Source: Candidatus Nanoarchaeia archaeon
GTDB taxonomy: Archaea > Nanobdellota > Nanobdellia > Woesearchaeales > JACPBV01
Length of the DNA: 64,000 nt
Direction of reading: 5' to 3'
Assembly: GCA_028279655.1 (NCBI GenBank)
Contig: JANQNH010000007.1
Span: 35,338-99,337, forward strand
Shown: one piece after another, positions 1 through 64,000 of the stretch
Layout: each line of letters opens with the position of its first letter
Numbering within the stretch: position 1 is the stretch's first letter
Notes under the pieces: model-generated
Told to the model about the DNA's origin: nothing
Seen by the model: only the letters and a program-made list of their open reading frames with translations
Databases searched by the model: none
Made by a program: the position numbers and the translations under genes

Positions 1-36
1 TATTCAGAACTAGTAGTTGATACAGCAACCAGAACA

Positions 37-381
37 ATGAGTGCTAAAGGAGTAGTAGATCCCATAAAATTAACTGATGACAATCAAGCATTGGTAGAGA
101 GAATTTTTAGTGCAGACTATGAAGTGATAATGGAACACCTATCAGCAGTAGGGGTAGAACAGATAAGGATTAAAGTCTACCACCCAACATCTGTAAATAA
201 GATGATTGGGAAAGCAAAGTTCATTGCACACCCAGTCCTAGCGTATTGTAATGAAAATGAACTTGTAATCGATGCCACAGGAGATGCTAGACTCATGCTA
301 CAGAATGGACACCCAGACGGTATGGGAAGAGAGCATCTTTCAAGCAGAAAACTTAGAAGGGCATATATCAAAAAAAAATAA
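37..381 (+). CDS. hypothetical protein, possibly continuing upstream of the window
   Basis: 114-aa ORF; reading frame is open from nt 1 to the ATG at 37; no family recognised. Confidence 0.45.
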   Translation: MSAKGVVDPIKLTDDNQALVERIFSADYEVIMEHLSAVGVEQIRIKVYHPTSVNKMIGKAKFIAHPVLAYCNENELVIDATGDARLMLQNGHPDGMGREHLSSRKLRRAYIKKK

Positions 382-396
382 AACCAATAAAAACTA

Positions 397-1005
397 TTAC
401 AACTGGCTTTTTCTATATTTTATCAAATCCTTTATGGTATAGATAGAAAGCTTGTGTTTCAAAACAAACTTCTCAAGATCAGGAAGCTTTGCCATTGTCC
501 CATCCTCATTCATAACCTCAGCAATAACAGCAGCTGGATACAATCCCCCTAACCTACAGAGATCCACAGCAGCCTCTGTATGGCCTTCTCTATCCAGGAC
601 ACCATTCTCAGCAGCTCTTAAAGGAAACATATGTCCAGGCCTTGCAAGATCCTCAGGCTTACTATCCCTATCCAACAATGCCTTGATCGTCTCCAACCTA
701 TCATTAACACTCATGCCAGTGGTAGTATTCTTCTTTGCATCCACAGAAACCGTAAACGGCGTATTGAACTTATCCGAGTTATCAGGCACCATAAGCGGTA
801 TTTCAAGCTCATCCAGCCTCTCTCCAGAGATAGGCACACACATCAGTCCTTTTGCCCATTGAAGAATATAATTAAGCTTAGAAGGTGTAACATTCTCAGC
901 AGCAACAACCAAATCTCCTTCATTCTCCCTGTTCTCATCATCCACAATAACAATAAAGTCACCTCTCTGAAGCTCCTTTATCGCATCCTCTATCTTTCCA
1001 AACAT
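397..1005 (-). CDS. ribB: 3,4-dihydroxy-2-butanone 4-phosphate synthase
   Basis: 202 aa with DHBP synthase signatures (RGDFIVIVDDENRENEGDLV, GHTEAAVDLCRLGG); TATA-like TTTTTTAAATAG upstream on minus strand. Confidence 0.93.
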   Translation of the reverse strand: MFGKIEDAIKELQRGDFIVIVDDENRENEGDLVVAAENVTPSKLNYILQWAKGLMCVPISGERLDELEIPLMVPDNSDKFNTPFTVSVDAKKNTTTGMSVNDRLETIKALLDRDSKPEDLARPGHMFPLRAAENGVLDREGHTEAAVDLCRLGGLYPAAVIAEVMNEDGTMAKLPDLEKFVLKHKLSIYTIKDLIKYRKSQL

Positions 1006-1073
1006 AGAAAAGGAAAAGACCAGGGCTATTTAAAAAAGTAATGTTTTTAGTTACCCGTTTTCAGGTTGTTACC

Positions 1074-2156
1074 CTAATTTAGATTCTGCAAAGCAACATA
1101 GGTATCTATGAGATAAGGAATATACTCAGATACAACATCAACATTAAACTTAGATCCATCACCTAAGTCTATAATTGGTTTCTTGCCTATACCAACCTTA
1201 TCCCCTCTGCCTGGAAGAAACCTGTTGTCGCCTACATTAGAAAAGATATTTCTGGGAAAATCACTGGAATTCAAAGCATCTACCCCTAGTTTAAAATCAC
1301 CATTAGCTATACATCCATTCACATAAGCCTCAAGTTTTTTATTAGATCCCATATATGTTGCTAATAAAAGTGATTCCTCCCCTCTTTCTTCTCTAACAGA
1401 AACAACAGTATAATGTTTATCCTTTCCTTTATCAATACATAAAATCCCTCCATGACTATAAGTATCTTTATCAATCATCCCCCTATGAGAAAATCTCTCT
1501 TTGGTTAATCCCTTCACATTCTCCACCAAATAAGATATCACCATCTGCTCTAGATGGGGCTTAACCAACCGCAAAGAATCTATATGCCTTAGATTTCCCT
1601 GTGTTACCAAAACATATTGTTCACCAGCCTCTCCAGAAGATCTTACCACTAGTGGTTCCTTATCAACACCATCAGACATTAATAAATCTCCTCCATCCAA
1701 CCTTAATCCATCCAAAAACATATCCTCTGTTTTCATTAAACTCAAAGTACTATTTGACAAGGCATCCGCAGCTTCCAAGTAAGAATTTTCAGATAAAAAT
1801 CTAGAAACCTCTGGCACAACAGAATTGGCATCCGGCTTTTCAAATCCTCTATACAGGATAGTATCCAATCGGTGCTCCTCTCTAGCATCCAATATAACAT
1901 ACATAAGACCAACCTGCTGATCCATACCAAAATCAACAACAAAAATCTTCTCAGGAAGATACTTAAACAATCCATGCATATATTCCGAAGCTTTCTGGAT
2001 AGGACCATAATCAATCCTGTCAAGAGCCCTGGCCAGATTGGTTTCCTCTCTTGATGGCTCTTTTCCTCTAAAAAAAGAACGAACTCGATCACTTTGACAC
2101 CCAACAGCCAGAGAAATATAAAAAGCTAACAACCACTTTAGAAATCTATTATCCAT
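1074..2156 (-). CDS. hypothetical lipoprotein-like secreted protein
   Basis: N-terminal hydrophobic segment ending in lipobox-like LAVGC; ATG at 2156 preferred to GTG at 2165; no family recognised. Confidence 0.55.
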   Translation of the reverse strand: MDNRFLKWLLAFYISLAVGCQSDRVRSFFRGKEPSREETNLARALDRIDYGPIQKASEYMHGLFKYLPEKIFVVDFGMDQQVGLMYVILDAREEHRLDTILYRGFEKPDANSVVPEVSRFLSENSYLEAADALSNSTLSLMKTEDMFLDGLRLDGGDLLMSDGVDKEPLVVRSSGEAGEQYVLVTQGNLRHIDSLRLVKPHLEQMVISYLVENVKGLTKERFSHRGMIDKDTYSHGGILCIDKGKDKHYTVVSVREERGEESLLLATYMGSNKKLEAYVNGCIANGDFKLGVDALNSSDFPRNIFSNVGDNRFLPGRGDKVGIGKKPIIDLGDGSKFNVDVVSEYIPYLIDTYVALQNLN

Positions 2157-2171
2157 CACCCTCACCAGGTT

Positions 2172-3245
2172 CTAGAGATACCCTTCAATAAGGATATCCC
2201 TTCCAATCTTCCTATAATCTAAATCTTTTAACTTTATAGACTTATCAACCTTATTAATCCCAAGATCTCCAAGAGCACCCAATCCCTTTCCAATAAACTG
2301 AGGAGAAATAAAAAATAATACCTTATCTGTTATCCCTGATTTGATTGCTTCAGCATTAAGTTCTGCTCCTCCTTCAACCAATATTGAGCAGATATCTCTT
2401 TTCCCTAACTCCTTAACAAGCTGCTTTAGATCAACCTTTCCATTCTTTGCATCAACCACAAGTACATGAACGCCCTTCTGCAGTAATCTCTTGACCTTTG
2501 TCTTAGGTGCCTTCTTGGAAGTTGCAATTATAAGCTTAGATCCTTCATTCTTGATAATCTTTGCATTCGCATTGATTTTAAGTTTCGTATCCACCACAAT
2601 CTTTATAGGATTTCTACCCTTTACCAACCTAACAGTAAGCTGGGGATTATCCTTAAGAACAGTATTTATGCCTACCATAACAGCATCATACTCTGCCCTT
2701 AACTCATGGACAAACTTCCTTGCTTCCCTGCCAGTTATATACTTTGAATCCCCTGTCCTTGTAGCAATCTGCCCATCCAGGCTCATAGCTGCTTTTACAA
2801 CCACCAATGGTCTTTTAGACCTTATCCATTTGATATAAGGCTCATTAAGCTTCTTGGCCTCTTCTTCCAAAATACCTATCCTTGTCTTTATCCCCCTAAA
2901 CTTGAGTTCCTGATAACCATTAACCTTAGGATTAGGATCCTTCATAGCAACAACTACCTCCCTTACACCAGCAGAAACGATCTGCTCAGTACAAGGGGGG
3001 GTTCTTCCCCAATGACTACACGGCTCCAGATTTACATACATAATGCTGTCCTTAGCCTTCCTGCCAGCCTCCTTAAGGGCACACACCTCTGCATGAGCAT
3101 CCCCGCACTTCTTATGCCATCCTCTCCCTACTATCCTTCCTCTCTTAACTATAAGTGCTCCAACTAAAGGATTAGGGCTAACATCCCCCCTTCCTCTGGC
3201 AGCTAAGCTTAATGCTAATTCCATATACTTCCTATGTGATATCAT
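2172..3245 (-). CDS. ribD: bifunctional riboflavin deaminase/reductase (diaminohydroxyphosphoribosylaminopyrimidine deaminase + 5-amino-6-(5-phosphoribosylamino)uracil reductase)
   Basis: Zinc deaminase motifs HAEVCAL and PCSHWGRTPPC followed by RibD C-terminal reductase domain; ATG at 3245 preferred to the GTG-initiated long ORF (3290). Confidence 0.9.
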   Translation of the reverse strand: MISHRKYMELALSLAARGRGDVSPNPLVGALIVKRGRIVGRGWHKKCGDAHAEVCALKEAGRKAKDSIMYVNLEPCSHWGRTPPCTEQIVSAGVREVVVAMKDPNPKVNGYQELKFRGIKTRIGILEEEAKKLNEPYIKWIRSKRPLVVVKAAMSLDGQIATRTGDSKYITGREARKFVHELRAEYDAVMVGINTVLKDNPQLTVRLVKGRNPIKIVVDTKLKINANAKIIKNEGSKLIIATSKKAPKTKVKRLLQKGVHVLVVDAKNGKVDLKQLVKELGKRDICSILVEGGAELNAEAIKSGITDKVLFFISPQFIGKGLGALGDLGINKVDKSIKLKDLDYRKIGRDILIEGYL

Positions 3246-3347
3246 AGTAAGATTACCTAAATACCCCCATTTACAATAAGAAATAAGCACTGAGTATATA
3301 AAGATTTGTGGTTATTGGATAGGAGGAAAGAAATTTCACAATTAAGT

Positions 3348-4730
3348 TTACTTTGCTCCTCTCATAGTAGCTCCTCTTTCCAACTCACATGTCCATTTAT
3401 TTGCAATAAATTCAGAGTCCTTTCCAGAAAGTCTTTTTACTGGTCCGAATAAAGAAGCATATTTTTCAACCTGCAGGGTATCATTTACCATGATAGCTGC
3501 ATTTCGAGCTGCATTTGTTCTCTCTGCCATAGGATCCTCACTTTTTTCACTCACGTCACTCTTATAATGACCGCCAACAGTTGCAATACCAATCCCTTCA
3601 ATAACAAAGGTCCGAGAATACATATCCCCATATCCTTTTTCCACCTGTTCTTGAATGTCTCCTCTTAGCCTAAGAATATCTGTAGCATCGTTTATATCGA
3701 TATAATTATCAGACAATCCCGCAGACACAATTGAATCCGGAGAAGTTCTGGTAAAATATCCAGCAAGCCCTTTTGCTTTCTTAGACTGAGCATACTTTCT
3801 TGCCAGATCTGTGGTGTTAAGATACATAACTCCCTCTTCTGTAGTAAGCTTTATCAGATTCAATCCTGGCTCAACTATCTCTGTGTCATAGGTATAATCT
3901 CCACTTCCGTCAAATACCTTTTCATATATTGCTTCCATCGTATTCTTCACAATATCTTCTTTCAATTCCCCTTCGAATGTATCTTCCTTATTTTCACCAA
4001 AAGGATTTTTATCGAAATCATAACCACATTTTTTTCCCTGCTCTCTGATTATGTTCCAAGCTGTGCTTTCTAACTGTTCTCTGCGACTTTCCAAGGTTTT
4101 AAAATCAGGTGCAGCTATCCATGCTCCATGATTTTCTTGGATCACACCATACAACTCTCCTTTATGAGAAGGCATCATCTTCTGAACAGTCTGACCAAGC
4201 CCAATTCCAGGTATCTGGAATGGAACCTCTAGATATGTTTTCCCAAGTCCCTCATTTAATAGTTCCATTCCCCGCTGAGAAGATGTTAAGATTGAAAGAG
4301 AGGTTTTATGCGGATGATATACGATTACCTGCTCTGATCCGCTCCTTATATAATGGTCAGCAAGCAAAGCATGAACAGGATGTTCTATGGTATTTTTTTT
4401 GCCTTCTTGATTTAGAGCAGCTTGTTTTCTGCTTTCTTCATATTGGTCTTCCCTTATAGTATCGACTTTATCTGTAAACTTAGCCATATCATCAAAAGCC
4501 AGTGCACCTGAGGTTAAGGCCATCTTATCCAAGGTCAACTCACCAAAAGCCTTTCCACTAGGAGAACAAAGCATCTCTATTCCACTGCCTGGTACAGCAT
4601 CACTAAATTCCTGAGTCTTCCTAGAAAAAGAAACATTACCTCCTCCAGCAATACTCTCTCTATTCGATACGTTCCATTCGATTATCTGTTCTAACGGTGC
4701 CTGTGCCCATGTAAAATCTTCTCTTGGCAT
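3348..4730 (-). CDS. class II aldolase/adducin-domain protein, like the N-terminal half of bifunctional rhamnulose-1-phosphate aldolase/alcohol dehydrogenase (YuxG/RhaEW type), stand-alone
   Basis: GGGNVS (cf. GGGNTS), IEHPVHALL...YHPH, ENHGAW and C-terminal R..VIEGIG blocks collinear with remembered B. subtilis YuxG N-terminal domain; no SDR half; ATG at 4730 preferred. Confidence 0.65.
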   Translation of the reverse strand: MPREDFTWAQAPLEQIIEWNVSNRESIAGGGNVSFSRKTQEFSDAVPGSGIEMLCSPSGKAFGELTLDKMALTSGALAFDDMAKFTDKVDTIREDQYEESRKQAALNQEGKKNTIEHPVHALLADHYIRSGSEQVIVYHPHKTSLSILTSSQRGMELLNEGLGKTYLEVPFQIPGIGLGQTVQKMMPSHKGELYGVIQENHGAWIAAPDFKTLESRREQLESTAWNIIREQGKKCGYDFDKNPFGENKEDTFEGELKEDIVKNTMEAIYEKVFDGSGDYTYDTEIVEPGLNLIKLTTEEGVMYLNTTDLARKYAQSKKAKGLAGYFTRTSPDSIVSAGLSDNYIDINDATDILRLRGDIQEQVEKGYGDMYSRTFVIEGIGIATVGGHYKSDVSEKSEDPMAERTNAARNAAIMVNDTLQVEKYASLFGPVKRLSGKDSEFIANKWTCELERGATMRGAK

Positions 4731-4845
4731 ATGTCTCCCCCAAACCATCAAAACCAGCCAACATTTAAATACTTTTCCCCCCATAACCACTTTAAAATGA
4801 AAACGAAGAGAAAGATTTAAATATCAGCCACAAAATTAAGATATT

Positions 4846-6087
4846 ATGGGGGAAGAAAAGTATTATAGGATAATAACAGAATTAAATAGCTCAAAGCCAG
4901 AAGTAAGAGCAAAAGCACTAGATGAGTTAGCCACCCTTGAAAGATCCGAGATACCTGCACAAATTCTCATTAATGATCCAAATGGATCAGTAAATCTTCA
5001 TATGCATTCTATCTTTTCATATAATCCTTATGGTTGGTCTCCTGCAAGGTGTGTTTGGGAAGCTCTACTGGCAGGAGCAGAATACGTTGGAGGCGTAGAA
5101 TTTGACGTTCTTGATCACCTTGAAGAACTCTTTGAAGCAGGAGATAGATTCAACATTAAAGTGGTTGGTGGTGTGGAGACAAGGGTTTTTGCACCAGAAT
5201 TTGGTGGAAGAGTAATAAACTCCCCTGGTGAAGAAAACATAACCTATGCAATGGGGCACGCTATTCCAATAATTCCAAATGCAGATTCAGATGCAGGACA
5301 ATTTCTCGCTGACATGAAAGCAATGGCAAGAGAAAGAAACCTAGAGATACTAACAAAGGTTAATGCCCACTTAGGAGATATTGGTGCTATAGATTATGAG
5401 AATGAAGTTATTACACTAACACCAAAAGGAAATGCTACTGAAAGGCATATGGTCCAGGCCTATGAGAAAAAGGTTAGGGACCACTTTGGAGCAAATGTCA
5501 ATGGTCTTTGTGATTATTGGGCAGACAAGTTAAGTAACGAGAAGAAAAAAGTTACGCCTGATGATATAAGGCAGGTTCTAGCAGAAGATAAAAAACCTAA
5601 ATTATATAAGCTAATTAGAGGCCAATTGATGAAACAAGGTGGAGTTGGATATATTACACCTGATCCAAATAGCTTCCCTTTAATGACTAAATTCTTTGAA
5701 TGGATAAAAGAATGCAAAGGAATTCCAGTTGCTACATGGTTAAACGGTAATTCAGATGGAGAAAAGGATCCAACAGAACTACTAGGTATATATAAAGAAG
5801 CAGGTGCCGCAGCCCTAAACATCATTCCAGATAGAAATTTCAATCACGATTTCCCAGGAGGATGGCCTGCTAATGATCAAGATTATCAAAACCTTGTTGC
5901 TGTCATTGAAGCAGCAAAAGAATTAAATTGGCCAATATCTTTCGGAACAGAACTAAACACAGCAGGACATCGTGTCATGGATATCTGGGACTCACCAGCC
6001 CTAAAACCGTACAAGAAGTTTGCCTATGAAAGCGCACAGTTCTTTTATGAGCACTCTCAAAAACAAAGAGCTTTACTTCTTCAGTAA
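4846..6087 (+). CDS. PHP-family metal-dependent phosphoesterase-like protein
   Basis: N-terminal VNLHMHSIFS...GAEYVGGVEFDVLDH resembles PHP domain metal-binding motifs; divergent from the aldolase gene with two TATA-like boxes between. Confidence 0.55.
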   Translation: MGEEKYYRIITELNSSKPEVRAKALDELATLERSEIPAQILINDPNGSVNLHMHSIFSYNPYGWSPARCVWEALLAGAEYVGGVEFDVLDHLEELFEAGDRFNIKVVGGVETRVFAPEFGGRVINSPGEENITYAMGHAIPIIPNADSDAGQFLADMKAMARERNLEILTKVNAHLGDIGAIDYENEVITLTPKGNATERHMVQAYEKKVRDHFGANVNGLCDYWADKLSNEKKKVTPDDIRQVLAEDKKPKLYKLIRGQLMKQGGVGYITPDPNSFPLMTKFFEWIKECKGIPVATWLNGNSDGEKDPTELLGIYKEAGAAALNIIPDRNFNHDFPGGWPANDQDYQNLVAVIEAAKELNWPISFGTELNTAGHRVMDIWDSPALKPYKKFAYESAQFFYEHSQKQRALLLQ

Positions 6088-6606
6088 ACTAACCGGCTGC
6101 TTCAAGGCATATTCTACTGCCTTATCAGTCAACCTATCTGTTACAACACCAATATTAAAGTAAACCTTCCATTTATCACTTACTGGATCTTTTGGAGTAT
6201 ACAGGCATTTTCCATTTGATGCATTAGCTAGCCTATCATAAAAAGGGATCGCATACTCGTTTTGCAGATCTGCCCTAAGCACATAGGCCTTACTGTTCTG
6301 ATGAATCTTCTCCATCAGATTCTTTGCAACCCCATTGTTCCTTTTGTCCTTACTGACAGCTAACTTATTAACATAATCAAATCCGAGATATCCATCCTCA
6401 CCTATAGCTTCCTGTACAATGGCAGCACCGACATACCTTTCATCTTCTTCAGCAATCACAACATATTTAGGATCAACAGCATCAAAAAAATCATCTACCA
6501 GCTTTCTCTCACACCCGTCACTAGAGAAAGCATCCTCTATGAGGTCTGTTAACTTCTTCTTATCTACCCAATTCCATCCATCTTCAGACATAGGATATTT
6601 TATCAT
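6073..6606 (-). CDS. GNAT-family N-acetyltransferase, candidate short-form amino-acid (glutamate) N-acetyltransferase
   Basis: 177 aa, acetyl-CoA binding core LAVSKDKRNNGVAKNLMEKI; shares an upstream palindromic box with argF. Confidence 0.55.
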   Translation of the reverse strand: MIKYPMSEDGWNWVDKKKLTDLIEDAFSSDGCERKLVDDFFDAVDPKYVVIAEEDERYVGAAIVQEAIGEDGYLGFDYVNKLAVSKDKRNNGVAKNLMEKIHQNSKAYVLRADLQNEYAIPFYDRLANASNGKCLYTPKDPVSDKWKVYFNIGVVTDRLTDKAVEYALKQPVSLLKK

Positions 6607-6670
6607 AAACCAGAAAATCCCTAATCCACTTTTAAACCTATGGACCTATATAGAACAAAATAGACAAAAA

Positions 6671-6686
6671 TGTCCCATATTAGACA
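6671..6686. promoter_or_regulatory. palindromic box TGTCCCATATTAGACA, 64 nt upstream of the GNAT start
   Basis: 19-mer AAATGTCCCATATTrGACA repeated at 8362-8380 at the same distance from argF. Confidence 0.5.
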
Positions 6687-6698
6687 TAAACAAATAAT

Positions 6699-7448
6699 CT
6701 AGAAAAACAACATCTTTATCGCAAAAGCAATCGCAACTACAATAAGTGGATATCTTATCCATGCGCTTCCTTTCTTTAAGGTTATACAGGAGCCGAACCA
6801 TGCACCTATAAAATAAAGGATAGCTATAGGTATGGCCAATTTGTAATCGATCAACCCCTTAGCTGCAAAGATTACCAAAGCAGGGATTGCTGCTCCGAAT
6901 TCCAGGAACCTTGCATTACCGATTGATTCCACAAATTCCTTCTTTAGCAATGAACTCAAGACCATAACAATCAATACGCTTGCTGCAGCTCCGTAAAAGC
7001 CATGATATATCCCTAAAAAGAAGAAAAGAATCACCGCCAATGTAACGTTTCTCTTTCTAATATCTATCTTTATAGGTTTAACACCAAAATTCCTATTAAA
7101 TAACATAAAACAAGCTATGATCAGCATCAAAACACCTATTACCTTCTGGAGTATGTGTTCCTTGGTTCCTATAACAAAAAAGCTGCCAAGGATACTTCCA
7201 AATACCATAACCATCGCAAAAGGCCAGCTAAACCTAAGATCCACCTTTCCTCCCCTAAGATAATTTACAAATACAAGGCCAAAAGAGATAGAGGTTAGCT
7301 TTGTAATGCCGATAACATGGTGTATATCAAGGCCCAGAAACAACAATCCAGGTATAAGTATAAGGTACGATCCACCTACCATGCCACCAACAATACCAGA
7401 TACAAATGCAATTATCGCAGCAAGAATCATACTCATTGGTTCCATCAT
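6699..7448 (-). CDS. TSUP (TauE/SafE, DUF81) family anion exporter-like membrane protein
   Basis: 249 aa, about 7-8 TM, N-terminal GIVGGMVGGSYLILIPGLLFLG typical of TSUP; ATGA overlap with argF stop. Confidence 0.75.
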   Translation of the reverse strand: MMEPMSMILAAIIAFVSGIVGGMVGGSYLILIPGLLFLGLDIHHVIGITKLTSISFGLVFVNYLRGGKVDLRFSWPFAMVMVFGSILGSFFVIGTKEHILQKVIGVLMLIIACFMLFNRNFGVKPIKIDIRKRNVTLAVILFFFLGIYHGFYGAAASVLIVMVLSSLLKKEFVESIGNARFLEFGAAIPALVIFAAKGLIDYKLAIPIAILYFIGAWFGSCITLKKGSAWIRYPLIVVAIAFAIKMLFF

Positions 7449-8299
7449 ATCTTCCCCATCAATCTAAGAAGCAATGCCTTCTGCGCATGCAGCCTGTTCT
7501 CTGCCTGGTCAAATACTATGCTTTGGGAAGAATCAAGAACCTCATCCGTAACCTCATAACCTCTATAAGCAGGCAGGTTATGCATAAACAATGCCTTTCC
7601 TAATAGTTTCTTATTAACCTGATAAGGTCTAAAGACCTTTAATCTTTTTGCTTTCTCTTTCTCCTGGCCCATACTTATCCATGTATCTGTATAGACAACA
7701 TCTGCACCCTTAACAGCCTTAACTTCGTCTGTCAATAGGTCAGGATTCTCAATCGGCTCATAGCCTTTTGGAACAGCCACACTGATCTTAATCCCTACCT
7801 TCCTACATCCAAGGATAAGGCTATTACATACATTATTCCCATCACCAACCCAAGAAACCTTTAATCCCTTGAACTTACCAAACCGCTCCTTGATTGTTAA
7901 TAGGTCAGCAAGTGTCTGGCATGGATGATACCTGTCACTTAAAGCATTGATCACTGGCTTACTGCTGTTCTCAGCCATCACCTCGATCTTTTTATGCCCA
8001 TAGACCCTGGCCATAATAACATCAACATACCTGGATATACACTTAATCTCATCCTTAATGTCTGCCTTGCCCAGCTGAGTACTGCTCCAATCAATAAACA
8101 GTGCATGCCCCCCTAACTGCGCCATACCTGCCTCAAAGCTTATCCTTGTCCTTGTTGAGGTTTTCTCAAAAAGCATAGCAAGGGTCTTTCCCTTTAGCAC
8201 CTTATAGTACTTTTCAGGATCCTCTTTGATCAACATAGCCTCATCGATTAGATGCAGTATATCTTCCTTATCCCAATCCTTTAACGTAATCAGGTCCAT
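7445..8299 (-). CDS. argF: ornithine carbamoyltransferase (short, with HNLP instead of HCLP)
   Basis: STRTRISFE carbamoyl-phosphate motif, HPCQTLADL, DTWISMGQE ornithine motif; 284 aa. Confidence 0.85.
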   Translation of the reverse strand: MDLITLKDWDKEDILHLIDEAMLIKEDPEKYYKVLKGKTLAMLFEKTSTRTRISFEAGMAQLGGHALFIDWSSTQLGKADIKDEIKCISRYVDVIMARVYGHKKIEVMAENSSKPVINALSDRYHPCQTLADLLTIKERFGKFKGLKVSWVGDGNNVCNSLILGCRKVGIKISVAVPKGYEPIENPDLLTDEVKAVKGADVVYTDTWISMGQEKEKAKRLKVFRPYQVNKKLLGKALFMHNLPAYRGYEVTDEVLDSSQSIVFDQAENRLHAQKALLLRLMGKI

Positions 8300-8364
8300 A
8301 GGAAAATCAGAGATACCATAATATTTAAAGCTATTGAATAGTTAAAAGAAAGATTGAACATAAA

Positions 8365-8380
8365 TGTCCCATATTGGACA
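8365..8380. promoter_or_regulatory. palindromic box TGTCCCATATTGGACA, 65 nt upstream of argF start (also upstream of purA)
   Basis: Near-perfect 16-bp palindrome (TGTCC-N6-GGACA); second copy at 6671-6686. Confidence 0.5.
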
Positions 8381-8429
8381 ACACAAAAAACGAAGTTTTT
8401 ATATATGCCCTATTTTTCTTTATTTTATT

Positions 8430-9710
8430 ATGGCAAAAACAATAGTCGTCATAGGCGGCCAATGGGGAGATGAAGGAAAAGGAAAGCTAGTCGATTTCTT
8501 AGCAAAACAGGCTGACGTCATAGCAAGGGCAACAGGCGGAAATAATGCAGGCCATACGGTTGTAGTCGAAGACCAAAAATTCAAGTTTCACTTGCTTCCT
8601 TCAGGAACAATACATAAAGGAAAGCTTAATATCTGCGGCAATGGCATGGTCATCTACCCAAAACAGATAATAAAGGAAATTAACACACTAGAAGAAAAAG
8701 GATTCACACTCACAGATAAAGAGTTAGCAGTAAGCTCTTCTTCTCACGTCATTACAGAAGAACAGATTCAAAAAGATCTAGCTACAGGAAAGAAAGTTGG
8801 CACAACAGGCAGAGGCATAGGCCCCTGCTATATGGCAAAGATAGAAAGAACAGGCCTAAGGATGTCAGAGTTCATAAAGGAAGACAATGAAGAAGCAAAC
8901 AGACTAGCTCCATTTGTAAAAGATACATATACCTTAATAAACCAGGCATTAGAAGACAAAAAAAACATACTTATCGAAGGAGCCCAGGGAACAATGCTTG
9001 ACATAGATCATGGCACATACCCTTATGTAACCTCCTCCAATCCAACCGCAGGAGGACAGTGTTCAGGATTGGGAATAGGGCCTACAAAGATAGATGATGT
9101 CATAGCGATAATAAAAGCATACACTACCAGGGTTGGAAGGGGGCCTTTCACAACAGAACTAGGCACAGATGAACAAACAACAGAAGAGGGTACATGGGAC
9201 AAGATAGAGCCAAACTTTGAGGAACAGCTGAAACAGGCAGCAGAAAAAGGCAATGGAGGGGACGAATACCACCAGGGAAAATACCTCAGGCTCATGGGCA
9301 GGGAATATGGAACCACTACCGGAAGACCAAGAAGAACAGGTTGGTTTGATGGAGTAGTTGCCAGATATGCAAGAAGGATAAATGGACTGACAACCTTTGC
9401 ACTTACAAAACTTGATTGTTTTCAGGATCTAGACAAGATCAAGCTTTGCACCCATTATGAGATAGACGGAGAGAAGACCAAGGACTTTCCCACAGACCTT
9501 GAGGAACTGAAGAAGGCAAAACCGATTTATGAGGAGATGGATGGATGGAAATCAGACATATCAGAAGCAAAGACCTTTGAAGACCTCCATGAAAACTGCC
9601 AAAAATACGTCAAAAGGATAGAAGAACTGACAGGAGTTCCAATGTGTATTGTTTCTGTCGGACCAAAAAGATCACAGACAATTATTCTTAAGAAAGAGCA
9701 CCTATTCTAA
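8430..9710 (+). CDS. purA: adenylosuccinate synthetase
   Basis: N-terminus MAKTIVVIGGQWGDEGKGK (P-loop of PurA), GTTGRGIGP, full-length collinearity; the annotated longer ORF start (8364) is an ATG inside the palindromic box. Confidence 0.95.
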   Translation: MAKTIVVIGGQWGDEGKGKLVDFLAKQADVIARATGGNNAGHTVVVEDQKFKFHLLPSGTIHKGKLNICGNGMVIYPKQIIKEINTLEEKGFTLTDKELAVSSSSHVITEEQIQKDLATGKKVGTTGRGIGPCYMAKIERTGLRMSEFIKEDNEEANRLAPFVKDTYTLINQALEDKKNILIEGAQGTMLDIDHGTYPYVTSSNPTAGGQCSGLGIGPTKIDDVIAIIKAYTTRVGRGPFTTELGTDEQTTEEGTWDKIEPNFEEQLKQAAEKGNGGDEYHQGKYLRLMGREYGTTTGRPRRTGWFDGVVARYARRINGLTTFALTKLDCFQDLDKIKLCTHYEIDGEKTKDFPTDLEELKKAKPIYEEMDGWKSDISEAKTFEDLHENCQKYVKRIEELTGVPMCIVSVGPKRSQTIILKKEHLF

Positions 9711-9720
9711 TATAAAAAAA

Positions 9721-10797
9721 CTATATCTTCCCAATCTCTACCTTTCCTTTCTTTACCTTTATAACAAACTCTTCCTTATCATTAAGGTTAGCGATATCCG
9801 TAACTATCTTAGGCAACAGTACTCTTTCTCCTCTAAAATCAAGATTAGACAATATCTGCTGCTCCTTAGCGCCCTTATCGATAGCTATCTCCTTGATTAT
9901 ATCCCCTGCCCCCTTCTTTGTACCTTTATCAGTAAAATGTTTTGTCTTTTCAGAAAGGAACTTAGCCATCTTATCAGCAACATTTATTCCAGTAGCTAAG
10001 GTTACTCCCTGCAATCCAGGAGAAAGATTAAGCTCAACAACAACAGGCCCTTTAACGCTCTCCAGCATATCGACAGCACATATATCTGCGCCTATAACCT
10101 TAGCAGCATCAACAGCTATCTTCTTCATATGGGTGTCAGGCAAAAAAGCCTCTCCCTCTCCTCCGGAATGGATATTTGCTCTCTTCTCTCCAACAACTGC
10201 CTTTCGTTTCATAGCTGCAACAACCTTATCCCCAACAACAATCACCCTGATATCCTCTCCTCCTGTCTCTATATATTCCTGGATAAGGAACGGCTGTCTC
10301 AGTGACTCTAAAGCATCCATAAGTGAGGAAGCTGCTGCAAAACTCTCTGCATACATCACTCCCTTTCCGCCAGTTCCGGATGGAAACTTGAATATGATCG
10401 GATAATTCACCTTCTGCAGTATCTTCTTAGCAGCTGTTGGAGAAGATGTAAGATAGGTAGTTGGCATAGGGATCTTAGCCTGCTGCAAAAACAGGTGAGT
10501 CAGCAGCTTATCGTGTCCTACTGTAAAAGCCCCTGCCTTTATTGGCATATATGTAGAAGGATAGTATACCCCTGTGACTGCCCTTAGGGTCTGAGCGTAT
10601 CTGAAGCTCCCTTTAGCATATATGCAGTCGTAGGATTTCAAAGGTTTGCCATTGTAAAGAACGTCTGATTTCCCTGAAGAAAGATTAACCTCTATATTCT
10701 TAAGATCAACATTATCAACACTATCAAAATACTTCTTCATAGCTTCTATAGTCCATCTTGAGCTCTCAGAGCCCAAGGATATAACAGCTGCCTTCAT
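9721..10797 (-). CDS. rimK: RimK-family ATP-grasp alpha-L-glutamate ligase with about 80-aa C-terminal extension
   Basis: ATP-grasp blocks (PIIFKFPSGTGGKGV, FLIQEYI, ICAVDMLE..GPVVVELNLSPG); ATG at 10797 overlaps upstream stop (ATGA). Confidence 0.8.
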   Translation of the reverse strand: MKAAVISLGSESSRWTIEAMKKYFDSVDNVDLKNIEVNLSSGKSDVLYNGKPLKSYDCIYAKGSFRYAQTLRAVTGVYYPSTYMPIKAGAFTVGHDKLLTHLFLQQAKIPMPTTYLTSSPTAAKKILQKVNYPIIFKFPSGTGGKGVMYAESFAAASSLMDALESLRQPFLIQEYIETGGEDIRVIVVGDKVVAAMKRKAVVGEKRANIHSGGEGEAFLPDTHMKKIAVDAAKVIGADICAVDMLESVKGPVVVELNLSPGLQGVTLATGINVADKMAKFLSEKTKHFTDKGTKKGAGDIIKEIAIDKGAKEQQILSNLDFRGERVLLPKIVTDIANLNDKEEFVIKVKKGKVEIGKI

Positions 10798-11153
10798 TTT
10801 TTTCTTGACGCATCGATAAGATATCCGTGCTTCAGGACATTCTGCCCTATAAGAACCCTGTACTTCATATGCCATCTATCTGCTAATGTAAACTCTTCCT
10901 TCATCTTCTTTCCCGCTAACCCCAAGTCTACCTCAACAACAGGCCTCATCTTGTTCCCAGAAGCAGATTTAACCAATTTTGACTTTACTATAGGCCCAAG
11001 CTTAAGCTGAGATGCAAGGTTGATATCCACAGAGCTTTTAGAAGCCCCTGTATCTATCTTCGCCATTATTGTCTTCTTTCCTGACTTACCAAATATAATT
11101 ACTGGTTCCACTAGACCAATAACTGTTTTTCCGTTTATCTTATCGTATTTCAT
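10794..11153 (-). CDS. retropepsin-like aspartic protease (DUF785, RimB-like)
   Basis: AKIDTGASKSSV active-site-like motif, LADRWHMKYRVLIGQNVL, size 119 aa; translationally coupled to rimK. Confidence 0.75.
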   Translation of the reverse strand: MKYDKINGKTVIGLVEPVIIFGKSGKKTIMAKIDTGASKSSVDINLASQLKLGPIVKSKLVKSASGNKMRPVVEVDLGLAGKKMKEEFTLADRWHMKYRVLIGQNVLKHGYLIDASRKK

Positions 11154-11292
11154 TAGTTTTTAGAATTCCTACTGATGTTTTTAAACTTTACGTTTCGAAT
11201 GTAGTGAGAAACGTGAATGATTAGAATCTTTTTTCTAAAACTTTACGTTTACTTTTAATCTTGTTCTCAGGTAGTATCCTTTCAATATAACA

Positions 11293-11309
11293 AAACATTT
11301 AAATATAAG
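11293..11309 (+). promoter_or_regulatory. BRE/TATA promoter AAACATTTAAATATAAG for vapBC-1
   Basis: Matches the recurring promoter consensus of this window, about 30 nt upstream of the ATG at 11340. Confidence 0.55.
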
Positions 11310-11319
11310 TTATATAACT
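11308..11319. promoter_or_regulatory. perfect 12-bp palindrome AGTTATATAACT between TATA and vapB-1 start (operator candidate)
   Basis: Read directly; the location is the one typically seen for antitoxin autoregulation. Confidence 0.4.
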
Positions 11320-11339
11320 ATAATTTATGGTGATATAAC

Positions 11340-11552
11340 ATGTCCACAACCGTTGCTTTAGATGAAAACACATTTGACTTACTAAAATATATGAAGAAAG
11401 AGACTGACAGTGTAACCTATAGTGAAACAATAAGAAAACTTATTTTAAAAGCTAAAAAACCAAAAGAAAGCTTTTTTGGAATAGCAAAAGGTATGCCTCC
11501 ATTCAAAAGAGAAGAGATTGACAGATTTGAAACAAAATGGAAGAAGAGATAA
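11340..11552 (+). CDS. vapB: VapB-type antitoxin (archaeal putative-antitoxin family, PF02697-like)
   Basis: 70 aa, N-terminal ...ALDENTFDLLKYMKKE..SYSETIRKLI; immediately upstream of and overlapping a PIN gene. Confidence 0.7.
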   Translation: MSTTVALDENTFDLLKYMKKETDSVTYSETIRKLILKAKKPKESFFGIAKGMPPFKREEIDRFETKWKKR

Positions 11553-11938
11553 GGGAAAACCAACCGCTCTTAGTTGACTCTTGTGTTTGGATAGAGTTAA
11601 TAAGGGGAAGCAAAATAGGAAAAACATTAAAAAAATATATTGATGGAGATTATGATATTCTGATTAGTTCCATAACCATCACAGAAGTCTATCATTACAC
11701 ACTAAAGTATGAGGGTGAAACCTTAGCAAAAAGATTCCTTAACTTTATGATACAAAGGTCTTTCACCATACCGGTAATAAAAGATATAGCGATAAAAGCA
11801 GCTGAAATAAAAACAGAAAAAAAGTGGGGTATTGGCGATTCAATAATATATGCAACATGCTTAGCAAGAGAAGCTAAAATATTAACTTGTGATTCTGATT
11901 TTCGTAATGAAGAAAGAGCAATATACTTAAAAAAATAA
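11537..11938 (+). CDS. vapC: PIN-domain toxin
   Basis: 133 aa, LLVDSCVWIE (first acidic residue), ...IGDSIIYATC..., LTCDSDF; 16-nt overlap with antitoxin. Confidence 0.8.
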   Translation: MEEEIRENQPLLVDSCVWIELIRGSKIGKTLKKYIDGDYDILISSITITEVYHYTLKYEGETLAKRFLNFMIQRSFTIPVIKDIAIKAAEIKTEKKWGIGDSIIYATCLAREAKILTCDSDFRNEERAIYLKK

Positions 11939-11939
11939 T

Positions 11940-12953
11940 CTAGGCAAATCTTTCCTTAACCATCAGTTCCCCTATCTGCACTGCATTCAAGGCAGCGCCT
12001 TTTAATATCTGGTCACCACACACAAAGAACTCCAGCCCATTCTCACCAAATACAAGATTCTGCCTAATCCTACCTACCTCAACATCATACTTCTTAGTAG
12101 CAGTCAAAGGCATAGGGTACACATTATTCTCAATATCATCCTTGACCTCAATTCCAGCAGTTTCCCCAAACAACTTTCGAACCTCACCCGGATCAATAGG
12201 CTTCTCTGTCTCAACAACTATCGATTCAGAATGGACCCTCATAGTCGGTATCCTGACACATGTGCAGGAGATCCTAGGCTTTTCATCAGAAAATATCTTA
12301 TGTGTCTCCCAGACTACCTTCATCTCTTCCTTAGTATAATCATTCTCCTGAAACTTATCGATATGCGGAATAACATTAAAAGGTATAGGATAGGCAAATA
12401 TCTTGTTTCCTGCTTCTCCACCATCAAGCACCTTCTTCGTCTCTGCTTCCAGTTCATCCATGCCCCCGTTACCAGCACCGCTCGTACTTTGATATGTTGA
12501 TATTATCACCTTCTTAAGACCATAATTCTGATGGATAATCCATAAAGGGATAGCAGCAATAGCAGTTGTACAGTTTGGGTTAGCTATCAGCTTTGAATCA
12601 CCGATAGCATCTGGATTGATCTCAGGTATAACCAAAGGAACATTATCATCATACCTAAATGTAGAAGAATTATCAATGACGATACAGCCAGCTTCAGTAG
12701 CCTTTGGAGCATTCTCTTTAGGCCATCCTCCACCTATAGCAAAAAAAGCCATATCCAATTGAGAAAAATCAGCACCATCTGCTAGTTCAACTGTCTTAAC
12801 ACCCATTGGTGTTTCTATCTCCTTCCCAACACTCCTCTCAGAAGCATACAGCCTTAACTCGCCGATAGGGAACTTCCTATCAAAAAGAACCTTCAGAAGC
12901 TCCTTTCCAACCATCCCTGTTGCTCCGAATATTCCAACTCTTAGATTTTTCAT
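11940..12953 (-). CDS. asd: aspartate-semialdehyde dehydrogenase
   Basis: GIFGATGMVG Rossmann N-terminus, IANPNCTT active-site Cys block, 337 aa. Confidence 0.92.
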   Translation of the reverse strand: MKNLRVGIFGATGMVGKELLKVLFDRKFPIGELRLYASERSVGKEIETPMGVKTVELADGADFSQLDMAFFAIGGGWPKENAPKATEAGCIVIDNSSTFRYDDNVPLVIPEINPDAIGDSKLIANPNCTTAIAAIPLWIIHQNYGLKKVIISTYQSTSGAGNGGMDELEAETKKVLDGGEAGNKIFAYPIPFNVIPHIDKFQENDYTKEEMKVVWETHKIFSDEKPRISCTCVRIPTMRVHSESIVVETEKPIDPGEVRKLFGETAGIEVKDDIENNVYPMPLTATKKYDVEVGRIRQNLVFGENGLEFFVCGDQILKGAALNAVQIGELMVKERFA

Positions 12954-12977
12954 AAAAAAGAAGAAAAAAAGGTTATT

Positions 12978-12990
12978 TATAAAGATTATG
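12978..12990 (-). promoter_or_regulatory. BRE/TATA promoter (minus strand CATAATCTTTATA) of asd
   Basis: 13-mer identical at 37958-37970 (lysK) and 48866-48878 (gdhA); about 25 nt upstream of ATG, suggesting a leaderless mRNA. Confidence 0.55.
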
Positions 12991-13009
12991 TTAGGATGGT
13001 AACAGATTA

Positions 13010-14191
13010 TTATCTTGCTATGGCAGTATCGATTGCTTGATATAATCCCTCGGGAGTTTTTAGGTCTGCATTTGGTCTTCCCTGTGTAAGGAATTTAAAC
13101 AATCCACCAAAGTTATATTGCCTAAATCCTTCTGTCCTCCTTCCAGAGATATAAAGTCTTGCAGTTAGATTAGCCATCTGGACCGCTTGCTCTACATCAA
13201 GTTTTCCTGACTTATAATCATCAAGCCTATTTAATATGTAAGAATTCAGACCTGCTCTCCAAGAATCCCCTGCACCTGTAGTATCAAAGAACTTCCCTTC
13301 CTCTTTTGATGTATGGAACCAGTTATCAACCTCAATTTCCTTTGTTCCGTCACCAGGGTGATAATAAAGAAGAGACGTCTTTTCAGGGGAAGTAATCGCA
13401 TATAATCTAGCCTCGTCTCCTTTACAGAAATTGTTTTCCAAATAAGTTAAAAATGCCTTTTTGTTATTCCCAGCTGTAGGCAGATTATATTGAGGTACTA
13501 TCAAATTAACCTCATCATCAGAACAGACAAACATATCAGCAACTTCCAAAGAAGGTTTAAGACATTCGTACCTTTGGGGCTCAGCAGCATAGGTATGGGT
13601 GTCAACCATCACTAAAGATTCTAGGTTCTCTTTAATCCAACTGATTCCCTCGGCCAACCTTCTGCCTCCATCAAGATCAGCTCCTTCCTCAAACAATCCA
13701 GAATAACTTATCTGAACTATCTTAGGATTTGCTATCACTAACCTATCTTTAACATCATTCGCAAAGTCAAAATGCTTGCCAGCATCCTCACAAAAGGTTA
13801 TTGGAGCCCTATTTCCAGTTTCATCCTGAGGTATAAAAGAAACATCCGACCTATACCTATCATCAGTAATCAATCCGGAGATATTCACTCCATACCCACT
13901 TATCCCCCCTGCAAAAAATCCACCCTCAATATCATTCCCAATAATCCCTACAAGACCTGTCTTAATACCAAGCGCTGCAGCAGGAAGCACAACATTCCCT
14001 CCTCCGCCATATTCTACTGATTGTAGTTGTGATGCAACGAGTGAGGGTCTTTTAGAAATAAACTCTTCCGGTGGAACTGCTAAATGTCCCTCTTCTATCT
14101 GCAATCCAGGTATTATAACAGGTTCCTTAACATCACATACCATAACAGCTGCACTAAGAAGATCTACTTGATTATCATCATTTAATCTCAA
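13010..14191 (-). CDS. PfkB/ribokinase-family carbohydrate kinase
   Basis: C-terminal DTTGAGDSWRAG signature; TTG start in ORF track, in-frame open sequence upstream to 14290. Confidence 0.7.
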   Translation of the reverse strand: MRLNDDNQVDLLSAAVMVCDVKEPVIIPGLQIEEGHLAVPPEEFISKRPSLVASQLQSVEYGGGGNVVLPAAALGIKTGLVGIIGNDIEGGFFAGGISGYGVNISGLITDDRYRSDVSFIPQDETGNRAPITFCEDAGKHFDFANDVKDRLVIANPKIVQISYSGLFEEGADLDGGRRLAEGISWIKENLESLVMVDTHTYAAEPQRYECLKPSLEVADMFVCSDDEVNLIVPQYNLPTAGNNKKAFLTYLENNFCKGDEARLYAITSPEKTSLLYYHPGDGTKEIEVDNWFHTSKEEGKFFDTTGAGDSWRAGLNSYILNRLDDYKSGKLDVEQAVQMANLTARLYISGRRTEGFRQYNFGGLFKFLTQGRPNADLKTPEGLYQAIDTAIAR

Positions 14192-14302
14192 ATATTCTAG
14201 GGCTTTTGCAGCAGTATTATATTTACCTGGATTAATTTTTTGTAGTGCTTTTGCTCTCTTGAAATCAGATGATGATATTTCGATTCACCTTTGGTAGTCT
14301 TA

Positions 14303-15562
14303 TTATGCCTTTCTCGAAGCAGTTACAGCTCCTGTCGTTAAGTAATATTTTGTCAAAAGCCTACTCATCTCCAGGCTTCTTGGATATGGATCTTGTCCTG
14401 CCAGATACCTAAAGGCTTGATTCGAAACCTGCTCAAAATGTTCGAAATGATTAGGCCCTTTTGGAAGCACAAGTTTGAATCTACCATCCTCTTTTTCATA
14501 ATTAATACTCTGGTCATCAAACTTCTTCCTTAGCTTAACAACATGTTCCTTCAAAGCTTCCTCAGTTTGCTCTGCATCTCCTCTAGGGGTAATATAAACA
14601 TGCTGTCTATCATCATCAGAACCTTTTACTACGTCTATTATAACCTTCTTTCCCCTAATTACCGAGTAATGCTCATCATCTTTTCCACTAAGAGCCCAAT
14701 CGACCTTTATACCAACATTAACTCCATTTACCTGATAGACAAATTCCCCATTGCAGTATACATCACCAGGTGTTTTCTCTGCAGTTTTTGTTATGGCCTC
14801 AAAATTAGACTGAGGTACATTAGTAGCCCATCTCCTGCATTTATCTTCAATCAATCTGACATTATCAGGATAAACTGGTCTATCCTGCATGACTAGCAAG
14901 TTTGCCATGTCAGCTAGGTGGGCAGTAACATCAGCATTCCCTTCTCCCTGCCAAGCAACATCAAAATAATCAGGTCTTCTTTCAACACCTAAGTGAGATT
15001 TATCAAGGATATGAACACTTCTTTTAGTGATTGCAGGATTATCAGGAGTATTGTCATCCAACCCACCAAATAGATCATCATTTTGCATTATTAGGCCCTG
15101 CATTATCGTACCCAATTCATATCTCTCTGTCATTATGTCATGAATTATTGTTCCTTTTTGTTCTGCCTTTTCAATAACCTTTTCTAAGGTTCCCATCCTA
15201 TCTTTTTCAATAACCCATGGCTTATCACAGATGATCATTTCATAACCAGCTTCAATGGCTTTATCTATCACATCTATCTTATCTACATTAGGGCAGGCCA
15301 GAACGAGCACATTCCCTCGTTTCTGTTTAAGCATCTCTTCCAAGGCATCTTCACTGCCTTTATAATCGAGGTTATATCCAGTATCCACCCTCCCTGCCTT
15401 TATCTGGCCTCTAAACTCACGAAGGTGGTTATCAGGAGTATACCAAACAGTAACATCCCTATCAATCTCAAGTCCTTCTATATCCGAATACATAGACTGC
15501 AAAGGCAGTGCCCCATGAAAATGTACTGGTTGGAAAACATCTATCTTAGCTTTTTTAACCAT
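14303..15562 (-). CDS. Gfo/Idh/MocA-related oxidoreductase of the GHFH type (putative-oxidoreductase C-terminal domain family)
   Basis: N-terminal FQPVHFHGALP in place of GxGxxG, ICDKPW motif, long C-terminal domain. Confidence 0.55.
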   Translation of the reverse strand: MVKKAKIDVFQPVHFHGALPLQSMYSDIEGLEIDRDVTVWYTPDNHLREFRGQIKAGRVDTGYNLDYKGSEDALEEMLKQKRGNVLVLACPNVDKIDVIDKAIEAGYEMIICDKPWVIEKDRMGTLEKVIEKAEQKGTIIHDIMTERYELGTIMQGLIMQNDDLFGGLDDNTPDNPAITKRSVHILDKSHLGVERRPDYFDVAWQGEGNADVTAHLADMANLLVMQDRPVYPDNVRLIEDKCRRWATNVPQSNFEAITKTAEKTPGDVYCNGEFVYQVNGVNVGIKVDWALSGKDDEHYSVIRGKKVIIDVVKGSDDDRQHVYITPRGDAEQTEEALKEHVVKLRKKFDDQSINYEKEDGRFKLVLPKGPNHFEHFEQVSNQAFRYLAGQDPYPRSLEMSRLLTKYYLTTGAVTASRKA

Positions 15563-15606
15563 TTTTTATCCCTCCTAATCATATTGTCTAGTTTTAAAAT
15601 TAAAAA

Positions 15607-17136
15607 CTAACTCTTATGCATCTGATCGTACATCGCAATCTTGCTATTTAGCATCGGTAACCATCTTTGGGTGTAAATTTGTTGATAGATCTGTGGTAAA
15701 ACGCCTAAATCATCTGGTCTGTAGATCTCTTTTGATTCAAGTCCTCTATGTGAGTCATCCATAGGGATCAATCCTGCACCAACAGCTGCTCCTCTTGCAG
15801 CACCTTCTGCACCATCAGTATTAAACAATTCAAGCGAAGCACCATTAACAGCTGAGAATATTTTACAGAAATCCTCGCTCTTAAACAAATTCGCATAGCA
15901 AGCACGGATTTGAGAAGGATCAACACCACATTCTTTGGACATAATATCTATACCATATTTCATAGCATAGGCAATCCCTTCCATAGAAGCTCTTAAATGA
16001 TGACCAGCTTTTTGGGTATTGAAAGATCCCCCTTCCATACTCCATCCAAGGTCACGCCCTTCAAGAGTTCGTTCTGCACCGTTTCCAAAAGGAAACATCA
16101 ACAAACCATCACTGCCAGGATCAACCTTGCTTACAAGGTCATTCATATGTTCATAATCAAATCTTGAATCTGCTATAAAATTATCCTTTAACCATTCATA
16201 GAGAATAGCTGCACCATCCAAACATGAAAGTACCCCATATCTTGGATCACTAGCCGTATGGTTACCATGACGAAAGATATTAACACGGGATTTAAGATCA
16301 TACTTCGCTTTATCTGAGATGCCATAGGTAACTCCTGATGTTCCAGCGTTTGTCCCAACCATGCCTGGAGAATTAACACCTAATGCCCAGGCATTATTGG
16401 GTTGGTCTCCATGTCTATAAGAGATAAGTGTACCCTCATTTAAACCAAGTTCTCCAGCAGCACCCTTAGATATAGTGGCTTGTTCACCAAACGTTGGTAC
16501 AATCTCAGGGATTAATTTTTCATCAAAATCGAAATACTTCATCACCATTTGAGCTAAACAATCATCCTGATGGTTCCAAAGCATACCTTCTGAAAGTCCT
16601 GACTTAGTAGTCTGAGCTTTCCCACTCATCCTCATAGCAAGCCAGTCACCTGGAAGCATAATATGCTTAATTGTAGCATATAATTCTGGTTCGTTATCCT
16701 TAACCCACCTAAGTTTTGCCGCTGTAAAATTACCGACTTGATTGAAAAGATTTTCGAGACATTTCTGTTCACCGATCTCGCTTGTAGCTAATTTCCCTAT
16801 ATCTATAGCACGATCATCACACCAAATGATTGATGGTCGAACAACCTTCTGGTCTTTATCAACAGCGACAAGACCATGCATCTGATACCCAATACCCACT
16901 GCTTTAACGTCATCAGCATTGTATTGTGTTTCTGCTTGGAGTTGCTTGGTAGCCGCCACAACATTACTCCACCACATATCGGTATCCTGTTCTGCCCATC
17001 CCTTCTGAACTACAATTATATCCTGTTTTTGTTTAGGAACTTGTACTGAATCAACCACTTTCCCAGTATCAGCATCAAAAAGGGTTGCTTTGATAAATTG
17101 AGTTCCTAAATCATATCCTATCGTAAGGTTTGCCAT
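15607..17136 (-). CDS. xylB: FGGY-family sugar kinase, probable xylulokinase
   Basis: N-terminal IGYDLGTQFIKATLFD...GWAEQDTDMWW, 509 aa, in the xylA cluster. Confidence 0.8.
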   Translation of the reverse strand: MANLTIGYDLGTQFIKATLFDADTGKVVDSVQVPKQKQDIIVVQKGWAEQDTDMWWSNVVAATKQLQAETQYNADDVKAVGIGYQMHGLVAVDKDQKVVRPSIIWCDDRAIDIGKLATSEIGEQKCLENLFNQVGNFTAAKLRWVKDNEPELYATIKHIMLPGDWLAMRMSGKAQTTKSGLSEGMLWNHQDDCLAQMVMKYFDFDEKLIPEIVPTFGEQATISKGAAGELGLNEGTLISYRHGDQPNNAWALGVNSPGMVGTNAGTSGVTYGISDKAKYDLKSRVNIFRHGNHTASDPRYGVLSCLDGAAILYEWLKDNFIADSRFDYEHMNDLVSKVDPGSDGLLMFPFGNGAERTLEGRDLGWSMEGGSFNTQKAGHHLRASMEGIAYAMKYGIDIMSKECGVDPSQIRACYANLFKSEDFCKIFSAVNGASLELFNTDGAEGAARGAAVGAGLIPMDDSHRGLESKEIYRPDDLGVLPQIYQQIYTQRWLPMLNSKIAMYDQMHKS

Positions 17137-17169
17137 CTTTCAATCACCCTCCAATTATTTCACAATATA

Positions 17170-18396
17170 TTAACTTGCTCTTTTCATATAAGCGCTGTGT
17201 AACGGTTCATCACCGATTCTAATGATCTTAGTCGTATCCTCCCCTCTTATCTTGTCAATTAAATCTAGCTTTTCTTGAACTTCAGCTTTATTCATCATAA
17301 ATCCTACCTTTACCCTATATGTTTTATCTTCTCCTGCTTCTAATCTGCTTAAAACTTTATGCTCTTCTGCCCAATTCCTGCCATTAAACGTACTTCCCGG
17401 TTCAATACCTAAGACTCCTGCCTGAGTATTTTTCCATATATGTAAACAACGCTGTTCTTCAAAGAAGTCATTAAGATTATATTGAACATATATACCTGAT
17501 TCCCTATCCTCAGCAACCTTAGCAACGATTACAGTCCCATCTTCAAGACCTTCAATCCCATCTGAACCCTTGACATTAGTGATATAACATCTTTCTGCAA
17601 GCTCATCACCAATGCCTGTCATCTTACCCCAGTTTTCAATATCAACTTCAGCATCCTTATCACGCGCATACAATTTGGTTATTGGAGCATGCAACTCATC
17701 CCCCTCTCCAATATTAAAATTAGGATGATATAACCACATATAACCAGAATCCCTGTTTGCCTTCAAGGTATCTATAACAGTAAAACCATATTCCCCTGCC
17801 TTTGATTCAACTGTTCTATGAACATCAATATCATACGGCAGCACCATATTACGCTGAGGTATAACTCCACTTACCCTATAAAACAGATCATCCTCTGTCT
17901 GTTCAATGCCTGTCTTCCAAAGGTCATCCTTTTTCCAAATAGCCTCTCTTTGAATTGAATCCGCATTAGGTGAAGTTTGTGAGAACTTTCCATGTAATGG
18001 AAATAATGGTATATGTGTATGATTCTGAGGTTGATTCTTTCCAGCATCGGTTTCAGCAACTGTCAACAGATTTGCACCTGTATTGGAGACCCCTGCTGTA
18101 AAGAAACCCTGGATACTTGCCAAAACACCCTCAACTGAACCCCCATCATATTCTTCTATTGTTTTTGGACCCATAGGATTTTCCCACATCCCTGGTTCTC
18201 CATTTAATCTAACAACCATAGGCTCCAATGCTCTTTCCAAAGAAATCTGAACATCCAAATCCTTAGCAGGAGTCATCACATAAGAAGCCTGATTATAAAA
18301 TCCACCCTGGCTGACTATCACATCATCCCTGACACCAATAGCATTGATTGCTTCAAACTCAGGTCTAGTAAATTGTTTTCCATTTATTTCTGGCAT
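17170..18396 (-). CDS. DUF4432-like (galactose-mutarotase-fold) protein
   Basis: 408 aa; FFTAGVSNTG...PLHGKFSQTSPN resembles aldose-epimerase-like family; placed between xylA and xylB with GGAGGGTGA SD. Confidence 0.45.
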   Translation of the reverse strand: MPEINGKQFTRPEFEAINAIGVRDDVIVSQGGFYNQASYVMTPAKDLDVQISLERALEPMVVRLNGEPGMWENPMGPKTIEEYDGGSVEGVLASIQGFFTAGVSNTGANLLTVAETDAGKNQPQNHTHIPLFPLHGKFSQTSPNADSIQREAIWKKDDLWKTGIEQTEDDLFYRVSGVIPQRNMVLPYDIDVHRTVESKAGEYGFTVIDTLKANRDSGYMWLYHPNFNIGEGDELHAPITKLYARDKDAEVDIENWGKMTGIGDELAERCYITNVKGSDGIEGLEDGTVIVAKVAEDRESGIYVQYNLNDFFEEQRCLHIWKNTQAGVLGIEPGSTFNGRNWAEEHKVLSRLEAGEDKTYRVKVGFMMNKAEVQEKLDLIDKIRGEDTTKIIRIGDEPLHSAYMKRAS

Positions 18397-18455
18397 TTTA
18401 GTTACCTCATCAATTGTATTTAAACACCTAACATTAAAAAACTAAAAATGGAAGA

Positions 18456-19826
18456 TTAACCAGCATTCCTAATTACCGCATCATAAGCTTCCCTTAGTTT
18501 GTTCTCCAGCAATTCTTGTCTACCGCTTCTCAGAGTTAGAACCTTTCCACCATTTTCTCTCCTCATAACCCATTTTTCAATATCCTTAAAATTAGTTGTT
18601 CCTTCAGCAATCTTCTTACCCATCCCTGTTTGTGATGAAGCATATCTATCCACCAACGGTTTGCTCAATGTACCTTCTCTAATTAGATAATCAGCAATAA
18701 GTAATCCTTTTGCCAGAGCATCTACACTACCAATATGTGCGTGAAATATATCATCTAAATCCGTAGATCCTCTTCTAACCTTTGCATCGAAGTTACACCC
18801 ACCAGAAAGACCCCCTTGCTGCATAACCGGCATTAAAACCAATGCTGCTTCTATTGGATCTGTGAGGAATTGATCAGTATCCCAGCCACATGTAGGATCT
18901 CCCCTATTGATATCCATACTCCCAAGTTTACCGGCATTTGCCGCTGTAACCACATCATGTTGGAACGTGTGCCCTGCAAGAGTAGCATGATTATTCTCCA
19001 AATTCAATTCAAAATCATCTTCAAGACCAAATTCCTTCAAGAAGGCTAAACAAGTCGCTGCATCATAATCATATTGATGGCTTGAAGGTTCCCTTGGTTT
19101 CGGCTCAATATAGAATTTTCCCTTAAATCCTTGGCTTCTTCCATAGTCTCTTGCCATAGTCAAGAAAGCTCCAAGTTGTTCCCTCTCCTTCTTCATATCA
19201 GTATTGATTAACGCCTCATATCCTTCCCTTCCTCCCCAAAAGACATAACCTCGACCGCCCAGTTGAATAGTGGCGTCAATAGCAGCTTTAACTTGGCAAG
19301 CGGCATAACCGATCACAGCAGTATCTGGATTAGTAGCAGCACCATGAGTATATCTTGGGTGAGAAAATAGATTTGCAGTTCCCCAAAGATTTTTCTTACC
19401 TGTACCTCTCTGATAAGCATCAGCCAAATCTACCATCTTTTGAAGGTTAAACTTTGATTGCTTTACTGTATCTCCTTCGGGAGCGATATCTCTATCATGA
19501 AAACACCAATAGTCTACTCCAAGCTTTGTAAAAAGCTCAAAGGCAGCATCCATTGTATTTTCAGCAACTTTCATAGGATCATCACCCTGACCCCATGGTC
19601 TATTGTAAACATCAATCGGACCAAACGGATCAGCTCCACTCCCCTTAAATGTATGCCAATAACAAACAGCCATACTAAGCCATTCAGCCATTGTCTTACC
19701 TTGGATTTTTTTATTTGGTTGATACCATTTATACGCAAATGGATCTTTTGAGTCATGACCATCAAATTTTACCATCACATCTCTAAAATATGTATTTGTT
19801 GGTTCCCTTGCTGCTAGTTTTACCAT
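18456..19826 (-). CDS. xylA: xylose isomerase (class II, bacterial type)
   Basis: Collinear with E. coli XylA: CYWHTF, WCFHDRDI, LWGTANLFSHPRY, WGGREGYE, IEPKPREPSSHQYDYD, NHATLAGHTF, WDTDQF, NFDAKVRR. Confidence 0.95.
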   Translation of the reverse strand: MVKLAAREPTNTYFRDVMVKFDGHDSKDPFAYKWYQPNKKIQGKTMAEWLSMAVCYWHTFKGSGADPFGPIDVYNRPWGQGDDPMKVAENTMDAAFELFTKLGVDYWCFHDRDIAPEGDTVKQSKFNLQKMVDLADAYQRGTGKKNLWGTANLFSHPRYTHGAATNPDTAVIGYAACQVKAAIDATIQLGGRGYVFWGGREGYEALINTDMKKEREQLGAFLTMARDYGRSQGFKGKFYIEPKPREPSSHQYDYDAATCLAFLKEFGLEDDFELNLENNHATLAGHTFQHDVVTAANAGKLGSMDINRGDPTCGWDTDQFLTDPIEAALVLMPVMQQGGLSGGCNFDAKVRRGSTDLDDIFHAHIGSVDALAKGLLIADYLIREGTLSKPLVDRYASSQTGMGKKIAEGTTNFKDIEKWVMRRENGGKVLTLRSGRQELLENKLREAYDAVIRNAG

Positions 19827-20031
19827 CTTACATCCCTCCCGATTATTTTTTTATCTGAACATTTCATTAAATACCCTAAGAAAAAGTTCAAATCCCTATC
19901 TAAGGTCTGATTTATCGTTTAAATCCCCCTAAAACTAAGATTACAAGAACAAATATCTAACTCATTTATATATTTTCCTATTTCTCGACGACAAATTATG
20001 TCCCAAACTGGTGGTAAAAAACAAATATTAT

Positions 20032-20697
20032 TTAATCAAAGCTATCTAGCAATCCATCCCTATCGGCAACCTTCCTTCTGCCTTTCAAGGACAACCATGT
20101 AAGGGTTGGAACCCACCACAAAAGGTTAGCCTGCATGAACGCAACCCTCATATCCTCTGGAATAGTATTATAATTTACATATTGCAGGGCATTCCAAACA
20201 GTAACTGTCCCTATAGTTGCTTTCAAGTATTCCTTAAATGGGATATTAGAAACCGTCTTTTCCTTGAAATTTTTCCAAAAACCCCTTAAACCCTTTTTTT
20301 GGTTCCTATCATACCTGAATATATCAATATAATTCCTTATCAATTCCTTAACCTTATAATCCTTTTTCTCTCCAATGCTATTATTTATGAAAAAGAAGGC
20401 ATTCACAAGGTTACCCCAAAAATTAGGGCCAAGTGCACCTTGCACTAATGGATTTTCAGATATATATTCTCCAACCAATTCCCCAGATGTGACTAGTCCT
20501 TCAATACATACACCATATACTGGAGCTAGTTTTGCACTGTAGACAACCTTTTTCCAATCAACCTTCCTGTCTACAACCAAATGAGATATTGCTTCAGCAA
20601 TAGGGAAAACCACTTCTGCTGTTATCAATGACTGGTAGATGCCAGGAAGATTTTGATAACTTACGTAGAGGTCATTAACCATTCCACCAATATCCAT
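20032..20697 (-). CDS. Mpv17/PMP22-like membrane protein
   Basis: C-terminal WNALQYVNYNTIPEDMRVAFMQANLLWWVPTLTW aligns without gaps to human MPV17 [34 protein letters not shown] (W,A,Q,N,P,R,A,Q,W,L,W identical). Confidence 0.5.
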   Translation of the reverse strand: MDIGGMVNDLYVSYQNLPGIYQSLITAEVVFPIAEAISHLVVDRKVDWKKVVYSAKLAPVYGVCIEGLVTSGELVGEYISENPLVQGALGPNFWGNLVNAFFFINNSIGEKKDYKVKELIRNYIDIFRYDRNQKKGLRGFWKNFKEKTVSNIPFKEYLKATIGTVTVWNALQYVNYNTIPEDMRVAFMQANLLWWVPTLTWLSLKGRRKVADRDGLLDSFD

Positions 20698-20770
20698 TTC
20701 TTCAAAATACCCCCATTACCTTTTCTTTAAGCATAAGAATAAGTCCTTATTTAAAAATCTACTCAAAGAA

Positions 20771-21367
20771 TTAGAGAACAAACCTTAACCTATCAGGAAT
20801 AAGCAAGGGGAACTCAATAAAGTCTATATCCCAACTCTGAAGATACTCCTTAATACCTTCCGAACTCTGAACCGGGCATAAGATTATTGAACCAGAAAAC
20901 TTGATTGCACTAAGTTCTTTTAAAACTCCTTTCTGACCATTACGCCCATATAGACTGTAATAAAATCGCATCCTGTTTGATTTACTAAATCCCTTTAACT
21001 CGTACTTAAAAAGCACAAAGTTCATATACCCTAATCCTCTTGATAAAAAATTATCATAGACCAGACTATATCCCTCTGCCAAAAAAGCTTCTCTTGCCTT
21101 AAAGGAGGGATCCAACAGATCCTTATAAGTTTTATCAATAATCTCTACATCAAATCCAATTTTTTCAATCTCCTTTCTGAATTCATAACTAAGGTCAATA
21201 TCCTTTTTATTTTTATACAGTATTAGGATATCGACATCCTGTGGGTTACTTTTCCCCCTTAAGGAAGAACCAAAAAGGACTATATCAAACAATTCATCCT
21301 TGTTCTTATTAAAAAATTGATTAACACTAGTCCTGAATTTTGTGTTCTTTAATAATTTCTTTAACAT
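20771..21367 (-). CDS. minimal nucleotidyltransferase (MNT)-domain protein
   Basis: LFGSSLRGKSNPQDVDILI (GS...DxD NTase motif); overlaps upstream HEPN gene. Confidence 0.7.
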   Translation of the reverse strand: MLKKLLKNTKFRTSVNQFFNKNKDELFDIVLFGSSLRGKSNPQDVDILILYKNKKDIDLSYEFRKEIEKIGFDVEIIDKTYKDLLDPSFKAREAFLAEGYSLVYDNFLSRGLGYMNFVLFKYELKGFSKSNRMRFYYSLYGRNGQKGVLKELSAIKFSGSIILCPVQSSEGIKEYLQSWDIDFIEFPLLIPDRLRFVL

Positions 21368-21665
21368 TTTTCCTCAACTTATCACATGTTTCCTTATCTA
21401 TTGATATAGAATATGTACTTCTATAGATCCCAAAATACTTATCCAAAAAAACATACAACTCAGGATACTTGTCCTGCAGCATCCTAAATCTTTCAGTATG
21501 GTCCTTAGGTGTTTTTCCCTCTGATCTTAGAAGGATAAAATCCAGGATGCTAAAAACAGCTTTAAAATAAAGGATTGTAGCAGAAGTATAATCCTTATTA
21601 GAATAAACAAGTTCTGCAGAACCTAGTATGGTCTTTATGTTCTTTAAAAGCTCCTCTTGAGTCAT
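21327..21665 (-). CDS. HEPN-domain protein
   Basis: About 112 aa all-helical, pattern ...YSNKDYTSATILYFKAVFSILD...PKDHTERF; paired with MNT; ATG at 21665 preferred. Confidence 0.6.
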   Translation of the reverse strand: MTQEELLKNIKTILGSAELVYSNKDYTSATILYFKAVFSILDFILLRSEGKTPKDHTERFRMLQDKYPELYVFLDKYFGIYRSTYSISIDKETCDKLRKNVKEIIKEHKIQD

Positions 21666-21779
21666 GTTGGTAATAAAAACAAATATCAACTATTTAAACT
21701 TTTCGGTTGGTATTACAAACATTGTTGGTACTACAAACAAAAATTAGCAAACAACATTTATTTGTTGGCATTACAAACA
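21666..21779. repeat. four copies of a 16-nt box GTTGGTAYTACAAACA flanking the HEPN/MNT-1 promoter
   Basis: Boxes at 21666-21681 (14/16), 21706-21721, 21724-21739, 21764-21779; minus-strand BRE/TATA CCGAAAAGTTTAAATAG at 21690-21706 lies between boxes. Confidence 0.6.
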
Positions 21780-21850
21780 AAACAACAAAAGCAAAAACCT
21801 TAACAAAATTGAATGAAAACACGAATGCAGAAGGAAAAACCGGCGACATT

Positions 21851-21979
21851 AAATTCCGAAGGAATTTATGGCTTTTTTCTAAGTGTGGTTTTTTCCTTTG
21901 TTCACAAATTACGAAGTAATTTTGAACTAGGAAAAACGAAGTTTTTCCGTGGTGAGTAGGGCTTTACAAAGTAAAGACC
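21851..21979. repeat. array of four stem-GAA-stem hairpins
   Basis: AAATTCC-GAA-GGAATTT (21851-67), GTTCAcAAATTAC-GAA-GTAATTTTGAAC (21900-27), GGAAAAAC-GAA-GTTTTTCC (21930-48), GGGCTTTAC-AAA-GTAAAGaCC (21959-79). Confidence 0.7.
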
Positions 21980-22082
21980 GTGTTTGAGTCCATTATTGTT
22001 GTTGAGGTTTTCATAAATAAAATAAATTCATTAAGATAATAACAAAACCATTATAAACAATAAATAACTACCAAAAACCAAG

Positions 22083-23336
22083 ATGCAGGCAAATATAGGG
22101 ATAATAGGAACGGGAACAGTTGGCTCTGGAGTTATTGAGATAATAAAAAACCAGAAAGACCTGATAAAAAATAGGACAGGGGTAGAGATAAACATAAAGA
22201 AGGTCTGCAACCGGACAATAGAAAAAGCAAAAGCATTGATTGATGAATCAAAGATAACAGAAAGCTATGAAGATATAATAAATGACAACGAGATAGACAT
22301 AGTCCTGGAATTGATCGGAGGCTACGATCCTGCAAAAGACATAATCATAAGCTCCCTAAAGAACAAAAAACATGTAGTTACTGCAAACAAAGCAGTGATA
22401 GCAAAGTATGGAAAAGAAATTCTAGAAGAAGCAAAAAACAACAACGTAAGTATTGCCTTCGAAGCTTCAGTTGGAGCCTCAATCCCAATCATAAAGACAA
22501 TCAAAGAAAGCTACGCTCCAGACAGTATCCAGCAAATCTACGGCATCCTAAACGGAACAACTAACTATATCCTTACAAGGATGGAAGAAGGAATGTCCTA
22601 TGAAGAAGCCCTAAAAAAAGCCCAGGACCTAGGTTTCGCAGAAGCAGATCCAGAATTTGATGTAGAAGGTAAAGACGCAGCACAAAAACTGGTTATCCTA
22701 GCAAAACTCGCTTTCAATGGAGATTTGGACGACAATATCTTCACGTGGGGAATTACAAAGATAAGCAAAAACGACATAAGGTATGCAGCAGACCTTGGAT
22801 ATAAGATTAAGCTTTTAGCAATAGCAAAGCAAGACGATGAGATTGAATTAAGGGTGCACCCAACGATGATACCTAAGGACCATGAACTGGCATCCGTAAA
22901 CAACGAGCTGAATGCAATATATCTTATCGGAAAGCAGACAACAAAATCAATGCTCTATGGAAAAGGCGCTGGAAAGCTGCCAACAGCAACAGCAGTGGTT
23001 GCAGACATAATAGATATAGCAAAAAACAAACAAGATAACCTATACCTCAAAGAGACAAAAAAGAAGGATATAAACAAGATCACCTCAAGATACTATCTAA
23101 GATATAATGTTATTGACAAACCAGGAGTCCTTGCTCAAGTCGCAAAGATACTAGGAGAAAATAATATAAGCATTGCTGCTGTCCAGCAAAAAGAGATAAA
23201 CAAGGATGTTGTCCCAGTTATTGTAATCACCCATGAAGCCTTGGAAGAGAACATGATCAAAGCAATAAAAGAGATAGACCAACTAGAAGTAGCAAAAGAA
23301 CCTACTGTCCTTATAAGAATTGAAGATATACATTAA
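22083..23336 (+). CDS. hom: homoserine dehydrogenase with C-terminal ACT domain
   Basis: IGIIGTGTVGSG N-terminus, VVTANK, GILNGTTNYILT, EADPEFDVEGKDAAQKL; 417 aa. Confidence 0.92.
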   Translation: MQANIGIIGTGTVGSGVIEIIKNQKDLIKNRTGVEINIKKVCNRTIEKAKALIDESKITESYEDIINDNEIDIVLELIGGYDPAKDIIISSLKNKKHVVTANKAVIAKYGKEILEEAKNNNVSIAFEASVGASIPIIKTIKESYAPDSIQQIYGILNGTTNYILTRMEEGMSYEEALKKAQDLGFAEADPEFDVEGKDAAQKLVILAKLAFNGDLDDNIFTWGITKISKNDIRYAADLGYKIKLLAIAKQDDEIELRVHPTMIPKDHELASVNNELNAIYLIGKQTTKSMLYGKGAGKLPTATAVVADIIDIAKNKQDNLYLKETKKKDINKITSRYYLRYNVIDKPGVLAQVAKILGENNISIAAVQQKEINKDVVPVIVITHEALEENMIKAIKEIDQLEVAKEPTVLIRIEDIH

Positions 23337-23345
23337 AAAGAGGAG

Positions 23346-23840
23346 ATGAATATGTACAGAGAGATTAATTTCAATATAAACTGGAATATAAAAACAATCT
23401 CCTTACTATCCTTCCTAGCAATCTTTCCAAACATCCTTGGTCTGTTCCACATAACCATTCTAAACACCAGAATCCATTTCTTCCAATATCTTATCTTTCT
23501 AGCTGCAGCCATATATGGTCCTGTAGGGGGGATGATATCTGGAGGATTAGGTTCGGTGTGGACTGCAGTATTATTGAATAATCCATATATCATTATCGGA
23601 AATATGATTTTAGGAGGCCTTTTTGGGATATTTATAAGGCTGAAATGGAATGTTTTTTCAGCTGTATTAGCAGCTTACTTCATACAACTACCTTGGTTAT
23701 GGATAACTGATATCTATTTAGCGAATATGCCTATAGGTGTTGTCAAAGGGGTGGTTGTAGCTCTGCTGCTTTCAAATATGTTGTGGGCAGTAGTTGCTAA
23801 GTCTAGTTCTAAATATATAAAGAAATTAATTCACTGTTGA
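23346..23840 (+). CDS. polytopic membrane protein (about 5 TM), possibly ECF S-component-like
   Basis: Hydrophobic 164-aa ORF 9 nt after hom with AGGAG SD; function not recognised. Confidence 0.4.
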   Translation: MNMYREINFNINWNIKTISLLSFLAIFPNILGLFHITILNTRIHFFQYLIFLAAAIYGPVGGMISGGLGSVWTAVLLNNPYIIIGNMILGGLFGIFIRLKWNVFSAVLAAYFIQLPWLWITDIYLANMPIGVVKGVVVALLLSNMLWAVVAKSSSKYIKKLIHC

Positions 23841-24298
23841 GACAGTTCTTCATCTATAGAGGACATATGTTCTTGGAAGGTATCATGCATTGATATCTGC
23901 ATCCTTGGAATCTCTCTTTTTAGGCCTAGCCACTTTAAATCATCCTTTAATAAGGAGATTACATCATCGAGATATCTAGGATTCTTTGAATGAGCTGAAA
24001 TTATGGTAGAGTATGCTTCTGGTTCATAGGTTTGTGGAGGATCTACATTTCCAGCTTGGACCAGCTCAGAGATATTTGATGGAACATAGTTAATAGATAA
24101 TTCAACATGGCAAGTATCATTATTACGCTGTACATCAAAAGCATAACCTATCAAGTTAGGTAATGTCTCTCCTCTGTTCTCAATTACATTTTTACCTAAT
24201 CCCTGCACTACCAACAGGATCATATCCCTTCTTGTCTCTACTATATAACCGACATCATATGCTATCTGATAGCCCTTATAGCTAATTTGTTTACTCAT
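23831..24298 (-). CDS. hypothetical protein
   Basis: 155-aa ORF, no family recognised. Confidence 0.45.
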   Translation of the reverse strand: MSKQISYKGYQIAYDVGYIVETRRDMILLVVQGLGKNVIENRGETLPNLIGYAFDVQRNNDTCHVELSINYVPSNISELVQAGNVDPPQTYEPEAYSTIISAHSKNPRYLDDVISLLKDDLKWLGLKREIPRMQISMHDTFQEHMSSIDEELSQQ

Positions 24299-24366
24299 TT
24301 TCTAAGAAAATTGTAATGTTTTTTTAAGCCTTTCTCATAAAAGCCTAAAAACCATAAAATTTATAT

Positions 24367-24382
24367 ATATGTATATACATAT
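24367..24382. promoter_or_regulatory. perfect 16-bp palindrome ATATGTATATACATAT just upstream of vapB-2 (operator/TATA region)
   Basis: Read directly; 10 nt upstream of the ATG at 24393. Confidence 0.4.
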
Positions 24383-24392
24383 ACATAATACG

Positions 24393-24614
24393 ATGGCAAA
24401 AACATTAATGATATCGAATGATGTCTACAAAGCACTGAAGAGGATTAAAGGAAAAGACAGCTTCAGTGCAGTAATAAGTAATCTGCTGACCAAGAAAAGC
24501 AATGGAAAAAACATCGCAAAATACTATGGAATCCTTAAAGGAGACAAGGAATATAACAAGATAAATAAGGATTTAAGGAAAAAGTGGGGAGAATGGACAC
24601 AAAAATATGCCTAG
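24393..24614 (+). CDS. vapB: VapB-type antitoxin (PF02697-like)
   Basis: MAKTLMISNDVYKALKRIKGKDSFSAVISNLL matches the archaeal putative-antitoxin pattern; overlaps PIN gene. Confidence 0.75.
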   Translation: MAKTLMISNDVYKALKRIKGKDSFSAVISNLLTKKSNGKNIAKYYGILKGDKEYNKINKDLRKKWGEWTQKYA

Positions 24615-24991
24615 ACACAGACATAGCTATAGGCATAATAAATGGAGATAAAAGATTAGAAAGCCTAATTTCTAAATTACCAGATTACGACATCTGCATT
24701 ACCTCCATAACTGTATTTGAGCTTCTATTAAGAGAGACTAAGCTAGATATTGCCAAAAGGTTTGTAAATGATTCTGAGATCATTCATTTTAAGGAAAGAG
24801 AAGCAATTATATCAAGTTCTATATTCAAGGATCTTAAAAGAAAAGGATCCATAATAGAAATAAGGGACATATTCATAGCATCAAGTTGCATAGCAAACAA
24901 TCTACCCTTGGCTACCCTAAACAAAAAACACTTTGAGAGAATCAAGGAATTAAGGTTAGTAAAAATGGATTCCTCACTTCATAATCCTTAA
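24584..24991 (+). CDS. vapC: PIN-domain toxin
   Basis: ICLDTDIAIGIING..., ITVFELL, IRDIFIASSCI; 135 aa. Confidence 0.8.
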   Translation: MGRMDTKICLDTDIAIGIINGDKRLESLISKLPDYDICITSITVFELLLRETKLDIAKRFVNDSEIIHFKEREAIISSSIFKDLKRKGSIIEIRDIFIASSCIANNLPLATLNKKHFERIKELRLVKMDSSLHNP

Positions 24992-25273
24992 CATCAACCC
25001 GATATAAAGTGCTAACAAAGCAAACCCGATAATCACCAGATCCAAAGCAAAAAACCTTGATAAAAACAACACTAATCCTACAAAAAGAAAGACAATGCTT
25101 ATTGAAAAGAACAAAAGCTCAAAAACACCCCTATACACCTTTCTCTTAAGCTTATAAAAAACCCTGCTCACCCTAGACTCTATCATGCCTATCCGACTAT
25201 GGACCTTATCCTGAGCAGTATCTATAACAGACTCAAAACCTTCCTTAAAGTTTCTGAAAAAATCTCCAATCAT
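24974..25273 (-). CDS. small two-TM membrane protein, YqjE (DUF1469)-like
   Basis: 99 aa, amphipathic N-terminus then two TM helices; ATGA-coupled to the YqjD-like gene, as in the E. coli yqjD-yqjE arrangement. Confidence 0.4.
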   Translation of the reverse strand: MIGDFFRNFKEGFESVIDTAQDKVHSRIGMIESRVSRVFYKLKRKVYRGVFELLFFSISIVFLFVGLVLFLSRFFALDLVIIGFALLALYIGLMLRIMK

Positions 25274-25464
25274 CTCTTCCTCGATAGCATATATGCCAAG
25301 GCTCCAGCAACTACACCAGCTCCAAAAGCGATGCTCACTGATTTAATAGGATTCTCCTCGATTTTTTCCTCAAAATTAGACTCCAGCTCAGCTATCCTCT
25401 CCTTAGCATCTTCCAGCTTAGCTTTCATAGCCTTATAATCAACCCATTTTTTTTGTTTAGCCAT
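25270..25464 (-). CDS. DUF883 (ElaB/YqjD)-like tail-anchored protein
   Basis: Coiled-coil N-terminus and C-terminal ENPIKSVSIAFGAGVVAGALAYMLSRKR resembling the DUF883 tail; ATG at 25464 has AGGGTGA SD. Confidence 0.5.
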   Translation of the reverse strand: MAKQKKWVDYKAMKAKLEDAKERIAELESNFEEKIEENPIKSVSIAFGAGVVAGALAYMLSRKR

Positions 25465-25531
25465 TAAAATCACCCTAAAAAAGTTAATGAAAAGAAGTTT
25501 ATATATCTTTCGAATATTTACTATTCAAAAA

Positions 25532-26494
25532 TTACAACCTAAAGTCATCCCTGAATCTCTTGATGGTACTGTACTTCTTAAGGAACTTATCCCCTTTTGC
25601 AGTAAGCTTAACATTACCATTATCTACGCTTACAAAGCCATTCTTTCTCAGCATGTCAATCCCAGCACCTAGATTCTTTACAGATACCCCTTTTCTGTCT
25701 CTTATCTCACCTAATAGATCATGCATCATCTCGAGCTGGCTCTTAGGCTTTACACTAAAGACCTTTCCGGCAATATGCCTTATCTCATTGCTGAAAGCAT
25801 GGCTGGGATACCTCTCTAGGAATATAAACTGTGATTCAGAGGACAAGACCTCCTGTGAAAAAGGCAATGCTCCAGCAACAGGCAGCCCAAAAGCATTCTG
25901 AACATCATTCACAAGCCTCTTCTTATCTTTTAGCACCTTATTAAGCACAAGATACATCTTTATATTCATCTTCTGAGATATCTCTGCACTCACCTGCGCT
26001 CCCTGATAATCCTGGTTATCCGGCCTTACGATATTCAGTATTATATCGCTAAAGCTGGTAGCAACCAAAAAAGGATCATTAAGTCCCGGATGAGTATCCA
26101 CCAGGATAAAGTCAGGATTATACTTCTTATTCAACTTACCTAGTCCCTTCTCGATCTTAGCAGAATTCCCTGTCTGCTGTATAAGCGTAACGATCTCGCT
26201 ACTGGCTATGGAAGAAGGCACCAATAGCAAGGAGCCAGAATTAACACCAATATTAGATGAAACATCATAAACAGCATCAGTTATATCTGCTTTCCCGAGA
26301 AGATAATCCGTAAGGGTCTTGTCAAAGCTATCCTCGCCTAGTCCGAAGATCGCATGTATCCCGGGGCTTATGATATCTCCATCTATAACGACGATCCTCT
26401 TCCCAAGCGAAGCCAGATAGGTTGCTAAATTACTAATGATCGTGGACTTTCCTGTCCCTCCTCTGAATGAGTTTGTTAGAACTACCTTTGACAT
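25532..26494 (-). CDS. MinD/ParA/Mrp-type P-loop ATPase with C-terminal winged-helix-like domain
   Basis: Deviant Walker A FRGGTGKST, IVVIDGDI, LVDTHPG; C-terminal 70 aa (VSVKNLGAGIDMLRKNGFVSVDNGNVKLTAKG) looks like wHTH. Confidence 0.7.
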   Translation of the reverse strand: MSKVVLTNSFRGGTGKSTIISNLATYLASLGKRIVVIDGDIISPGIHAIFGLGEDSFDKTLTDYLLGKADITDAVYDVSSNIGVNSGSLLLVPSSIASSEIVTLIQQTGNSAKIEKGLGKLNKKYNPDFILVDTHPGLNDPFLVATSFSDIILNIVRPDNQDYQGAQVSAEISQKMNIKMYLVLNKVLKDKKRLVNDVQNAFGLPVAGALPFSQEVLSSESQFIFLERYPSHAFSNEIRHIAGKVFSVKPKSQLEMMHDLLGEIRDRKGVSVKNLGAGIDMLRKNGFVSVDNGNVKLTAKGDKFLKKYSTIKRFRDDFRL

Positions 26495-26497
26495 TTT

Positions 26498-27181
26498 TCA
26501 CCATTTAGTTATCTTAATCACATTGTACAATAATGCTAAGGAAAAGACTAATGTTATAGCACTTGAATAATAATGGATAGTATATAAAAAGGGCAATGAT
26601 AAGTTTTCAATGAATATCACAACAAAGACCCCAAGGCCAAGGCCAACCAGTGATAAGAATGGCCCCATATCATGACACTTAACGCACCTCTTGCAGTTTG
26701 AGATGATTGCCAGGAGCAAAAACAATATTACAGTAACAAAGAAGAAATAAAACTGTGTAACTCCATATGTGATCAATAGATAAGTATCTGCCAAGGTTAT
26801 TGTAAAACCAACAGCAAACAGGAATGCTGCAATACCTAGGTGTGATCCCCTGCCTTCCAACTTCCTCCAGACCAAGGAATAGGCAAGATAAAAACCACCC
26901 ATAGCAGCTGCATAGACATTTAGGAAATTGACCATAAGCCCTGATACAGAGGACATAAAAGCTCCCTCTGTAATAAAATTAGATATTATTGTTATATACC
27001 TAAACAAATAACTGATCATAAAAAAGATCATTGCACCGCTGAAATAACAGATCCCTCTCTGCATGCTCAGCTTGTACAGTTCTCTCGTTTTCCTATATAC
27101 TAAAAAAGCAACCAGAATAACAATAGTATTATGCACGATATCGAATATTAACGTTTCAAACGAAAGCAGTGGATGTACCAT
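26498..27181 (-). CDS. polytopic membrane protein (about 7 TM), unknown function
   Basis: 227-aa hydrophobic ORF with CKRCVKCH loop; 3 nt from the MinD-like gene. Confidence 0.5.
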   Translation of the reverse strand: MVHPLLSFETLIFDIVHNTIVILVAFLVYRKTRELYKLSMQRGICYFSGAMIFFMISYLFRYITIISNFITEGAFMSSVSGLMVNFLNVYAAAMGGFYLAYSLVWRKLEGRGSHLGIAAFLFAVGFTITLADTYLLITYGVTQFYFFFVTVILFLLLAIISNCKRCVKCHDMGPFLSLVGLGLGVFVVIFIENLSLPFLYTIHYYSSAITLVFSLALLYNVIKITKW

Positions 27182-27778
27182 TTATTTCCTCCCTAATATC
27201 AAGCTCTTAGGCAGAGCACTAAAAACGATTGCAGCCAAAAACAGAGATACAATCTGGTCAGCAGGGGTTGTTATGAACTTCTCTCCCACAGCCGCTACTG
27301 TCTTGCTTCCTGTAGCCTCTAGCAATGCATCATAGGTTGGCAAAACACCTTCATAGGTCTCTACACCTCCCCAAAAGGCAAACAATATTGCAACTATAAG
27401 CACAGACGAGGTAATACCCACTATAATGGAACTCACCAATAACTTCCCTGGCTTCCTGATGTTAACCCATCCTGCCTTAAACAGGAAATATACTGAGAAA
27501 GCAACCCATATGTTCACAAGAGCCCATATCCATCCGTTTGGATTCTCTGTCCAAACAAAAAAACCCATGTAGAGGTTATATAGTATGCCTCCAACTAGTC
27601 CAACAGACAAACCCCCTGCCATAACCCCAAGAGAAGTCCCCCATGTATCAAGAAAAAAAGGTATCTTAAGGAAAATAGCAACCTTAACAGCTACAAAATT
27701 AAGTATAGCAACAATAGGTATCATTAGTAAGAACAATATCCTTTTTCCAGCAGTAGTACTTAAAAAACTCTTAGCCAT
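27182..27778 (-). CDS. polytopic membrane protein, ECF S-component-like
   Basis: FLDTWGTSLGVMAGGLSVGLVGGILYN resembles S-component core; abuts downstream gene; ATG at 27778 preferred to GTG at 27787. Confidence 0.4.
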   Translation of the reverse strand: MAKSFLSTTAGKRILFLLMIPIVAILNFVAVKVAIFLKIPFFLDTWGTSLGVMAGGLSVGLVGGILYNLYMGFFVWTENPNGWIWALVNIWVAFSVYFLFKAGWVNIRKPGKLLVSSIIVGITSSVLIVAILFAFWGGVETYEGVLPTYDALLEATGSKTVAAVGEKFITTPADQIVSLFLAAIVFSALPKSLILGRK

Positions 27779-27893
27779 ATAAACCACCCCACTTACAACA
27801 GGGAAGAATACTTATTGCTTTATAAAATTATCTTTGTCACAGCCCATTATCGTCTAAACCTTTTTAAAGTCAAAAGTATTCACCTAGTATAAA

Positions 27894-28886
27894 ATGCATC
27901 TAAATGAACTGTTCAGAGAAGTAGTGGGAAAAGGAGACGCAAGCTTAAGGCTCCGCCTGGAAAGATCTGGTTTTCAGAAAAAAACTGCCCAGGTAGATGA
28001 AGACAGGATAAGGATCCCTTCTGACATCCCCACTACTGACTTACTGGCCATATTGGGCTATTCCAAAGATCTTGACGTAGCTCATACATCGTATACTATT
28101 CCAACAGGAAAAAAGCAAGAAGTAGAACTCTTTTATATTCAACACCCCCAAGGAACCGTAGATGATATAGTAGAGATCAAATTCCCAAAAGAAAATCAAA
28201 ATATGCTCCTCTGCACCCACCTTCTCCTAAATACTCAACAAACACAGGAAGAAACCGAGCCAAGACAGATGTACATCTCTGATGGCTCTAGGTATTATAT
28301 ATCACAATCCGACCTAATTGGCCTTATTGATTCCCTTCGGTCCAGGATAGATCGGGAAGAACGAAGCAACAGTACTCCTGACTATTCATTTTATTCCTTC
28401 CTCCACCTGTTAGAGGATACACAAACTGATCTGATAAGAGAACTTATGGATAATGTATATGGGGTAAAATCCCGTCATCCAAGGTCATTGCTTCACTGGA
28501 CCAAAAGACCAAAGGAACTTTGCACACTGGAAGAACAGCTAAGGGCAGTTGAAAGAGTATCTGAGATAGGTGAAAGAAAAGAGCTTAAAAAAATACAAGG
28601 ATTACTCAAATATAAGAAGAACGATCCATCAAAAACCATAAGGCCTATAATGTATCATGAAAATACCCCTGGAGGTTATGAATATACCCTTGAGTTGGAC
28701 TTTTATAATGCAAAGGGTGCTTTGAGGGATGCCCTCGACTACTCAGAAGACATCCGTAGCCCAGATGGACTTATAATGCCTTTCCTAAAAAAAGAGTGGG
28801 ACACATCATTTATACTAAAAGATAACCAAGCCTATCAAAGGATATCCTCTGCTATCACAAAGATGGAATCCAGGATTTATAGGTAA
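27894..28886 (+). CDS. hypothetical protein
   Basis: 330-aa ORF, no family recognised. Confidence 0.5.
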   Translation: MHLNELFREVVGKGDASLRLRLERSGFQKKTAQVDEDRIRIPSDIPTTDLLAILGYSKDLDVAHTSYTIPTGKKQEVELFYIQHPQGTVDDIVEIKFPKENQNMLLCTHLLLNTQQTQEETEPRQMYISDGSRYYISQSDLIGLIDSLRSRIDREERSNSTPDYSFYSFLHLLEDTQTDLIRELMDNVYGVKSRHPRSLLHWTKRPKELCTLEEQLRAVERVSEIGERKELKKIQGLLKYKKNDPSKTIRPIMYHENTPGGYEYTLELDFYNAKGALRDALDYSEDIRSPDGLIMPFLKKEWDTSFILKDNQAYQRISSAITKMESRIYR

Positions 28887-28980
28887 ATTAAACAATAGCT
28901 TTATAAATAAAGCCCCAAACACTATTCAGAATCAAAGCAAAGAGAATTCTATTCTTTTTGAATTTGGAGGTAAATAAAAA

Positions 28981-29172
28981 ATGGAAGGAAAAGTAAAATT
29001 CTTCAATCAGATGAAGGGATTCGGCTTCATCATAGGAGATGACGGAAAAGAGTATTTTGTACACCAATCTGGACTTACCGAAGGGACAGAGATAAACGAG
29101 AACGACGAAGTGACCTTTGAGGTTGTACAGGGCGATAGAGGAGAGAAGGCAGATAAGGTTGCAAAGAAGTAG
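28981..29172 (+). CDS. csp: cold-shock domain protein
   Basis: GKVKFFNQMKGFGFI (RNP1) and EYFVH (RNP2); 63 aa; GGAGG SD. Confidence 0.93.
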   Translation: MEGKVKFFNQMKGFGFIIGDDGKEYFVHQSGLTEGTEINENDEVTFEVVQGDRGEKADKVAKK

Positions 29173-29219
29173 ATCCAGATTACCATAAGATATTACCATA
29201 CAATTAGTGAGGTATTACA

Positions 29220-29645
29220 ATGGCAATTAAAAAAGGAGACAAGATAAAGGTACATTACACCGGCACCTTAGATGATGGTACAGTTTTTGACACATCTGAA
29301 GGCAAGGATCCTCTTGAGTTTGAGGTAGGGACTAGGAAAGTCATCAAAGGATTTGACGATGCTGTTATAGGCATGGAAAAAGGGAAGGAAAAGGAAGTAA
29401 AGCTTAAACCAGAAGATGCCTATGGACCGCAAAACGCAATGCTATTGAAGAAGGTTCCAAGATCCAAGCTTCCTCCAGAGCCAGAACCAAAGGTAGGAAT
29501 GATGCTGGCATTATCCTCTCCTGACGGTCAGCAGATCCATGCAAGGATATCAGAAGTGACTAAGGAAGAAGTCACAATTGATCTCAATCATCCTTTGGCA
29601 GGAAAGAACCTGACCTTTAAGATAAAGGTTATAGATACAGCTTGA
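29220..29645 (+). CDS. FKBP-type peptidyl-prolyl cis-trans isomerase (SlyD-like)
   Basis: VHYTGTLDDGTVFDTS, VIKGFDDAVIGM, DLNHPLAGKNLTF. Confidence 0.9.
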   Translation: MAIKKGDKIKVHYTGTLDDGTVFDTSEGKDPLEFEVGTRKVIKGFDDAVIGMEKGKEKEVKLKPEDAYGPQNAMLLKKVPRSKLPPEPEPKVGMMLALSSPDGQQIHARISEVTKEEVTIDLNHPLAGKNLTFKIKVIDTA

Positions 29646-29669
29646 TTATATTTCTTGATTTTTTGTTTT

Positions 29670-30272
29670 TTATGTATTCCACACATACACATATATCTTA
29701 TTGTGCATTTCCTCACAAGCTTCCTTATATCTAGCAAGAGGATTTCTAAGTTTTTCAAATGCTGCCCCCACTTCATTTATCTCATCCAATCCATCCAAAA
29801 GTGCAAGATATATCTCTGCTTCAGTTTGAGTCTGCTCAAGCACAGCACCATTATCATCACCATTATCCTGTCTAAACTCTAGTTTGTTCTCTAATCCATT
29901 CACTTCCTCTGTTACTCTCCTGATAGCATCAATCGCAGTGTCAATAAACCCTCTTGTTACTTCATAATCTTTAGATATCCAATCCTCACTTACATCCTCT
30001 GCCTCCACTACCCCTTTCTCATCCGAAAAAGAAGTAATACGGATAAGTGTCCTGCCAGAATATAAATCGTTACGATTATCCGATTTTAATAGCAGCTCAT
30101 TTCCATCAGGCATTTTTGCAGAGTATTCATCTCCAAATCCACTTTTTTTAGTTAACGAACGGTAATCATACTGACCGGGCTTAAAATTATATAACTCAGG
30201 ATTAAGAATTAGTCCTACTGGATAATCAATAGATGGAGCAACATACTCTTCCGCTGGTTCAGTATCTTGCAC
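29670..30272 (-). CDS. hypothetical acidic protein
   Basis: 200-aa ORF starting at GTG; in-frame open, highly basic coding-like sequence continues upstream to about 30386 without a canonical start. Confidence 0.45.
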   Translation of the reverse strand: MQDTEPAEEYVAPSIDYPVGLILNPELYNFKPGQYDYRSLTKKSGFGDEYSAKMPDGNELLLKSDNRNDLYSGRTLIRITSFSDEKGVVEAEDVSEDWISKDYEVTRGFIDTAIDAIRRVTEEVNGLENKLEFRQDNGDDNGAVLEQTQTEAEIYLALLDGLDEINEVGAAFEKLRNPLARYKEACEEMHNKIYVYVWNT

Positions 30273-30498
30273 ATCATCAGCAGCCCTTTGTCTAGCTAAT
30301 TCCTGCTTCCATTGCTTGCCTTTTCTAGTTCTGCTACGTACATCATCAAGATGCTTTCTTTCTGCCCTATTCTTCTTCTGTCTGATTCAAATCACCAACC
30401 TAGAAGAACGAATATCTATTTTTAAACCTTTCCCCCAACACATTTATATACCCCAAAGCATTTCCAAGGCCTGAAAAGAGGTTCTTTATAGATTAAAA

Positions 30499-32799
30499 AT
30501 GATAAAGAAACAATTAGAAAACCTAGCAAGTCTTCAGAGGAAACACCCTATTCCCATAATCCTCATTGTATTGACCATAACCCTGTTCCTTGGCTATTAC
30601 GCTTTAAGGGTTGAGACAGACTCCTCCTTTGATGTTCTTTATAGGGAAGATTCAAACACAATAACCCTAGGTAGACTAGTATCGAGTGAATTTGGATCAA
30701 CCGACTCTTTGTTCATACTTGTATCTGTAGACAATGAAGCAAATGATATTGATAGAGTCCAGGATATAAGACACCCTGAAGTTCTTAGGGCAATGATCTC
30801 TTTACAGGAATCCCTAGAAACAGAAACAAGTGTCCACTCCACAATGTCCTTATCCTATGGTTTTCTACAGATGTATGGAAAACTCCCAGATACATTAGAA
30901 GAATCAAAGCAGATGATAGCTAATCTTCCCCAGGAGGTTAGGGAAGGCCCTTTAAACTCAATGCTAAGTAGGGATTTTAGCAATGCCTTAATAGCTGTTT
31001 CGATCAATGTAGAAAAGAAACCAGGGGCTTTGGAAAGGGTAGAAGCAACAGTACGGGATAAAGTACAACAAACCCCTTTCCCCATCGGAGTAAAAGCAAC
31101 TGTAACCGGTATGCCTATACTTATTAACCGAATAATGTGGTTTCTAATTAACGATAATATCAACACAATCGCACTAGCTGTAGTTGCTGTTTTCATAATT
31201 CTTTGGATATACTTCAGATCCTATAAGATTGCCTTCTTCAGCACAATACCTGTTATACTCACCCTAACCTGGCTTTCAGGTACATTATTCCTCCTAGATA
31301 TTAAAATTACAATGATCATAGCATCAGTAGGAGCTATGATGGTGGGCATGTCTGTTGATTATGCCATACATTTAACCCATTCCTATCACGAGCTGATAAA
31401 AAGAGGAGACGAAAAACCTGTAGAAAAGACAGTGGCAGGAGTAGGATCTGCCCTGGTCGCCTCTGTTGCAACAACCATTGCGGGATTCCTGGTCATGCTC
31501 CTTGGATCATCACCAATGGCAATAACCCAAGGAAAAGTCCTTTCAATTGGTATATTCTACGCATTCATAACTTCATTTATTGTCCTTCCGCCTCTAATGA
31601 TCCTGCAAAGAAGGTTCATATACTCCAGACTAGACGAAGTGGTATTTAAGATAAGAGGAAAACAAGAGGAGGAAAAGAAGAACATCATAGATATCTTCCT
31701 AAGCAAGTTAGCCTTGCTTCAGGTAAAAAGGCCTTATTTCATTATAGTGATAGTGGTAATCGCAACAATCCTGCTGGCAGGAGGGTTCGGCCTTGTCTAT
31801 ATGGACACAGAAGGAGAGAACTGGCTGCCTGAAGATGACGATGTTGTAGATTCCTTATTCACAATGGGTTATCATTTCGGAGGAACAGACTCCCAGAATG
31901 TCCTCTTCATGATAGAAAACAGACCGGTTATAGATCCTAATGAGATAAGGGATCTTAGAGATCCAAGGATCCTTAGACCCATGTCCACCCTGGACAGTTC
32001 CTTGAAGGAACTAAAATGGGTTGATGATATAGAATCCCCTACAGTCGCCATAAAGGAAGTAACGAGAAGGATACCTCAGGATATTGAGACAGTAAAGGAT
32101 CTAATAGAAAGAAATCCTCAGATCAAGAATCACTTCAACAAAGATTTCAGCATAGCCCTATACCAGGTTCAATTTACTACAGCAGATATTCCTGAATATT
32201 ATGAACTCCTAAGAGAAATCAATTCCATTCCATTCCCAAAGGAAATAAAGATTATACCTCAGGGAGGACAGGCAGATATGATTGAACTAGATGAATCCTT
32301 ATTAGGAGACACAATGAAAACAACAGTATTGGGTTTTGTAATAGTGATAATCCTAGCAGCTCTCTTCTATACTTCAATAGTTGCAGGATTCCTCGCATTC
32401 TTCCCAATAATATTCGCCATGATGTGGACAGTAGGTATAATGGGATACATCAACCTGCCATTTACTGTCCTGACAACTGGAATGCTTTCAATGCTCATGG
32501 GTATGGGCATTGACTTCTCCATCCACCTTATCCATAGCATCAAAGACCGGATAAAGGAATACAACTCAATAGAAAAAGCAGTACCAGAAGCTCTCCAAAG
32601 CACAGGTAAGGCAGTAGCAATTACGACGCTTACAACAGTAGTAGGATTCCTGGCATTAAGCTTCGCAGCTCTAGTTAACACAAAACGATTAGGCTGGACA
32701 CTTGCAGTTGGTATACTGGCAACCTTCTTTGCCTGCATACTCATAGTTCCAGCGATATTAACAATACAATATAGGATACAACAGAGGAAAAAGAAATGA
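30499..32799 (+). CDS. RND-superfamily exporter, HAE3/MMPL-like
   Basis: 766 aa with two 5-6 TM bundles each following a large soluble loop; GMSVDYAIHL and GMGIDFSIHLIH repeats. Confidence 0.8.
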   Translation: MIKKQLENLASLQRKHPIPIILIVLTITLFLGYYALRVETDSSFDVLYREDSNTITLGRLVSSEFGSTDSLFILVSVDNEANDIDRVQDIRHPEVLRAMISLQESLETETSVHSTMSLSYGFLQMYGKLPDTLEESKQMIANLPQEVREGPLNSMLSRDFSNALIAVSINVEKKPGALERVEATVRDKVQQTPFPIGVKATVTGMPILINRIMWFLINDNINTIALAVVAVFIILWIYFRSYKIAFFSTIPVILTLTWLSGTLFLLDIKITMIIASVGAMMVGMSVDYAIHLTHSYHELIKRGDEKPVEKTVAGVGSALVASVATTIAGFLVMLLGSSPMAITQGKVLSIGIFYAFITSFIVLPPLMILQRRFIYSRLDEVVFKIRGKQEEEKKNIIDIFLSKLALLQVKRPYFIIVIVVIATILLAGGFGLVYMDTEGENWLPEDDDVVDSLFTMGYHFGGTDSQNVLFMIENRPVIDPNEIRDLRDPRILRPMSTLDSSLKELKWVDDIESPTVAIKEVTRRIPQDIETVKDLIERNPQIKNHFNKDFSIALYQVQFTTADIPEYYELLREINSIPFPKEIKIIPQGGQADMIELDESLLGDTMKTTVLGFVIVIILAALFYTSIVAGFLAFFPIIFAMMWTVGIMGYINLPFTVLTTGMLSMLMGMGIDFSIHLIHSIKDRIKEYNSIEKAVPEALQSTGKAVAITTLTTVVGFLALSFAALVNTKRLGWTLAVGILATFFACILIVPAILTIQYRIQQRKKK

Positions 32800-32827
32800 A
32801 ATATTTCTGAAGCCTCGGAGGAAAAAA

Positions 32828-34117
32828 ATGAACAAAATAAAAACAACCCTTTTTTTGGTGCTTGCATTGATCTGCACCACATCAGTCAGCGCACTTGACA
32901 TAAGTGTGAATGACTACGATCCAAGACCAGCAGAAGCAGGAAAAGCTGTTAATGTTTGGTTTAAGATAGATAATCCAAGCAATGATGCTGAAGATAACAT
33001 ATTTGTAGAGATCATCCCAAAAGACGGATTAAAGCTAACACCCGGTGAGCCCTCAAGAAAATCAGTAGGTATAATATCAGCTCGTGGTTCCCAAGTAGTC
33101 CAATTCCGTTTGCTCGTAGAAGACAATGCATTTAAAGGATCCCATGTCATTGAGACAAGATTATCACGAGGTATAAGTGCTGAATTAAAAAGAGACCTTA
33201 CCATAGAGGTAACGGATAAGGACTTCAAGAACGTAAACCTGGAAGTAGGAGACATTGAATCAGACCCATCAAGGATAAAGCCTGATGACGAGAACGTAAA
33301 GCTGGAAGTTACCATACAGAACCTAGGAGATGGTAAGGCTCAGGGAGTAAAAGCAGAATTGATTGGCCTTCCAGAAGGAATAACCCTATCAGAGAGCTAC
33401 TCAGGATCTTCATTATTGGGGAATATAGAAGCAGATTCGACCTCACAAGCTACCTTCTATATAGACGTAGACAAGACAACACAGCCAAAAGAACATCAGG
33501 CGACAATAAAGACGACCTACAAGTTTAAACCAGATGAAGAAGAGGATGATTATGAGTTCGAAGAAGTAGAGATTCCACTGAAGATAGCAGTAAAAGCCGT
33601 CCCAATCTTCAATATCACAAAAGCAGAGCTGTCCCAGGAAATCCTAAAAGCAGGAGACAGAGACATAAGGCTCAGGATAACCGTCCAGAACATCGGAGAA
33701 GAGGAAGGTGAATCAGTAAGGATCAAGGCCTACGGAAAGACTGAGCAGCCATTCTCCTTTGATAAGTCCTCTGACTTCATAGCCCCATTGTTAGAGCCAG
33801 GAGATGAAGGCCAGGGTACATTAGAATTCAAGATAGATGACGAGGCCAATCTCCAGAAGTACTATCTGGATATAGAGCTAAAGACAGTTGTGAATGACGA
33901 TGTGCTTACCTATGCTGAAAAGATACCAATAACAGTGTCAAAAGCAAAGCCAAACAACCCATGGAGGGCAGTCAGCATAGGGGTTGTATTGATAGCAGCA
34001 TTCATAGGATGGAGAGTCTACAGGAGAAGGAAGGCAAAGAAAAAGCCAGAGGCAAAGAAGGTAGAGAGCAGCTACGGAGAGAGCTACCTGAAAAAGATCT
34101 CCAAAGGAAAGAAATAA
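32828..34117 (+). CDS. secreted S-layer-like/CARDB-type repeat protein with C-terminal TM anchor
   Basis: Signal peptide, repeated beta-rich modules (VTIQNLGDGKAQGV, ITVQNIGEEEGESV), C-terminal TM plus RRRKAKKK; the usual partner of archaeal HAE3 exporters. Confidence 0.65.
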   Translation: MNKIKTTLFLVLALICTTSVSALDISVNDYDPRPAEAGKAVNVWFKIDNPSNDAEDNIFVEIIPKDGLKLTPGEPSRKSVGIISARGSQVVQFRLLVEDNAFKGSHVIETRLSRGISAELKRDLTIEVTDKDFKNVNLEVGDIESDPSRIKPDDENVKLEVTIQNLGDGKAQGVKAELIGLPEGITLSESYSGSSLLGNIEADSTSQATFYIDVDKTTQPKEHQATIKTTYKFKPDEEEDDYEFEEVEIPLKIAVKAVPIFNITKAELSQEILKAGDRDIRLRITVQNIGEEEGESVRIKAYGKTEQPFSFDKSSDFIAPLLEPGDEGQGTLEFKIDDEANLQKYYLDIELKTVVNDDVLTYAEKIPITVSKAKPNNPWRAVSIGVVLIAAFIGWRVYRRRKAKKKPEAKKVESSYGESYLKKISKGKK

Positions 34118-34142
34118 ATATTCTTTCTCTTTTTTTATTTCT

Positions 34143-34529
34143 ATGAGAACCATCACAAGAAAGCAGATAGAATCCAAACTAAGAACAATAAACCTGCCAA
34201 GATTCGACCTTATAGTTGCAATAGCAAATGATGGGATAAAACCAGCAGAGATACTAAAAAAACATCTCAGCATACCTGTAGAGACATTATATCTGAACTA
34301 TAGGGACGAGAGGAATAGACCGATAAGGGATGAACCAGAACTAACAAGGCCATTTAAGGAGATAAAAGACAAGAACATACTTATAGTAGATTCTATATCA
34401 AAGACAGGAAAGACACTGGAAAAGGCAAAACATATTCTCAAAAACAACAGCATAAAGACATTTGTTATAAACGGAAAAGCAGATTATTCCTTGTTTGACT
34501 ATGAGGAATGCATTGACTGGGATTGGTGA
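34143..34529 (+). CDS. small phosphoribosyltransferase-fold protein
   Basis: PRPP-binding loop ILIVDSISKTGKTL; 128 aa. Confidence 0.6.
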   Translation: MRTITRKQIESKLRTINLPRFDLIVAIANDGIKPAEILKKHLSIPVETLYLNYRDERNRPIRDEPELTRPFKEIKDKNILIVDSISKTGKTLEKAKHILKNNSIKTFVINGKADYSLFDYEECIDWDW

Positions 34530-34568
34530 TATAGCAAGTTTTTTAAAAAACTCCTTTTTTCCATTTGT

Positions 34569-35003
34569 ATGGAAAATGAAATCCTGATCCAGACAGTTTC
34601 AGAAAGATTAGAATCAATAATAGACAGATATGCTTCTAATTCAGATTATTGTAGGATAAAGAAAGGTGAGCCATGGGGATATGGTGCAGGCAAACAGATC
34701 CTATGGACATTGCCTTATGAACCTGTTGGAGCATCCTGTAGTATCTCCTTCAGATACTATGTTGAGGATAAGTTATTTGGGATAAGCGGAAAAAGGACAG
34801 AGTTCAGTAAAAGGGACCCAGAGGAAAAAAGAAAAGACATGGATGAAGCGCTTGAGGTATTGGAACAAAGAATAAGAGAGATCCCTTATGAATGGAAAAA
34901 GATATTTAAACCACGACTAGGAGGGAAAGATCCACCTAAATACATTGATGATTTACGTAAGATTGTTCAAGCACGTAAAGCTGAAATTATGCAGGAAGAC
35001 TAA
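34569..35003 (+). CDS. hypothetical protein
   Basis: 144-aa ORF, no family recognised. Confidence 0.45.
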   Translation: MENEILIQTVSERLESIIDRYASNSDYCRIKKGEPWGYGAGKQILWTLPYEPVGASCSISFRYYVEDKLFGISGKRTEFSKRDPEEKRKDMDEALEVLEQRIREIPYEWKKIFKPRLGGKDPPKYIDDLRKIVQARKAEIMQED

Positions 35004-36319
35004 TCAAAGAACTCTTTATGCAGGACCTTAACCGCCTTGTCTGCATCTTTCTTATCAACTATAAAGCTGACATTTATCTCGTAAGCTCCCTGTGATATCA
35101 CTTCTACATTTACGTTCTCTTTTCCCAATGCAGAGAATATCCTTCCTGACACCCCGGGAACATTGCTCATCCCCTCTCCTACAACACTCACTATGGATTT
35201 ATCCTTAAATATCTCTACATCAGCCACCCCTTCTAGATCCTCCTTGATCTTATCCAGATCGGCATCATCATCCACAGTAAGAGAGACACTGACCTCAGAA
35301 GTAGATACCATGTCTATGCTCTTCTTGTAATCCTCAAACACAGAGAATATCCTTGACAAAAAACCATAAGCCATAAGCATCCTGGTACTTACAATATGGA
35401 TTAGGGTAATGCCTTTCTTGCAGGCGATAGCCTTGATTATGTCCTTTGTCTTTTCAACCTTCCCAACTATAGTTGTGCCTTTATTTGAAGGTTCAAAGGA
35501 ATTAAGTACCTTGACAGCAAGGTTCTTCTTTATGGCTGGCCATATGGTTTTAGGATGCAAGACTCTTGCTCCAAAATAAGCCAGCTCAGAAGCCTCGTTA
35601 AAACTTACTTTATCGATTGTCCTGGCCTTTTTCACAACCCTGGGATCTGCAGTTAGTATCCCATTAACATCAGTCCATATCTCAGTAACATCTCCCAATG
35701 CAGCACCCAATATTGCTGCAGTATAATCACTTCCACCTCTCCCCATTGTAGTGATATTTCCAGCAGTATCCTTACCTATGAATCCAGTTACTACTGGTAT
35801 CTCCTTTACCTTTGCAAGCTCCATTGCTATCTTCTCTTCAGTATCAGGCAATGGTTCTGCCTTCCCGTAATCAGGTGTAGTTATCATACCTATATCAAAG
35901 GCATCAAAAGCCTTTGCCTTGATCCCTATCTTACTAAGATAAGCAGCAACGATCCTTACTGACATCCTTTCCCCATAACTCTGTACCTCATCCATAAGCT
36001 CAGGATTAGTAAGTTTCATCTCAAATATTTTGTCAACCACCTTATTGTAGCCTTCCAGCTGCTCGTCAACCAGCCCCCCCTCTAATCCAAGCTCCTTTAA
36101 GGTAGAATTGTGTTTTTCTCTCAATTCCTTAAGTTCCTTGCTCACATCCTCACCACTAGCAGCAGCTTTTGCAGTATCTATCAGCTTATCTGTGATTCCT
36201 TTCATAGCAGAAAGAACCACAACAGGCTTCTCGTCTAGTTTGCTCTTGATGATATCACAAACATTCTTTATCCTATCAGAATCACCTACAGAACTCCCTC
36301 CAAACTTCATAACTACCAT
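35000..36319 (-). CDS. lysC: aspartate kinase with tandem ACT domains
   Basis: VMKFGGSSV, GRGGSDYTAAILGA, TDVNGILTADPR, C-terminal ACT repeats. Confidence 0.93.
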   Translation of the reverse strand: MVVMKFGGSSVGDSDRIKNVCDIIKSKLDEKPVVVLSAMKGITDKLIDTAKAAASGEDVSKELKELREKHNSTLKELGLEGGLVDEQLEGYNKVVDKIFEMKLTNPELMDEVQSYGERMSVRIVAAYLSKIGIKAKAFDAFDIGMITTPDYGKAEPLPDTEEKIAMELAKVKEIPVVTGFIGKDTAGNITTMGRGGSDYTAAILGAALGDVTEIWTDVNGILTADPRVVKKARTIDKVSFNEASELAYFGARVLHPKTIWPAIKKNLAVKVLNSFEPSNKGTTIVGKVEKTKDIIKAIACKKGITLIHIVSTRMLMAYGFLSRIFSVFEDYKKSIDMVSTSEVSVSLTVDDDADLDKIKEDLEGVADVEIFKDKSIVSVVGEGMSNVPGVSGRIFSALGKENVNVEVISQGAYEINVSFIVDKKDADKAVKVLHKEFFD

Positions 36320-36375
36320 TATATTTAAGAAAACTTAGAGCTTATTTAAAAATGTTATGGTATAATAATAACAAT

Positions 36376-37932
36376 TCAGACCTTCTTAAGAAGATCGACT
36401 ACTCTCTCCTTACCTAATGTAAGGATAAAAGGTGCAAGCTTAGGCCCCCTGTCCTTATCGATAAGCACATTATAACATATCTTAAAGAAATGCTTAGGAT
36501 CCATATCGCTGCCTTTAGCAATGGTGTAGAATTCCTCATACAACAGCTTCTCCTCTGGTTTATCATGCTTCTCAAGATAGTTCAGTAGTTTGTTTAGGGC
36601 ATTTTTCTCATTAACACCAAGTTTAGCCTTGACTTCCTCCTGAACATGGAACCTCATAGCTTCCGGAGCATACTTAGATATCCAGTTAGCGGCACATTCG
36701 ACCCTTACCCTCAACCTATCAATATCTCCTTTGCCCTTAACATTATAGCTCTCCTTTATCTTGCTGAAATCGTTCTCATATATCTGCACCACATTGCATA
36801 GGTGCCTGAAGGAGGGCTGAAGAGGCATCTTGGGTTTGGGCTTTTCAACACAACTTAGCTCATAGATACGCTTCTGTTTCCTATACTCTTTATCATCAAC
36901 CTTCTCTTTCTTGTAATATATCCTCTCACACTTATCAAAATCCTCATATATCTTTATGACATCCAGATCAAACGAGATAGCAAACTCTGTTCCAGGCTTA
37001 GTACCCGCAAAAAGGTATCTGATAATCTCAGGTTCATACACCTGCAGAACATCAGGCAATGTAGTTATATTCCCCTGTGAACTTGAGAATTGGCCCCCTC
37101 CCTTGATACCAATCCAGCCAAAGCCAAAACCAAGTGCATATTCTATATCGTAGACCTCCCTAGCAAGCAACCTTGCTGTATGAAACACACCTCCTGCTGC
37201 ATAATGGTCTTTTCCTGCACTCTCAAAATCAATATCCTTATAATTCCAGAAAGCAGGAACCTGTATCCTATACTTGAATTTAGCCAGTCCTTTTTTTCTG
37301 AAATCAAATTCCTTCCATTTATCCCCAAACCCCTTATATTTCAGGACATAACCGCCAGGATACTCAATCTCAGATACCTCCTCCCTTGTATCTTCGTCAT
37401 ATATAGATACAGGGAGCCAGGAATCAGCCAGTTCTTCTTTCCTAAACCTGTTCAGAACATCCTTGATCTTATCAGTATTCTCAAGTGCTATCTTCATCTC
37501 CTCTGCCATAACACACTTTTCATACTGGACGCTGTTTCTTATTATGGTAGGACTCAGTCCGACTACAGGAAGGTACTGTTCAAAATCAGCGATATGATAC
37601 TCAGCATAGTTCTTATGCTTTGTATCAAAGATGTTTGGGACCTCTGTCAATGGTTTCCTTAATGCCCTCTTCAGCATATCCTGCTTTGGCATGTTCTTAG
37701 GGACCTTCCTGAAAACATCGTAATCATCCCAATAGTGATAATGAATACCTTTCTTTCCCTTGTCATTTATCGCCCTTGCTATAAAATCACCCATGATAAA
37801 CTCCCTAAAGTTACCGATATGCAGCGTACCTGAAGGGGTTGCACCAGTAGCTATCCCATACTCCTTCTTATCCTTTCTCTTTATTATCTTATCCGCTGTC
37901 TGGTCAGCCCAATGCATTGATTCATCCGTCAT
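36376..37932 (-). CDS. lysK: lysyl-tRNA synthetase, class I (archaeal type)
   Basis: GTLHIGNFRE (HIGH), GGGQFSSSQGN (KMSKS equivalent), 518 aa collinear with class I LysRS. Confidence 0.9.
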   Translation of the reverse strand: MTDESMHWADQTADKIIKRKDKKEYGIATGATPSGTLHIGNFREFIMGDFIARAINDKGKKGIHYHYWDDYDVFRKVPKNMPKQDMLKRALRKPLTEVPNIFDTKHKNYAEYHIADFEQYLPVVGLSPTIIRNSVQYEKCVMAEEMKIALENTDKIKDVLNRFRKEELADSWLPVSIYDEDTREEVSEIEYPGGYVLKYKGFGDKWKEFDFRKKGLAKFKYRIQVPAFWNYKDIDFESAGKDHYAAGGVFHTARLLAREVYDIEYALGFGFGWIGIKGGGQFSSSQGNITTLPDVLQVYEPEIIRYLFAGTKPGTEFAISFDLDVIKIYEDFDKCERIYYKKEKVDDKEYRKQKRIYELSCVEKPKPKMPLQPSFRHLCNVVQIYENDFSKIKESYNVKGKGDIDRLRVRVECAANWISKYAPEAMRFHVQEEVKAKLGVNEKNALNKLLNYLEKHDKPEEKLLYEEFYTIAKGSDMDPKHFFKICYNVLIDKDRGPKLAPFILTLGKERVVDLLKKV

Positions 37933-37957
37933 AAAAAGAAGATTATTTCGTGGTTTA

Positions 37958-37970
37958 TATAAAGATTATG
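37958..37970 (-). promoter_or_regulatory. BRE/TATA promoter (CATAATCTTTATA) of lysK
   Basis: Same 13-mer as the asd and gdhA promoters, about 25 nt upstream of the ATG at 37932. Confidence 0.55.
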
Positions 37971-38078
37971 GTTGGTCCTTACAGTAGAAACAGGATTTTT
38001 CCTGGTTTATAGCCATTCCAGAATAGTAAAGATAGAAAAGTATTTAAGTAAAAGAAAATTTTTCAAATCAGAGGGGGA

Positions 38079-40067
38079 ATGACTTTAACTGACTTATTGG
38101 ACAAAGAATATGCAATTAAATTTGTTACAGGGGATAAGGGTAAGTTTGAATGGGGAACCAAACCAAGCGAATTCAAGGCTCTTGTAGATAGGGTAGGAAT
38201 GGAAGCCCTGGTCCTTGGCGGGGATCCAGGCGGAACAAATTTTGACTGGGGACTATATCTTGAAGATAAAAAAGGAAAACTTCACCTCCTGGCATACAAT
38301 AGGGTTCCTCATGGTTATGACAAGGATAAGCCAAAGGAAACTGCACTTCCTTCTTTTCTAAAGGTGATAAACACCTTCTGGGGTGTTGCCCATTTCGCTG
38401 AACAATACTATAATGAGATAGATGCAGATTTCAAACCATTGAAAACAGGAAACTCCATACCAGGAGTTATTGAGGATTATGGTACTAGGTGGGTATCTAC
38501 GAACACACCAGAGTGGCAGAATCTTGAAGATCAGGTAGGGGGAGCCAAAGAGTTCTTCTATCCACATGGTGATGAAACAGCTATAGACATCAGAGGTATG
38601 ATAACAAGCCTAACACATTCTGAAAATAAAACCCAATTATTCAGCGAATTCCGGGCTTACAATGATCTTCGGGCAAACGGTGCAAGAGAAGCCTACCACG
38701 AAGATGGACCAGCTAGAGATGCTGCTCTTTCAATAACCGAGATGATGGGCACTGGAACAAACCTGGCTGTTTACCACATTACTCCTGATGGAAAACTTGT
38801 TGGCCATAATGCAGAGGCAGGATGGGGTGCTTATTTCGGGCGTTATATAACTGAAAAAGTTGCTCTGGAAACAATGGTTAACGATAAAGATACAAAACAG
38901 TATGAAAAGGTAGAAGCGTATGCATGGGAAGAGATAAGATCAGGAAGAGGGTGTGCAGCAGCTCTCAAATTCATGGTTGATGATGAGCTAAAGAAACAAT
39001 CAGATAATGTAGAGCATATATTCAGCCTAAAACCAAAGGATCAACCAGAAGCAATATCTATTGCTGCCCTTGAGGGAGACGTGGCATGCAAAGAAGCGTT
39101 CAATTACATAGGAGACGCAACAGGCGCATTCCTTTATGGCAGAGATAAGATATTCAAAAATCCAAAGATAGTCCTAACCCAGAACATCTACACAAAGAAT
39201 CTTGATCTGATTGCGCAAGGCCTAGTGCTGGGTTATCTTGATTGCATGGAAGATGAAGAGATCAGACCACTATATGAATCATACTTCGGTGGGGCTGCCA
39301 ATGGCCCGGGAGCAGATCTAAGAGAAACGTTAAAACAATCTATTACAGAAAGGAATATGGGTGAACCAGGTGCGGGAGAAGCATTAATAAGCAAGTTCTT
39401 CAATGGAAGGATATCTATCGATCCAGGAACAAAGACCTCCTTGGAGGGAGCAGCACTCTTAGTTACAAAGCCATTATTAGAACAACAGGATAACTATGAA
39501 GAGCCTATGAATGCAAAAGGTACTGACTTCTCTTTTGTTATAGGAGAAAAAGAGATAACCCATAAGATAACATATCACACACCAGAAGATGAAGATGTCA
39601 CATTAGAAGGGAACATTGGGATTGTACCATTCCCAACAACAGAGGTAGAAGGCATAAAACAACCATTAAGCTGTTCCTATGAATCTAAGCAACCAATGAA
39701 GAACCTGATCAGATACAGAGATGTTGCTTCAATAGGAGGATTGATTAAGCTGTATGAATCAGAAACGGGTAAAGAACTTCCAGGAGAAGTAAAAACTCAA
39801 AATGCTCAGTTCATATTAAATCATCACGACGGCACTGATAATTTACGTGATGCTACAAAAAAATGGGCAAATGCTGTTGGCTATACACTAAGAGAGGTAG
39901 CAATACAGTTCAACTACAGCAGCGACAAAAGACTTGATGTTAAAATGGAAGGACTAGATATACCAGAACCTGTACAAGACATGATAAAGAAAGCATACCT
40001 CGATACTGCTTCTAACATAAAAAATGGCCTTGAGATGCATACAAAGAGCATAAGATACGCTGCATAA
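38079..40067 (+). CDS. glucokinase (GLK family, ASKHA fold)-like domain protein with about 200-aa C-terminal extension of unknown function
   Basis: LVLGGDPGGTNFDWGLY (cf. GDxGGTN), YNDLRANG, MGTGTNLAV, AEAGWGAYF, IRSGRGCAAALKFM; 662 aa. Confidence 0.5.
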   Translation: MTLTDLLDKEYAIKFVTGDKGKFEWGTKPSEFKALVDRVGMEALVLGGDPGGTNFDWGLYLEDKKGKLHLLAYNRVPHGYDKDKPKETALPSFLKVINTFWGVAHFAEQYYNEIDADFKPLKTGNSIPGVIEDYGTRWVSTNTPEWQNLEDQVGGAKEFFYPHGDETAIDIRGMITSLTHSENKTQLFSEFRAYNDLRANGAREAYHEDGPARDAALSITEMMGTGTNLAVYHITPDGKLVGHNAEAGWGAYFGRYITEKVALETMVNDKDTKQYEKVEAYAWEEIRSGRGCAAALKFMVDDELKKQSDNVEHIFSLKPKDQPEAISIAALEGDVACKEAFNYIGDATGAFLYGRDKIFKNPKIVLTQNIYTKNLDLIAQGLVLGYLDCMEDEEIRPLYESYFGGAANGPGADLRETLKQSITERNMGEPGAGEALISKFFNGRISIDPGTKTSLEGAALLVTKPLLEQQDNYEEPMNAKGTDFSFVIGEKEITHKITYHTPEDEDVTLEGNIGIVPFPTTEVEGIKQPLSCSYESKQPMKNLIRYRDVASIGGLIKLYESETGKELPGEVKTQNAQFILNHHDGTDNLRDATKKWANAVGYTLREVAIQFNYSSDKRLDVKMEGLDIPEPVQDMIKKAYLDTASNIKNGLEMHTKSIRYAA

Positions 40068-40100
40068 TAGAACACACAATAAACATCACCAAAAAAACAT

Positions 40101-40141
40101 GATCAGATCTTCAATCTCTTAATCCTTTCAGCAGTTTCTTT
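40101..40141. repeat. left 41-bp direct repeat (orphan copy of the aminotransferase 3' end)
   Basis: 38/41 identical to 41111-41151; minus-strand reading gives KETAERIKRLKI-stop versus the gene tail KEAAERIKRLKI-stop. Confidence 0.85.
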
Positions 40142-40147
40142 CTTTTC

Positions 40148-40162
40148 CGAAACATTTAAATA
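40148..40162 (+). promoter_or_regulatory. BRE/TATA promoter CGAAACATTTAAATA of MNT/HEPN-2
   Basis: Identical 15-mer at 61621-61635; 27 nt upstream of ATG. Confidence 0.6.
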
Positions 40163-40177
40163 GAACAACCGTTCTAT
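40160..40177. promoter_or_regulatory. inverted repeat ATAGAAC-aacc-GTTCTAT between TATA and MNT-2 start (operator candidate)
   Basis: Read directly. Confidence 0.4.
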
Positions 40178-40188
40178 AAATAAAACAC

Positions 40189-40716
40189 ATGTTCGATTTA
40201 ACTAAAAAGGAAAACCTTGTACTGGCCCTTATATTAGAAAAGCCAAATAAGGAGTTCTATATCAGGGGGATTGCAAAAAAACTAAAAATAAGCCCAAGCA
40301 CAGCAAAGCTCTCTGTAGACAAATTAAAGAAGCAAGGTCTGATAGTAGAAAAAACATCTCCTGTAGTCCGTATGTTCAGAGCAAACATGGAAAGCAATCT
40401 TGTCCAAGAAAGAAAGAAGATAAAGAACCTGGACATGATAAAAAGATCAGATATTTTGGATAAAATCCAAAATCCAATATCAGCCATATTATTCGGCTCT
40501 TTCGCAAAAGGAACAAATGATGAAAAAAGCGACATTGATATTTTAATAATCACAAATAATAAAAAGCCAATAAACCTACTAGACATAAAAGGGTATGAAC
40601 TGCAGATAATCCAGCTAACTCCCCTGGAATGGAAAGAAAAAGCCAAAGGAGACAAACCATTCTATCAGGAGATAATCACAACAGGAATCCCTTTGAAAGG
40701 TGAACTTCCAGTATGA
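40189..40716 (+). CDS. nucleotidyltransferase (MNT) with N-terminal winged-helix domain
   Basis: ILFGSFAKGTNDEKSDIDILIIT NTase motif; N-terminal IRGIAKKLKISPSTAKLSVDKLKKQGLI HTH. Confidence 0.75.
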   Translation: MFDLTKKENLVLALILEKPNKEFYIRGIAKKLKISPSTAKLSVDKLKKQGLIVEKTSPVVRMFRANMESNLVQERKKIKNLDMIKRSDILDKIQNPISAILFGSFAKGTNDEKSDIDILIITNNKKPINLLDIKGYELQIIQLTPLEWKEKAKGDKPFYQEIITTGIPLKGELPV

Positions 40717-41132
40717 ATATAAAAGAATGTCTAGAAAAAGGTTATCTAAAGAAAACCAAACCAGATAAAGACAAAGCCAGACAATCATTAAAAACAGCTG
40801 AGAATAAATTTGATGAAGCATTAAAATCATTTGAAGCAGAGCTTTTTGAATCAACAATTATCTTTGCATATATGGCCATGTTTCATTCTGCAAGGTCCAT
40901 GCTATTTAAAGACGGGTTTGTAGAAAGAAGCCATATAGCTGTAATAGCCTTCCTAAAAGAGAAATATGAACAAATATTAGGAAAAGAGCTTATTTACGAG
41001 TTCAACACTGTAAGGATAGCAAGGCATGATAGTTTATATGGGCTTGACATAAACTTCTCAAGCAACGAAGCAAAACATATATTAGATATAGCTAAAAAAT
41101 TTATGGATAAGATCAAATCTTCAGTCTCTTAA
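40713..41132 (+). CDS. HEPN-domain protein
   Basis: 139 aa, ...ESTIIFAYMAMFHSARSML...VRIARHDSLYG; ATGA overlap with MNT. Confidence 0.7.
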   Translation: MNIKECLEKGYLKKTKPDKDKARQSLKTAENKFDEALKSFEAELFESTIIFAYMAMFHSARSMLFKDGFVERSHIAVIAFLKEKYEQILGKELIYEFNTVRIARHDSLYGLDINFSSNEAKHILDIAKKFMDKIKSSVS

Positions 41133-41151
41133 TCCTTTCAGCAGCTTCTTT
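41111..41151. repeat. right 41-bp direct repeat (functional 3' end of aminotransferase gene, also encodes the HEPN C-terminus on the other strand)
   Basis: See the left repeat. Confidence 0.85.
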
Positions 41152-42288
41152 ACAGTCATGAACAGAAGGAACTAGTGCAAATCTGACGTATTCTTCTCCA
41201 GGATTAAGATCATCAACAGAGTTAGATATCCAGGAACCAGGTGTAGTTACAATCCCAACATCCTTATCCAGCAGCTTTTTGGCAAAATCCACACAGCCCA
41301 TTCCATCGGGAACCTTCTGCCAGATGTATATGCCTGCCTTAGGGCTGCAATCACTCAACCCTATCTGTGTAAGAGCATCAACAATGATGTCTCTTTTCTT
41401 CTTATAGGATCTCCGGAACTCCTCAACATGTTTCTCATCAAGAAGCGCAGCAGAAGCAGCATCCTGTATAAAAGTAGCTGTCCCTGAGTCTATATTTGTC
41501 TTTACCTTCTTAAAGATATCAACAACCCAGGGGTCACCCATCACCCAGCCTACCCTATAGGTAGTCATTGCACTTCTCTTGCTCAAACTCTGTATAGCAA
41601 AGACCCCTTCTCTTTCTAACTCTAATATAGAGATTGGCTTTTCATCATAATAAAGCTCTGTATAACATTCATCCGACCCAATTATTACATTGTTATCCTT
41701 TCCAAAGTCAATAACCTCTTTTAACTTCTCTTTGGAGATCATCGCACCAGTAGGGTTGTTTGGATAATTTACCCACATAATCTTAGCCTTCTTCCGAACA
41801 TCAGCAGGTACCTTATCAAGATCAGGAAGAAAACCATTTGAAGAGAGTAAAGGATAGAAATAAGGTTTTCCTTCTGCAAACAAGGTTCCTCTCTCATAAG
41901 GAGGATATCCGGGATTAGGCATTATAACATAATCTCCAGGATTCACAAAACCTTCAGGAAGGTTAAACACTGCCTCCTTTGCACCTAGGCTGCTACAGAT
42001 CTCAGTATCAACATCAAGTTCAACACCGAACCTTCCCACTACCCACTTAGCAACAGTCTCCCTAAAATCACTGGAACCTATATAAGAAGGATAGCCAGAA
42101 CTCATCTGCTTATCGATGGCCCTCTTGCAATAATTCCTAATCAATCCAGGGGTAGGCTCCTTAGGATCCCCAACACCAAAATCAATTGGCTCTATCCCCA
42201 GCTTCCTAAGCTTAGCTACCTCATTATCAACATCAGCAAACGCATAACTCCCTATAGACTTTACCCTGTCACTAGCCTCAACCTTCAT
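41113..42288 (-). CDS. class I/II aminotransferase, candidate LL-diaminopimelate aminotransferase (DapL) or DapC-like
   Basis: PLP-lysine block QSLSKRSAMTTYRVGW, NYPNNPTG; the only aminotransferase among the DAP-pathway genes here; no dapD/dapE seen in the window. Confidence 0.6.
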   Translation of the reverse strand: MKVEASDRVKSIGSYAFADVDNEVAKLRKLGIEPIDFGVGDPKEPTPGLIRNYCKRAIDKQMSSGYPSYIGSSDFRETVAKWVVGRFGVELDVDTEICSSLGAKEAVFNLPEGFVNPGDYVIMPNPGYPPYERGTLFAEGKPYFYPLLSSNGFLPDLDKVPADVRKKAKIMWVNYPNNPTGAMISKEKLKEVIDFGKDNNVIIGSDECYTELYYDEKPISILELEREGVFAIQSLSKRSAMTTYRVGWVMGDPWVVDIFKKVKTNIDSGTATFIQDAASAALLDEKHVEEFRRSYKKKRDIIVDALTQIGLSDCSPKAGIYIWQKVPDGMGCVDFAKKLLDKDVGIVTTPGSWISNSVDDLNPGEEYVRFALVPSVHDCKEAAERIKRLKI

Positions 42289-42353
42289 GATAAGAAGAAA
42301 AATAGATATGCTATTTATAAACTTTTTGTGATTATAATAACTAGATTCTGGTA

Positions 42354-43340
42354 TTACTTGGCCTTGTACAGTACAATAGTGCCCAGAGGTAATTTCCTAG
42401 GATCTATCTCGCTTGCCTTATGCAGCCTTTTTCCAATCATATAGTATGTAGATGGGCTTTTCCAGTTCTTGCCAGCATGGCTATAAGGTGTCCTTTTATC
42501 GCCTTCAAGCCTCCCTATCTCATAGTCCTTAAACATCTTTGTCCTTATAAGGTATCTTCTTAAAGATTCAATCTCTTTATCCTCTCTTCGGGTATTAACC
42601 TTGATCTCATCGGTTGGGCTAAGGATTTGTTCTGGTTCTTTAGGTGATTTAGAGCCATACAGTACCTTCTCAAGCCCTGGCTCAGCAACGACCAATCTTC
42701 CTGCTCTTACATCCGGATCATAGCCAGGTCCTTCCCCTAATCCCATCTTCTTCCTTGATTTAGGAGAAGCAAGCAGCATAGCACATTTTCTGTATCTGTG
42801 GGGTTTTGGATGCCACCTATTAGGCTCTCCATAAGAGACCATAGAGTGTGTAAGGATCCTCTCATCTTTGATACCATATTTCCTCTTTAGTTTAGATAAA
42901 AGATTCCTAAGAGAACGATACTGCTCTGCTGTTATATCCTTCTTATGGGAACCCTGCATCTCTATCCCAATACTGGAATCATTAAGCTTGGTTCTTCCCT
43001 CCCACATGCTTGTTCCTGCATGATGCGCAACCTTATCATCATCAATGACCTGGTGTACACCACCCCTATCATCAATAAAGTAATGGGCACTGCCTTTTTC
43101 CTTAACATCGTATATCCCATTGAAGTTTCCTTCAGATGTATGCAATATTATCAGGTCTGTCAGATCCCTGTTCCTTCTTTTATCATTTTCAGGACTCATA
43201 AAAGACTTGTCAACATAGAGTTCTGCTTCTGAAAAAACGTATGAAGGACAAGTCAAGACAGCAATACCAACAGCTACTCTGCTGAAAAAGCCCCTACGTG
43301 TCATCTTTTCAAGACCCACTGATGGTTTTTCTTTTTTCAT
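42354..43340 (-). CDS. N-acetylmuramoyl-L-alanine amidase (Amidase_2/PGRP fold) with twin-arginine signal and C-terminal extension
   Basis: MTRRGFFSRVAVGIAVL Tat motif; LIILHTSEG, SAHYFIDDRGGVHQVI, AHHAG, NDSSIGIEMQG, ILTHSMV...RKC. Confidence 0.75.
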   Translation of the reverse strand: MKKEKPSVGLEKMTRRGFFSRVAVGIAVLTCPSYVFSEAELYVDKSFMSPENDKRRNRDLTDLIILHTSEGNFNGIYDVKEKGSAHYFIDDRGGVHQVIDDDKVAHHAGTSMWEGRTKLNDSSIGIEMQGSHKKDITAEQYRSLRNLLSKLKRKYGIKDERILTHSMVSYGEPNRWHPKPHRYRKCAMLLASPKSRKKMGLGEGPGYDPDVRAGRLVVAEPGLEKVLYGSKSPKEPEQILSPTDEIKVNTRREDKEIESLRRYLIRTKMFKDYEIGRLEGDKRTPYSHAGKNWKSPSTYYMIGKRLHKASEIDPRKLPLGTIVLYKAK

Positions 43341-43377
43341 CTAACAGTATAATATAGTTTTCTAAAAAAGTTCACAA

Positions 43378-43809
43378 CTAGCTGAGATAACTAGTATCAC
43401 CTGCATCTATCTTAGTGACATTTACCTCATCATCAGATACTGAATAAGGATAAGGTATCAGCCATTTAAGCCTCAATTTATGGTTAAATAATCCAACCAA
43501 TCTGCGGCTTAATAGTTGTTCAGGATCATCAACACCTGCACTATCAAGGAAGTCGTTCAGTGAATCCTTATCAAAAAAGGTGAGTTCTTTGTATGTTTTC
43601 CTACCATCTGAGCTAGGCACTATTCTCTCCAATCCAAGTTTGGTCTCACCTTTAGAGCCAAATAACTGTACATTATCCACCCTGACAGCCTGAACCTTAT
43701 ATTTGCCATTAGCTCTAGCAAGAACCTGGTCCCTCATAGCTATCTCATTACGCCAGAAACCAAGCCCCATATCATACATTGCATATGCTCGTAAACGATC
43801 TGTTCTCAT
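43378..43809 (-). CDS. hypothetical protein (operon member E)
   Basis: 143-aa ORF, no family recognised; 37 nt upstream of the amidase gene. Confidence 0.5.
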   Translation of the reverse strand: MRTDRLRAYAMYDMGLGFWRNEIAMRDQVLARANGKYKVQAVRVDNVQLFGSKGETKLGLERIVPSSDGRKTYKELTFFDKDSLNDFLDSAGVDDPEQLLSRRLVGLFNHKLRLKWLIPYPYSVSDDEVNVTKIDAGDTSYLS

Positions 43810-43822
43810 TTCAACCCCCTAA

Positions 43823-44278
43823 TCAGTCACACCTCTTACAATCACATCCAGGCAAAGGCTTATAGAACTCTCCTTTACAGTCTCGACTCTGATAATCATG
43901 AAGGTGTCTTTGGTATCCCCTCATGCTTCCATAAGGGGCAATCTCCCTTTCATCGCACTCCATATTTGCCATCATAAGCTGGTACTCATGATGCCTTCGA
44001 TTATGCTCCAGGTCATCTTTGTTCAATACCCTCTTTACTCTTGGATACCTATATTTTTTATATTCCCCAAGATGGAAATCACTAATTCGATCTAAAAAAG
44101 AACCTATCCTGCTAAGTTCAGAATCTAGAGATCCTGAATCCACCGGCCTAGAATCAGCAATCCTTGAATCTACAGAGCTTGCCCTCCTGCCAATCTTAAC
44201 ATCCCTAAGTTTAGATATATATGGCCTTGCGATGATTACAGCCAATGCTCCGTATACGATTGCTTCTCTAAAGTTCAT
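43823..44278 (-). CDS. hypothetical N-terminally anchored protein with Ser/Asp repeats and C-terminal Cys cluster (operon member D)
   Basis: ATG at 44278 preceded by GGAGG; one TM (AIVYGALAVIIA), VDSRIADSRPVDSGSLDSELS, CKGEFYKPLPGCDCKRCD. Confidence 0.5.
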   Translation of the reverse strand: MNFREAIVYGALAVIIARPYISKLRDVKIGRRASSVDSRIADSRPVDSGSLDSELSRIGSFLDRISDFHLGEYKKYRYPRVKRVLNKDDLEHNRRHHEYQLMMANMECDEREIAPYGSMRGYQRHLHDYQSRDCKGEFYKPLPGCDCKRCD

Positions 44279-44290
44279 TTGATCCTCCAA

Positions 44291-44602
44291 CTAACACTCT
44301 TCTGGACCAGACTGCGCTATGTTGAGAGCTTCATCTAATCCATGATAAAACAACCTTGCATAAGTCATGAACTTATCATAGTTTGGATGTGACTCGTTCT
44401 TCCCAGTAAGCACCATATATTCCTCATCAGCAGACATCATATCCTCTATTCGTTCAATAACGCCTCTTTTCATATAGACTATCTCCTTGGATGAGAAATA
44501 ATCAGGCAATAATCCTTTCCCGAAAAGGAAAAGATTCTCTATCTTATCGCTATTCTTGATAAACTTATTCTCCAAAGATTGTATTCTTCCTTCTGTATTC
44601 AT
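44291..44602 (-). CDS. hypothetical soluble protein (operon member C)
   Basis: 103 aa from the ATG at 44602, which overlaps the upstream stop (ATGA). Confidence 0.5.
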   Translation of the reverse strand: MNTEGRIQSLENKFIKNSDKIENLFLFGKGLLPDYFSSKEIVYMKRGVIERIEDMMSADEEYMVLTGKNESHPNYDKFMTYARLFYHGLDEALNIAQSGPEEC

Positions 44603-45141
44603 TTTTTCTTTCCTCCATAATCCTCTGAAGGCCCTGGTTTTCCTGCAAATAACCCTACAACAGAACTTCCGATATTTGTTCCCCACCTAATGGCTCCACC
44701 AACCAATCCACCATAAAGGATAGTGTACATTAAAGGTGCCATCTCTCCGTCTGAGTAGCATTCGGCAGTTGCCTTTAGATTATCAATTGTTGTAGCAACA
44801 TAATCTATGGATTGAGCAGCTGTCTGTTCATCCAAGGCAGCTCCTGCCTTGCATGCTGCTGCAATGAGCCCTAGATAAGCAAATGTTTGAACAGATCCTC
44901 TAAGGAATTTAGGCCACTTCCCATCAATAGCCTTTCCCGCCATATATGATGCAACTAATGCTCCCGAAGTAGCTGCAATGTCAGGAAGCTTAGAGCCTTC
45001 GCCAAGTATATTCTCAAGCCTCCCATTATCTAGCGTATCAAATCCTCCATTGTATAACCTGCCCAATAGAGGACCCATCGCTCCGTACAATGCATATCTA
45101 AGTTCATGCTTCGCATTCCTAAGACCAGATCTGATTCCCAT
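44599..45141 (-). CDS. hypothetical Gly/Ala-rich hydrophobic protein (operon member B)
   Basis: 180 aa with glycine-zipper-like stretches (LYGGLVGGAIRWGTNIGSSVVGLFAG). Confidence 0.5.
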   Translation of the reverse strand: MGIRSGLRNAKHELRYALYGAMGPLLGRLYNGGFDTLDNGRLENILGEGSKLPDIAATSGALVASYMAGKAIDGKWPKFLRGSVQTFAYLGLIAAACKAGAALDEQTAAQSIDYVATTIDNLKATAECYSDGEMAPLMYTILYGGLVGGAIRWGTNIGSSVVGLFAGKPGPSEDYGGKKK

Positions 45142-45143
45142 TC

Positions 45144-45428
45144 TTACTCTTGCCCTCTATATTTTATGCCATACCCTCTTGCAGGACTTGTCCTGATAGT
45201 CTCTTCGTACTTAGGGTTTGAGTTTATTACCTCACTCTGAGTATTTGGATCATCACTATTTGTAGTGACAGAGCCATACTCAATCTCGGCAAGTGTCAAC
45301 CTCATTCCTCTCTTGGTTGCTTTTGAGCATCCTCCAGCTGCTAAAACTATAGGGACAAGACCGACTATAGCTGCATCTCTTACAATCGCCCCTAATCCTT
45401 TCTTTTGTGCCATTGGTTTGTTTTGCAT
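45144..45428 (-). CDS. hypothetical lipoprotein-like protein (operon member A)
   Basis: 94 aa, signal with LAAGGC lipobox; GGGAGG SD upstream. Confidence 0.5.
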   Translation of the reverse strand: MQNKPMAQKKGLGAIVRDAAIVGLVPIVLAAGGCSKATKRGMRLTLAEIEYGSVTTNSDDPNTQSEVINSNPKYEETIRTSPARGYGIKYRGQE

Positions 45429-45527
45429 TTTCTGCCTCCCAAGTTTTCAGTTTTCAAAGTAAACTTGTATCAGCAAGAAAAAGTAGAAACAGCATTAATT
45501 TTCACTGACATAGGGAAAGAAATAGGC

Positions 45528-45541
45528 ATGACATATGTCAT
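45528..45541. promoter_or_regulatory. perfect palindrome ATGACATATGTCAT (operator candidate), copy 1
   Basis: Identical to 47499-47512; about 100 nt upstream of operon member A. Confidence 0.55.
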
Positions 45542-45596
45542 TGGTAGTTGTACAGAAAGACAGAGCAGAAGCTAGACCATTAATAAAGCTAAAGAA

Positions 45597-46805
45597 CTAA
45601 CAAACACCACAGGTATTTGTGACAAGTATCTTTACTGGTCCCTCATCATTCTTTATAACAAGAGGCTCTGTAATTACAGCCCTATCCTTGAGGTAATGAC
45701 GACGTATTCCAGGAACATTACGGTGAGTTCCTAGTACTTCAAGTCCATCTACTCCTTTTACAGCATCCATCAATGCAGCAAGAGAAGCACAACCTGTCTC
45801 TGAAGTTAACACATCCTTATGTTCGTTTTCTATAACCTGCTGATAAAGATCATATGCCCATCTAATTTCCTTATCAGAAACTCCCTTAAAATTATTCACC
45901 CTTCCATGTTTAAGTTTAAGGTGATATGCTGCAGCGGCAACATCCACGTGCTCATGCCCAAACATAGGTGTATCTAATTTATGGGCTAAGCTTTTATCTG
46001 CATCCTCCAGGGACATAGGATTTGCATAACTGGTTACACCCAACAACTGTGCACATTTCCCAGAGATCCTTTTCATTATACCTTGTATACCTGAAAAGAA
46101 CTCTCCTATTCCAACAGGAGCTAAAAATAGGTTATAGTCTGTAAAACCCTTAACGATAGCGTCCATATAAGGATAGTAGTATGGGTTTGGAAGATTATAG
46201 TTACTGACATTTGTAACATCAAGTCCCCTCTCATAACCGTTTTCTTCAACCAGATCTACCAACATAGAATAATCCCTAGCACCTTTATACCTTGCTATCT
46301 GAGGAAATACACTATCATCGCCTCTTATCAGGTCCTTCCAAAAAGTCTGTAACGTTTCTGGGTTAAACCAGATATTGGGCAGAGCTATAGAGACACTTGG
46401 GTGCCCATTCTCACCGTCTATGATATGGATAAGCTCATTTGAACCCATCTTGCTCTGTTCCATAAAGTTAACTACCTGGACATTAGAATATTTTTCAGAG
46501 GCCTTCTCAAAGGCCTTTTTTGCACTGCCAGAAGTGATAAGTAAAGCAGCACCGCCACCATTAGCAGCCATAAACTCCATAGCCTGCTCTGCTTTCGGTC
46601 CCTTGTGGCTTCTGTAAGGAGATGTACTAAGATCAAATATGTCGATCTCTACTCTCCTTCCAACCCTCTCGCTTATGATATCGCTCAGCTCTTTAGAATG
46701 GATAATCCTCGGTTTATCATCTATGCCTTTCCATATTTCAGGCCTCCATAGCATATACTCTAATAGACGGTCCTGTGTCAGATCAAGAACTGCCTCAGAA
46801 ACCAT
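45597..46805 (-). CDS. divergent PLP-dependent (fold type II, Trp-synthase-beta-like) enzyme candidate
   Basis: STSPYRSHKGPKA (cf. SFKDRG lysine loop), LLITSGSAKKA, SETGCASLAAL; C-terminal NTCGVC; start abuts regulator stop. Confidence 0.4.
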   Translation of the reverse strand: MVSEAVLDLTQDRLLEYMLWRPEIWKGIDDKPRIIHSKELSDIISERVGRRVEIDIFDLSTSPYRSHKGPKAEQAMEFMAANGGGAALLITSGSAKKAFEKASEKYSNVQVVNFMEQSKMGSNELIHIIDGENGHPSVSIALPNIWFNPETLQTFWKDLIRGDDSVFPQIARYKGARDYSMLVDLVEENGYERGLDVTNVSNYNLPNPYYYPYMDAIVKGFTDYNLFLAPVGIGEFFSGIQGIMKRISGKCAQLLGVTSYANPMSLEDADKSLAHKLDTPMFGHEHVDVAAAAYHLKLKHGRVNNFKGVSDKEIRWAYDLYQQVIENEHKDVLTSETGCASLAALMDAVKGVDGLEVLGTHRNVPGIRRHYLKDRAVITEPLVIKNDEGPVKILVTNTCGVC

Positions 46806-47486
46806 CTAAACAACCCCCTTATCAAAAAGATCGTTAACAAGATTAGGGATAATCTTAGCCTCTGCCTTTCTTAGGTTCTCCTGAAACGTCCTCCTCTTCA
46901 TACCCACCAAGGCAGAGATCTCATCAAGAGATACCTTCCTAGGCCATTCATAGAAATTATTCGAAACAGCAATCTGCAGTGCTTTTGCCTGCTTATCAGT
47001 AAGCTTAAACAGATGGTCTTTGGGGCTTAGTCTTCCTATCTCAAAGACCTTTACCTCTCCGATCTCGTCCAACTCTTCAATTAGCCTGACAACCTTCTGG
47101 GGATCTTCTGTGATTATGTCATAGACCTCAAAGCCCTCTTTCTGCGTAACAGGGGAGGTGTATAGGCTGTTGTTCTTTAGTACAGTCTCATAGCTGGAGT
47201 CCTTTGCTATCCACTCTGTCTTGACTAGAGCATTTTCCTCATAAACAGATATAACCTTTATTACTTTGATCATCTCATACTTTTCAAGAGACTTGATAAA
47301 TTCATCAAATACCTTCCTGTCAGAAAAACCAATATCCCATGTAGCACAAAGCCTTACTCCTTCTTTACAATTCTCAACATTAATCGGGCCTTTCTCCTTC
47401 ATCACGATATTAGGATACTCCAAAGTACATAGACTACCCCAGCACCCTTTATGCCTTACTCCTATTTTTGCCTTTCTAAGTTTCAT
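46806..47486 (-). CDS. HTH_10 (Bat-type, COG3413-like) DNA-binding regulator
   Basis: C-terminal LTDKQAKALQIAVSNNFYEWPRKVSLDEISALVGMKRRTFQENLRKAEAKI. Confidence 0.75.
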   Translation of the reverse strand: MKLRKAKIGVRHKGCWGSLCTLEYPNIVMKEKGPINVENCKEGVRLCATWDIGFSDRKVFDEFIKSLEKYEMIKVIKVISVYEENALVKTEWIAKDSSYETVLKNNSLYTSPVTQKEGFEVYDIITEDPQKVVRLIEELDEIGEVKVFEIGRLSPKDHLFKLTDKQAKALQIAVSNNFYEWPRKVSLDEISALVGMKRRTFQENLRKAEAKIIPNLVNDLFDKGVV

Positions 47487-47498
47487 TACTAGAAAGAG

Positions 47499-47512
47499 AT
47501 GACATATGTCAT
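47499..47512. promoter_or_regulatory. perfect palindrome ATGACATATGTCAT (operator candidate), copy 2, overlapping TATA/TSS of the regulator gene
   Basis: Minus strand reads CTTTAAATATGACATATGTCAT-12 nt-ATG. Confidence 0.6.
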
Positions 47513-47554
47513 ATTTAAAGTTTACGATTTTAGCTACTATTAAGTAACACTAAG

Positions 47555-48841
47555 CTAAAGTAACTTCTCAAAACACTGATAATGGCTTGATTTCAATTCT
47601 ATCTTAGCCTTCTCAGCGATCCTAGAAACAGCGACAATATAAGCCCCCAATCTTACCGTCACCTTGTTCTTCTTAGCAGTATCCAGGACCAAAGAGGTAT
47701 TCCTTTTCATAATCCTCTCCAGCTTATTATACACCTCCTCCTTGCTCCAGTGCTTCTTTGCAAGATTCTGCTTCCATTCAAAATAGGATACAGTAACCCC
47801 TCCTGCATTCGCAAGAACATCAGGTATCACAATAATCCCTTTTTTAGAAAGACGTTTATCAGCATTTGCACTTACAGAACCGTTTCCAAGCTCAAGTACC
47901 ATACCTGCCTTGATCATTCTAACATTCTCAGTAGTTATTGCATTCTCAAGGGCAGCAGGAACCAAGATATCACAATCCAGTTCAAGTATCTGCTCATTTG
48001 TTGCATTGGTTGAACCTGAACAATCACCAACACAACCATTCTTCTTCTTATGCTGGATAACCTTTGGAATATCAAGTCCCTCATTATTCACAATAGCACC
48101 CTTAGAGTCAGATACTGCAATTACCTTAGCCCCTTCTTCAAAAGCCAACCTTGCAAATATCCCTCCCACATTACCAAAACCCTGCACAACTACCCTCTTG
48201 TCTTTCAAGGTATCAACTCCCTTAACAAATCCTTCCTTTATTACCTGTTTCAGAACATAAAGTCCTCCTAATGCAGTAGCTTCCTCCCTCCCTTCTGAAC
48301 CTCCCATATCAAGGGGCTTCCCTGTAACAACAGCCAGGTCCTTCTTTCCAAAACACTTGTTATATTCCTCAACGATCCATCTCATGACCTTTGCATTCGT
48401 ATAGACATCAGGAGCAGGGATATCGATACTAGATCCAATGACAGGAGCTATCCTCCGTACAAATCCCCTTGTCATCCTTTCCAGCTCTTTCTCACTCATA
48501 TCTTTAGGGTTACATACGACCCCCCCTTTTCCTCCACCCAAAGGTATATCAACAACCGCACATTTTATTGTCATCCATGTAGCCAGGGCCCTGACCTCAT
48601 CAAGATTAACATCCCAGTGATACCTTATCCCTCCTTTGAATGGGCCCCTCATATGATTATGTTGGACCCTATACCCATTGAATATCTTGATAGAACCATC
48701 ATCCATCTCGATAGGAAATGTAACATGCAGCTCCCTGTGTGTCATCATCAGAGCCTCCCTTATCCAATCTTCAATACGAAGCCTATCCGATGCCTCCTCT
48801 AGAAGCTCCTTTGCACTCTCATAAGGACTAGATTGATTCAT
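47555..48841 (-). CDS. gdhA: glutamate dehydrogenase
   Basis: KGGIRYH, PLGGGKGG, GFGNVG; ATG at 48841 preferred (TATA 25 nt upstream) over TTG at 48856. Confidence 0.93.
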   Translation of the reverse strand: MNQSSPYESAKELLEEASDRLRIEDWIREALMMTHRELHVTFPIEMDDGSIKIFNGYRVQHNHMRGPFKGGIRYHWDVNLDEVRALATWMTIKCAVVDIPLGGGKGGVVCNPKDMSEKELERMTRGFVRRIAPVIGSSIDIPAPDVYTNAKVMRWIVEEYNKCFGKKDLAVVTGKPLDMGGSEGREEATALGGLYVLKQVIKEGFVKGVDTLKDKRVVVQGFGNVGGIFARLAFEEGAKVIAVSDSKGAIVNNEGLDIPKVIQHKKKNGCVGDCSGSTNATNEQILELDCDILVPAALENAITTENVRMIKAGMVLELGNGSVSANADKRLSKKGIIVIPDVLANAGGVTVSYFEWKQNLAKKHWSKEEVYNKLERIMKRNTSLVLDTAKKNKVTVRLGAYIVAVSRIAEKAKIELKSSHYQCFEKLL

Positions 48842-48865
48842 ACTAGAAAAAAACAAAAATAAGTA

Positions 48866-48878
48866 TATAAAGATTATG
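48866..48878 (-). promoter_or_regulatory. BRE/TATA promoter (CATAATCTTTATA) of gdhA
   Basis: Same 13-mer as the asd and lysK promoters. Confidence 0.55.
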
Positions 48879-48879
48879 T

Positions 48880-49455
48880 TTAATCGAGGAATATAAGCTC
48901 ATCCGGCCAGTCATTCTTAAGCACACCATTCTCCATATTGATCATAGGTATGTAATTATGAAACAATCTTATTGTGTTGCTCAGCCGTATAGTAGAAACA
49001 GACTTTATTGAATCCTCACCATGATTCTTAAGCAATATGGGTATGATCTCTCTATTGAAATTCTCAACAATATCCTCATCACTATGACCGTCAATTATGA
49101 CAAGCAAAGCGACATGACCATCTACCTCTCCCAAAAAGCTCTCATGGATATATTCCCCATAGTTAGACTTGATTACCTTCTCTTCCCTTATCTCCCTGAT
49201 TATCTGTTCCCTAAGGATCCCAAGCCTAAATTTTATAATGTGTAGTTGCCTTGCTCCAAATCTTCCAGTACCCCCCTTACCCATTGCCAGCTTTGTAAAA
49301 TAAGACAACATGCCTTCCTTCTCAAGCTTGTTCCTTTTTCTGCTTACTGTTCTGATAGGCACCTTTGTCCTCTTCCCGATCTTATTGTCTGAAATTCTGG
49401 GATTCCTAACCAATTCCCTCACTATCCTTCTTTCCTGTTCATCAAGTTCTCTCAT
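48880..49455 (-). CDS. lrp: Lrp/AsnC-family transcriptional regulator
   Basis: N-terminal HTH (LDEQERRIVRELVRNPRISDNKIGKRTKVPIRTVSRKRNKLEKEGML) plus RAM-like C-terminus; ATG at 49455 preferred. Confidence 0.75.
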   Translation of the reverse strand: MRELDEQERRIVRELVRNPRISDNKIGKRTKVPIRTVSRKRNKLEKEGMLSYFTKLAMGKGGTGRFGARQLHIIKFRLGILREQIIREIREEKVIKSNYGEYIHESFLGEVDGHVALLVIIDGHSDEDIVENFNREIIPILLKNHGEDSIKSVSTIRLSNTIRLFHNYIPMINMENGVLKNDWPDELIFLD

Positions 49456-49495
49456 TTTTACCAATTTTGACTTAAAATAAAGGATTATATAAAAA

Positions 49496-49517
49496 TTTTG
49501 CCCTAATTAGGGCAAAA
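49496..49517. promoter_or_regulatory. perfect 22-bp palindrome TTTTGCCCTAATTAGGGCAAAA plus extra half-site (49518-49529) in the lrp/gltS-like divergent region
   Basis: Read directly; sits just upstream of the lrp TATA. Confidence 0.55.
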
Positions 49518-49592
49518 AATGCCCTAAACACATATAAATAAACAAGATAAACCCCATAAAATAAAATAGATTTATCAGGAGGGGATTGAAAA

Positions 49593-51194
49593 ATGGCATT
49601 TAGCAGAGTAGGCTCATCAGCAGCAGTTGGTGCAGCTAACAGAACAAAAGAAGATGTTAATCCAATAAGTGGTTTGTGTGGCACATGCTGGGAAAGTTGT
49701 GTAGGCCTCTGTGAAGTTGGAAAATCAGCAATAAGGGGTCCTGAGATGATATATCCTCAGCCTTTTGGGGACGTAACCGCAGCTTCTATAAAGAGGTATC
49801 CGGTTGACTGGGGGGCATTCAATATCCTTGGAACAGCAGTAGGCGCAAAGGGTATAGAATCTGATTCTGACAAGGCAATATTCCCAAATGTAAAATTAGA
49901 TATTACCTTAGGAAAGAAAGAAGGAAAGGAAGGCATCAAGCTAAGAGTTCCGGTAACAGTCCCTGGACTTGGCTCTACAGATGTTGCAAGAAAGAATTGG
50001 GAAGCCCTTGCTGCAGGCTGTGCATTATCAGGAATCCTGCTCACAGTAGGAGAAAATGTTGTAGGTATGGATCCAGATGCAACAATTGAAAAAGGAAAAG
50101 TGAAAGAGAGTCCAGCATTAAAATCCAGGATCGACATGTACAAAAAATGGCAAAAGGATGGCTATGGAGCAATCGTGGTTCAGGAAAACGTAGAAGATAA
50201 CAGGCTGGGAGTACTAGAATACGCCCTTAAGCTTGGTGCTGATGCAGTAGAACTAAAGTGGGGCCAGGGTGCAAAGAATATAGGTGGAGAGGTAAAGATA
50301 AGGACCCTGAAAAAGGCCCAGATGCTGCAGGAGAGAGGATACATTGTTCTGCCTGACCCGAGCAACCCTGAAGTTGTTGAGGCATTCAAGCATAAGGTGT
50401 TCAGGGAATTCGAAAGGCACTCAAGGCTTGGAATGGTAACAGAGGAAGGATTCGCAAATAGAGTAAAAGAGCTAAGAGATGCAGGTGCAAAATATCTGTT
50501 CCTTAAGACAGGAGCTTACAGGTTCGAGGACCTAGCAAGAGCTCTTGCATTCTCATCGAAATACAAGATCGATGTTTTGACAGTTGACGCAGCCGGAGGA
50601 GGGACAGGGATGTCGCCGTGGAGGATGATGAACGAATGGGGAACCCCTCCAATAGAAACCTTCCAGAAGGTATTTGAATATGCACAAGAGCTTGAAAAGC
50701 AGGGAAAGCATATACCTGATATTGTGTTTGCCGGAGGATTCTCCCTAGAGGACCATATCTTCAAAGGATTGGCATTCGGAGCACCATATGTAAAAGCTAT
50801 AGGTATGGCAAGGGCCCCACTGACAGCAGTGATGGCCAGCACCGCTATATGGAGAAGGATCGAACACGAGAGTGAACAGTCCCTAGTAGACAAGTACGGA
50901 AGAGACAAAGGGGAGATATTCTTTGGATCCACAGAGTTGAAAAATCTTGTAGGAGAAGACCTGGAAGAGATACCTGCAGGTGCTATAGGTGTCTTTACAT
51001 ACAGCATGAGGATTAGCCAGGGACTCAAGCAGTTGATGGCTGGAGCTAGGAAATTCAACCTTGCAGAGAAGGAATCAAGGCCAGAACGAAGCGACCTCAT
51101 TGCATTGACTCCAAGAGCTGCAGAGATAACAAATATACCTTATATAACAGAGCATGACAAAGAGATTGCAAAAGAGATTCTTTCAAAGGCATGA
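49593..51194 (+). CDS. FMN-binding glutamate synthase (GltS domain 2)-family protein
   Basis: Central TVDAAGGGTGMSP, LKWGQGAK blocks; N-terminal Cys cluster CGTCWESCVGLC; 533 aa. Confidence 0.75.
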   Translation: MAFSRVGSSAAVGAANRTKEDVNPISGLCGTCWESCVGLCEVGKSAIRGPEMIYPQPFGDVTAASIKRYPVDWGAFNILGTAVGAKGIESDSDKAIFPNVKLDITLGKKEGKEGIKLRVPVTVPGLGSTDVARKNWEALAAGCALSGILLTVGENVVGMDPDATIEKGKVKESPALKSRIDMYKKWQKDGYGAIVVQENVEDNRLGVLEYALKLGADAVELKWGQGAKNIGGEVKIRTLKKAQMLQERGYIVLPDPSNPEVVEAFKHKVFREFERHSRLGMVTEEGFANRVKELRDAGAKYLFLKTGAYRFEDLARALAFSSKYKIDVLTVDAAGGGTGMSPWRMMNEWGTPPIETFQKVFEYAQELEKQGKHIPDIVFAGGFSLEDHIFKGLAFGAPYVKAIGMARAPLTAVMASTAIWRRIEHESEQSLVDKYGRDKGEIFFGSTELKNLVGEDLEEIPAGAIGVFTYSMRISQGLKQLMAGARKFNLAEKESRPERSDLIALTPRAAEITNIPYITEHDKEIAKEILSKA

Positions 51195-51214
51195 TTCATG
51201 CCTTAAATTTTTTT
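51188..51214 (+). terminator. hairpin GGCAT-gattc-ATGCC followed by T7 run
   Basis: Overlaps the stop codon of the GltS-like gene. Confidence 0.5.
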
Positions 51215-51306
51215 AATTCTTTAAATCATAAGAATAATACAGTAATCCCTATAAGGACCATCTCTTAAAGATAATTTTAAATAGGACAATGTATTTATCA
51301 TAAAAT

Positions 51307-51984
51307 ATGAAGATACTTAAACTTTTTAAAAAACCAAATGTAGGGCCATATAATGCATTTAGCATTGTAAAGAACGAGAAAGGGGATTTTGATGATTTTC
51401 ACAAGAGACTCCTAAAAGGAAGCAATATAGTCCTCATAACAGGGAAGAGGGGATCTGGAAAAACAGCATTAGGCATGAAGTTCTTAGAGCTTTTCAGAAA
51501 GTTATCCAAGAGAAAGGTTTTTGCCATGGGTTTTGAATCAGCAAAGCTTCCTTTCAGGATAAAAAAGGCAGATGATATAGGGGAGATATCCAATAACTCT
51601 GTCGTTCTTATAGATGAAGGAGCCATCACCTTTAGCTCCAGAGATTCTATGAAATCAGCCAATAAGTTGCTTGGCAAGCTGATGTCCATAGCAAGGCATA
51701 AGAACCTCAGCCTGCTGCTTATTGCACAGAATTCTGCTATGATTGACCTTAATGTGTTAAGGCTGGCTGATACGATAATTTTAAAGGAGCCGTCTTTACT
51801 TCAGGCACAGTTTGAAAGAAAAGCGATAAAGGACATGTACGAAAAAGCAAGTGTTCATTTTAACGATATAAAAGACAAAAAATCTCATTTCTATGTGATG
51901 GATGATGAGTTCGAAGGATTGTTGAGGTACTCTCTTCCATCTTTCTGGAGTGAAAGCATAAGCAAGAGCTTTAGGAACAGTTGA
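51307..51984 (+). CDS. KaiC/RecA-superfamily P-loop ATPase (COG0467-like), orphan
   Basis: Walker A ITGKRGSGKT, Walker B VVLIDEGA; 225 aa. Confidence 0.5.
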   Translation: MKILKLFKKPNVGPYNAFSIVKNEKGDFDDFHKRLLKGSNIVLITGKRGSGKTALGMKFLELFRKLSKRKVFAMGFESAKLPFRIKKADDIGEISNNSVVLIDEGAITFSSRDSMKSANKLLGKLMSIARHKNLSLLLIAQNSAMIDLNVLRLADTIILKEPSLLQAQFERKAIKDMYEKASVHFNDIKDKKSHFYVMDDEFEGLLRYSLPSFWSESISKSFRNS

Positions 51985-52004
51985 ATCTTAGAAAGTGTAA
52001 ATGT

Positions 52005-53267
52005 TCAAACCTTAAACTTACCTAGTTTCTTAAAATCCAGAGTAGCAAAATAATCATCGACCTTTTCAGAACGTCTTATCTCAACAACCGATCCATCCTC
52101 CCTCATCAAGAGCTCTGCTGAGCGCAGCTTACCGTTATAATTAAAGCCCATAGCATGACCATGTGCACCTGTATCATGAATTACGACAATGTCCCCTACC
52201 TCAACCTCTGGAAGAATACGATCTATTGCAAACTTATCGTTGTTCTCGCATAATGAACCAGTAACATCATACATATGTGTTGGTTTTTCGTTTTCTTTAC
52301 CTAGAACAGTAATGTGGTGGTATGCCCCATAGACTGCAGGCCTCATCAAATTAGCCATCGATGCGTCTAACCCAACATAATCTTTGTAGATATGCTTCAT
52401 ATGTATAACTCTTGCAACCAAATAACCATACGGACCAGCCATATTTCTTCCATATTCAGTAAAAATCTTAAGGGGTGGAAGGCCATTTGCAGCAATAATC
52501 TCATCATAAAGCTTTTTTACCTCTGCAGCCACATAATCAATATCCACCGGTTTGTCAGTCGGCTTATAAGGTATCCCAACTCCGCCACCAAAATTAACAA
52601 ACTCTATCCTAATACCCAATTTTTCATTTACCTCTACAACTAACTCAAACAACATCTTTGCAGTTTGAACAAAAGAGGAGGGGTCTAGTTCATTAGAAAC
52701 AACCATCGTATGTAGCCCAAATCTCTTAACGCCTTTCTCTTTCATCAACTTATAACCCTCGAATAACTGCTCTTTGGTAAAACCATACTTAGCTTCCTTA
52801 GGATCACCAATAAACCTGCTTCCTTTTCTTTCAGGACCAGGATTATATCTAAAGCAGATCAGTTCAGGTATTCCTGCGGTTTTCTCTAACATCTCAATAT
52901 GGCTTATATCATCTAGATTGATTATGGCTCCAAGCTCCTTAGCTTTTGCAAACTCCTCTGCAGGTGTGTCATTAGAGCTGAACATTATATTCTCCCCAGC
53001 AATCCCAACCTTCTCTGCAAGCAACAGTTCAGGAAGAGAGCTACAGTCTAATCCAAACCCTTCATCCTTCATGATCTTTAGGATAAATGGATTAGGCAAG
53101 CACTTTACGGCAAAGAACTCTTTAAACTCAAAATCTTTAAATGCCTTTTTCAGTCTAACAGCATTCTCCCTTATCCCCTTCTCATCATATATATGGAAAG
53201 GAGTTTTATGTTTATCCATAATCCCTGATATCTTCTTCTTTGTAAAAGGTAGTTTCTTAACCATCAT
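52005..53267 (-). CDS. lysA: diaminopimelate decarboxylase
   Basis: Fold-III PLP decarboxylase blocks (FFAVKCLPN, FGGGVGIPY, EYGRNMAGP, CENNDKF, HDTGAHGHAM). Confidence 0.88.
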   Translation of the reverse strand: MMVKKLPFTKKKISGIMDKHKTPFHIYDEKGIRENAVRLKKAFKDFEFKEFFAVKCLPNPFILKIMKDEGFGLDCSSLPELLLAEKVGIAGENIMFSSNDTPAEEFAKAKELGAIINLDDISHIEMLEKTAGIPELICFRYNPGPERKGSRFIGDPKEAKYGFTKEQLFEGYKLMKEKGVKRFGLHTMVVSNELDPSSFVQTAKMLFELVVEVNEKLGIRIEFVNFGGGVGIPYKPTDKPVDIDYVAAEVKKLYDEIIAANGLPPLKIFTEYGRNMAGPYGYLVARVIHMKHIYKDYVGLDASMANLMRPAVYGAYHHITVLGKENEKPTHMYDVTGSLCENNDKFAIDRILPEVEVGDIVVIHDTGAHGHAMGFNYNGKLRSAELLMREDGSVVEIRRSEKVDDYFATLDFKKLGKFKV

Positions 53268-53315
53268 AACCTCAAGACAACAATAAATAAGTTAAAAGAA
53301 AATATATAAATCTTC

Positions 53316-54194
53316 CTAAATGATCCCCATCTGCCCTAAGACCTCTCTTAGCCTCTCCTTGCTCTCAGGCCTTAACTCGCACATCGGAAGCCTATATGCC
53401 TCTTCGCACATCCCTTTCATTGCAAGAGCGCATTTTATTGGTATGGGGTTGGTTTCTATAAACTCAACATCAAATAGGGGTTCCAGCTCGCTGTTCATCT
53501 TCTCCGCTTCCGCAAAATTCCCATCCAACGCAGCCTTAACCATTGCCGTCATCCTATCAGGAACCAGATTAGAAGCAACCGAGATAACACCATTACCTCC
53601 TGCTTTGATAAGCTCCAAAGTTATATTATCATCTCCAGAAAGCACAGAAAAGCCATCAGGTCTCTGTGCTATAACATCCTTCATCTGATCTATATCTCCA
53701 GAGGCCTCCTTTACTGCAACAATATTGGAGCAGTCCTTTACCAATCTCATCAGTGTAGAGGTCTCAACATTAACACCGGTTCTTCCCTTAATGTTATAGA
53801 CGACTATAGGTATTTTCACAGAATCAGCAATAGCCTTGAAATGCCTGTACAACCCTTCCTGTGTAGGTTTATTGTAATAGGGGTTTACAACAAGACAGGC
53901 TGTAACGCCTACAGACTCTGCATGTTTTGTAAGCCTTATAGCCTCTGCAGTTGAATTAGAACCCGTACCAGCAATAACCGGAACACGGCCATTGACATGC
54001 TGAACAGTCAATTCAATAACCTTGTCGTGCTCATCATGGCTCAGTGTTGGGCTCTCCCCGGTCGTCCCACATGGAACAATCCCAGAGATACCCTTTTCAA
54101 TATTGAAGTCTATGAGCTTCTTCAAACATTCTTCACTCACACTTCCATCTGCTTTAAATGGTGTAATTATTGCCGTATAAACGCCTTTAAACAT
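53316..54194 (-). CDS. dapA: 4-hydroxy-tetrahydrodipicolinate synthase
   Basis: AIITPF, CGTTGESPTL, YNKP, VAVKEASGD; ATG at 54194 with GGAGGGTGA SD. Confidence 0.93.
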   Translation of the reverse strand: MFKGVYTAIITPFKADGSVSEECLKKLIDFNIEKGISGIVPCGTTGESPTLSHDEHDKVIELTVQHVNGRVPVIAGTGSNSTAEAIRLTKHAESVGVTACLVVNPYYNKPTQEGLYRHFKAIADSVKIPIVVYNIKGRTGVNVETSTLMRLVKDCSNIVAVKEASGDIDQMKDVIAQRPDGFSVLSGDDNITLELIKAGGNGVISVASNLVPDRMTAMVKAALDGNFAEAEKMNSELEPLFDVEFIETNPIPIKCALAMKGMCEEAYRLPMCELRPESKERLREVLGQMGII

Positions 54195-54211
54195 TTCGAT
54201 CACCCTCCAAT

Positions 54212-54916
54212 CTACTTAATTATCTCATCCATCATATCTTCTATACTATAAAACCCTTTCTTGCCGTTGATCCATTCAGCTGCCATAACAGCTCCGATGG
54301 CAAATCCTTTCCTGTTCTTTGCCCTGTGCTCCAATGTAATGACATCAGCGTATGATTCAAAATTGACAGTATGTGTTCCGGGTATCTCCCCTTCCCTTAT
54401 GCTTTTGATGTCTACATCATCAACTCTATCCAAGCCATTCTTAATAACATCTGCTATCTTCTTGGCCGTGCCTGAAGGGGCATCCTTCTTGTGTATGTGG
54501 TGCGCTTCGCTCATATTAACTCCATAATCCTTAAAGGTGTTCATCATTCCAGAGATATCCTTAATAAGCCTAAAGAATATGTTGACCCCTACTGAAAAAT
54601 TAGGGGAATAGATAAAGCCTATTTTGTTATCTTCAACTGCATCCTTTACCTCTTCTATCCTTTCATACCATGCGGTTGTACCTACCACAATATTCTTTCC
54701 CAAAGCAGCTATCTTCTTTACATTCTCAACAGCTATATCCGGAGCAGTAAACTCTATACAAACATCCACGCCCTTCAGAGATTCTGAACTGATCTCCTTA
54801 TGGGTTGCTCCCTCTGCAACAGGATCTATCTTAGACACCACCTTAAGTCCTTTCTCTAATGCGATCTCCTCGATTATATGTCCCATCTTCCCATATCCTA
54901 TTATTGCTATGTTCAT
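54212..54916 (-). CDS. dapB: 4-hydroxy-tetrahydrodipicolinate reductase (short form)
   Basis: MNIAIIGYGKMG, SPNFSVGVN, EAHHIHKKDAPSGTA. Confidence 0.9.
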   Translation of the reverse strand: MNIAIIGYGKMGHIIEEIALEKGLKVVSKIDPVAEGATHKEISSESLKGVDVCIEFTAPDIAVENVKKIAALGKNIVVGTTAWYERIEEVKDAVEDNKIGFIYSPNFSVGVNIFFRLIKDISGMMNTFKDYGVNMSEAHHIHKKDAPSGTAKKIADVIKNGLDRVDDVDIKSIREGEIPGTHTVNFESYADVITLEHRAKNRKGFAIGAVMAAEWINGKKGFYSIEDMMDEIIK

Positions 54917-55008
54917 AGACTAACTACAAGCGAAACATTTATAAGCTATTTAAACTTACTGTTACCATTATAACAAATTGTTAAAGTCCAATTATAAGGA
55001 GAACCGAA

Positions 55009-55662
55009 ATGGTAACAATATCCCATCTGATAAACAAGATCGTGAGTTCAAGGCCTATACTGCACGACGCTATAGATCAAGGCATAATCAGTTTTGGAAA
55101 TCTTGCAGAACAACTGCTGCCAGAGATAGAACAAGAACTGGACAAGAAGGTAAAACATTCTGCAGTGGTAATGTCCCTGAGAAGATATGCAGAAAAGATA
55201 AAAAACACCCAGGAGAGGCCAAAGTTTGACTATGACTCAGAGATCATAATGAAAACAAACCTCTGCGACATCTCTGTAAGAAAATCCCCCACCTTGTTTA
55301 CAAAACTAAGAAAGATATACGCCCTGGTCAACTACGAAAAGGGAGACGTTCTTAACATAATCCATGGAAACTACGAAGTTTCAATAGTATCCAACATGAG
55401 ATATCTGGATAAGGTAAAGAAAGAACTAAAAGGAGAAAAGGTTCTGAATATAGAAGAGGATCTCGTATCCCTTTCCCTCAACTTCTCAGGAGACTTCCTC
55501 CATACCCCAGGAATAATCTCCACAGCAGCCAGGAAACTGAACTGGGAGAATGTGAATATCTATGAGTTGGTTTCTACTCTTACTGAGTTAACCTTCATTG
55601 TTTCTAAGAAGGATTCTACAAAAGGCTATGCAGCATTGCAGAGGTTGGTTGGTGAGAATTAG
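55009..55662 (+). CDS. stand-alone ACT-domain protein (aspartokinase regulatory-domain-like)
   Basis: C-terminal HTPGIISTAARKLNWENVNIYELVSTLTELTFIV resembles aspartokinase ACT; divergent from dapB. Confidence 0.45.
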   Translation: MVTISHLINKIVSSRPILHDAIDQGIISFGNLAEQLLPEIEQELDKKVKHSAVVMSLRRYAEKIKNTQERPKFDYDSEIIMKTNLCDISVRKSPTLFTKLRKIYALVNYEKGDVLNIIHGNYEVSIVSNMRYLDKVKKELKGEKVLNIEEDLVSLSLNFSGDFLHTPGIISTAARKLNWENVNIYELVSTLTELTFIVSKKDSTKGYAALQRLVGEN

Positions 55663-55685
55663 ATAACTGATAATTCTGAATAAAT

Positions 55686-57203
55686 CTAACTAGATGGTAA
55701 TTTTGCTCCACTAGGATTTGTAATAAAATTTCCAGACAACCCAAAATATTCCGCATTTGGCTTATACCCCATTTCGGTACATTTATCATCAAGACTTTTA
55801 AAAGAAGGAGCCTTAACATTCGTAACATATAAAACCCTATTAGGATCGTCATCAGAAACCACAATCATACTAGGCCTAAACTTCCTGCTTTTGGTCTTCC
55901 TCACACACAAACCACCCGCAATTTCAGACTCTTCATATCTTAAAATATCTTCATCACCGTAAAATTCTTTCATTGCTTGCATTCCAGCTTCATAATCAGA
56001 CTCATTCACACGAAGCAAAGCCTCATATTCTCTTATTTGGTTATCCCAAGTTCTCATAAACTTTCTTTTTAGCTGGTATTCCACATTTGGAATTCCCAAA
56101 TCCCCTTGCGGATTTAGTTCAACTTTTCCTCCTCCCCCGATCATATTAACAGAATATTTGGGAATACTAGTACCTGGTTGTCCACGCAGCTCTGCAATAA
56201 GATACTGTCCAATATTAATTGGGACTATTTCAGATGCAAGCCCATCAACCTTATGGCATTGGAACATATAATAAGGTATAACCCCCATTTGATGCAGCCC
56301 TCTAAAAAGTCTGCTCAATCTTCCAAAATCATCATTAACGCCTTTAAGAAGAACAGTCTGGTTCCTTATATCAAAACCGCTATTCTTTATCCTGCTGACT
56401 GCCTTCTGCATATCTAGTGTCAATTCTTCTGGTGCATTGGCATGTGTCACAAAATAAATATTAGGTGAATTAGTATAATCCCCTGTCTTATGCTTTGAAT
56501 ATTTTGCAATAATATCAAGTTTCTCTTGTGTAACTGCAAAAGGATTAGTTACAGGGAGCCTAGTTGCGATCCTAATAGACTCGACATGAGGGCTTAATGA
56601 TTTCAGTAAATAATCCAACTGGTCGCTGGGTAACGCGAGTGGATCTCCACCTGTTAAAAGTACCTCCCATACATTGCCATTCTTTTGTACATACTCAATA
56701 CCAATTTCCCTATCCTCTTGAGAAATTATGCTATCGCTCATATCTTTTTTCCTTTGACAATGAGTACAAAAGAAATGGCATATCGCACTTAGGCTTGTCA
56801 TCATAGCCACTGTTCCAACATACCTCTGATATGCAGCACCTATAGACCTCGAACCCTCAGCCATAGGATCCTCCGAACCAACATTAAACAGGTAATGTGC
56901 AGGCGTAGGAACCCCTTGAGTAAAGATTGCATTCACTTTATCATCGATTGATATTCCCTCAGTATCAACGCCAGTAGGATTATCACCCATAAGGGCTACA
57001 CTATAAGGGAGTACTCTCATTTTCTTCCCTCTCCCAAGGGCAGAATCAATCAGCTCTACCTGCCTTGGAGTAAGTCGAACTACCTTAGCCAAATCAGAAG
57101 GATTTTCTATAGCATTCTGTCTCTGCCATGCTGGATTCTCCCATGTAATTTGATCGACTCCAAATCTTTTCCAAGGTTCCTCAATGCCAGTATAGTATTC
57201 CAT
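55686..57203 (-). CDS. kamA: KamA-family radical SAM aminomutase (lysine 2,3-aminomutase-like) with about 90-aa C-terminal extension
   Basis: CHFFCTHCQRK (CxxxCxxC), N-terminal WENPAWQRQNAI, RVLPYSVALM, LLTGGDPL; ATG at 57203 preferred. Confidence 0.75.
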   Translation of the reverse strand: MEYYTGIEEPWKRFGVDQITWENPAWQRQNAIENPSDLAKVVRLTPRQVELIDSALGRGKKMRVLPYSVALMGDNPTGVDTEGISIDDKVNAIFTQGVPTPAHYLFNVGSEDPMAEGSRSIGAAYQRYVGTVAMMTSLSAICHFFCTHCQRKKDMSDSIISQEDREIGIEYVQKNGNVWEVLLTGGDPLALPSDQLDYLLKSLSPHVESIRIATRLPVTNPFAVTQEKLDIIAKYSKHKTGDYTNSPNIYFVTHANAPEELTLDMQKAVSRIKNSGFDIRNQTVLLKGVNDDFGRLSRLFRGLHQMGVIPYYMFQCHKVDGLASEIVPINIGQYLIAELRGQPGTSIPKYSVNMIGGGGKVELNPQGDLGIPNVEYQLKRKFMRTWDNQIREYEALLRVNESDYEAGMQAMKEFYGDEDILRYEESEIAGGLCVRKTKSRKFRPSMIVVSDDDPNRVLYVTNVKAPSFKSLDDKCTEMGYKPNAEYFGLSGNFITNPSGAKLPSS

Positions 57204-57379
57204 TTTAATCAATTAATTTCTTAAATTATCTAAGGGTATAATATAGATTCTTTCTCTATCTAAGAATTTCTCTGCTATTTATACCAGTCTTATGAAACAA
57301 AGCAAATATATATAATTAAAGGAGAATTATCTTTGTAAAAAGGTAAATTTTATATAATAAAAGTAAAATATAACAAAAT

Positions 57380-58375
57380 ATGTCCAAAAAATACCAACTT
57401 ACCAACACAGAATTATCAATACTTAAGCAGTTAGAGTTAGATTCCAGAACCCCATTCTCAAAAATAGGAAAAAAAATTAGGATGAGCCAACAGAGAGTCA
57501 GCTATGGTGTAGACTCATTAATAAAGAAGAATATCCTCAACAGTTTCTATACCCTGATAGATTACTCCAAACTCGGTGTCCTGAACTTCCGTGTTTATTT
57601 CAGTGTTTCTTACACAACCGAAGATGAATTCAAAGAACTGATAAATTACCTTAGGCAGGAACCATCAACATCCTGGATAGCAACAGGAGGAGGAAGATAT
57701 GATCTGATCTGTACCTTCTTCGCATATAACCCCTCAAGCTTCAACAAGACCCTCAAAAGGGTAATGAGGGGATTCCCAAAACAATTGGAGAACTATGTTG
57801 TACTGACAACAATAGTATCGATCAATTTTGGAAGAAAATACATATTACAGAACCAGAATAAGATTCCAGAAGGCATCAATATTGGGGGGGACAGGAAACC
57901 TGTAGAACTAGGCCAGACTGATCTGAAGATTCTGAACCTCCTATCTCAAAACGCGAGGATAAACTCAGTAGAGATAGGAAATAAGCTAGAACTAACCCCA
58001 AAAACAATCATCACAAGGATTAAAAGGTTAACAAAAATAAGGGTTATAAGGGGGTTTAAACCTGCATTAAACGTAAGAGAGACCAATAATATGGTATTCC
58101 TGTTAATAGTAAGGTGTCATAATGTTGTACAGGAAGAAAAAGACAGGCTAATCAATTACCTAAAACTGCATCCCAATGTAGTCAATGTTGTAAAGACGCT
58201 GGGAGGATGGGACCTTGAGATACAGATAGAAGTAAATAGCTGGTATGAGTACAGAAAGATAGTCATCGAGATAAGGCAGAAGTTCAAATCATTGATCCAT
58301 GAGTTGGAAAGCATTCCTATCTACAAAGCATATCACAAGATAAACTACTTTCCTGGTTTTTTGCTGGAGAAATGA
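57380..58375 (+). CDS. tandem (duplicated) Lrp/AsnC-type regulator
   Basis: Two HTH_AsnC-like modules (LSILKQLELDSRTPFSKIGKKIRMSQQRV; LKILNLLSQNARINSVEIGNKLELTPKTI), each followed by a RAM-like domain. Confidence 0.7.
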   Translation: MSKKYQLTNTELSILKQLELDSRTPFSKIGKKIRMSQQRVSYGVDSLIKKNILNSFYTLIDYSKLGVLNFRVYFSVSYTTEDEFKELINYLRQEPSTSWIATGGGRYDLICTFFAYNPSSFNKTLKRVMRGFPKQLENYVVLTTIVSINFGRKYILQNQNKIPEGINIGGDRKPVELGQTDLKILNLLSQNARINSVEIGNKLELTPKTIITRIKRLTKIRVIRGFKPALNVRETNNMVFLLIVRCHNVVQEEKDRLINYLKLHPNVVNVVKTLGGWDLEIQIEVNSWYEYRKIVIEIRQKFKSLIHELESIPIYKAYHKINYFPGFLLEK

Positions 58376-58513
58376 AATACTATACTTTATGTAGTTCTTT
58401 TAGAGTCATTCTTCGATTAGGGTATTTCCTATGATGTTGCTTAATTATATCAAGCACCTCTAGAACAAACCCTTCTCTAACTTCCGTATCAACAAAATTT
58501 TCTTTGTGCATTT

Positions 58514-58518
58514 AAAAA
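58514..58518 (-). terminator. T5 run immediately after the tRNA 3' end
   Basis: Archaeal oligo-T termination signal. Confidence 0.5.
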
Positions 58519-58554
58519 CGGGCCCACGGGGATTCGAACCCCAGACCTATTGCT

Positions 58555-58568
58555 ATCTCCTAACTCAG
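58555..58568 (-). other. tRNA intron 2 (14 nt, canonical position 37/38)
   Basis: BHB: central helix CTCT/GGAG flanked by bulges TAC and ATA, next to the anticodon stem; cuts after the 2nd bulge nt. Confidence 0.7.
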
Positions 58569-58577
58569 TAAGAGGCA

Positions 58578-58599
58578 TTGGCGGAATACACAGGATTCT
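58578..58599 (-). other. tRNA intron 1 (22 nt, non-canonical position 28/29)
   Basis: BHB-like: helix GAAT/ATTC, bulge ATA, helix (A)GCG/CGC(C), bulge AAT; cuts after the 2nd bulge nt on both strands. Confidence 0.65.
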
Positions 58600-58619
58600 A
58601 TCGCTCTAACCAGGCTGAG

Positions 58620-59345
58620 CTATGGGCCCACTTCTTGTTTATCAACGATTCTCCTTAAGTTTAAAAATCTTTCCCTATGATATGGGTTACTTGGCTTAAC
58701 TAATTCAAAAAATAATCTAATAAATTTCTGATTATGTATATTTAGAACGTGAGATTCTCTATGTTTTCTAATGTTAGATGTTCTGATTCCATTTCTTTCA
58801 AGAATTCCCTTTATTTGTTTAATTAAGTTTAAATGATTCATCTTAATCTCTATATTCATATAAGTATACTTCTTTGCATGGCCCCTATATTTCTTAGAAT
58901 AACGGTCATATATACTCCCATCTGTATTAAAAATACCCCTAATACAAGCTAAAGATAACTCATTATTATCAATTATCTGCTTGGGAATCGATAGTTTTAT
59001 TTTCCTACCAACAGGAAACCCGAAATCTTTAAACCAAGAAAAAACTTCCCTACTATGGACTACATAATCAATACAATTACCCCTCTTTTCACTTCTATGA
59101 AGAAGGGATCCTTTTGTTCCAAATTCTTTAATAAAAATAGGCCTGATTACCCTTTCATAATATTCCCAATCATGTGTATGTCCTGTAAGCATTGTTACAT
59201 ACCATTTAGACTTACTAGATCTTGAATTGTGTGTAGATTAACAACCATCTCCAATCAAAGCGCCATATACTTCAGCTAATGGAACTGAAATTGAATCAGG
59301 AAGAGTTTTAACATACTTTTTCTTATTTATTTTTGTTGAATTCAT
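58620..59345 (-). pseudogene. double-motif LAGLIDADG homing-endonuclease-like gene interrupted by one in-frame TAA (59238-59240)
   Basis: Upstream piece MNSTKINKKKYVKTLPDSISVPLAEVYGALIGDGC-stop carries motif 1; same frame continues STHNSRSSKSKWYVTMLTGH... with motif 2 LACIRGIFNTDGS; stop codon lies in the tRNA acceptor stem. Confidence 0.65.
58659..58667 (-). promoter_or_regulatory. TATA-like TTTTTAAAC 37 nt upstream of the tRNA 5' end
   Basis: Lies inside the 3' end of the LAGLIDADG reading frame. Confidence 0.4.
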
Positions 59346-59547
59346 TTAACATCACCAGTAGCTATTAAGGTGAAACTACATAAATGATTTTTAGCTTCAG
59401 CAAGAATCATAATTTAGTAGTCAACCAAACTATTTAAAGTTGATGTTAAAGATTTAAAGAAAACAAAAAGTTAAGAGATAACTTATCCTCTCAGAATGGT
59501 ATTAACTATCCGATAAATATTTAAACAAAGGAATACAAGAATGGGTT

Positions 59548-59886
59548 ATGGCACATGGAGTATCTCACCATATCCACAAGAGAAAAAGGCAACACCAAAA
59601 CCTGGAGAGATTCCCACATCCACATCCATGGATCAGATTTCTCGATAACCTATTATTAGTCATAGCTATAATCGGACCATTATCCACATTGCCTCAGATC
59701 ATAAAGATATATTGGCAACAAAATGCTGTTGGGGTATCAAAACTGACCTTCTCCCTCTTCGCATTGTTCGACATACCTTGGGCCATATATGGCATTGTAC
59801 ATAAAGAGAAGCCGATAGTAGTTGCATACTCCCTATGGTTCCTTGCAAACGTGATAATAGTTACAGGAACCTTGCTCTATGGATAG
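59548..59886 (+). CDS. SemiSWEET/PQ-loop 3-TM transporter with His-rich N-terminal extension
   Basis: STLPQIIKIYWQQNAVGVS PQ motif, three TM helices; N-terminal HGVSHHIHKRKRQHQNLERFPHPHP. Confidence 0.6.
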   Translation: MAHGVSHHIHKRKRQHQNLERFPHPHPWIRFLDNLLLVIAIIGPLSTLPQIIKIYWQQNAVGVSKLTFSLFALFDIPWAIYGIVHKEKPIVVAYSLWFLANVIIVTGTLLYG

Positions 59887-59889
59887 AAT

Positions 59890-60234
59890 TCAGACCATCT
59901 TTAGTTTTCCACTAACCTTATCTATCTTCTCTTCCTTGTCAGGACCAATACCTAAGCACGTAACAGTACCTGGCTCCACAACTGTCTTGCCTGCATCCTC
60001 TACCAAGGCAGTAACTAAGTCTAAGTCTTCTGCCTGCTCTTTGTATTTCAGCAGTTCCTTTAGGTCAGCTACCTTAAGGACGACCTTTTTCATGCCTTCT
60101 GACTGCCATCCCTTTATGTCGTCTTTATGTGATCTTATCAATGCTGCTGAAGAGGCATGTGCTACTTGAACATGGGCTTTACCCGGGGGTAATTTTAAGT
60201 CCATTCTTAATAATATAACCTGTTTTAATCCCAT
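59890..60234 (-). CDS. pth2: peptidyl-tRNA hydrolase, archaeal/eukaryotic Pth2 type
   Basis: 114 aa, KQVILLRMDLKLPPGKAHVQVAHAS...VEPGTVTCLGIGP. Confidence 0.9.
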   Translation of the reverse strand: MGLKQVILLRMDLKLPPGKAHVQVAHASSAALIRSHKDDIKGWQSEGMKKVVLKVADLKELLKYKEQAEDLDLVTALVEDAGKTVVEPGTVTCLGIGPDKEEKIDKVSGKLKMV

Positions 60235-60273
60235 AGTACTGTAATTTCAATCCTAATATATAAATGTTAAGAA

Positions 60274-61515
60274 TTATCTCGGATTCCTATATTTCTGCTG
60301 AGCTTCCCCATATCTTTTCTTGACAAGAGCCATATCAGCAACATTAATCACAGAAGAACCTGCCCCTACCTGCTTAGGAAGATCAACCCCCATATTATAA
60401 GCATCATCCAGCTGTGTCCTCAGAGCAAAAGCAGCATTATAATTCCTAAGAGCCGAATCAAGATCCCCTTCCTGCATATTGAAAAATCCCAAGTGCATAA
60501 TAGCAGCAAGCTGAAGAGATTTATAATACTCTACACCCTTACCCCATGCTTCCTCTTTTACAGTATCATTAACATTCCTATCTCTAAAATCCTTCTCAGT
60601 ATCATACCAGCCCCTTTCCTCTATTACACTGTATACCTTACTGACAACAGAATCGAGATCCCTAATTGATCCCCTTATCCCTTTTCCCAAATTCTCCTTA
60701 ATTTCAACAGCTTTTTCTTCAACAATAACAGTATCTAGACATGATTTAATCGTATCCTCAGGAAATAACTCCTGCATCCATGGAAGGTCATATGCTTCCA
60801 TTGTCCTTTGCGCTCGCGCACTGGGTTTGTTAGCATTTGTACCCTCAATATACCATGTTCGGATCATAGCCATGCTCAGATAATCCTTCTCTCTTATCAG
60901 CCCATTACGATTTAATACCCGTCTACTTCCAACCTGCTGTTGTCTTATGCCCCTTAATCTTGATAACTCTCGAGCAACATAGGAAATATTCTTCTCAGGA
61001 TCAGAAAGTTTTCTCTGATAATCCCTTATTGTTTTCTCATCCACTTCCTCGAAAGCTTTCAGACTTAAATCCTTCACAACTCCATCCAAGTACATAGCAG
61101 TATTTAGTTTCATCTGCCCTGCCTCAATAGAGGCATTCCCCCCCTTGGATGATTTCCTCTCATCAGCTATATCTTGCCACTTATGCCTACCTATGTTTTC
61201 ATCATAATAATTAACAGCCACAAACCTTGCAGGAAGATCATATTTCTGAGCCTCCCTCCTAATAACATCACGATACTTAGATATAAAACCTAATTCGTCC
61301 CATTCCTTATCCTTTAATCCTGATTGTCCAGAAGCAGCAGCCTGCTTAGCCTCCTCTCTCTCACTCTTAGTAAGATGTTTAGAAAGGTTATCGCTATCAC
61401 TTAATAGATATGCTCCTCCTCCTAAAAAAGAAGCAGCTAAAGATGCACCTGCAGCCGCAACGCCTGCTTTCAAAAAGGATCTCCTCCCTTGATTGATTTG
61501 TCCTGTTTTTTTCAT
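60274..61515 (-). CDS. Tat-signal secreted protein, possible SLT-like (lytic transglycosylase) core plus TPR-like C-terminus
   Basis: GRRSFLKAGVAAAGA Tat motif; YDLPARFVAVNYYDEN...ASIEAGQMKLNTAMYL loosely resembles the SLT E-S/GLMQ blocks. Confidence 0.35.
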   Translation of the reverse strand: MKKTGQINQGRRSFLKAGVAAAGASLAASFLGGGAYLLSDSDNLSKHLTKSEREEAKQAAASGQSGLKDKEWDELGFISKYRDVIRREAQKYDLPARFVAVNYYDENIGRHKWQDIADERKSSKGGNASIEAGQMKLNTAMYLDGVVKDLSLKAFEEVDEKTIRDYQRKLSDPEKNISYVARELSRLRGIRQQQVGSRRVLNRNGLIREKDYLSMAMIRTWYIEGTNANKPSARAQRTMEAYDLPWMQELFPEDTIKSCLDTVIVEEKAVEIKENLGKGIRGSIRDLDSVVSKVYSVIEERGWYDTEKDFRDRNVNDTVKEEAWGKGVEYYKSLQLAAIMHLGFFNMQEGDLDSALRNYNAAFALRTQLDDAYNMGVDLPKQVGAGSSVINVADMALVKKRYGEAQQKYRNPR

Positions 61516-61620
61516 AGTATCTTACCTATATTTTAGCTACTTTCTAGTAGGTAATATTTAAAGGTTACGTATTTGACCTAAAAAATGCAATATTTTTACC
61601 ACTATCTAGCAACAAAAAAT

Positions 61621-61635
61621 CGAAACATTTAAATA
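61621..61635 (+). promoter_or_regulatory. BRE/TATA promoter CGAAACATTTAAATA with no ORF downstream
   Basis: Identical to the MNT-2 promoter 15-mer. Confidence 0.55.
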
Positions 61636-61654
61636 TAAGCTATTCATTACTATA

Positions 61655-61731
61655 TAGTAATGAAATGAGCTTAGGCTCAGCCCAGGATGAAATCCCCCAA
61701 AACCTTTTTCTGCCTGGGTACTTCTTTTTTT
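61655..61731 (+). ncRNA. candidate small RNA (about 75 nt), unclassified
   Basis: Follows a consensus promoter; hairpins GAGC-ttag-GCTC, CCCAGG...CCTGGG enclosing GGAT-GAA-ATCC; ends in a T7 run (61725-61731); ends are estimates. Confidence 0.3.
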
Positions 61732-61917
61732 AACTTAAAAGTTAATATTCCCTTTCATCACTCTAGCCAACTCGTAAATATTTAAATATCACTCAAATCA
61801 GCAATATATCATGCAAAAAAAACAAACATTGGAACTGCCTGAAAGGCTATATCCAGAAATTGAACTGCCAAAGTGGATGACAATCCAGGAGAAAGCGGTT
61901 ATCAGGTTTGATGACCT

Positions 61918-62988
61918 TTAGATTTTAAGTTTCTCATTATCAACTGTGATTTCTGGATCTTTGAATATTTGATCTAAGTGAATAATAGCATAGATGCTGC
62001 CCCCAAACCAGTAGTTTGAGCCAATACCTATATGTGCTGTTCCTAGTGTCTTCTCATCTACAAGCGTAGAACCGATAAGCTTAGCATTTGGATTTAGTCC
62101 AATACCAAACTCCCCTACCCTATAGACACTTTTAGGATGTTTTGACCTTCCTGCAGCCCATTTCAGTGTGTTCTCCAGCTTCTTTGCCTCTTCTCCACCA
62201 CCAATGCTAACTATGCTTCCTTCCTCCACCTGCAAGGTGATAGGTTTCTTAATCAGGGTCGTATGCTTATGGTTTCTAGAGCTACCATCAATGACAATCT
62301 TTCCTTCTACCTTTTTCCCTTTGCAGGGGATATATACCTCTCCTGCAGGAAGATTCCCTCCTTTTCCTGGCTCATGATACGTTCCATCAGCTGCTATTGC
62401 TTTCATGCCTTCTATACTATAGTGAAGATCCGTACCTGCATTAGTCTTAACATGCATGTCCTTTGCCCCATCAAGGATACCCTTTATCTCGCTATGCTTA
62501 GCACTCATCGGCTTATAATCAACATCAACAGCAGATATCACATCCTTGAGCTTTTCAGTAGGCAGGTCCCCTAAGCTCAAGGCAGACACAAACCTATGCT
62601 TCTTCTTCTCGCAGAACTTCCTAAAGCTCTTTCCAATTTCCTTAAGAGAACCAAGCTTGTCAGACATATTCACAAAAACAACATTCCCATCCTCCAGGTT
62701 GCTCAAGGAATCGACAATAACATCATCAGCAGGATTCCCCCTGGACCTGGCATCCTGAAGGACTAATTTCGTATCCATATTAAGGGACTTAGCAGCAAGA
62801 TAATAGGCTCCGCTCATTACTGGTGCAATCCTCTTCTTATTGAATCCCTTATCACCCATAATGAGAATCTTCTCATCAGTAACCTTAAAGCAGGGATTAA
62901 ACACCTTCTTAAGATAGAAAGAAGTCTCCTGCGCCAGATCATAAAGATCATTAGCCTTTAACCATTGGATAGATTTTATAGTATCCAT
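61918..62988 (-). CDS. M29-family (AmpS/PepS-like) aminopeptidase
   Basis: NLPAGEVYIPC, EFGIGLNP, GTAHIGIGSNY blocks; ATG at 62988 preferred. Confidence 0.65.
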   Translation of the reverse strand: MDTIKSIQWLKANDLYDLAQETSFYLKKVFNPCFKVTDEKILIMGDKGFNKKRIAPVMSGAYYLAAKSLNMDTKLVLQDARSRGNPADDVIVDSLSNLEDGNVVFVNMSDKLGSLKEIGKSFRKFCEKKKHRFVSALSLGDLPTEKLKDVISAVDVDYKPMSAKHSEIKGILDGAKDMHVKTNAGTDLHYSIEGMKAIAADGTYHEPGKGGNLPAGEVYIPCKGKKVEGKIVIDGSSRNHKHTTLIKKPITLQVEEGSIVSIGGGEEAKKLENTLKWAAGRSKHPKSVYRVGEFGIGLNPNAKLIGSTLVDEKTLGTAHIGIGSNYWFGGSIYAIIHLDQIFKDPEITVDNEKLKI

Positions 62989-63183
62989 AAAAAACAAGTT
63001 TTACAGTTGATTAATAAAAGTTTCGTTTAAGTATCCAACTATTCTCCATTTAGTCAAAGATTAAAAAAATAGACAAATCAGGAGAAAAAGCCTTGTAAAT
63101 GATAATTTAAACCTTCAATTTTTATCATTTTAAAATAGTAAAAAAACAAAAGAATTAAATAGGCAGTAAGATTACCTATTTAT

Positions 63184-63882
63184 ATGGCAGAACTAGAACC
63201 GACTATAGAATTTGTTCAAAGAAGCGTAGAGACACTAACAGGACAAAAATTCCCAAATGCAGTAGAAGCAAATAAAACTAGAGAAGAGATAGATGCTATC
63301 GTTGGCGATTCTAAAAAAGTTGATGCAGAGCTAAAAGATGCCGATGCTGTCATCTACAGAACTCCTCCTCCAGACTTTAAATTCTTTATGTATTTCCCAC
63401 CCCATGTTACTGAAGCACTTTCCACAGACCAGATCCAGGGTTGGTCTCCCGTAATCGAAGAAACATCCCATTTTTGTTTTAATAGCTTCTATGCTCAAAA
63501 ACATGGATTCATACCTATCGGTGCAAATACAGAGATGATTGGAGCGATTGATAAGTACTTTATACTATACGCCTTAAATAGAAAACAAGAAACAGTAAAG
63601 GGAATTGATATGGACCTTGCTGAGGGATGCTTTGCAGCAGCTGAAGATCCAAGTGGCTTTAATATTGAACATATAGTGGGCCATCAGTTGGGTAAGTCTT
63701 TCTTTAATGATATGGCAGAAATGGGTCAGAGTGGCCTTGTTGCGTATCAAGCACTATATGTTGCTGACAATTGGCATCAGGTGAATGCTATACTTGAAGG
63801 CAAGGACCTTCATGAGGTATTTAAGCACAGATTCGATGAGTGTAAGGCATACGTTAGAGAACATTATATGATTGATATCTAG
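63184..63882 (+). CDS. hypothetical protein
   Basis: 232-aa ORF, no family recognised. Confidence 0.5.
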   Translation: MAELEPTIEFVQRSVETLTGQKFPNAVEANKTREEIDAIVGDSKKVDAELKDADAVIYRTPPPDFKFFMYFPPHVTEALSTDQIQGWSPVIEETSHFCFNSFYAQKHGFIPIGANTEMIGAIDKYFILYALNRKQETVKGIDMDLAEGCFAAAEDPSGFNIEHIVGHQLGKSFFNDMAEMGQSGLVAYQALYVADNWHQVNAILEGKDLHEVFKHRFDECKAYVREHYMIDI

Positions 63883-63942
63883 ATATGATGCTTTATTTCT
63901 AAAACCCAAACCTATATAAACCAATAAAACACACCTAAAGGT

Positions 63943-64000
63943 ATGATAAAAGCAGTTTTATTCGATCTTGACAATACCCTTATAGATTTCATGAGGATGA
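63943..64000 (+). CDS. HAD-superfamily hydrolase, 5' fragment (runs off the window)
   Basis: MIKAVLFDLDNTLIDF = HAD motif I (DxDxT). Confidence 0.6.
   Translation, partial: MIKAVLFDLDNTLIDFMRM

Follow-up and report, generated by a model that had tools for sequence, protein, structure and literature searches.

Why does the 3' end of an aminotransferase (AT) gene occur twice, as direct repeats, and how did a cassette come to lie between the two copies? This question is raised by a 64,000-nucleotide stretch of DNA from a Nanoarchaeota-type (DPANN) archaeon (hereafter the window), in which a self-contained cassette of ~1 kb sits inside a DapL-like AT gene, among its last 12 codons. Judged by sequence comparison, the locus appears to be a cassette that has no integrase of its own, is att-flanked and occupies a hot spot. 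The features concerned are listed below in window coordinates.

36376..37932, minus strand: class I lysyl-tRNA synthetase (LysRS), conserved, bounding the variable region on its far side (Pfam tRNA-synt_1f, E 9e-94)
38079..40067, plus strand: 662-aa ORF, a second insert (relative to empty sites) between the orphan tail and LysRS
40091..40097, minus strand: T7 run right after the orphan stop, probably the former oligo-T terminator of the AT gene
40101..40141, minus strand: left repeat copy, orphan (displaced) AT 3' end; reads ...KETAERIKRLKI-TGA, stop at 40103-40105
40142..40188, plus strand: cassette left end and predicted promoter, with BRE-like CGAAAC, a TATA box, and an ATG 26 nt past the TATA box (near-leaderless)
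40155-40162, plus strand: archaeal-type TATA box, TTTAAATA
40160..40177, no strand: operator-like 7+7 inverted repeat ATAGAAC-AACC-GTTCTAT, overlapping the TATA box (DNA fold z = -3.97)
40189..40716, plus strand: wHTH plus minimal nucleotidyltransferase (MNT, MntA-like), 175 aa, motif GSFAKGTNDEKSDIDIL (Pfam NTP_transf_2/Polbeta, E 1e-11; MarR-type HTH)
40713..41132, plus strand: HEPN protein (UPF0332/AF0298-like), 139 aa (Pfam HEPN, E 4e-14; PADLOC PDC-M05B)
41111..41151, minus strand: right repeat copy, functional AT 3' end; reads ...KEAAERIKRLKI-TGA, the true end of the 391-aa protein
41113..42288, minus strand: class I/II aminotransferase (AT), 391 aa, the target gene (Pfam Aminotran_1_2, E 2e-57)

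The repeated gene end

The two copies, at 40101-40141 (GATCAGATCTTCAATCTCTTAATCCTTTCAGCAGTTTCTTT) and 41111-41151 (GATCAAATCTTCAGTCTCTTAATCCTTTCAGCAGCTTCTTT), are direct repeats identical at 38 of 41 positions, and their starts are 1010 bp apart. These values had been given in a first-pass annotation of this DNA, and we obtained them again by reading the sequence, with a repeat finder and by pattern search. Three mismatches (40106/41116, 40114/41124 and 40135/41145) leave a longest identical run of 20 nt. No chance match to the pair arose in 100 dinucleotide shuffles of the window, and the pair is the sole convincing direct repeat across all 64 kb, which together rule out a chance origin. An assembly artefact is also unlikely, because the longest identical run is only 20 nt and because the same layout recurs in independent assemblies of relatives (L007 and L084; L017 and L087).

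Translation of each copy agrees with the first-pass annotation. The right copy is the true tail of the AT gene, and its nucleotides 41113-41132 (20 nt) are coding on both strands, specifying the AT end on one and the last six codons and stop of the HEPN gene on the other. The left copy is an orphan that differs from the right at two synonymous positions and by one replacement (Ala>Thr), and no ORF of at least 40 aa runs over it. Among all sampled tails, the best match of this orphan is the real tail of the window itself, at 36/42, ahead of the next at 32/42. In view of archaeal oligo-T termination, the T7 run at 40091-40097 is probably the former AT terminator.

A search for further copies of the 41-mer, which had been proposed as a check, found none within the window, and its 20-mer core matched GTDB genomes only in two unrelated Treponema contigs. 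With a degenerate tail pattern, 13 stretches matched, mostly by chance, plus the known double match in the contig of L017. Neither dyad symmetry nor a hairpin is present in the 41-mer (fold z of the repeat, +0.5 to +1.6), and there is no Rfam match at 38-43 kb.

The target gene and its flanks

The best matches of the AT are to LL-diaminopimelate aminotransferase (DapL; NCBIfam PRK09276/TIGR03540, E 1e-118 to 1e-121), with scores under the curated cut-offs (406 bits versus 507 for PRK09276, and 393 versus 593 for TIGR03540). Lysine-pathway genes neighbour the AT gene in the window. The protein is likely DapL, a name that is backed by this context and for which the equivalog cut-off is missed.

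The gene order in relatives with an empty site is AT-LysRS-AspK. The 662-aa ORF that separates the orphan tail from LysRS in the window has no Pfam, NCBIfam or PADLOC match and no relative in any fetched locus. A tRNA target is excluded, as the window contains no tRNA genes. We also considered a mosaic AT gene whose 3' part was imported with the cassette, and rejected it because sliding-window identity has no clear breakpoint.

The MNT/HEPN cassette

A predicted promoter, an operator-like inverted repeat and two genes lie between the repeats, all as had been described in the first-pass annotation. The promoter block is kept in all cassette homologues (L007, L166, L164, L170, L172, L173, L174 and L191), in L191 despite an MNT identity of 51%. 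The inverted repeat, whose fold was equalled in 0 of 200 shuffles, is conserved across all cassette relatives, and the wHTH domain of the MNT protein presumably binds this predicted operator. A likeness between the operator and a palindrome in the LysRS leader of L085 was dropped, since the likeness does not hold up in other lineages.

The MNT protein carries the nucleotidyltransferase motif G-S-x(9-13)-D-x-D (GSFAKGTNDEKSDIDIL) and matches PADLOC PDC-M05A (E 1e-19), and its match to NCBIfam MntA_antitoxin (E 5e-9) is under the cut-off. The HEPN protein aligns with AF0298 (PDB 2hsb, E 6e-8) as far as the C-terminus. Its start codon overlaps the MNT stop (ATGA, 40713-40716), and its gene overlaps the AT gene by 20 nt, so that its last six codons and stop lie inside the right repeat. 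The HEPN catalytic motif R-x(4-6)-H is not matched and reads R-HDSL-Y-G instead; a Tyr at the position of the His is also present in AF0298 and in all cassette relatives. The 1-kb pair can be described as a toxin-antitoxin-like MNT/HEPN cassette that would correspond to the PADLOC candidate system PDC-M05.

Empty and occupied sites in relatives

Clean empty sites are present in L085, L086 and L088, whose AT is 78-80% identical. In these relatives a single tail with the AT stop is followed by LysRS after 36-55 bp, a gap that contains the LysRS promoter. The first-pass annotation had expected an empty site with one repeat copy and with the AT gene directly following the 662-aa gene. The single copy was found, but the neighbour of the AT gene is LysRS. 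Cassette-free relatives with both tail copies, which the same annotation had named as evidence against an insertion, were not found among the relatives examined.

At least four further lineages, all diverged, have the wHTH-MNT/HEPN cassette at the identical junction. The 20-nt overlap is the same in L007/L084, L166-L168 and L170/L171, and the cassette is remodelled in L164/L165; in L164 only 8 codons of the old HEPN gene are left, and next to the AT gene lies a second MNT/HEPN pair. The HEPN end is joined to the AT tail at exactly one and the same base in all lineages, and the left neighbours of the cassette differ in every lineage. Orphan tails form a decay series, from 38/41 in the window through 21/22 in L007, ~24 nt in L173 and 22/28 in L166 to a trace near noise in L170 and none in L174. 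The cassette in L174/L175 adjoins the LysRS promoter without any orphan.

Related cassettes located elsewhere, in L172, L190 and L191 (the last beside eIF2-gamma), have no bracketing repeats. The duplication therefore belongs to the site and not to the cassette, and we rejected the idea that the cassette duplicates its target wherever it is inserted. These comparisons support the interpretation that the 41-bp pair marks both junctions of an inserted cassette, the left copy being the displaced former end of the gene.

Other cargo at the same gene end

A Fic gene is found at the same AT tail in L017, L004 and L090, each time with its own orphan tail. The orphan of L017 is identical for 30 nt and then diverged, and that of L004 is perfect over 17 nt, including a lineage-specific GGG codon. 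In L101 the tail is occupied by a 149-aa ORF that, like the 662-aa ORF, belongs to no known family. The orphan of L101 extends over ~118 nt (95% over 80 nt) and is nearest to the real tail of L101 itself (38/42). Beside it persists a 41/46 remnant of the MNT promoter/operator, which indicates that the cargo of L101 was replaced.

Where Fic is the cargo, the final codon of the AT gene is the reverse complement of the Fic stop, and the orphans end like ordinary tails. The distal half of the L017 orphan matches the real tails of other lineages at 22/24 positions and its own real tail at 16/24. Given these matches and the Fic-stop codon, the real distal end at Fic loci arrived with the insert or was reshaped by it, the orphan keeping the host end.

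The proximal repeat boundary lies at codons -12 to -14 (39-45 nt) both in the MNT/HEPN locus of the window and in the Fic loci of L004, L017 and L090. Repeat lengths across occupied sites are 0, ~22, 41, ~45 and ~118 nt. In ~15 occupied loci the layout is minimal throughout, with no other element genes left. The presence of at least four different small cargos and of clean empty sites supports the AT gene end as a recurring landing pad, or hot spot, for small integrase-less toxin cassettes. The earlier proposal that the cassette was inserted at the AT 3' end is likewise backed by the empty sites and by the other cargos with duplicated tails at this position.

Age of the insertion

A recent horizontal arrival from another lineage, with the repeats as its fresh scar, might be suggested by the 93% identity of the repeats and by the total GC content of the cassette, which is 0.31-0.35 compared with ~0.41 in the flanks. 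However, GC at third codon positions (GC3) in the window is 0.36 for the cassette (MNT gene) and 0.37 for the host AT gene, and it falls with the host in lower-GC relatives (0.19 versus 0.22 in L007; 0.19 versus 0.18 in L166). The low total GC therefore reflects protein composition, and its interpretation as a foreign signature is rejected. Moreover, identity to the nearest cassette relatives is only 71-73%, and the closest AT relative, L101, retains a remnant of the same cassette. Recent arrival is already disfavoured on these grounds, and we consider it very improbable.

MNT identities between lineages are star-like at 65-76%, as are those for AT, whose DNA identity between lineages is only ~65-80%. 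Between L166 and L164, the MNT identity is 94% and the AT identity 90%. The cassette is an old resident that has co-diverged vertically with its host, and its insertion is not recent. Because it is old at this site, the 93% repeat identity must be maintained or renewed, whether through gene conversion or through excision followed by re-integration. The AT tree was built by neighbour joining and is poorly resolved, so that counts of gains and losses are soft.

Recombinases, free forms and outside copies

The first-pass annotation had observed that no integrase is present, and indeed no recombinase or transposase was detected in the cassette or among the 37 window ORFs run through Pfam. None was recognised in ~25 related loci covered for up to 6 kb downstream, where a few ORFs were examined by Pfam and the others by eye. 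The cassette ends have no terminal inverted repeats. Viral contigs (IMG/VR) contained no copy of the AT tail and no useful AT or Fic relatives, and neither PLSDB nor INPHARED held a close MNT relative, the best match being 28% identical and located on a Bradyrhizobium plasmid. A scan of GTDB genomes with MNT peptide patterns, which required exact 8-mers, gave no match, although L007 shows that relatives exist there. In the source coral metagenome (SRR20820740), as represented by Logan contigs, the locus is a single contig at 15x in one form and with no alternative joint.

The locus was also compared with the defining features of known element classes. Unlike integron cassettes, which have a folded attC and an IntI/attI platform, it has an unfolded repeat and no integrase. 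The 41-mer also lacks the dyad of the dif-like sites that characterize Xer elements, a comparison that included archaeal dif. Transposons, insertion sequences, MITEs and casposons fit poorly because there are no inverted repeats, the duplication length varies and no transposase was found. Of the properties of att-flanked elements, direct repeats that regenerate the gene end and a single-copy empty site are both observed, but an integrase of its own is not. The att-like behaviour proposed in the first-pass annotation stands as a pattern, and homologous recombination accounts for the data about equally well. We use "att-like" only to describe this pattern, with site-specific recombination as a candidate process.

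Comparison with other integrated elements

Archaeal elements are known to integrate into the 3'-distal parts of protein genes, with att sites of 8-69 bp and with the element providing a new stop (PMC6563490). The integrated mobile genetic elements (iMGEs) of Thaumarchaeota (Krupovic et al. 2019, PMC6563490) resemble the present locus in their target (the 3' end of a protein-coding housekeeping gene), their flanking att repeats, the new gene end and stop given by the insert, and the occurrence of empty and occupied sites in related genomes. The repeat length here is within the archaeal att range (PMC6563490). However, the iMGEs are multi-kb elements, nearly all with their own integrase (PMC6563490). 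The cassette, in contrast, measures 1 kb, consists only of a toxin-antitoxin-like pair, has no integrase found nearby, and is flanked by repeats whose length varies by lineage.

In Streptococcus thermophilus, the metabolic gene fda bears at its 3' end cis-mobilisable elements (CIMEs) that are related to ICESt1/ICESt3. They have attL and attR flanks, carry no recombination genes, and are thought to be mobile only through the integrase of a partner. They are bacterial and larger, have a known cognate integrase-bearing ICE, and are not built on one toxin-antitoxin pair. The cassette shares with them the att-like flanks at a gene 3' end and the missing recombination genes, but no cognate element was found here. 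Integron cassettes, including the toxin-antitoxin cassettes of chromosomal super-integrons, and pdif modules/IMEX are likewise small integrase-less cargo between recombination sites, with the recombinase encoded elsewhere (host Xer for pdif/IMEX) and with toxin-antitoxin pairs as typical cargo. Unlike these, the cassette has no attC-like hairpin, dif-like dyad or IntI, and its site lies in host coding sequence, at the end of a gene.

Tycheposons of Prochlorococcus (Hackl et al., bioRxiv 10.1101/2020.12.28.424599) also reuse one conserved gene end, a fixed hot spot with degenerate remnants and changing cargo, where partial target copies lie between the inserts. They differ in being bacterial, in targeting a tRNA gene, and in carrying tyrosine recombinases and replication genes (bioRxiv 10.1101/2020.12.28.424599).

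Possible mechanisms

The best explanation of the locus as a whole, to which we give somewhat better than even credence, is that it is an old integrated MNT/HEPN cassette whose two tail copies derive from Campbell-type integration. A circular DNA with a copy of the AT tail would recombine with the chromosomal tail and thereby generate two hybrid copies. Their homology could permit precise deletion, leaving empty sites, as well as replacement of the cargo, and gene conversion or re-integration through the same homology could keep both copies alike within each genome. Since deleting an addictive toxin-antitoxin pair would be counter-selected, the MNT/HEPN cargo is proposed to persist between direct repeats. 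As to what performs the recombination, host homologous recombination on the short tail homology is our tentative choice, and is slightly likelier than a site-specific recombinase acting in trans, of which we are more doubtful. Evidence against the Campbell-type explanation includes the fact that no recombinase, circle or attP-bearing replicon was found in the data searched, and that the cassette of L174/L175 has no orphan. In addition, stretches of 22-41 bp are short for efficient homologous recombination. Also adverse is the wide variation in repeat length (0 to ~118 nt), which one defined att site does not predict and which, under a single ancestral event, needs erosion to explain it.

Alternatively, the cassette might be a CIME-like, att-flanked module that is moved in trans by a tyrosine-type recombinase, supplied by a larger dapL-tail element or by host Xer. 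The direct repeats at a gene 3' end that is regenerated are consistent with this reading, as is the proximal boundary at codons -12 to -14 (39-45 nt) that two unrelated cargos have in common. The repeat length is also inside the archaeal att range, which is 29-69 bp in Crenarchaeota (PMC6563490), and cargo arrays split by partial target copies are known in tycheposons (bioRxiv 10.1101/2020.12.28.424599). However, an integrase was recognised neither in the window nor in related loci (a few downstream ORFs by Pfam, others by eye), viral contigs lack a tail copy, repeats of 22 and ~118 nt misfit one att site, and dyad symmetry and hairpins are missing from the 41-mer. We regard a trans-mobilized module as possible but doubtful. 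The same gene end could instead carry the decay remnant of a large integrase-bearing virus or plasmid, reduced by internal deletions to the addictive pair and two att copies. Toxin-antitoxin pairs generally resist loss, and the orphan is eroded unevenly on the side that faces the cassette (~118, 41, 22 and 0 nt). Archaea are also known to carry elements integrated at protein-gene 3' ends (PMC6563490). Decay appears unlikely, however, in that MNT/HEPN, Fic and the 149-aa ORF, three unrelated cargos, all sit in one minimal layout, and ~15 occupied loci retain no further genes of an element. In addition, the base at which the HEPN end joins the tail is identical in every lineage.

Selection on the left copy, for example because it separates the 662-aa gene from the cassette promoter as a terminator or insulator, is more improbable still. 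T-rich runs at both edges of this copy (A7 on the plus strand at 40091-40097, which is T7 on the minus strand, and TTTCTTTCTTTTCC on the plus strand at 40136-40149) and the two synonymous differences out of three might hint at such a function, but three differences make too small a sample to demonstrate selection, and neither structure nor an Rfam match is present. Moreover, orphans recur although the left neighbour differs in every lineage, and in L174, L170 and L164 the cassette is still there with its orphan absent or decayed. Transposition by a cassette-specific transposase or a Cas1-like integrase, with a long target-site duplication, would also leave an insert flanked by direct repeats of its target. 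This idea is close to refuted by the lack of terminal inverted repeats and of a transposase, by the variable duplication length, by related cassettes elsewhere that have no flanking duplication, and by unrelated cargos that share the site.

A broader proposal, which we consider speculative and rather unlikely, extends homologous recombination to a whole population of cassettes. The dapL coding end might be the landing pad in this DPANN group for a pool of minimal integrase-less toxin or defence cassettes (MNT/HEPN, Fic and unknown ORFs), exchanged as small circles through tail homology and host recombination alone. Cassette exchange in such a system would be integron-like without the need for a dedicated integrase or for a structured attC site, and a bracketed pair that kills deletants would stabilise its own position.

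DPANN genomes are very small, and to our knowledge few mobile elements are known for them. A hot spot at a conserved gene end could serve as a marker for new cargo genes, such as the 149-aa and 662-aa ORFs. It also offers a natural setting in which to distinguish short homology alone from a trans recombinase as what moves cassettes in archaea. In addition, a toxin-antitoxin pair between repeats that are otherwise expected to delete it would be a natural test of persistence through lethal deletion.

Relation to known MNT/HEPN pairs

The cassette resembles the type VII system MntA/HepT, the AF0298 HEPN protein and PDC-M05 in its gene order (MNT, then HEPN), 4-nt overlap, G-S-x11-D-x-D motif and HEPN fold family. 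It differs from MntA/HepT in its HEPN motif, which is R-x4-Y rather than R-x4-6-H, and in the N-terminal wHTH domain of its MNT protein. The 20-nt stretch that is read on both strands is stable, and encodes the C-termini of two unrelated proteins.

An MNT/HEPN cassette inserted at the 3' end of an aminotransferase gene

A two-gene cassette encoding a winged-helix minimal nucleotidyltransferase (wHTH-MNT) protein and a HEPN protein is inserted in the last codons of a DapL-like aminotransferase gene (AT), whose end has been regenerated, and some related genomes have empty sites with a single copy of that end. The flanking 41-bp direct repeats described in the first-pass annotation are confirmed by the sequence and by repeat search: the two copies match at 38/41 positions and lie 1010 bp apart. 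Other copies of the 41-mer, which that annotation proposed looking for, are absent from the window, as a degenerate search finds just these two sites (and none in 100 dinucleotide shuffles). A whole-window repeat scan revealed no further pair of like quality.

Features at the AT tail
38079-40067, plus strand: 662-amino acid ORF, between the orphan tail and the lysyl-tRNA synthetase (LysRS) gene
40101-40141, read on the minus strand: left repeat copy, ...KETAERIKRLKI-TGA, part of no ORF
40155-40162: archaeal TATA box TTTAAATA, with a BRE-like CGAAAC just before it
40160-40177: 7+7 inverted repeat ATAGAAC-AACC-GTTCTAT, overlapping the TATA box (DNA fold z = -3.97)
40713-41132: HEPN gene
41111-41151, read on the minus strand: right repeat copy, the true AT end, ...KEAAERIKRLKI-TGA
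41113-42288, minus strand: AT

As originally proposed, the right copy is the real tail of AT, closing its 391-amino acid ORF, and it also supplies the last codons and stop of the HEPN gene. Twenty bases (41113-41132) are coding on both strands, where each gene has its final six codons and stop; at least five diverged lineages keep this overlap at the identical base. The left copy is indeed an orphan lying outside every ORF. It differs from the right copy at three positions, two of them synonymous and the third an Ala-to-Thr change; these are too few to carry an argument for selection.

AT encodes a class I/II aminotransferase whose best family matches are LL-diaminopimelate aminotransferases, with scores under the curated cut-offs. 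It is surrounded by lysine/threonine pathway genes (dapA, dapB, lysA-like, asd, aspartate kinase and homoserine dehydrogenase), which together with purA, pyrB and ribD occupy 7445-23336 and 52005-54916. This amino-acid and nucleotide biosynthesis set, on a contig that comes from a coral metagenome, is richer than usual among DPANN-type genomes. Adjoining AT (42354-43340, minus strand) is an N-acetylmuramoyl-L-alanine amidase gene (Amidase_2, E 3e-22) whose product has an N-terminal signal-like segment. A peptidoglycan hydrolase would not be expected of an archaeon; this one may target bacterial neighbours.

The 969 bp of unique DNA between the repeats (40142-41110) hold the promoter, operator-like inverted repeat and two genes noted at first pass, and no Rfam family matches the cassette region. 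The MNT ATG lies 26 nt past the TATA box, so that the message is near-leaderless. The first protein (175 amino acids) joins an N-terminal winged helix to a minimal nucleotidyltransferase domain with the motif GSFAKGTNDEKSDIDIL; the gene for the second (HEPN, 139 amino acids) overlaps the MNT gene by ATGA. PADLOC assigns the pair to candidate system PDC-M05 (A: E 1e-19; B: E 1e-5), and NCBIfam gives a sub-threshold MntA match for the MNT protein. Promoter and operator-like repeat are kept in all cassette relatives, down to 51% protein identity, which is compatible with autoregulation by the winged helix.

Alignment of the HEPN protein with the solved HEPN protein AF0298 (PDB 2hsb) reaches the final residues, and therefore the repeat-encoded C-terminus is part of the native fold rather than read-through. 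The HEPN motif (residues about 101-110) reads R-HDSL-Y-G, with Tyr at the place of the canonical His of HEPN RNases, as in AF0298 and all cassette relatives. The protein can therefore not be taken to be an RNase, and the toxin of the cassette may differ from standard HEPN RNases.

Empty and occupied sites in related genomes

The loci fetched from related genomes (prefixed L) each span up to 6-10 kb about the related gene, and their downstream ORFs were mostly read by eye, a few being run through Pfam. The nearest AT relatives share 71-84% protein identity with AT of the window. Three have empty sites (L085, 80%; L086, 79%; L088, 78%), in which a single, scar-free tail copy is followed by 36-55 bp containing the LysRS promoter, then LysRS and aspartate kinase. 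The empty site predicted at first pass thus exists with its single copy, but the neighbour of AT is LysRS and not the 662-amino acid gene. None of the cassette-free relatives compared has two tail copies, an arrangement that would have spoken against the proposed insertion.

The window keeps the LysRS promoter, LysRS and aspartate kinase on the far side of the orphan tail and the 662-amino acid gene; relative to the empty sites it therefore holds two inserts, the cassette and that gene. Searches with the 662-amino acid ORF give no match in Pfam, NCBIfam or PADLOC, and none of the fetched loci has a relative of it. The LysRS leader of L085 (L085:7185-7220) contains a palindrome, ATAGAAT-CATT-ATTCTAT, resembling the MNT operator half-sites. 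It is not kept in the window, L086, L088 or L003, and the likeness is probably coincidence.

The same cassette occupies the same junction in L007/L084 (AT 80%, MNT 71% and HEPN 78% identity to the window). The same 20-nt overlap of HEPN and AT stops is found there, in L166-L168 (MNT 66%) and in L170/L171 (MNT 68%). The left neighbours of the cassettes are all unlike: a 283-amino acid gene, a HAD hydrolase, a 248-amino acid gene, a 192-amino acid gene, or LysRS itself. Orphan tails at the left end range from clear to absent.

Orphan tail at the left end of MNT/HEPN cassettes
Window: 38/41
L007: 21/22, spacing 1001; 9 nt missing from the proximal half
L173: about 24 nt (...NIKKLEF-stop)
L166: 22/28
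L170: barely over noise
L174/L175: none; the LysRS promoter directly adjoins the cassette

In L172 the cassette lies beside other genes without a bracketing repeat, and its HEPN end keeps tail-derived sequence. The records of some contigs with clearly related AT loci (L005, L007, L010, L017; L011, L013-L015) name 'uncultured Methanosarcinales', Deltaproteobacteria, Planctomycetes or Zixibacteria; these names probably stem from binning or mis-binning and not from the real affiliation of the organisms.

Other cargo at the same site

Unrelated cargo reuses the site. In L017/L087, L004/L089 and L090, a 290-amino acid Fic protein (Pfam Fic, E 1e-21; PADLOC SoFic, E 7e-31) is encoded convergently with AT, and by eye carries HPFGDGNGR and a TNAIEG inhibitory-type motif. 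An orphan tail lies past the Fic promoter at every Fic locus. The L017 copies share an identical 30-nt block and then diverge (real ...KLNL-stop, orphan ...KLEL-stop). L004 has a perfect match over 17 nt, among them a GGG codon peculiar to its lineage, and the L090 copy has decayed further.

The closest AT relative of the window, L101 (84% over 241 amino acids), has a 149-amino acid ORF of no known family (L101:800-1249) between real tail and orphan. Its orphan spans about 118 nt (95% identity over 80 nt), continuing ~25 nt beyond the stop. Next to this copy, in reverse orientation, the MNT promoter/operator survives as a remnant matching at 41/46 positions (L101:1250-1295), and therefore an MNT/HEPN cassette was once present whose body has since been replaced. 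In L164/L165 (L164:5001-6907), the old MNT gene and promoter are intact, HEPN is cut to eight codons (MNIKLRKS-stop), and a second, distant pair of wHTH-MNT (194 amino acids) and HEPN (157 amino acids) genes lies between old MNT and AT, on the AT strand. This arrangement looks like serial remodelling. With Fic, the 149-amino acid ORF and the second MNT/HEPN pair all found there, the AT tail is thus a recurrent point of insertion and replacement.

Between the Fic cassette and LysRS, L004 carries a UvrD/GajB-like helicase (L004:5060-7144; PADLOC GajB, E 9e-64), which suggests that defence-type cargo accumulates in this interval. In L095, where the orphan tail is absent, an IS200-like Y1 transposase (L095:7774-8205; Pfam Y1_Tnp, E 1e-21) lies ~600 bp downstream of AT.

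Age of the cassette and similarity of the repeats

The cassette has long resided at this site and, judged by its sequence, is not recently imported. MNT identities between lineages are 65-76% and star-like, as are those of AT, and the one close host pair, L166/L164 (AT 90%), is also the closest MNT pair (94%). GC3 of MNT/cassette versus AT is 0.36 versus 0.37 in the window, 0.19 versus 0.22 in L007 and 0.19 versus 0.18 in L166. Because cassette GC3 tracks each host, the lower total GC reflects protein composition, and we discarded it as a mark of foreign origin. In a weak neighbour-joining tree (distances only, no support values), MNT/HEPN, Fic and empty-site lineages are interleaved and the window is placed with L101, L085 and L088; the interleaving points to repeated loss or replacement.

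AT genes of different lineages share only ~65-80% DNA identity in each 150-nt window, and a scar of the cassette's age would be expected to be past recognition. Instead, the window orphan is nearest its own tail (36/42; next best, 32), as is that of L101 (38/42), and in L017 and L004 the proximal half of the orphan is the same as in the real tail of its own locus (18/18; GGG codon). It follows that the two copies either change together or are renewed, possibly through gene conversion between them or through repeated excision and re-integration within the population.

Distal halves in the Fic loci behave differently. That of the L017 orphan matches real tails of other lineages at 22/24 positions, versus 16/24 for its own. 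Real tails in Fic loci end in Leu, and this final AT codon is antisense to the Fic stop. Campbell-type recombination predicts such a pattern, since the insert would supply the real distal end and the host the orphan one; alternatively, the real tail may have diverged under the new overlap.

Possible mechanism and related systems

The absence of an integrase noted at first pass holds: no recombinase was found in the cassette or among the 37 window ORFs tested. A transposon-type target duplication is rejected given the missing terminal inverted repeats and transposase, the variable repeat length, and same-family cassettes that are unflanked elsewhere (L172, L190, L191 beside eIF2-gamma). The 41-mer lacks the hairpin or dyad (z +0.5 to +1.6) of an integron attC or dif-like site, and a tRNA-type att site is discounted in a window with no tRNA genes.

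We propose that a circle bearing a copy of the tail entered by recombination with the chromosomal one, and that tail homology would also drive precise loss, cargo replacement and homogenisation. Evidence on the enzyme divides. Host homologous recombination is favoured by varying repeat lengths, by identical blocks between mismatches (66 nt in L101, 30 nt in L017, 20 nt in the window), and by our finding no integrase or attP-bearing replicon, viral contigs and plasmid/phage collections included. A site-specific recombinase acting in trans is favoured by the like proximal boundary (codons -12 to -14) of the window cassette and three Fic loci, and by a repeat size that matches archaeal att lengths (PMC6563490). 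An addictive toxin-antitoxin pair between direct repeats would select against its own deletion, which would explain its persistence where other cargo was lost.

Among the closest functional analogues of the AT-tail cassette are CIMEs (cis-mobilisable elements) at fda in Streptococcus thermophilus, which are integrase-less, att-flanked elements, and integron or pdif cassettes. Tycheposon islands, in which partial target copies separate successive inserts, are also close (bioRxiv 10.1101/2020.12.28.424599). Archaeal elements in 3'-distal parts of protein genes have att repeats, an element-supplied stop and empty sites in sister species, but, unlike the AT-tail cassette, nearly all encode integrases (PMC6563490). 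The AT-tail case differs from known systems in having no structured site or known recombinase, and in its DPANN host, minimal size, and cargo consisting solely of toxin-type modules.

Follow-up and report, generated by a model that had tools for sequence, protein, structure and literature searches.

Here we describe a locus of a Woesearchaeota-like DPANN archaeon that is probably a regulon, self-contained and acting locally, to which the amidase gene at its end would not belong. The invariant core of the system would comprise a transcription factor of the HTH_10 family, a divergent fold-type-II PLP protein whose gene lies directly after that of the regulator or one small gene away, and two types of operator built on the motif TGACATATGTCA, the second of which would drive a variable cassette of small proteins. 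We demonstrate the motif, its positions and conservation, the linkage of the genes and the PLP fold; the regulatory logic that we propose is conditional on promoter geometry. An earlier sequence-only reading had suggested one regulon together with the HTH_10 gene, and a local regulon of this kind is supported by the recurrence of the motif in related loci, where it again marks these two kinds of promoter.

A conserved palindrome at two promoter types

A scan of the 64-kb window, the whole stretch of DNA analysed, recovered two exact copies of the 14-bp palindrome ATGACATATGTCAT, at 45528-45541 and 47499-47512 as previously reported, and no third match in the window at up to 2 mismatches. It is the sole recurring perfect palindrome of 12 or 14 bp in the 64 kb, and a recurring 14-bp palindrome appeared in 0 of 300 dinucleotide shuffles of the window. 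The dyad core, the 12-mer TGACATATGTCA, is kept in 9 independent related loci, which are mostly short contigs (1.5-3.4 kb), several of them sharing sequencing projects. Across 52.6 kb from 11 module loci there are nine exact and two one-mismatch sites; with up to 1 mismatch allowed, 233 kb from 70 control DPANN loci gave no site. The sequence-only reading had named absence from orthologous loci among the outcomes that would speak against it; the motif is present in every related locus found, at the same two types of promoter, and the 13 sites counted lie at fixed distances from TATA-like boxes throughout (TATA and start-site assignments were made by eye). The operator is also more conserved than the flanking cassette proteins: between the window and locus L003, a block of ~57 nt around it is ~90% identical, compared with ~40% identity for the lipoprotein and 56% for the 143-aa protein. 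We know of no description of the motif TGACATATGTCA. Since the motif scan of this genome covered 64 kb, the regulon may have further members elsewhere in the genome.

The regulator and its promoter

The copy at 47499-47512 (operator O-reg) directly follows the TATA box of the regulator/PLP operon, a TATA-like box read by eye as CTTTAAAT (47513-47520, minus strand), and thus sits between that box (47520-47513) and the ATG at 47486, where the sequence-only reading had placed it. The junction of TATA box and TGACATATGTCA is repeated in L076, L080, L081 and L082; TATA boxes of orthologous regulators read TTTATAAA, and TTTATAAA joined to TGACATATGTCA opens the regulator operon in 5/5 loci. As the ATG lies ~30 nt downstream of the centre of the TATA box, the regulator transcript is likely to be leaderless or to carry a very short leader.

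The regulator itself (226 aa; 46806-47486, minus strand) belongs to the HTH_10 family (Pfam PF04967, E 2.9e-15; 56.3 bits for the domain against a cut-off of 23.1) and has a conserved N-terminal domain of ~150 aa with the motif KGCWGSLC. It is better conserved than its neighbours: the window and L076 regulators share 64% identity, with an identical GMKRRTFQENLRKAEAK helix in the recognition-helix region, and the corresponding PLP proteins share 32%. Its co-occurrence with the dyad suggests that the HTH_10 protein is the factor that binds there.

The cassette promoter and its small-protein genes

Site 1 of the second operator (O-cas; 45528-45541) is the other perfect palindrome. A distance of 100 nt separates its end from the downstream ATG at 45428, in agreement with the earlier estimate of about 100 nt, and it is centred ~37 bp upstream of the cassette TATA-like box; a copy is found in 8/8 cassette promoters. 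A degenerate dyad, TTTCCCTATGTCAG (consensus TTGCCAAATGTCAG), forms site 2 at 45505-45518 (minus strand), 23 bp from site 1, with spacing and position unchanged in 8/8 loci. In 8/8 loci the cassette is headed by the full arrangement, palindrome-N9-TTGCCAAATGTCAG and then a purine-rich stretch with a weak TATA, and in the window the putative BRE and weak TATA would be TGAAAATTAATG (45493-45504, minus strand). The cassettes have weak TATA boxes (TTAATGCT, TTTGTTAA, TATTAGTA), whereas the regulator's own box matches the consensus.

The genes of the locus are all on the minus strand, with gaps of 0, 168, 2, -4, 12, 13 and 37 nt, the last five matching the tight packing described before. The first cassette gene (45144-45428), preceded by a Shine-Dalgarno-like GGGAGG, encodes a small putative lipoprotein of 94 aa with a lipobox-like LAAGGC and a homologue in L003 (E 8e-17); a lipobox-like small protein occupies the first position in 7/8 cassettes, that of L078 starting with a 171-aa protein. 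It is followed by an Ala/Gly-rich protein of 180 aa (44599-45141), which takes the place that a 171-185-aa family holds in other loci but whose homology to that family is marginal and not demonstrable, and by an acidic soluble protein of 103 aa (44291-44602) with a C-terminal SHPNYDKF motif, which has a homologue in L002 (E 3e-17) and aligns, with an hhalign probability of 77%, to small ORFs that adjoin the regulator and PLP genes elsewhere. Next come a window-specific 151-aa protein (43823-44278), hydrophobic at its N-terminus and carrying (V/A/L)DS repeats as well as a Cx10CxCxxC tail, for which no relative was found in any of the loci compared, and a conserved 143-aa protein of unassigned fold (43378-43809), with copies in L002 and L003 at 56-58% identity and 3 family members in a collection of 5.8 billion proteins. 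The lipobox, Ser/Asp repeats and Cys tail picked out earlier can all be read in the translations, as can the twin-arginine motif of the amidase (TRRGFF).

None of the five small proteins has a Pfam match, and no known family was found for them, as the first inspection had anticipated. The cassette would consist of a 60-100-aa lipobox protein and a ~180-aa Ala/Gly-rich protein, joined in this lineage by the 103-, 151- and 143-aa proteins, with Shine-Dalgarno-like motifs at its genes. The lipobox pattern hints at envelope targeting of cassette proteins. Cassette content differs from locus to locus, which weakens any single functional reading.

A rare, divergent PLP-fold protein linked to the regulator

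The start of the 402-aa protein (45597-46805, minus strand) abuts the regulator stop codon, the gap of 0 nt being as originally noted. The motifs SHKGPKA and SETGCASLAAL were read from its translation, yet a Pfam search gave no match to the window protein and missed PF00291 (PALP) altogether. The same profile matched 7/15 family members, with P0011 above the gathering score, and an AF2 model (pLDDT 85.6) gave TdcB and threonine synthase (both at E ~1e-10), CBS and TrpB as best Foldseek matches, so that the earlier assignment to an aberrant fold-type-II PLP protein is borne out. With 18 cluster representatives at E ≤ 0.001 among 1.84 billion clusters, the family is a very rare and divergent branch of the PALP superfamily.

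Like TdcB, threonine synthase, cystathionine beta-synthase and TrpB, which its predicted fold resembles, the family has an invariant Lys in [ST]-H-K, a TSGN-like loop, a Gly-rich loop and a C-terminal NTGG; its invariant positions are H67-K68, G93 and G232/E235. It differs from known enzymes of this fold type in an identity of only 10-17%, a TM-score of ~0.5 and an invariant Glu in the phosphate loop (GxGE). In the window member the TSGN loop, whose Asn is retained by most of the family, has Ser instead (TSGS), and this protein may not be a normal catalyst. The HTH_10 gene stands beside the PLP gene, or one small gene away, in 11/11 loci with a visible flank, a count that takes in four contigs starting inside the regulator's C-terminus; where the two genes adjoin, they abut or overlap.

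An amidase that was probably acquired separately

The last gene (42354-43340, minus strand) encodes a 328-aa homologue of Amidase_2 N-acetylmuramoyl-L-alanine amidases (79.8 bits against a Pfam cut-off of 26) with a twin-arginine-like signal and an alternative start at M13 (43304); the domain and the twin-arginine motif are as given in the sequence-only reading. It shares with AmpDh2/AmpD-type amidases the Amidase_2 domain and the His67/His165/Glu127 positions, and its N-terminus resembles a signal peptide. Unlike them, it has no canonical third zinc ligand at the aligned position, a loss for which the subfamily-invariant Cys186/His181 may compensate, and of three C-terminal repeats one is left, the aligned bacterial homologues having two or three. 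The 37 nt upstream (43341-43377, minus strand) contain an oligo-T run (43369-43364) and a TATA-like CTATATTATA (43356-43347), a probable terminator and amidase promoter, and the gene is without the Shine-Dalgarno-like motif that the other genes have; it probably has its own promoter.

All organism-named relatives of the amidase are bacterial (Kiritimatiellia, Lentisphaerae and Acidobacteria), as for bacteria-derived archaeal peptidoglycan hydrolases (PMC12352652), which points to horizontal transfer. The amidase is present in no other module locus, and outside the window the small ORFs of the cassette are never accompanied by an amidase. The amidase gene is of bacterial type, was probably acquired separately and stands outside the conserved module, and the six genes do not form a conserved unit, both the amidase and the 151-aa protein being absent from all other loci.

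Regulatory model and alternative explanations

In archaea, regulators act as repressors when their sites follow the TATA box and as activators when the sites precede BRE/TATA (PMC4158304), and this precedent for position-dependent logic backs a dual-role reading of the two operators. At the regulator promoter, the single dyad directly downstream of the consensus TATA would cover the expected start site, and binding there would block recruitment of RNA polymerase, resulting in negative autoregulation. At the second promoter, the dyads would lie at about -64 and, for the weaker one, about -41, upstream of the purine-rich BRE-like stretch and weak TATA, and the regulator would most likely activate this promoter through recruitment of TBP/TFB; the sign of regulation there is our guess from geometry and TATA quality. 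The arrangement recalls dual-function regulators such as TrmBL1/Tgr, the repressors MDR1 and Phr and the activators Ptr2 and TFB-RF1, with an operator just downstream of TATA at one promoter, upstream of BRE/TATA at the other, and one carried by the regulator's own gene; unlike regulators of the TrmB/Lrp type, the DNA-binding family here is HTH_10 (PF04967).

The main alternative at the cassette is cooperative repression. A pure repressor at both promoters, with an effector, possibly the PLP substrate or product, freeing the enzyme operon and cassette together, is possible if somewhat doubtful. In its favour, repression is what most characterised archaeal transcription factors do (PMC4158304), site 2 stops 0-3 nt short of an A-rich stretch and so might reach into the true BRE, and a pair of dyads spaced by 23 bp would suit cooperative binding. 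Against it, both dyads are entirely upstream of the A/T-rich box, where archaeal activators have their sites, and the pairing of a weak cassette TATA with a consensus regulator box is typical of activator-dependent promoters. That the palindrome is a chance repeat, or has nothing to do with the HTH_10 protein and serves no regulation, being for example a recombination site or the end of a mobile element, is highly improbable and largely refuted by the comparative data. The module occurs in differing chromosomal neighbourhoods and the window differs from other loci in the inverted orientation of its cassette with respect to the regulator operon; against this stand the shuffles, the fixed distances of all 13 sites and the clean control loci, and the cassette inverts along with its own promoter, not between the palindromes, with no integrase or transposase nearby and no viral matches. 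It is quite unlikely, too, that the six genes from lipoprotein to amidase form one operon for a bacteria-directed or envelope-remodelling weapon, with the amidase as Tat-exported effector and the small proteins as accessories, as the sequence-only reading had proposed. The genes are tightly spaced on one strand, the amidase bears TRRGFF, bacteria-derived archaeal peptidoglycan hydrolases can kill bacteria, some having Tat signals (PMC12352652), and Woesearchaeota MAGs carry genes for peptidoglycan-degrading and pore-forming toxins (PMC9723730). However, all other cassette loci lack the amidase, the oligo-T run and TATA-like box separate it from the 143-aa gene, it is without a Shine-Dalgarno-like motif, and its third zinc ligand is missing at the canonical place, though Cys186/His181 may substitute. 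Because the amidase is not conserved with the module, the bacteria-directed role hangs on that one window-specific gene, and an envelope function draws on the lipobox pattern.

Within the preferred model of a local regulon, the PLP protein, which keeps the Schiff-base lysine, would be either the regulated enzyme that makes or removes a presumed effector of the regulator, or a sensing partner. In Bacillus, CysK acts as a partner of the repressor CymR. By analogy, the PLP-fold protein could be a ligand-sensing partner complexed with the regulator in place of a metabolic enzyme, a PALP-fold protein being tied here, by strict gene linkage, to a DNA-binding regulator; the regulator family, organisms and target genes differ from those of CysK-CymR. 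We consider this unlikely: the linkage in 11/11 loci, the fast evolution of the PLP family beside a highly conserved regulator and the altered substrate loop of the window member (TSGS for TSGN) are in keeping with it, but the regulator's own conserved N-terminal domain could sense the ligand, and a working enzyme would be expected to show the invariance seen here at the Schiff-base lysine and several active-site positions.

A palindromic motif at two conserved promoter positions

The 14-bp palindrome ATGACATATGTCAT, described in the sequence-only reading as the link between an HTH_10 regulator and a downstream operon, is present in two exact copies, at 45528-45541 and 47499-47512. No further copy occurs in the window even when two mismatches are allowed, and it is the sole perfect palindrome of 12 or 14 bp to recur there; a recurring 14-bp palindrome was obtained in none of 300 dinucleotide-preserving shuffles. 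Read on the minus strand, the copy at 47499 lies immediately 3' of a TATA-like box (CTTTAAAT, 47520-47513) and ends 12 nt before the regulator ATG (47486). The copy at 45528 ends 100 nt before the ATG (45428) of the gene for a 94-aa protein, the first of a cassette of small-protein genes.

The core of the palindrome, TGACATATGTCA, has nine exact and two one-mismatch sites in 52.6 kb of module loci, and is absent at up to one mismatch from 233 kb of control DNA (70 DPANN loci). Orthologous loci have the motif, including every locus that carries the regulator, and it is not common at random positions; the earlier proposal of a palindrome-linked regulon thus withstands one of the refuting conditions set for it. 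Because of this co-occurrence across loci, we infer that the HTH_10 protein binds the dyad TGACATATGTCA.

At the head of the regulator operon, the arrangement is (G)TTTATAAA followed by TGACATATGTCA in four related loci on other contigs (L076, L080, L081, and L082) and CTTTAAATA followed by TGACATATGTCA in the window. The start codon lies 6-27 nt 3' of the 14-mer at these heads, suggesting that the transcripts are leaderless or nearly so. The cassette promoter has a different layout, with one element order shared by eight of eight loci. It begins with the palindrome (site 1), followed by a 9-nt spacer with a CCTCTATTTC-like consensus and, 23 bp from site 1, a degenerate dyad TTGCCAAATGTCAG (site 2; TTTCCCTATGTCAG in the window, 45518-45505, minus strand). 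Next come a stretch rich in purines and a weak A/T box (TGAAAAWTT…), then a conserved TTTTCT region and, last, a GGAGG-like Shine-Dalgarno motif ahead of the ATG. This operator block of ~57 nt is ~90% identical in the window and in L003, a related locus, whereas the putative lipoproteins and the 143-aa proteins encoded beside it share only ~40% and ~56% identity, respectively.

Strict linkage of the regulator and PLP-like genes

The eight genes share the minus strand, with gaps of 0, 168, 2, -4, 12, 13, and 37 nt, the same spacing as that first read from the sequence. Relatives are few: a word-seeded search of a 5.8-billion-protein collection returned one for the 402-aa PLP-like protein, the 143-aa family comprised three members including that of the window, and a HMMER profile search of 1.84 billion cluster representatives gave 18 proteins at E <= 0.001. 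The contigs of family members provided 11 further non-redundant loci, mostly short (L002, L003, L074, L075, L076, L078, L079, L080, L081, L082, and L084; L077 duplicates L076, and L083 duplicates L082). Neither the 402-aa nor the 143-aa family was found when loci of GTDB genomes, JGI metagenomes, and IMG/VR were scanned, and the regulator and the DNA pattern of TATA box plus palindrome had no viral match.

The HTH_10 gene adjoins the PLP-like gene, or is one small gene removed from it, in 11 of 11 loci with a visible flank. This count comprises six loci with a regulator gene (complete in the window, L076, L080, L081, and L082; 5'-truncated in L002), four contigs that begin within the regulator C-terminus (…RTFQENLRKAEAKL…; L074, L075, L078, and L079), and the duplicate L077, while linkage could not be scored in L003, whose contig has no PLP gene, or in L084, with 31 nt of flank. 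Taken with the motif positions, this linkage lends good comparative support to the regulon idea.

The regulator (226 aa; 46806-47486, minus strand) carries an HTH_10 domain (PF04967) at residues 162-213, scoring 56.3 bits against a gathering cut-off of 23.1. The window and L076 regulators share 64% identity and the same recognition-helix region, compared with 32% identity for the PLP-like proteins of these two loci; the regulators are far more conserved than their neighbours. A search of PDB with the regulator sequence gave nothing significant. In its N-terminal domain, residues 13-20 form a KGCWGSLC (CxxxxC) motif, the same in all five full-length regulators, which could be a metal- or redox-sensing site.

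The cassette has the same orientation as the regulator operon in the window and is convergent on it in the other loci; the cassette and its promoter have therefore been inverted together. Because the promoter inverts along with the cassette, a site-specific inversion at the palindromes was rejected. Rfam had no match on the module locus, and a scan for sigma-70 promoters and terminators, a model unsuited to an archaeon, performed at chance level. A 9-bp stem-loop with a T-rich stretch at 45600-45620 (minus strand), from that same chance-level scan, overlaps the final codons and stop of the 402-aa gene and may mark the 3' end of a regulator/PLP transcript.

A divergent PLP-fold protein

The 402-aa protein of the window has no PF00291 match in Pfam, and its PALP membership is assigned by transitive homology because only its homologues match that profile. 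One of these, P0011, reaches 47.9 bits (cut-off 35) across residues 11-292, nearly the whole domain; PALP matches were obtained for seven of 15 family members, six of them below threshold. NCBIfam gave only weak matches for the family, to threonine ammonia-lyase and threonine synthase models, and a search of PDB sequences with the 402-aa profile gave nothing significant.

An alignment of the 15 sequences places an invariant H67-K68 pair within an [ST]HKGxKA block. The N-terminal block of another member, P0016 (residues 11-88), aligns with PALP profile positions 10-90, and K68 occupies the place of the Schiff-base lysine near the N-terminus. Also invariant are Gly93 in a TSGN loop (TSGS in the window), Gln110, Thr198-Asn199, Gly232 and Glu235 in a GxGE loop, and Thr398 in a C-terminal NTGG. 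AlphaFold2 returned a confident model (pLDDT 85.6, pTM 0.84) when given the 15 sequences from the profile search, compared with a pLDDT of 34.8 from a two-sequence alignment. The predicted model has the two-domain fold of the tryptophan synthase beta type and matched 417 PDB chains at E <= 0.001 in a Foldseek comparison, the best 50 of the 417 all being fold-type-II enzymes. TdcB, threonine synthase, cystathionine beta-synthase, O-ureido-serine synthase, TrpB, and serine racemase were the best matches, with E of ~1e-10, TM-scores of only ~0.5, and identities of 10-17%. Since the family alignment, the PALP matches, and the AlphaFold2 model agree, the protein is assigned, on its predicted fold, to the fold-type-II PLP superfamily as a strongly divergent member, in line with what had been guessed from two short sequence blocks. 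Very rare and invariably accompanied by the regulator, the family adds a new branch to an enzyme superfamily that is well studied, and its strict association with the regulator offers a useful entry point for finding the substrate.

The regulator operon of L080 opens with a gene (L080 301-1113, plus strand) for a 270-aa protein with a JAB/MPN-like HxHx7Sx2D motif and a sub-threshold Pfam match to Prok-JAB (E 4e-4). PALP enzymes and JAB proteases work together in sulfur-carrier pathways such as CysO/CysM/Mec. A pathway of this kind was considered and dropped, with the JAB-like gene seen in one locus and no ubiquitin-like carrier found.

A variable cassette of small proteins

HTH_10 and Amidase_2 are the sole Pfam domains among the eight proteins, the 402-aa and five small proteins having none, and the five small proteins had no match in NCBIfam, PHROGs, or PADLOC either, which bears out the initial failure to place them in any family. 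The short motifs initially picked out are all present in the translations: SHKGPKA and SETGCASLAAL, a lipobox-like LAAGGC, (V/A/L)DS repeats, a Cx10CxCxxC tail, and TRRGFF.

What did not hold up is the six-gene order as a conserved system, for cassette content differs among loci and the amidase is in none of the other loci. The cassette consists of a small lipobox protein alone in L074, L075, and L079, of a 171-aa Ala/Gly-rich protein alone in L078, and of a putative lipoprotein with a 176-181-aa protein in L076 and L082. In L003 a putative lipoprotein is followed by 185-aa and 145-aa proteins, the contig stopping 16 nt past the 145-aa gene; in L002 a putative lipoprotein, cut by the contig end, is accompanied by 185-aa, 97-aa, and 155-aa proteins; and in the window the putative lipoprotein is joined by 180-aa, 103-aa, 151-aa, and 143-aa proteins.

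Clear homologues in L002 or L003 were found for the 94-aa (E 8e-17), 103-aa (E 3e-17), and 143-aa (E ~1e-50) proteins. The lipobox-like LAAGGC of the 94-aa protein is a sequence pattern, and the orthologous or positional counterparts of this protein in six further loci have SGC, GGC, or QGC after a hydrophobic stretch. A SHPNYDKF-type motif at the C-terminus of the 103-aa protein recurs in small ORFs beside the regulator and PLP genes of five other loci, to which hhalign relates it with a probability of 77%. For the 180-aa protein, homology to the 171-185-aa family was only marginal in profile and shuffle tests (hhalign probability 0.2%, BLASTP E 0.023, empirical p ~0.013), and the protein is best described as a positional analogue. 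The 151-aa Cys-tail protein had no relative among the fetched loci, and the last ORF of L081, tried as a member of the 143-aa family, did not match it. Searches of PDB sequences with the 180-aa and 143-aa families gave nothing significant, a match to CsoS1A at E 0.005 being most likely compositional.

On the divergent side, just past the cassette promoter, three loci encode a small protein with zinc-ribbon and AbrB/MazE-like features (L076 12709-13056, L078 2569-2991, and L082 3588-3983; ~58% identity between loci), followed in L076 and L082 by CDC48 and HSP20-like genes. L075 and L076 also encode a 96-102-aa 'MEDLP…' protein, whose gene is divergent with respect to the palindrome. The window has no counterpart of either protein.

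An amidase set apart from the module

The 328-aa amidase matches Amidase_2 (PF01510) at 79.8 bits (cut-off 26) and the AmpD equivalog model at 84.8 bits, under its cut-off of 143, and is the sole one of the eight proteins with a PHROGs match. Among solved structures, AmpDh2 and AmpD are nearest to it. His67, Glu127, and His165 are conserved and Arg175 aligns with the AmpDh2 Asp that is the canonical third zinc ligand, a role in which the subfamily-invariant Cys186 and His181 may act as replacements. Read by eye, the N-terminus resembles a twin-arginine (Tat) export signal, with T-R-R-G-F-F and then a hydrophobic stretch ending VFS|EA, a candidate cleavage site.

Among 41 non-self relatives (identity <=54%), those assigned to a named organism belong to Kiritimatiellia, Lentisphaerae, and Acidobacteria. 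Aligned homologues are mostly ~390-440 aa long and most have two or three C-terminal repeats, compared with one in the window protein. The 37-nt gap before the gene contains an oligo-T run straight after the 143-aa stop, then a TATA-like CTATATTATA, whose position suits a start at Met13 (MTRRGFF…); no Shine-Dalgarno-like motif precedes the amidase gene, whereas the 94-, 151-, and 143-aa genes each have one. Given its absence from all other module loci, its bacterial named relatives, and this upstream T-run and TATA-like element without a Shine-Dalgarno motif, we conclude from the sequence comparisons that the amidase was acquired separately from bacteria, and it probably has its own promoter. 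Acquired bacterial genes of this kind are already known in archaea, Woesearchaeota included (PMC12352652, PMC9723730). The bacteria-directed function once suggested for the operon thus finds no support as a property of a conserved system, and setting the amidase apart keeps the small ORFs from being misannotated as accessory factors of a peptidoglycan hydrolase.

Proposed mechanism and alternatives

The comparisons establish the motif, its two conserved promoter positions, the strict regulator-PLP linkage, and the PLP fold; the mode of regulation is deduced from them. At its own promoter, the HTH_10 protein would be bound between the TATA box and the start site. MDR1, Phr, and TrmBL1 bound in this position block polymerase recruitment (PMC4158304), and negative autoregulation would be expected because archaeal regulators bound 3' of the TATA box act in this way. 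The cassette dyads, at about -64 and -41, both lie upstream of a weak A/T element, the geometry of the archaeal activators Ptr2, TFB-RF1, and TrmBL1 in its activator mode. Because of this likeness we lean towards activation of the cassette, with cooperative repression from the paired dyads a less probable account. The PLP protein could be a regulated enzyme that makes or removes an effector, or else the regulator's sensing partner.

Several kinds of system were weighed against these observations. A known anti-phage defence system was rejected, as PADLOC matched none of the eight proteins. A phage lysis cassette of holin, endolysin, and spanin was likewise rejected: the host is archaeal, no viral contigs matched, only the amidase has a PHROGs match, and no 19-residue window of the 180-, 103-, 151-, or 143-aa proteins reaches a Kyte-Doolittle mean of 1.6. 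A more speculative proposal, which we consider unlikely as it stands, envisages a DPANN-specific sensing and response device in which the PLP-fold protein and the HTH_10 factor jointly switch on fast-evolving small surface proteins. The PLP enzyme would make or sense a small amino-acid-derived signal, perhaps from a host or prey; the induced lipoprotein and Ala/Gly-rich membrane-active protein would mediate contact with other cells; and a bacterial amidase would have been recruited beside the module in the window lineage.

A limited set of searches of family libraries, PDB, and the literature gave no match, and the module is, as far as searched, undescribed. Its parts are of known kinds: an operator and its transcription factor, a member of the PALP superfamily, and small orphan proteins with a putative envelope location. 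To our knowledge, gene regulation in DPANN archaea is very little understood and HTH_10 regulators are poorly characterised outside haloarchaea. With its factor, exact operator sequence, pair of promoter architectures, and small defined set of targets, the locus offers a circuit open to in vitro testing without a cultured organism.

Genomic surroundings

The module lies among genes for aspartate kinase, a class-I/II aminotransferase, a diaminopimelate/ornithine-type decarboxylase, and a DapA-family (DHDPS) protein (35000-36319, 41113-42288, 52005-53267, and 53316-54203), with glutamate dehydrogenase, a glutamate-synthase-like gene, and a class-I lysyl-tRNA synthetase also nearby. This looks like a neighbourhood of lysine and glutamate metabolism, richer in biosynthesis than is typical of DPANN genomes. 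The synthetase (36376-37932) has its best relatives in Woesearchaeota/Nanoarchaeota MAGs (top identity 64%), which assigns the window to a DPANN archaeon, and is adjoined by a 662-aa ORF without a Pfam match (38079-40067, plus strand). ARAGORN called no tRNA in the whole window; Rfam placed one at 58519-58629 (minus strand; 111 nt, 43.1 bits), which probably contains an intron. A short nSTAND3/KaiC-like P-loop ATPase of 225 aa (51307-51984, plus strand) is encoded between the glutamate-synthase-like and decarboxylase genes. At 40189-41132 (plus strand), overlapping genes for a nucleotidyltransferase (MNT, with an N-terminal MarR-like HTH) and a HEPN protein form a typical HEPN-MNT toxin-antitoxin-like module.
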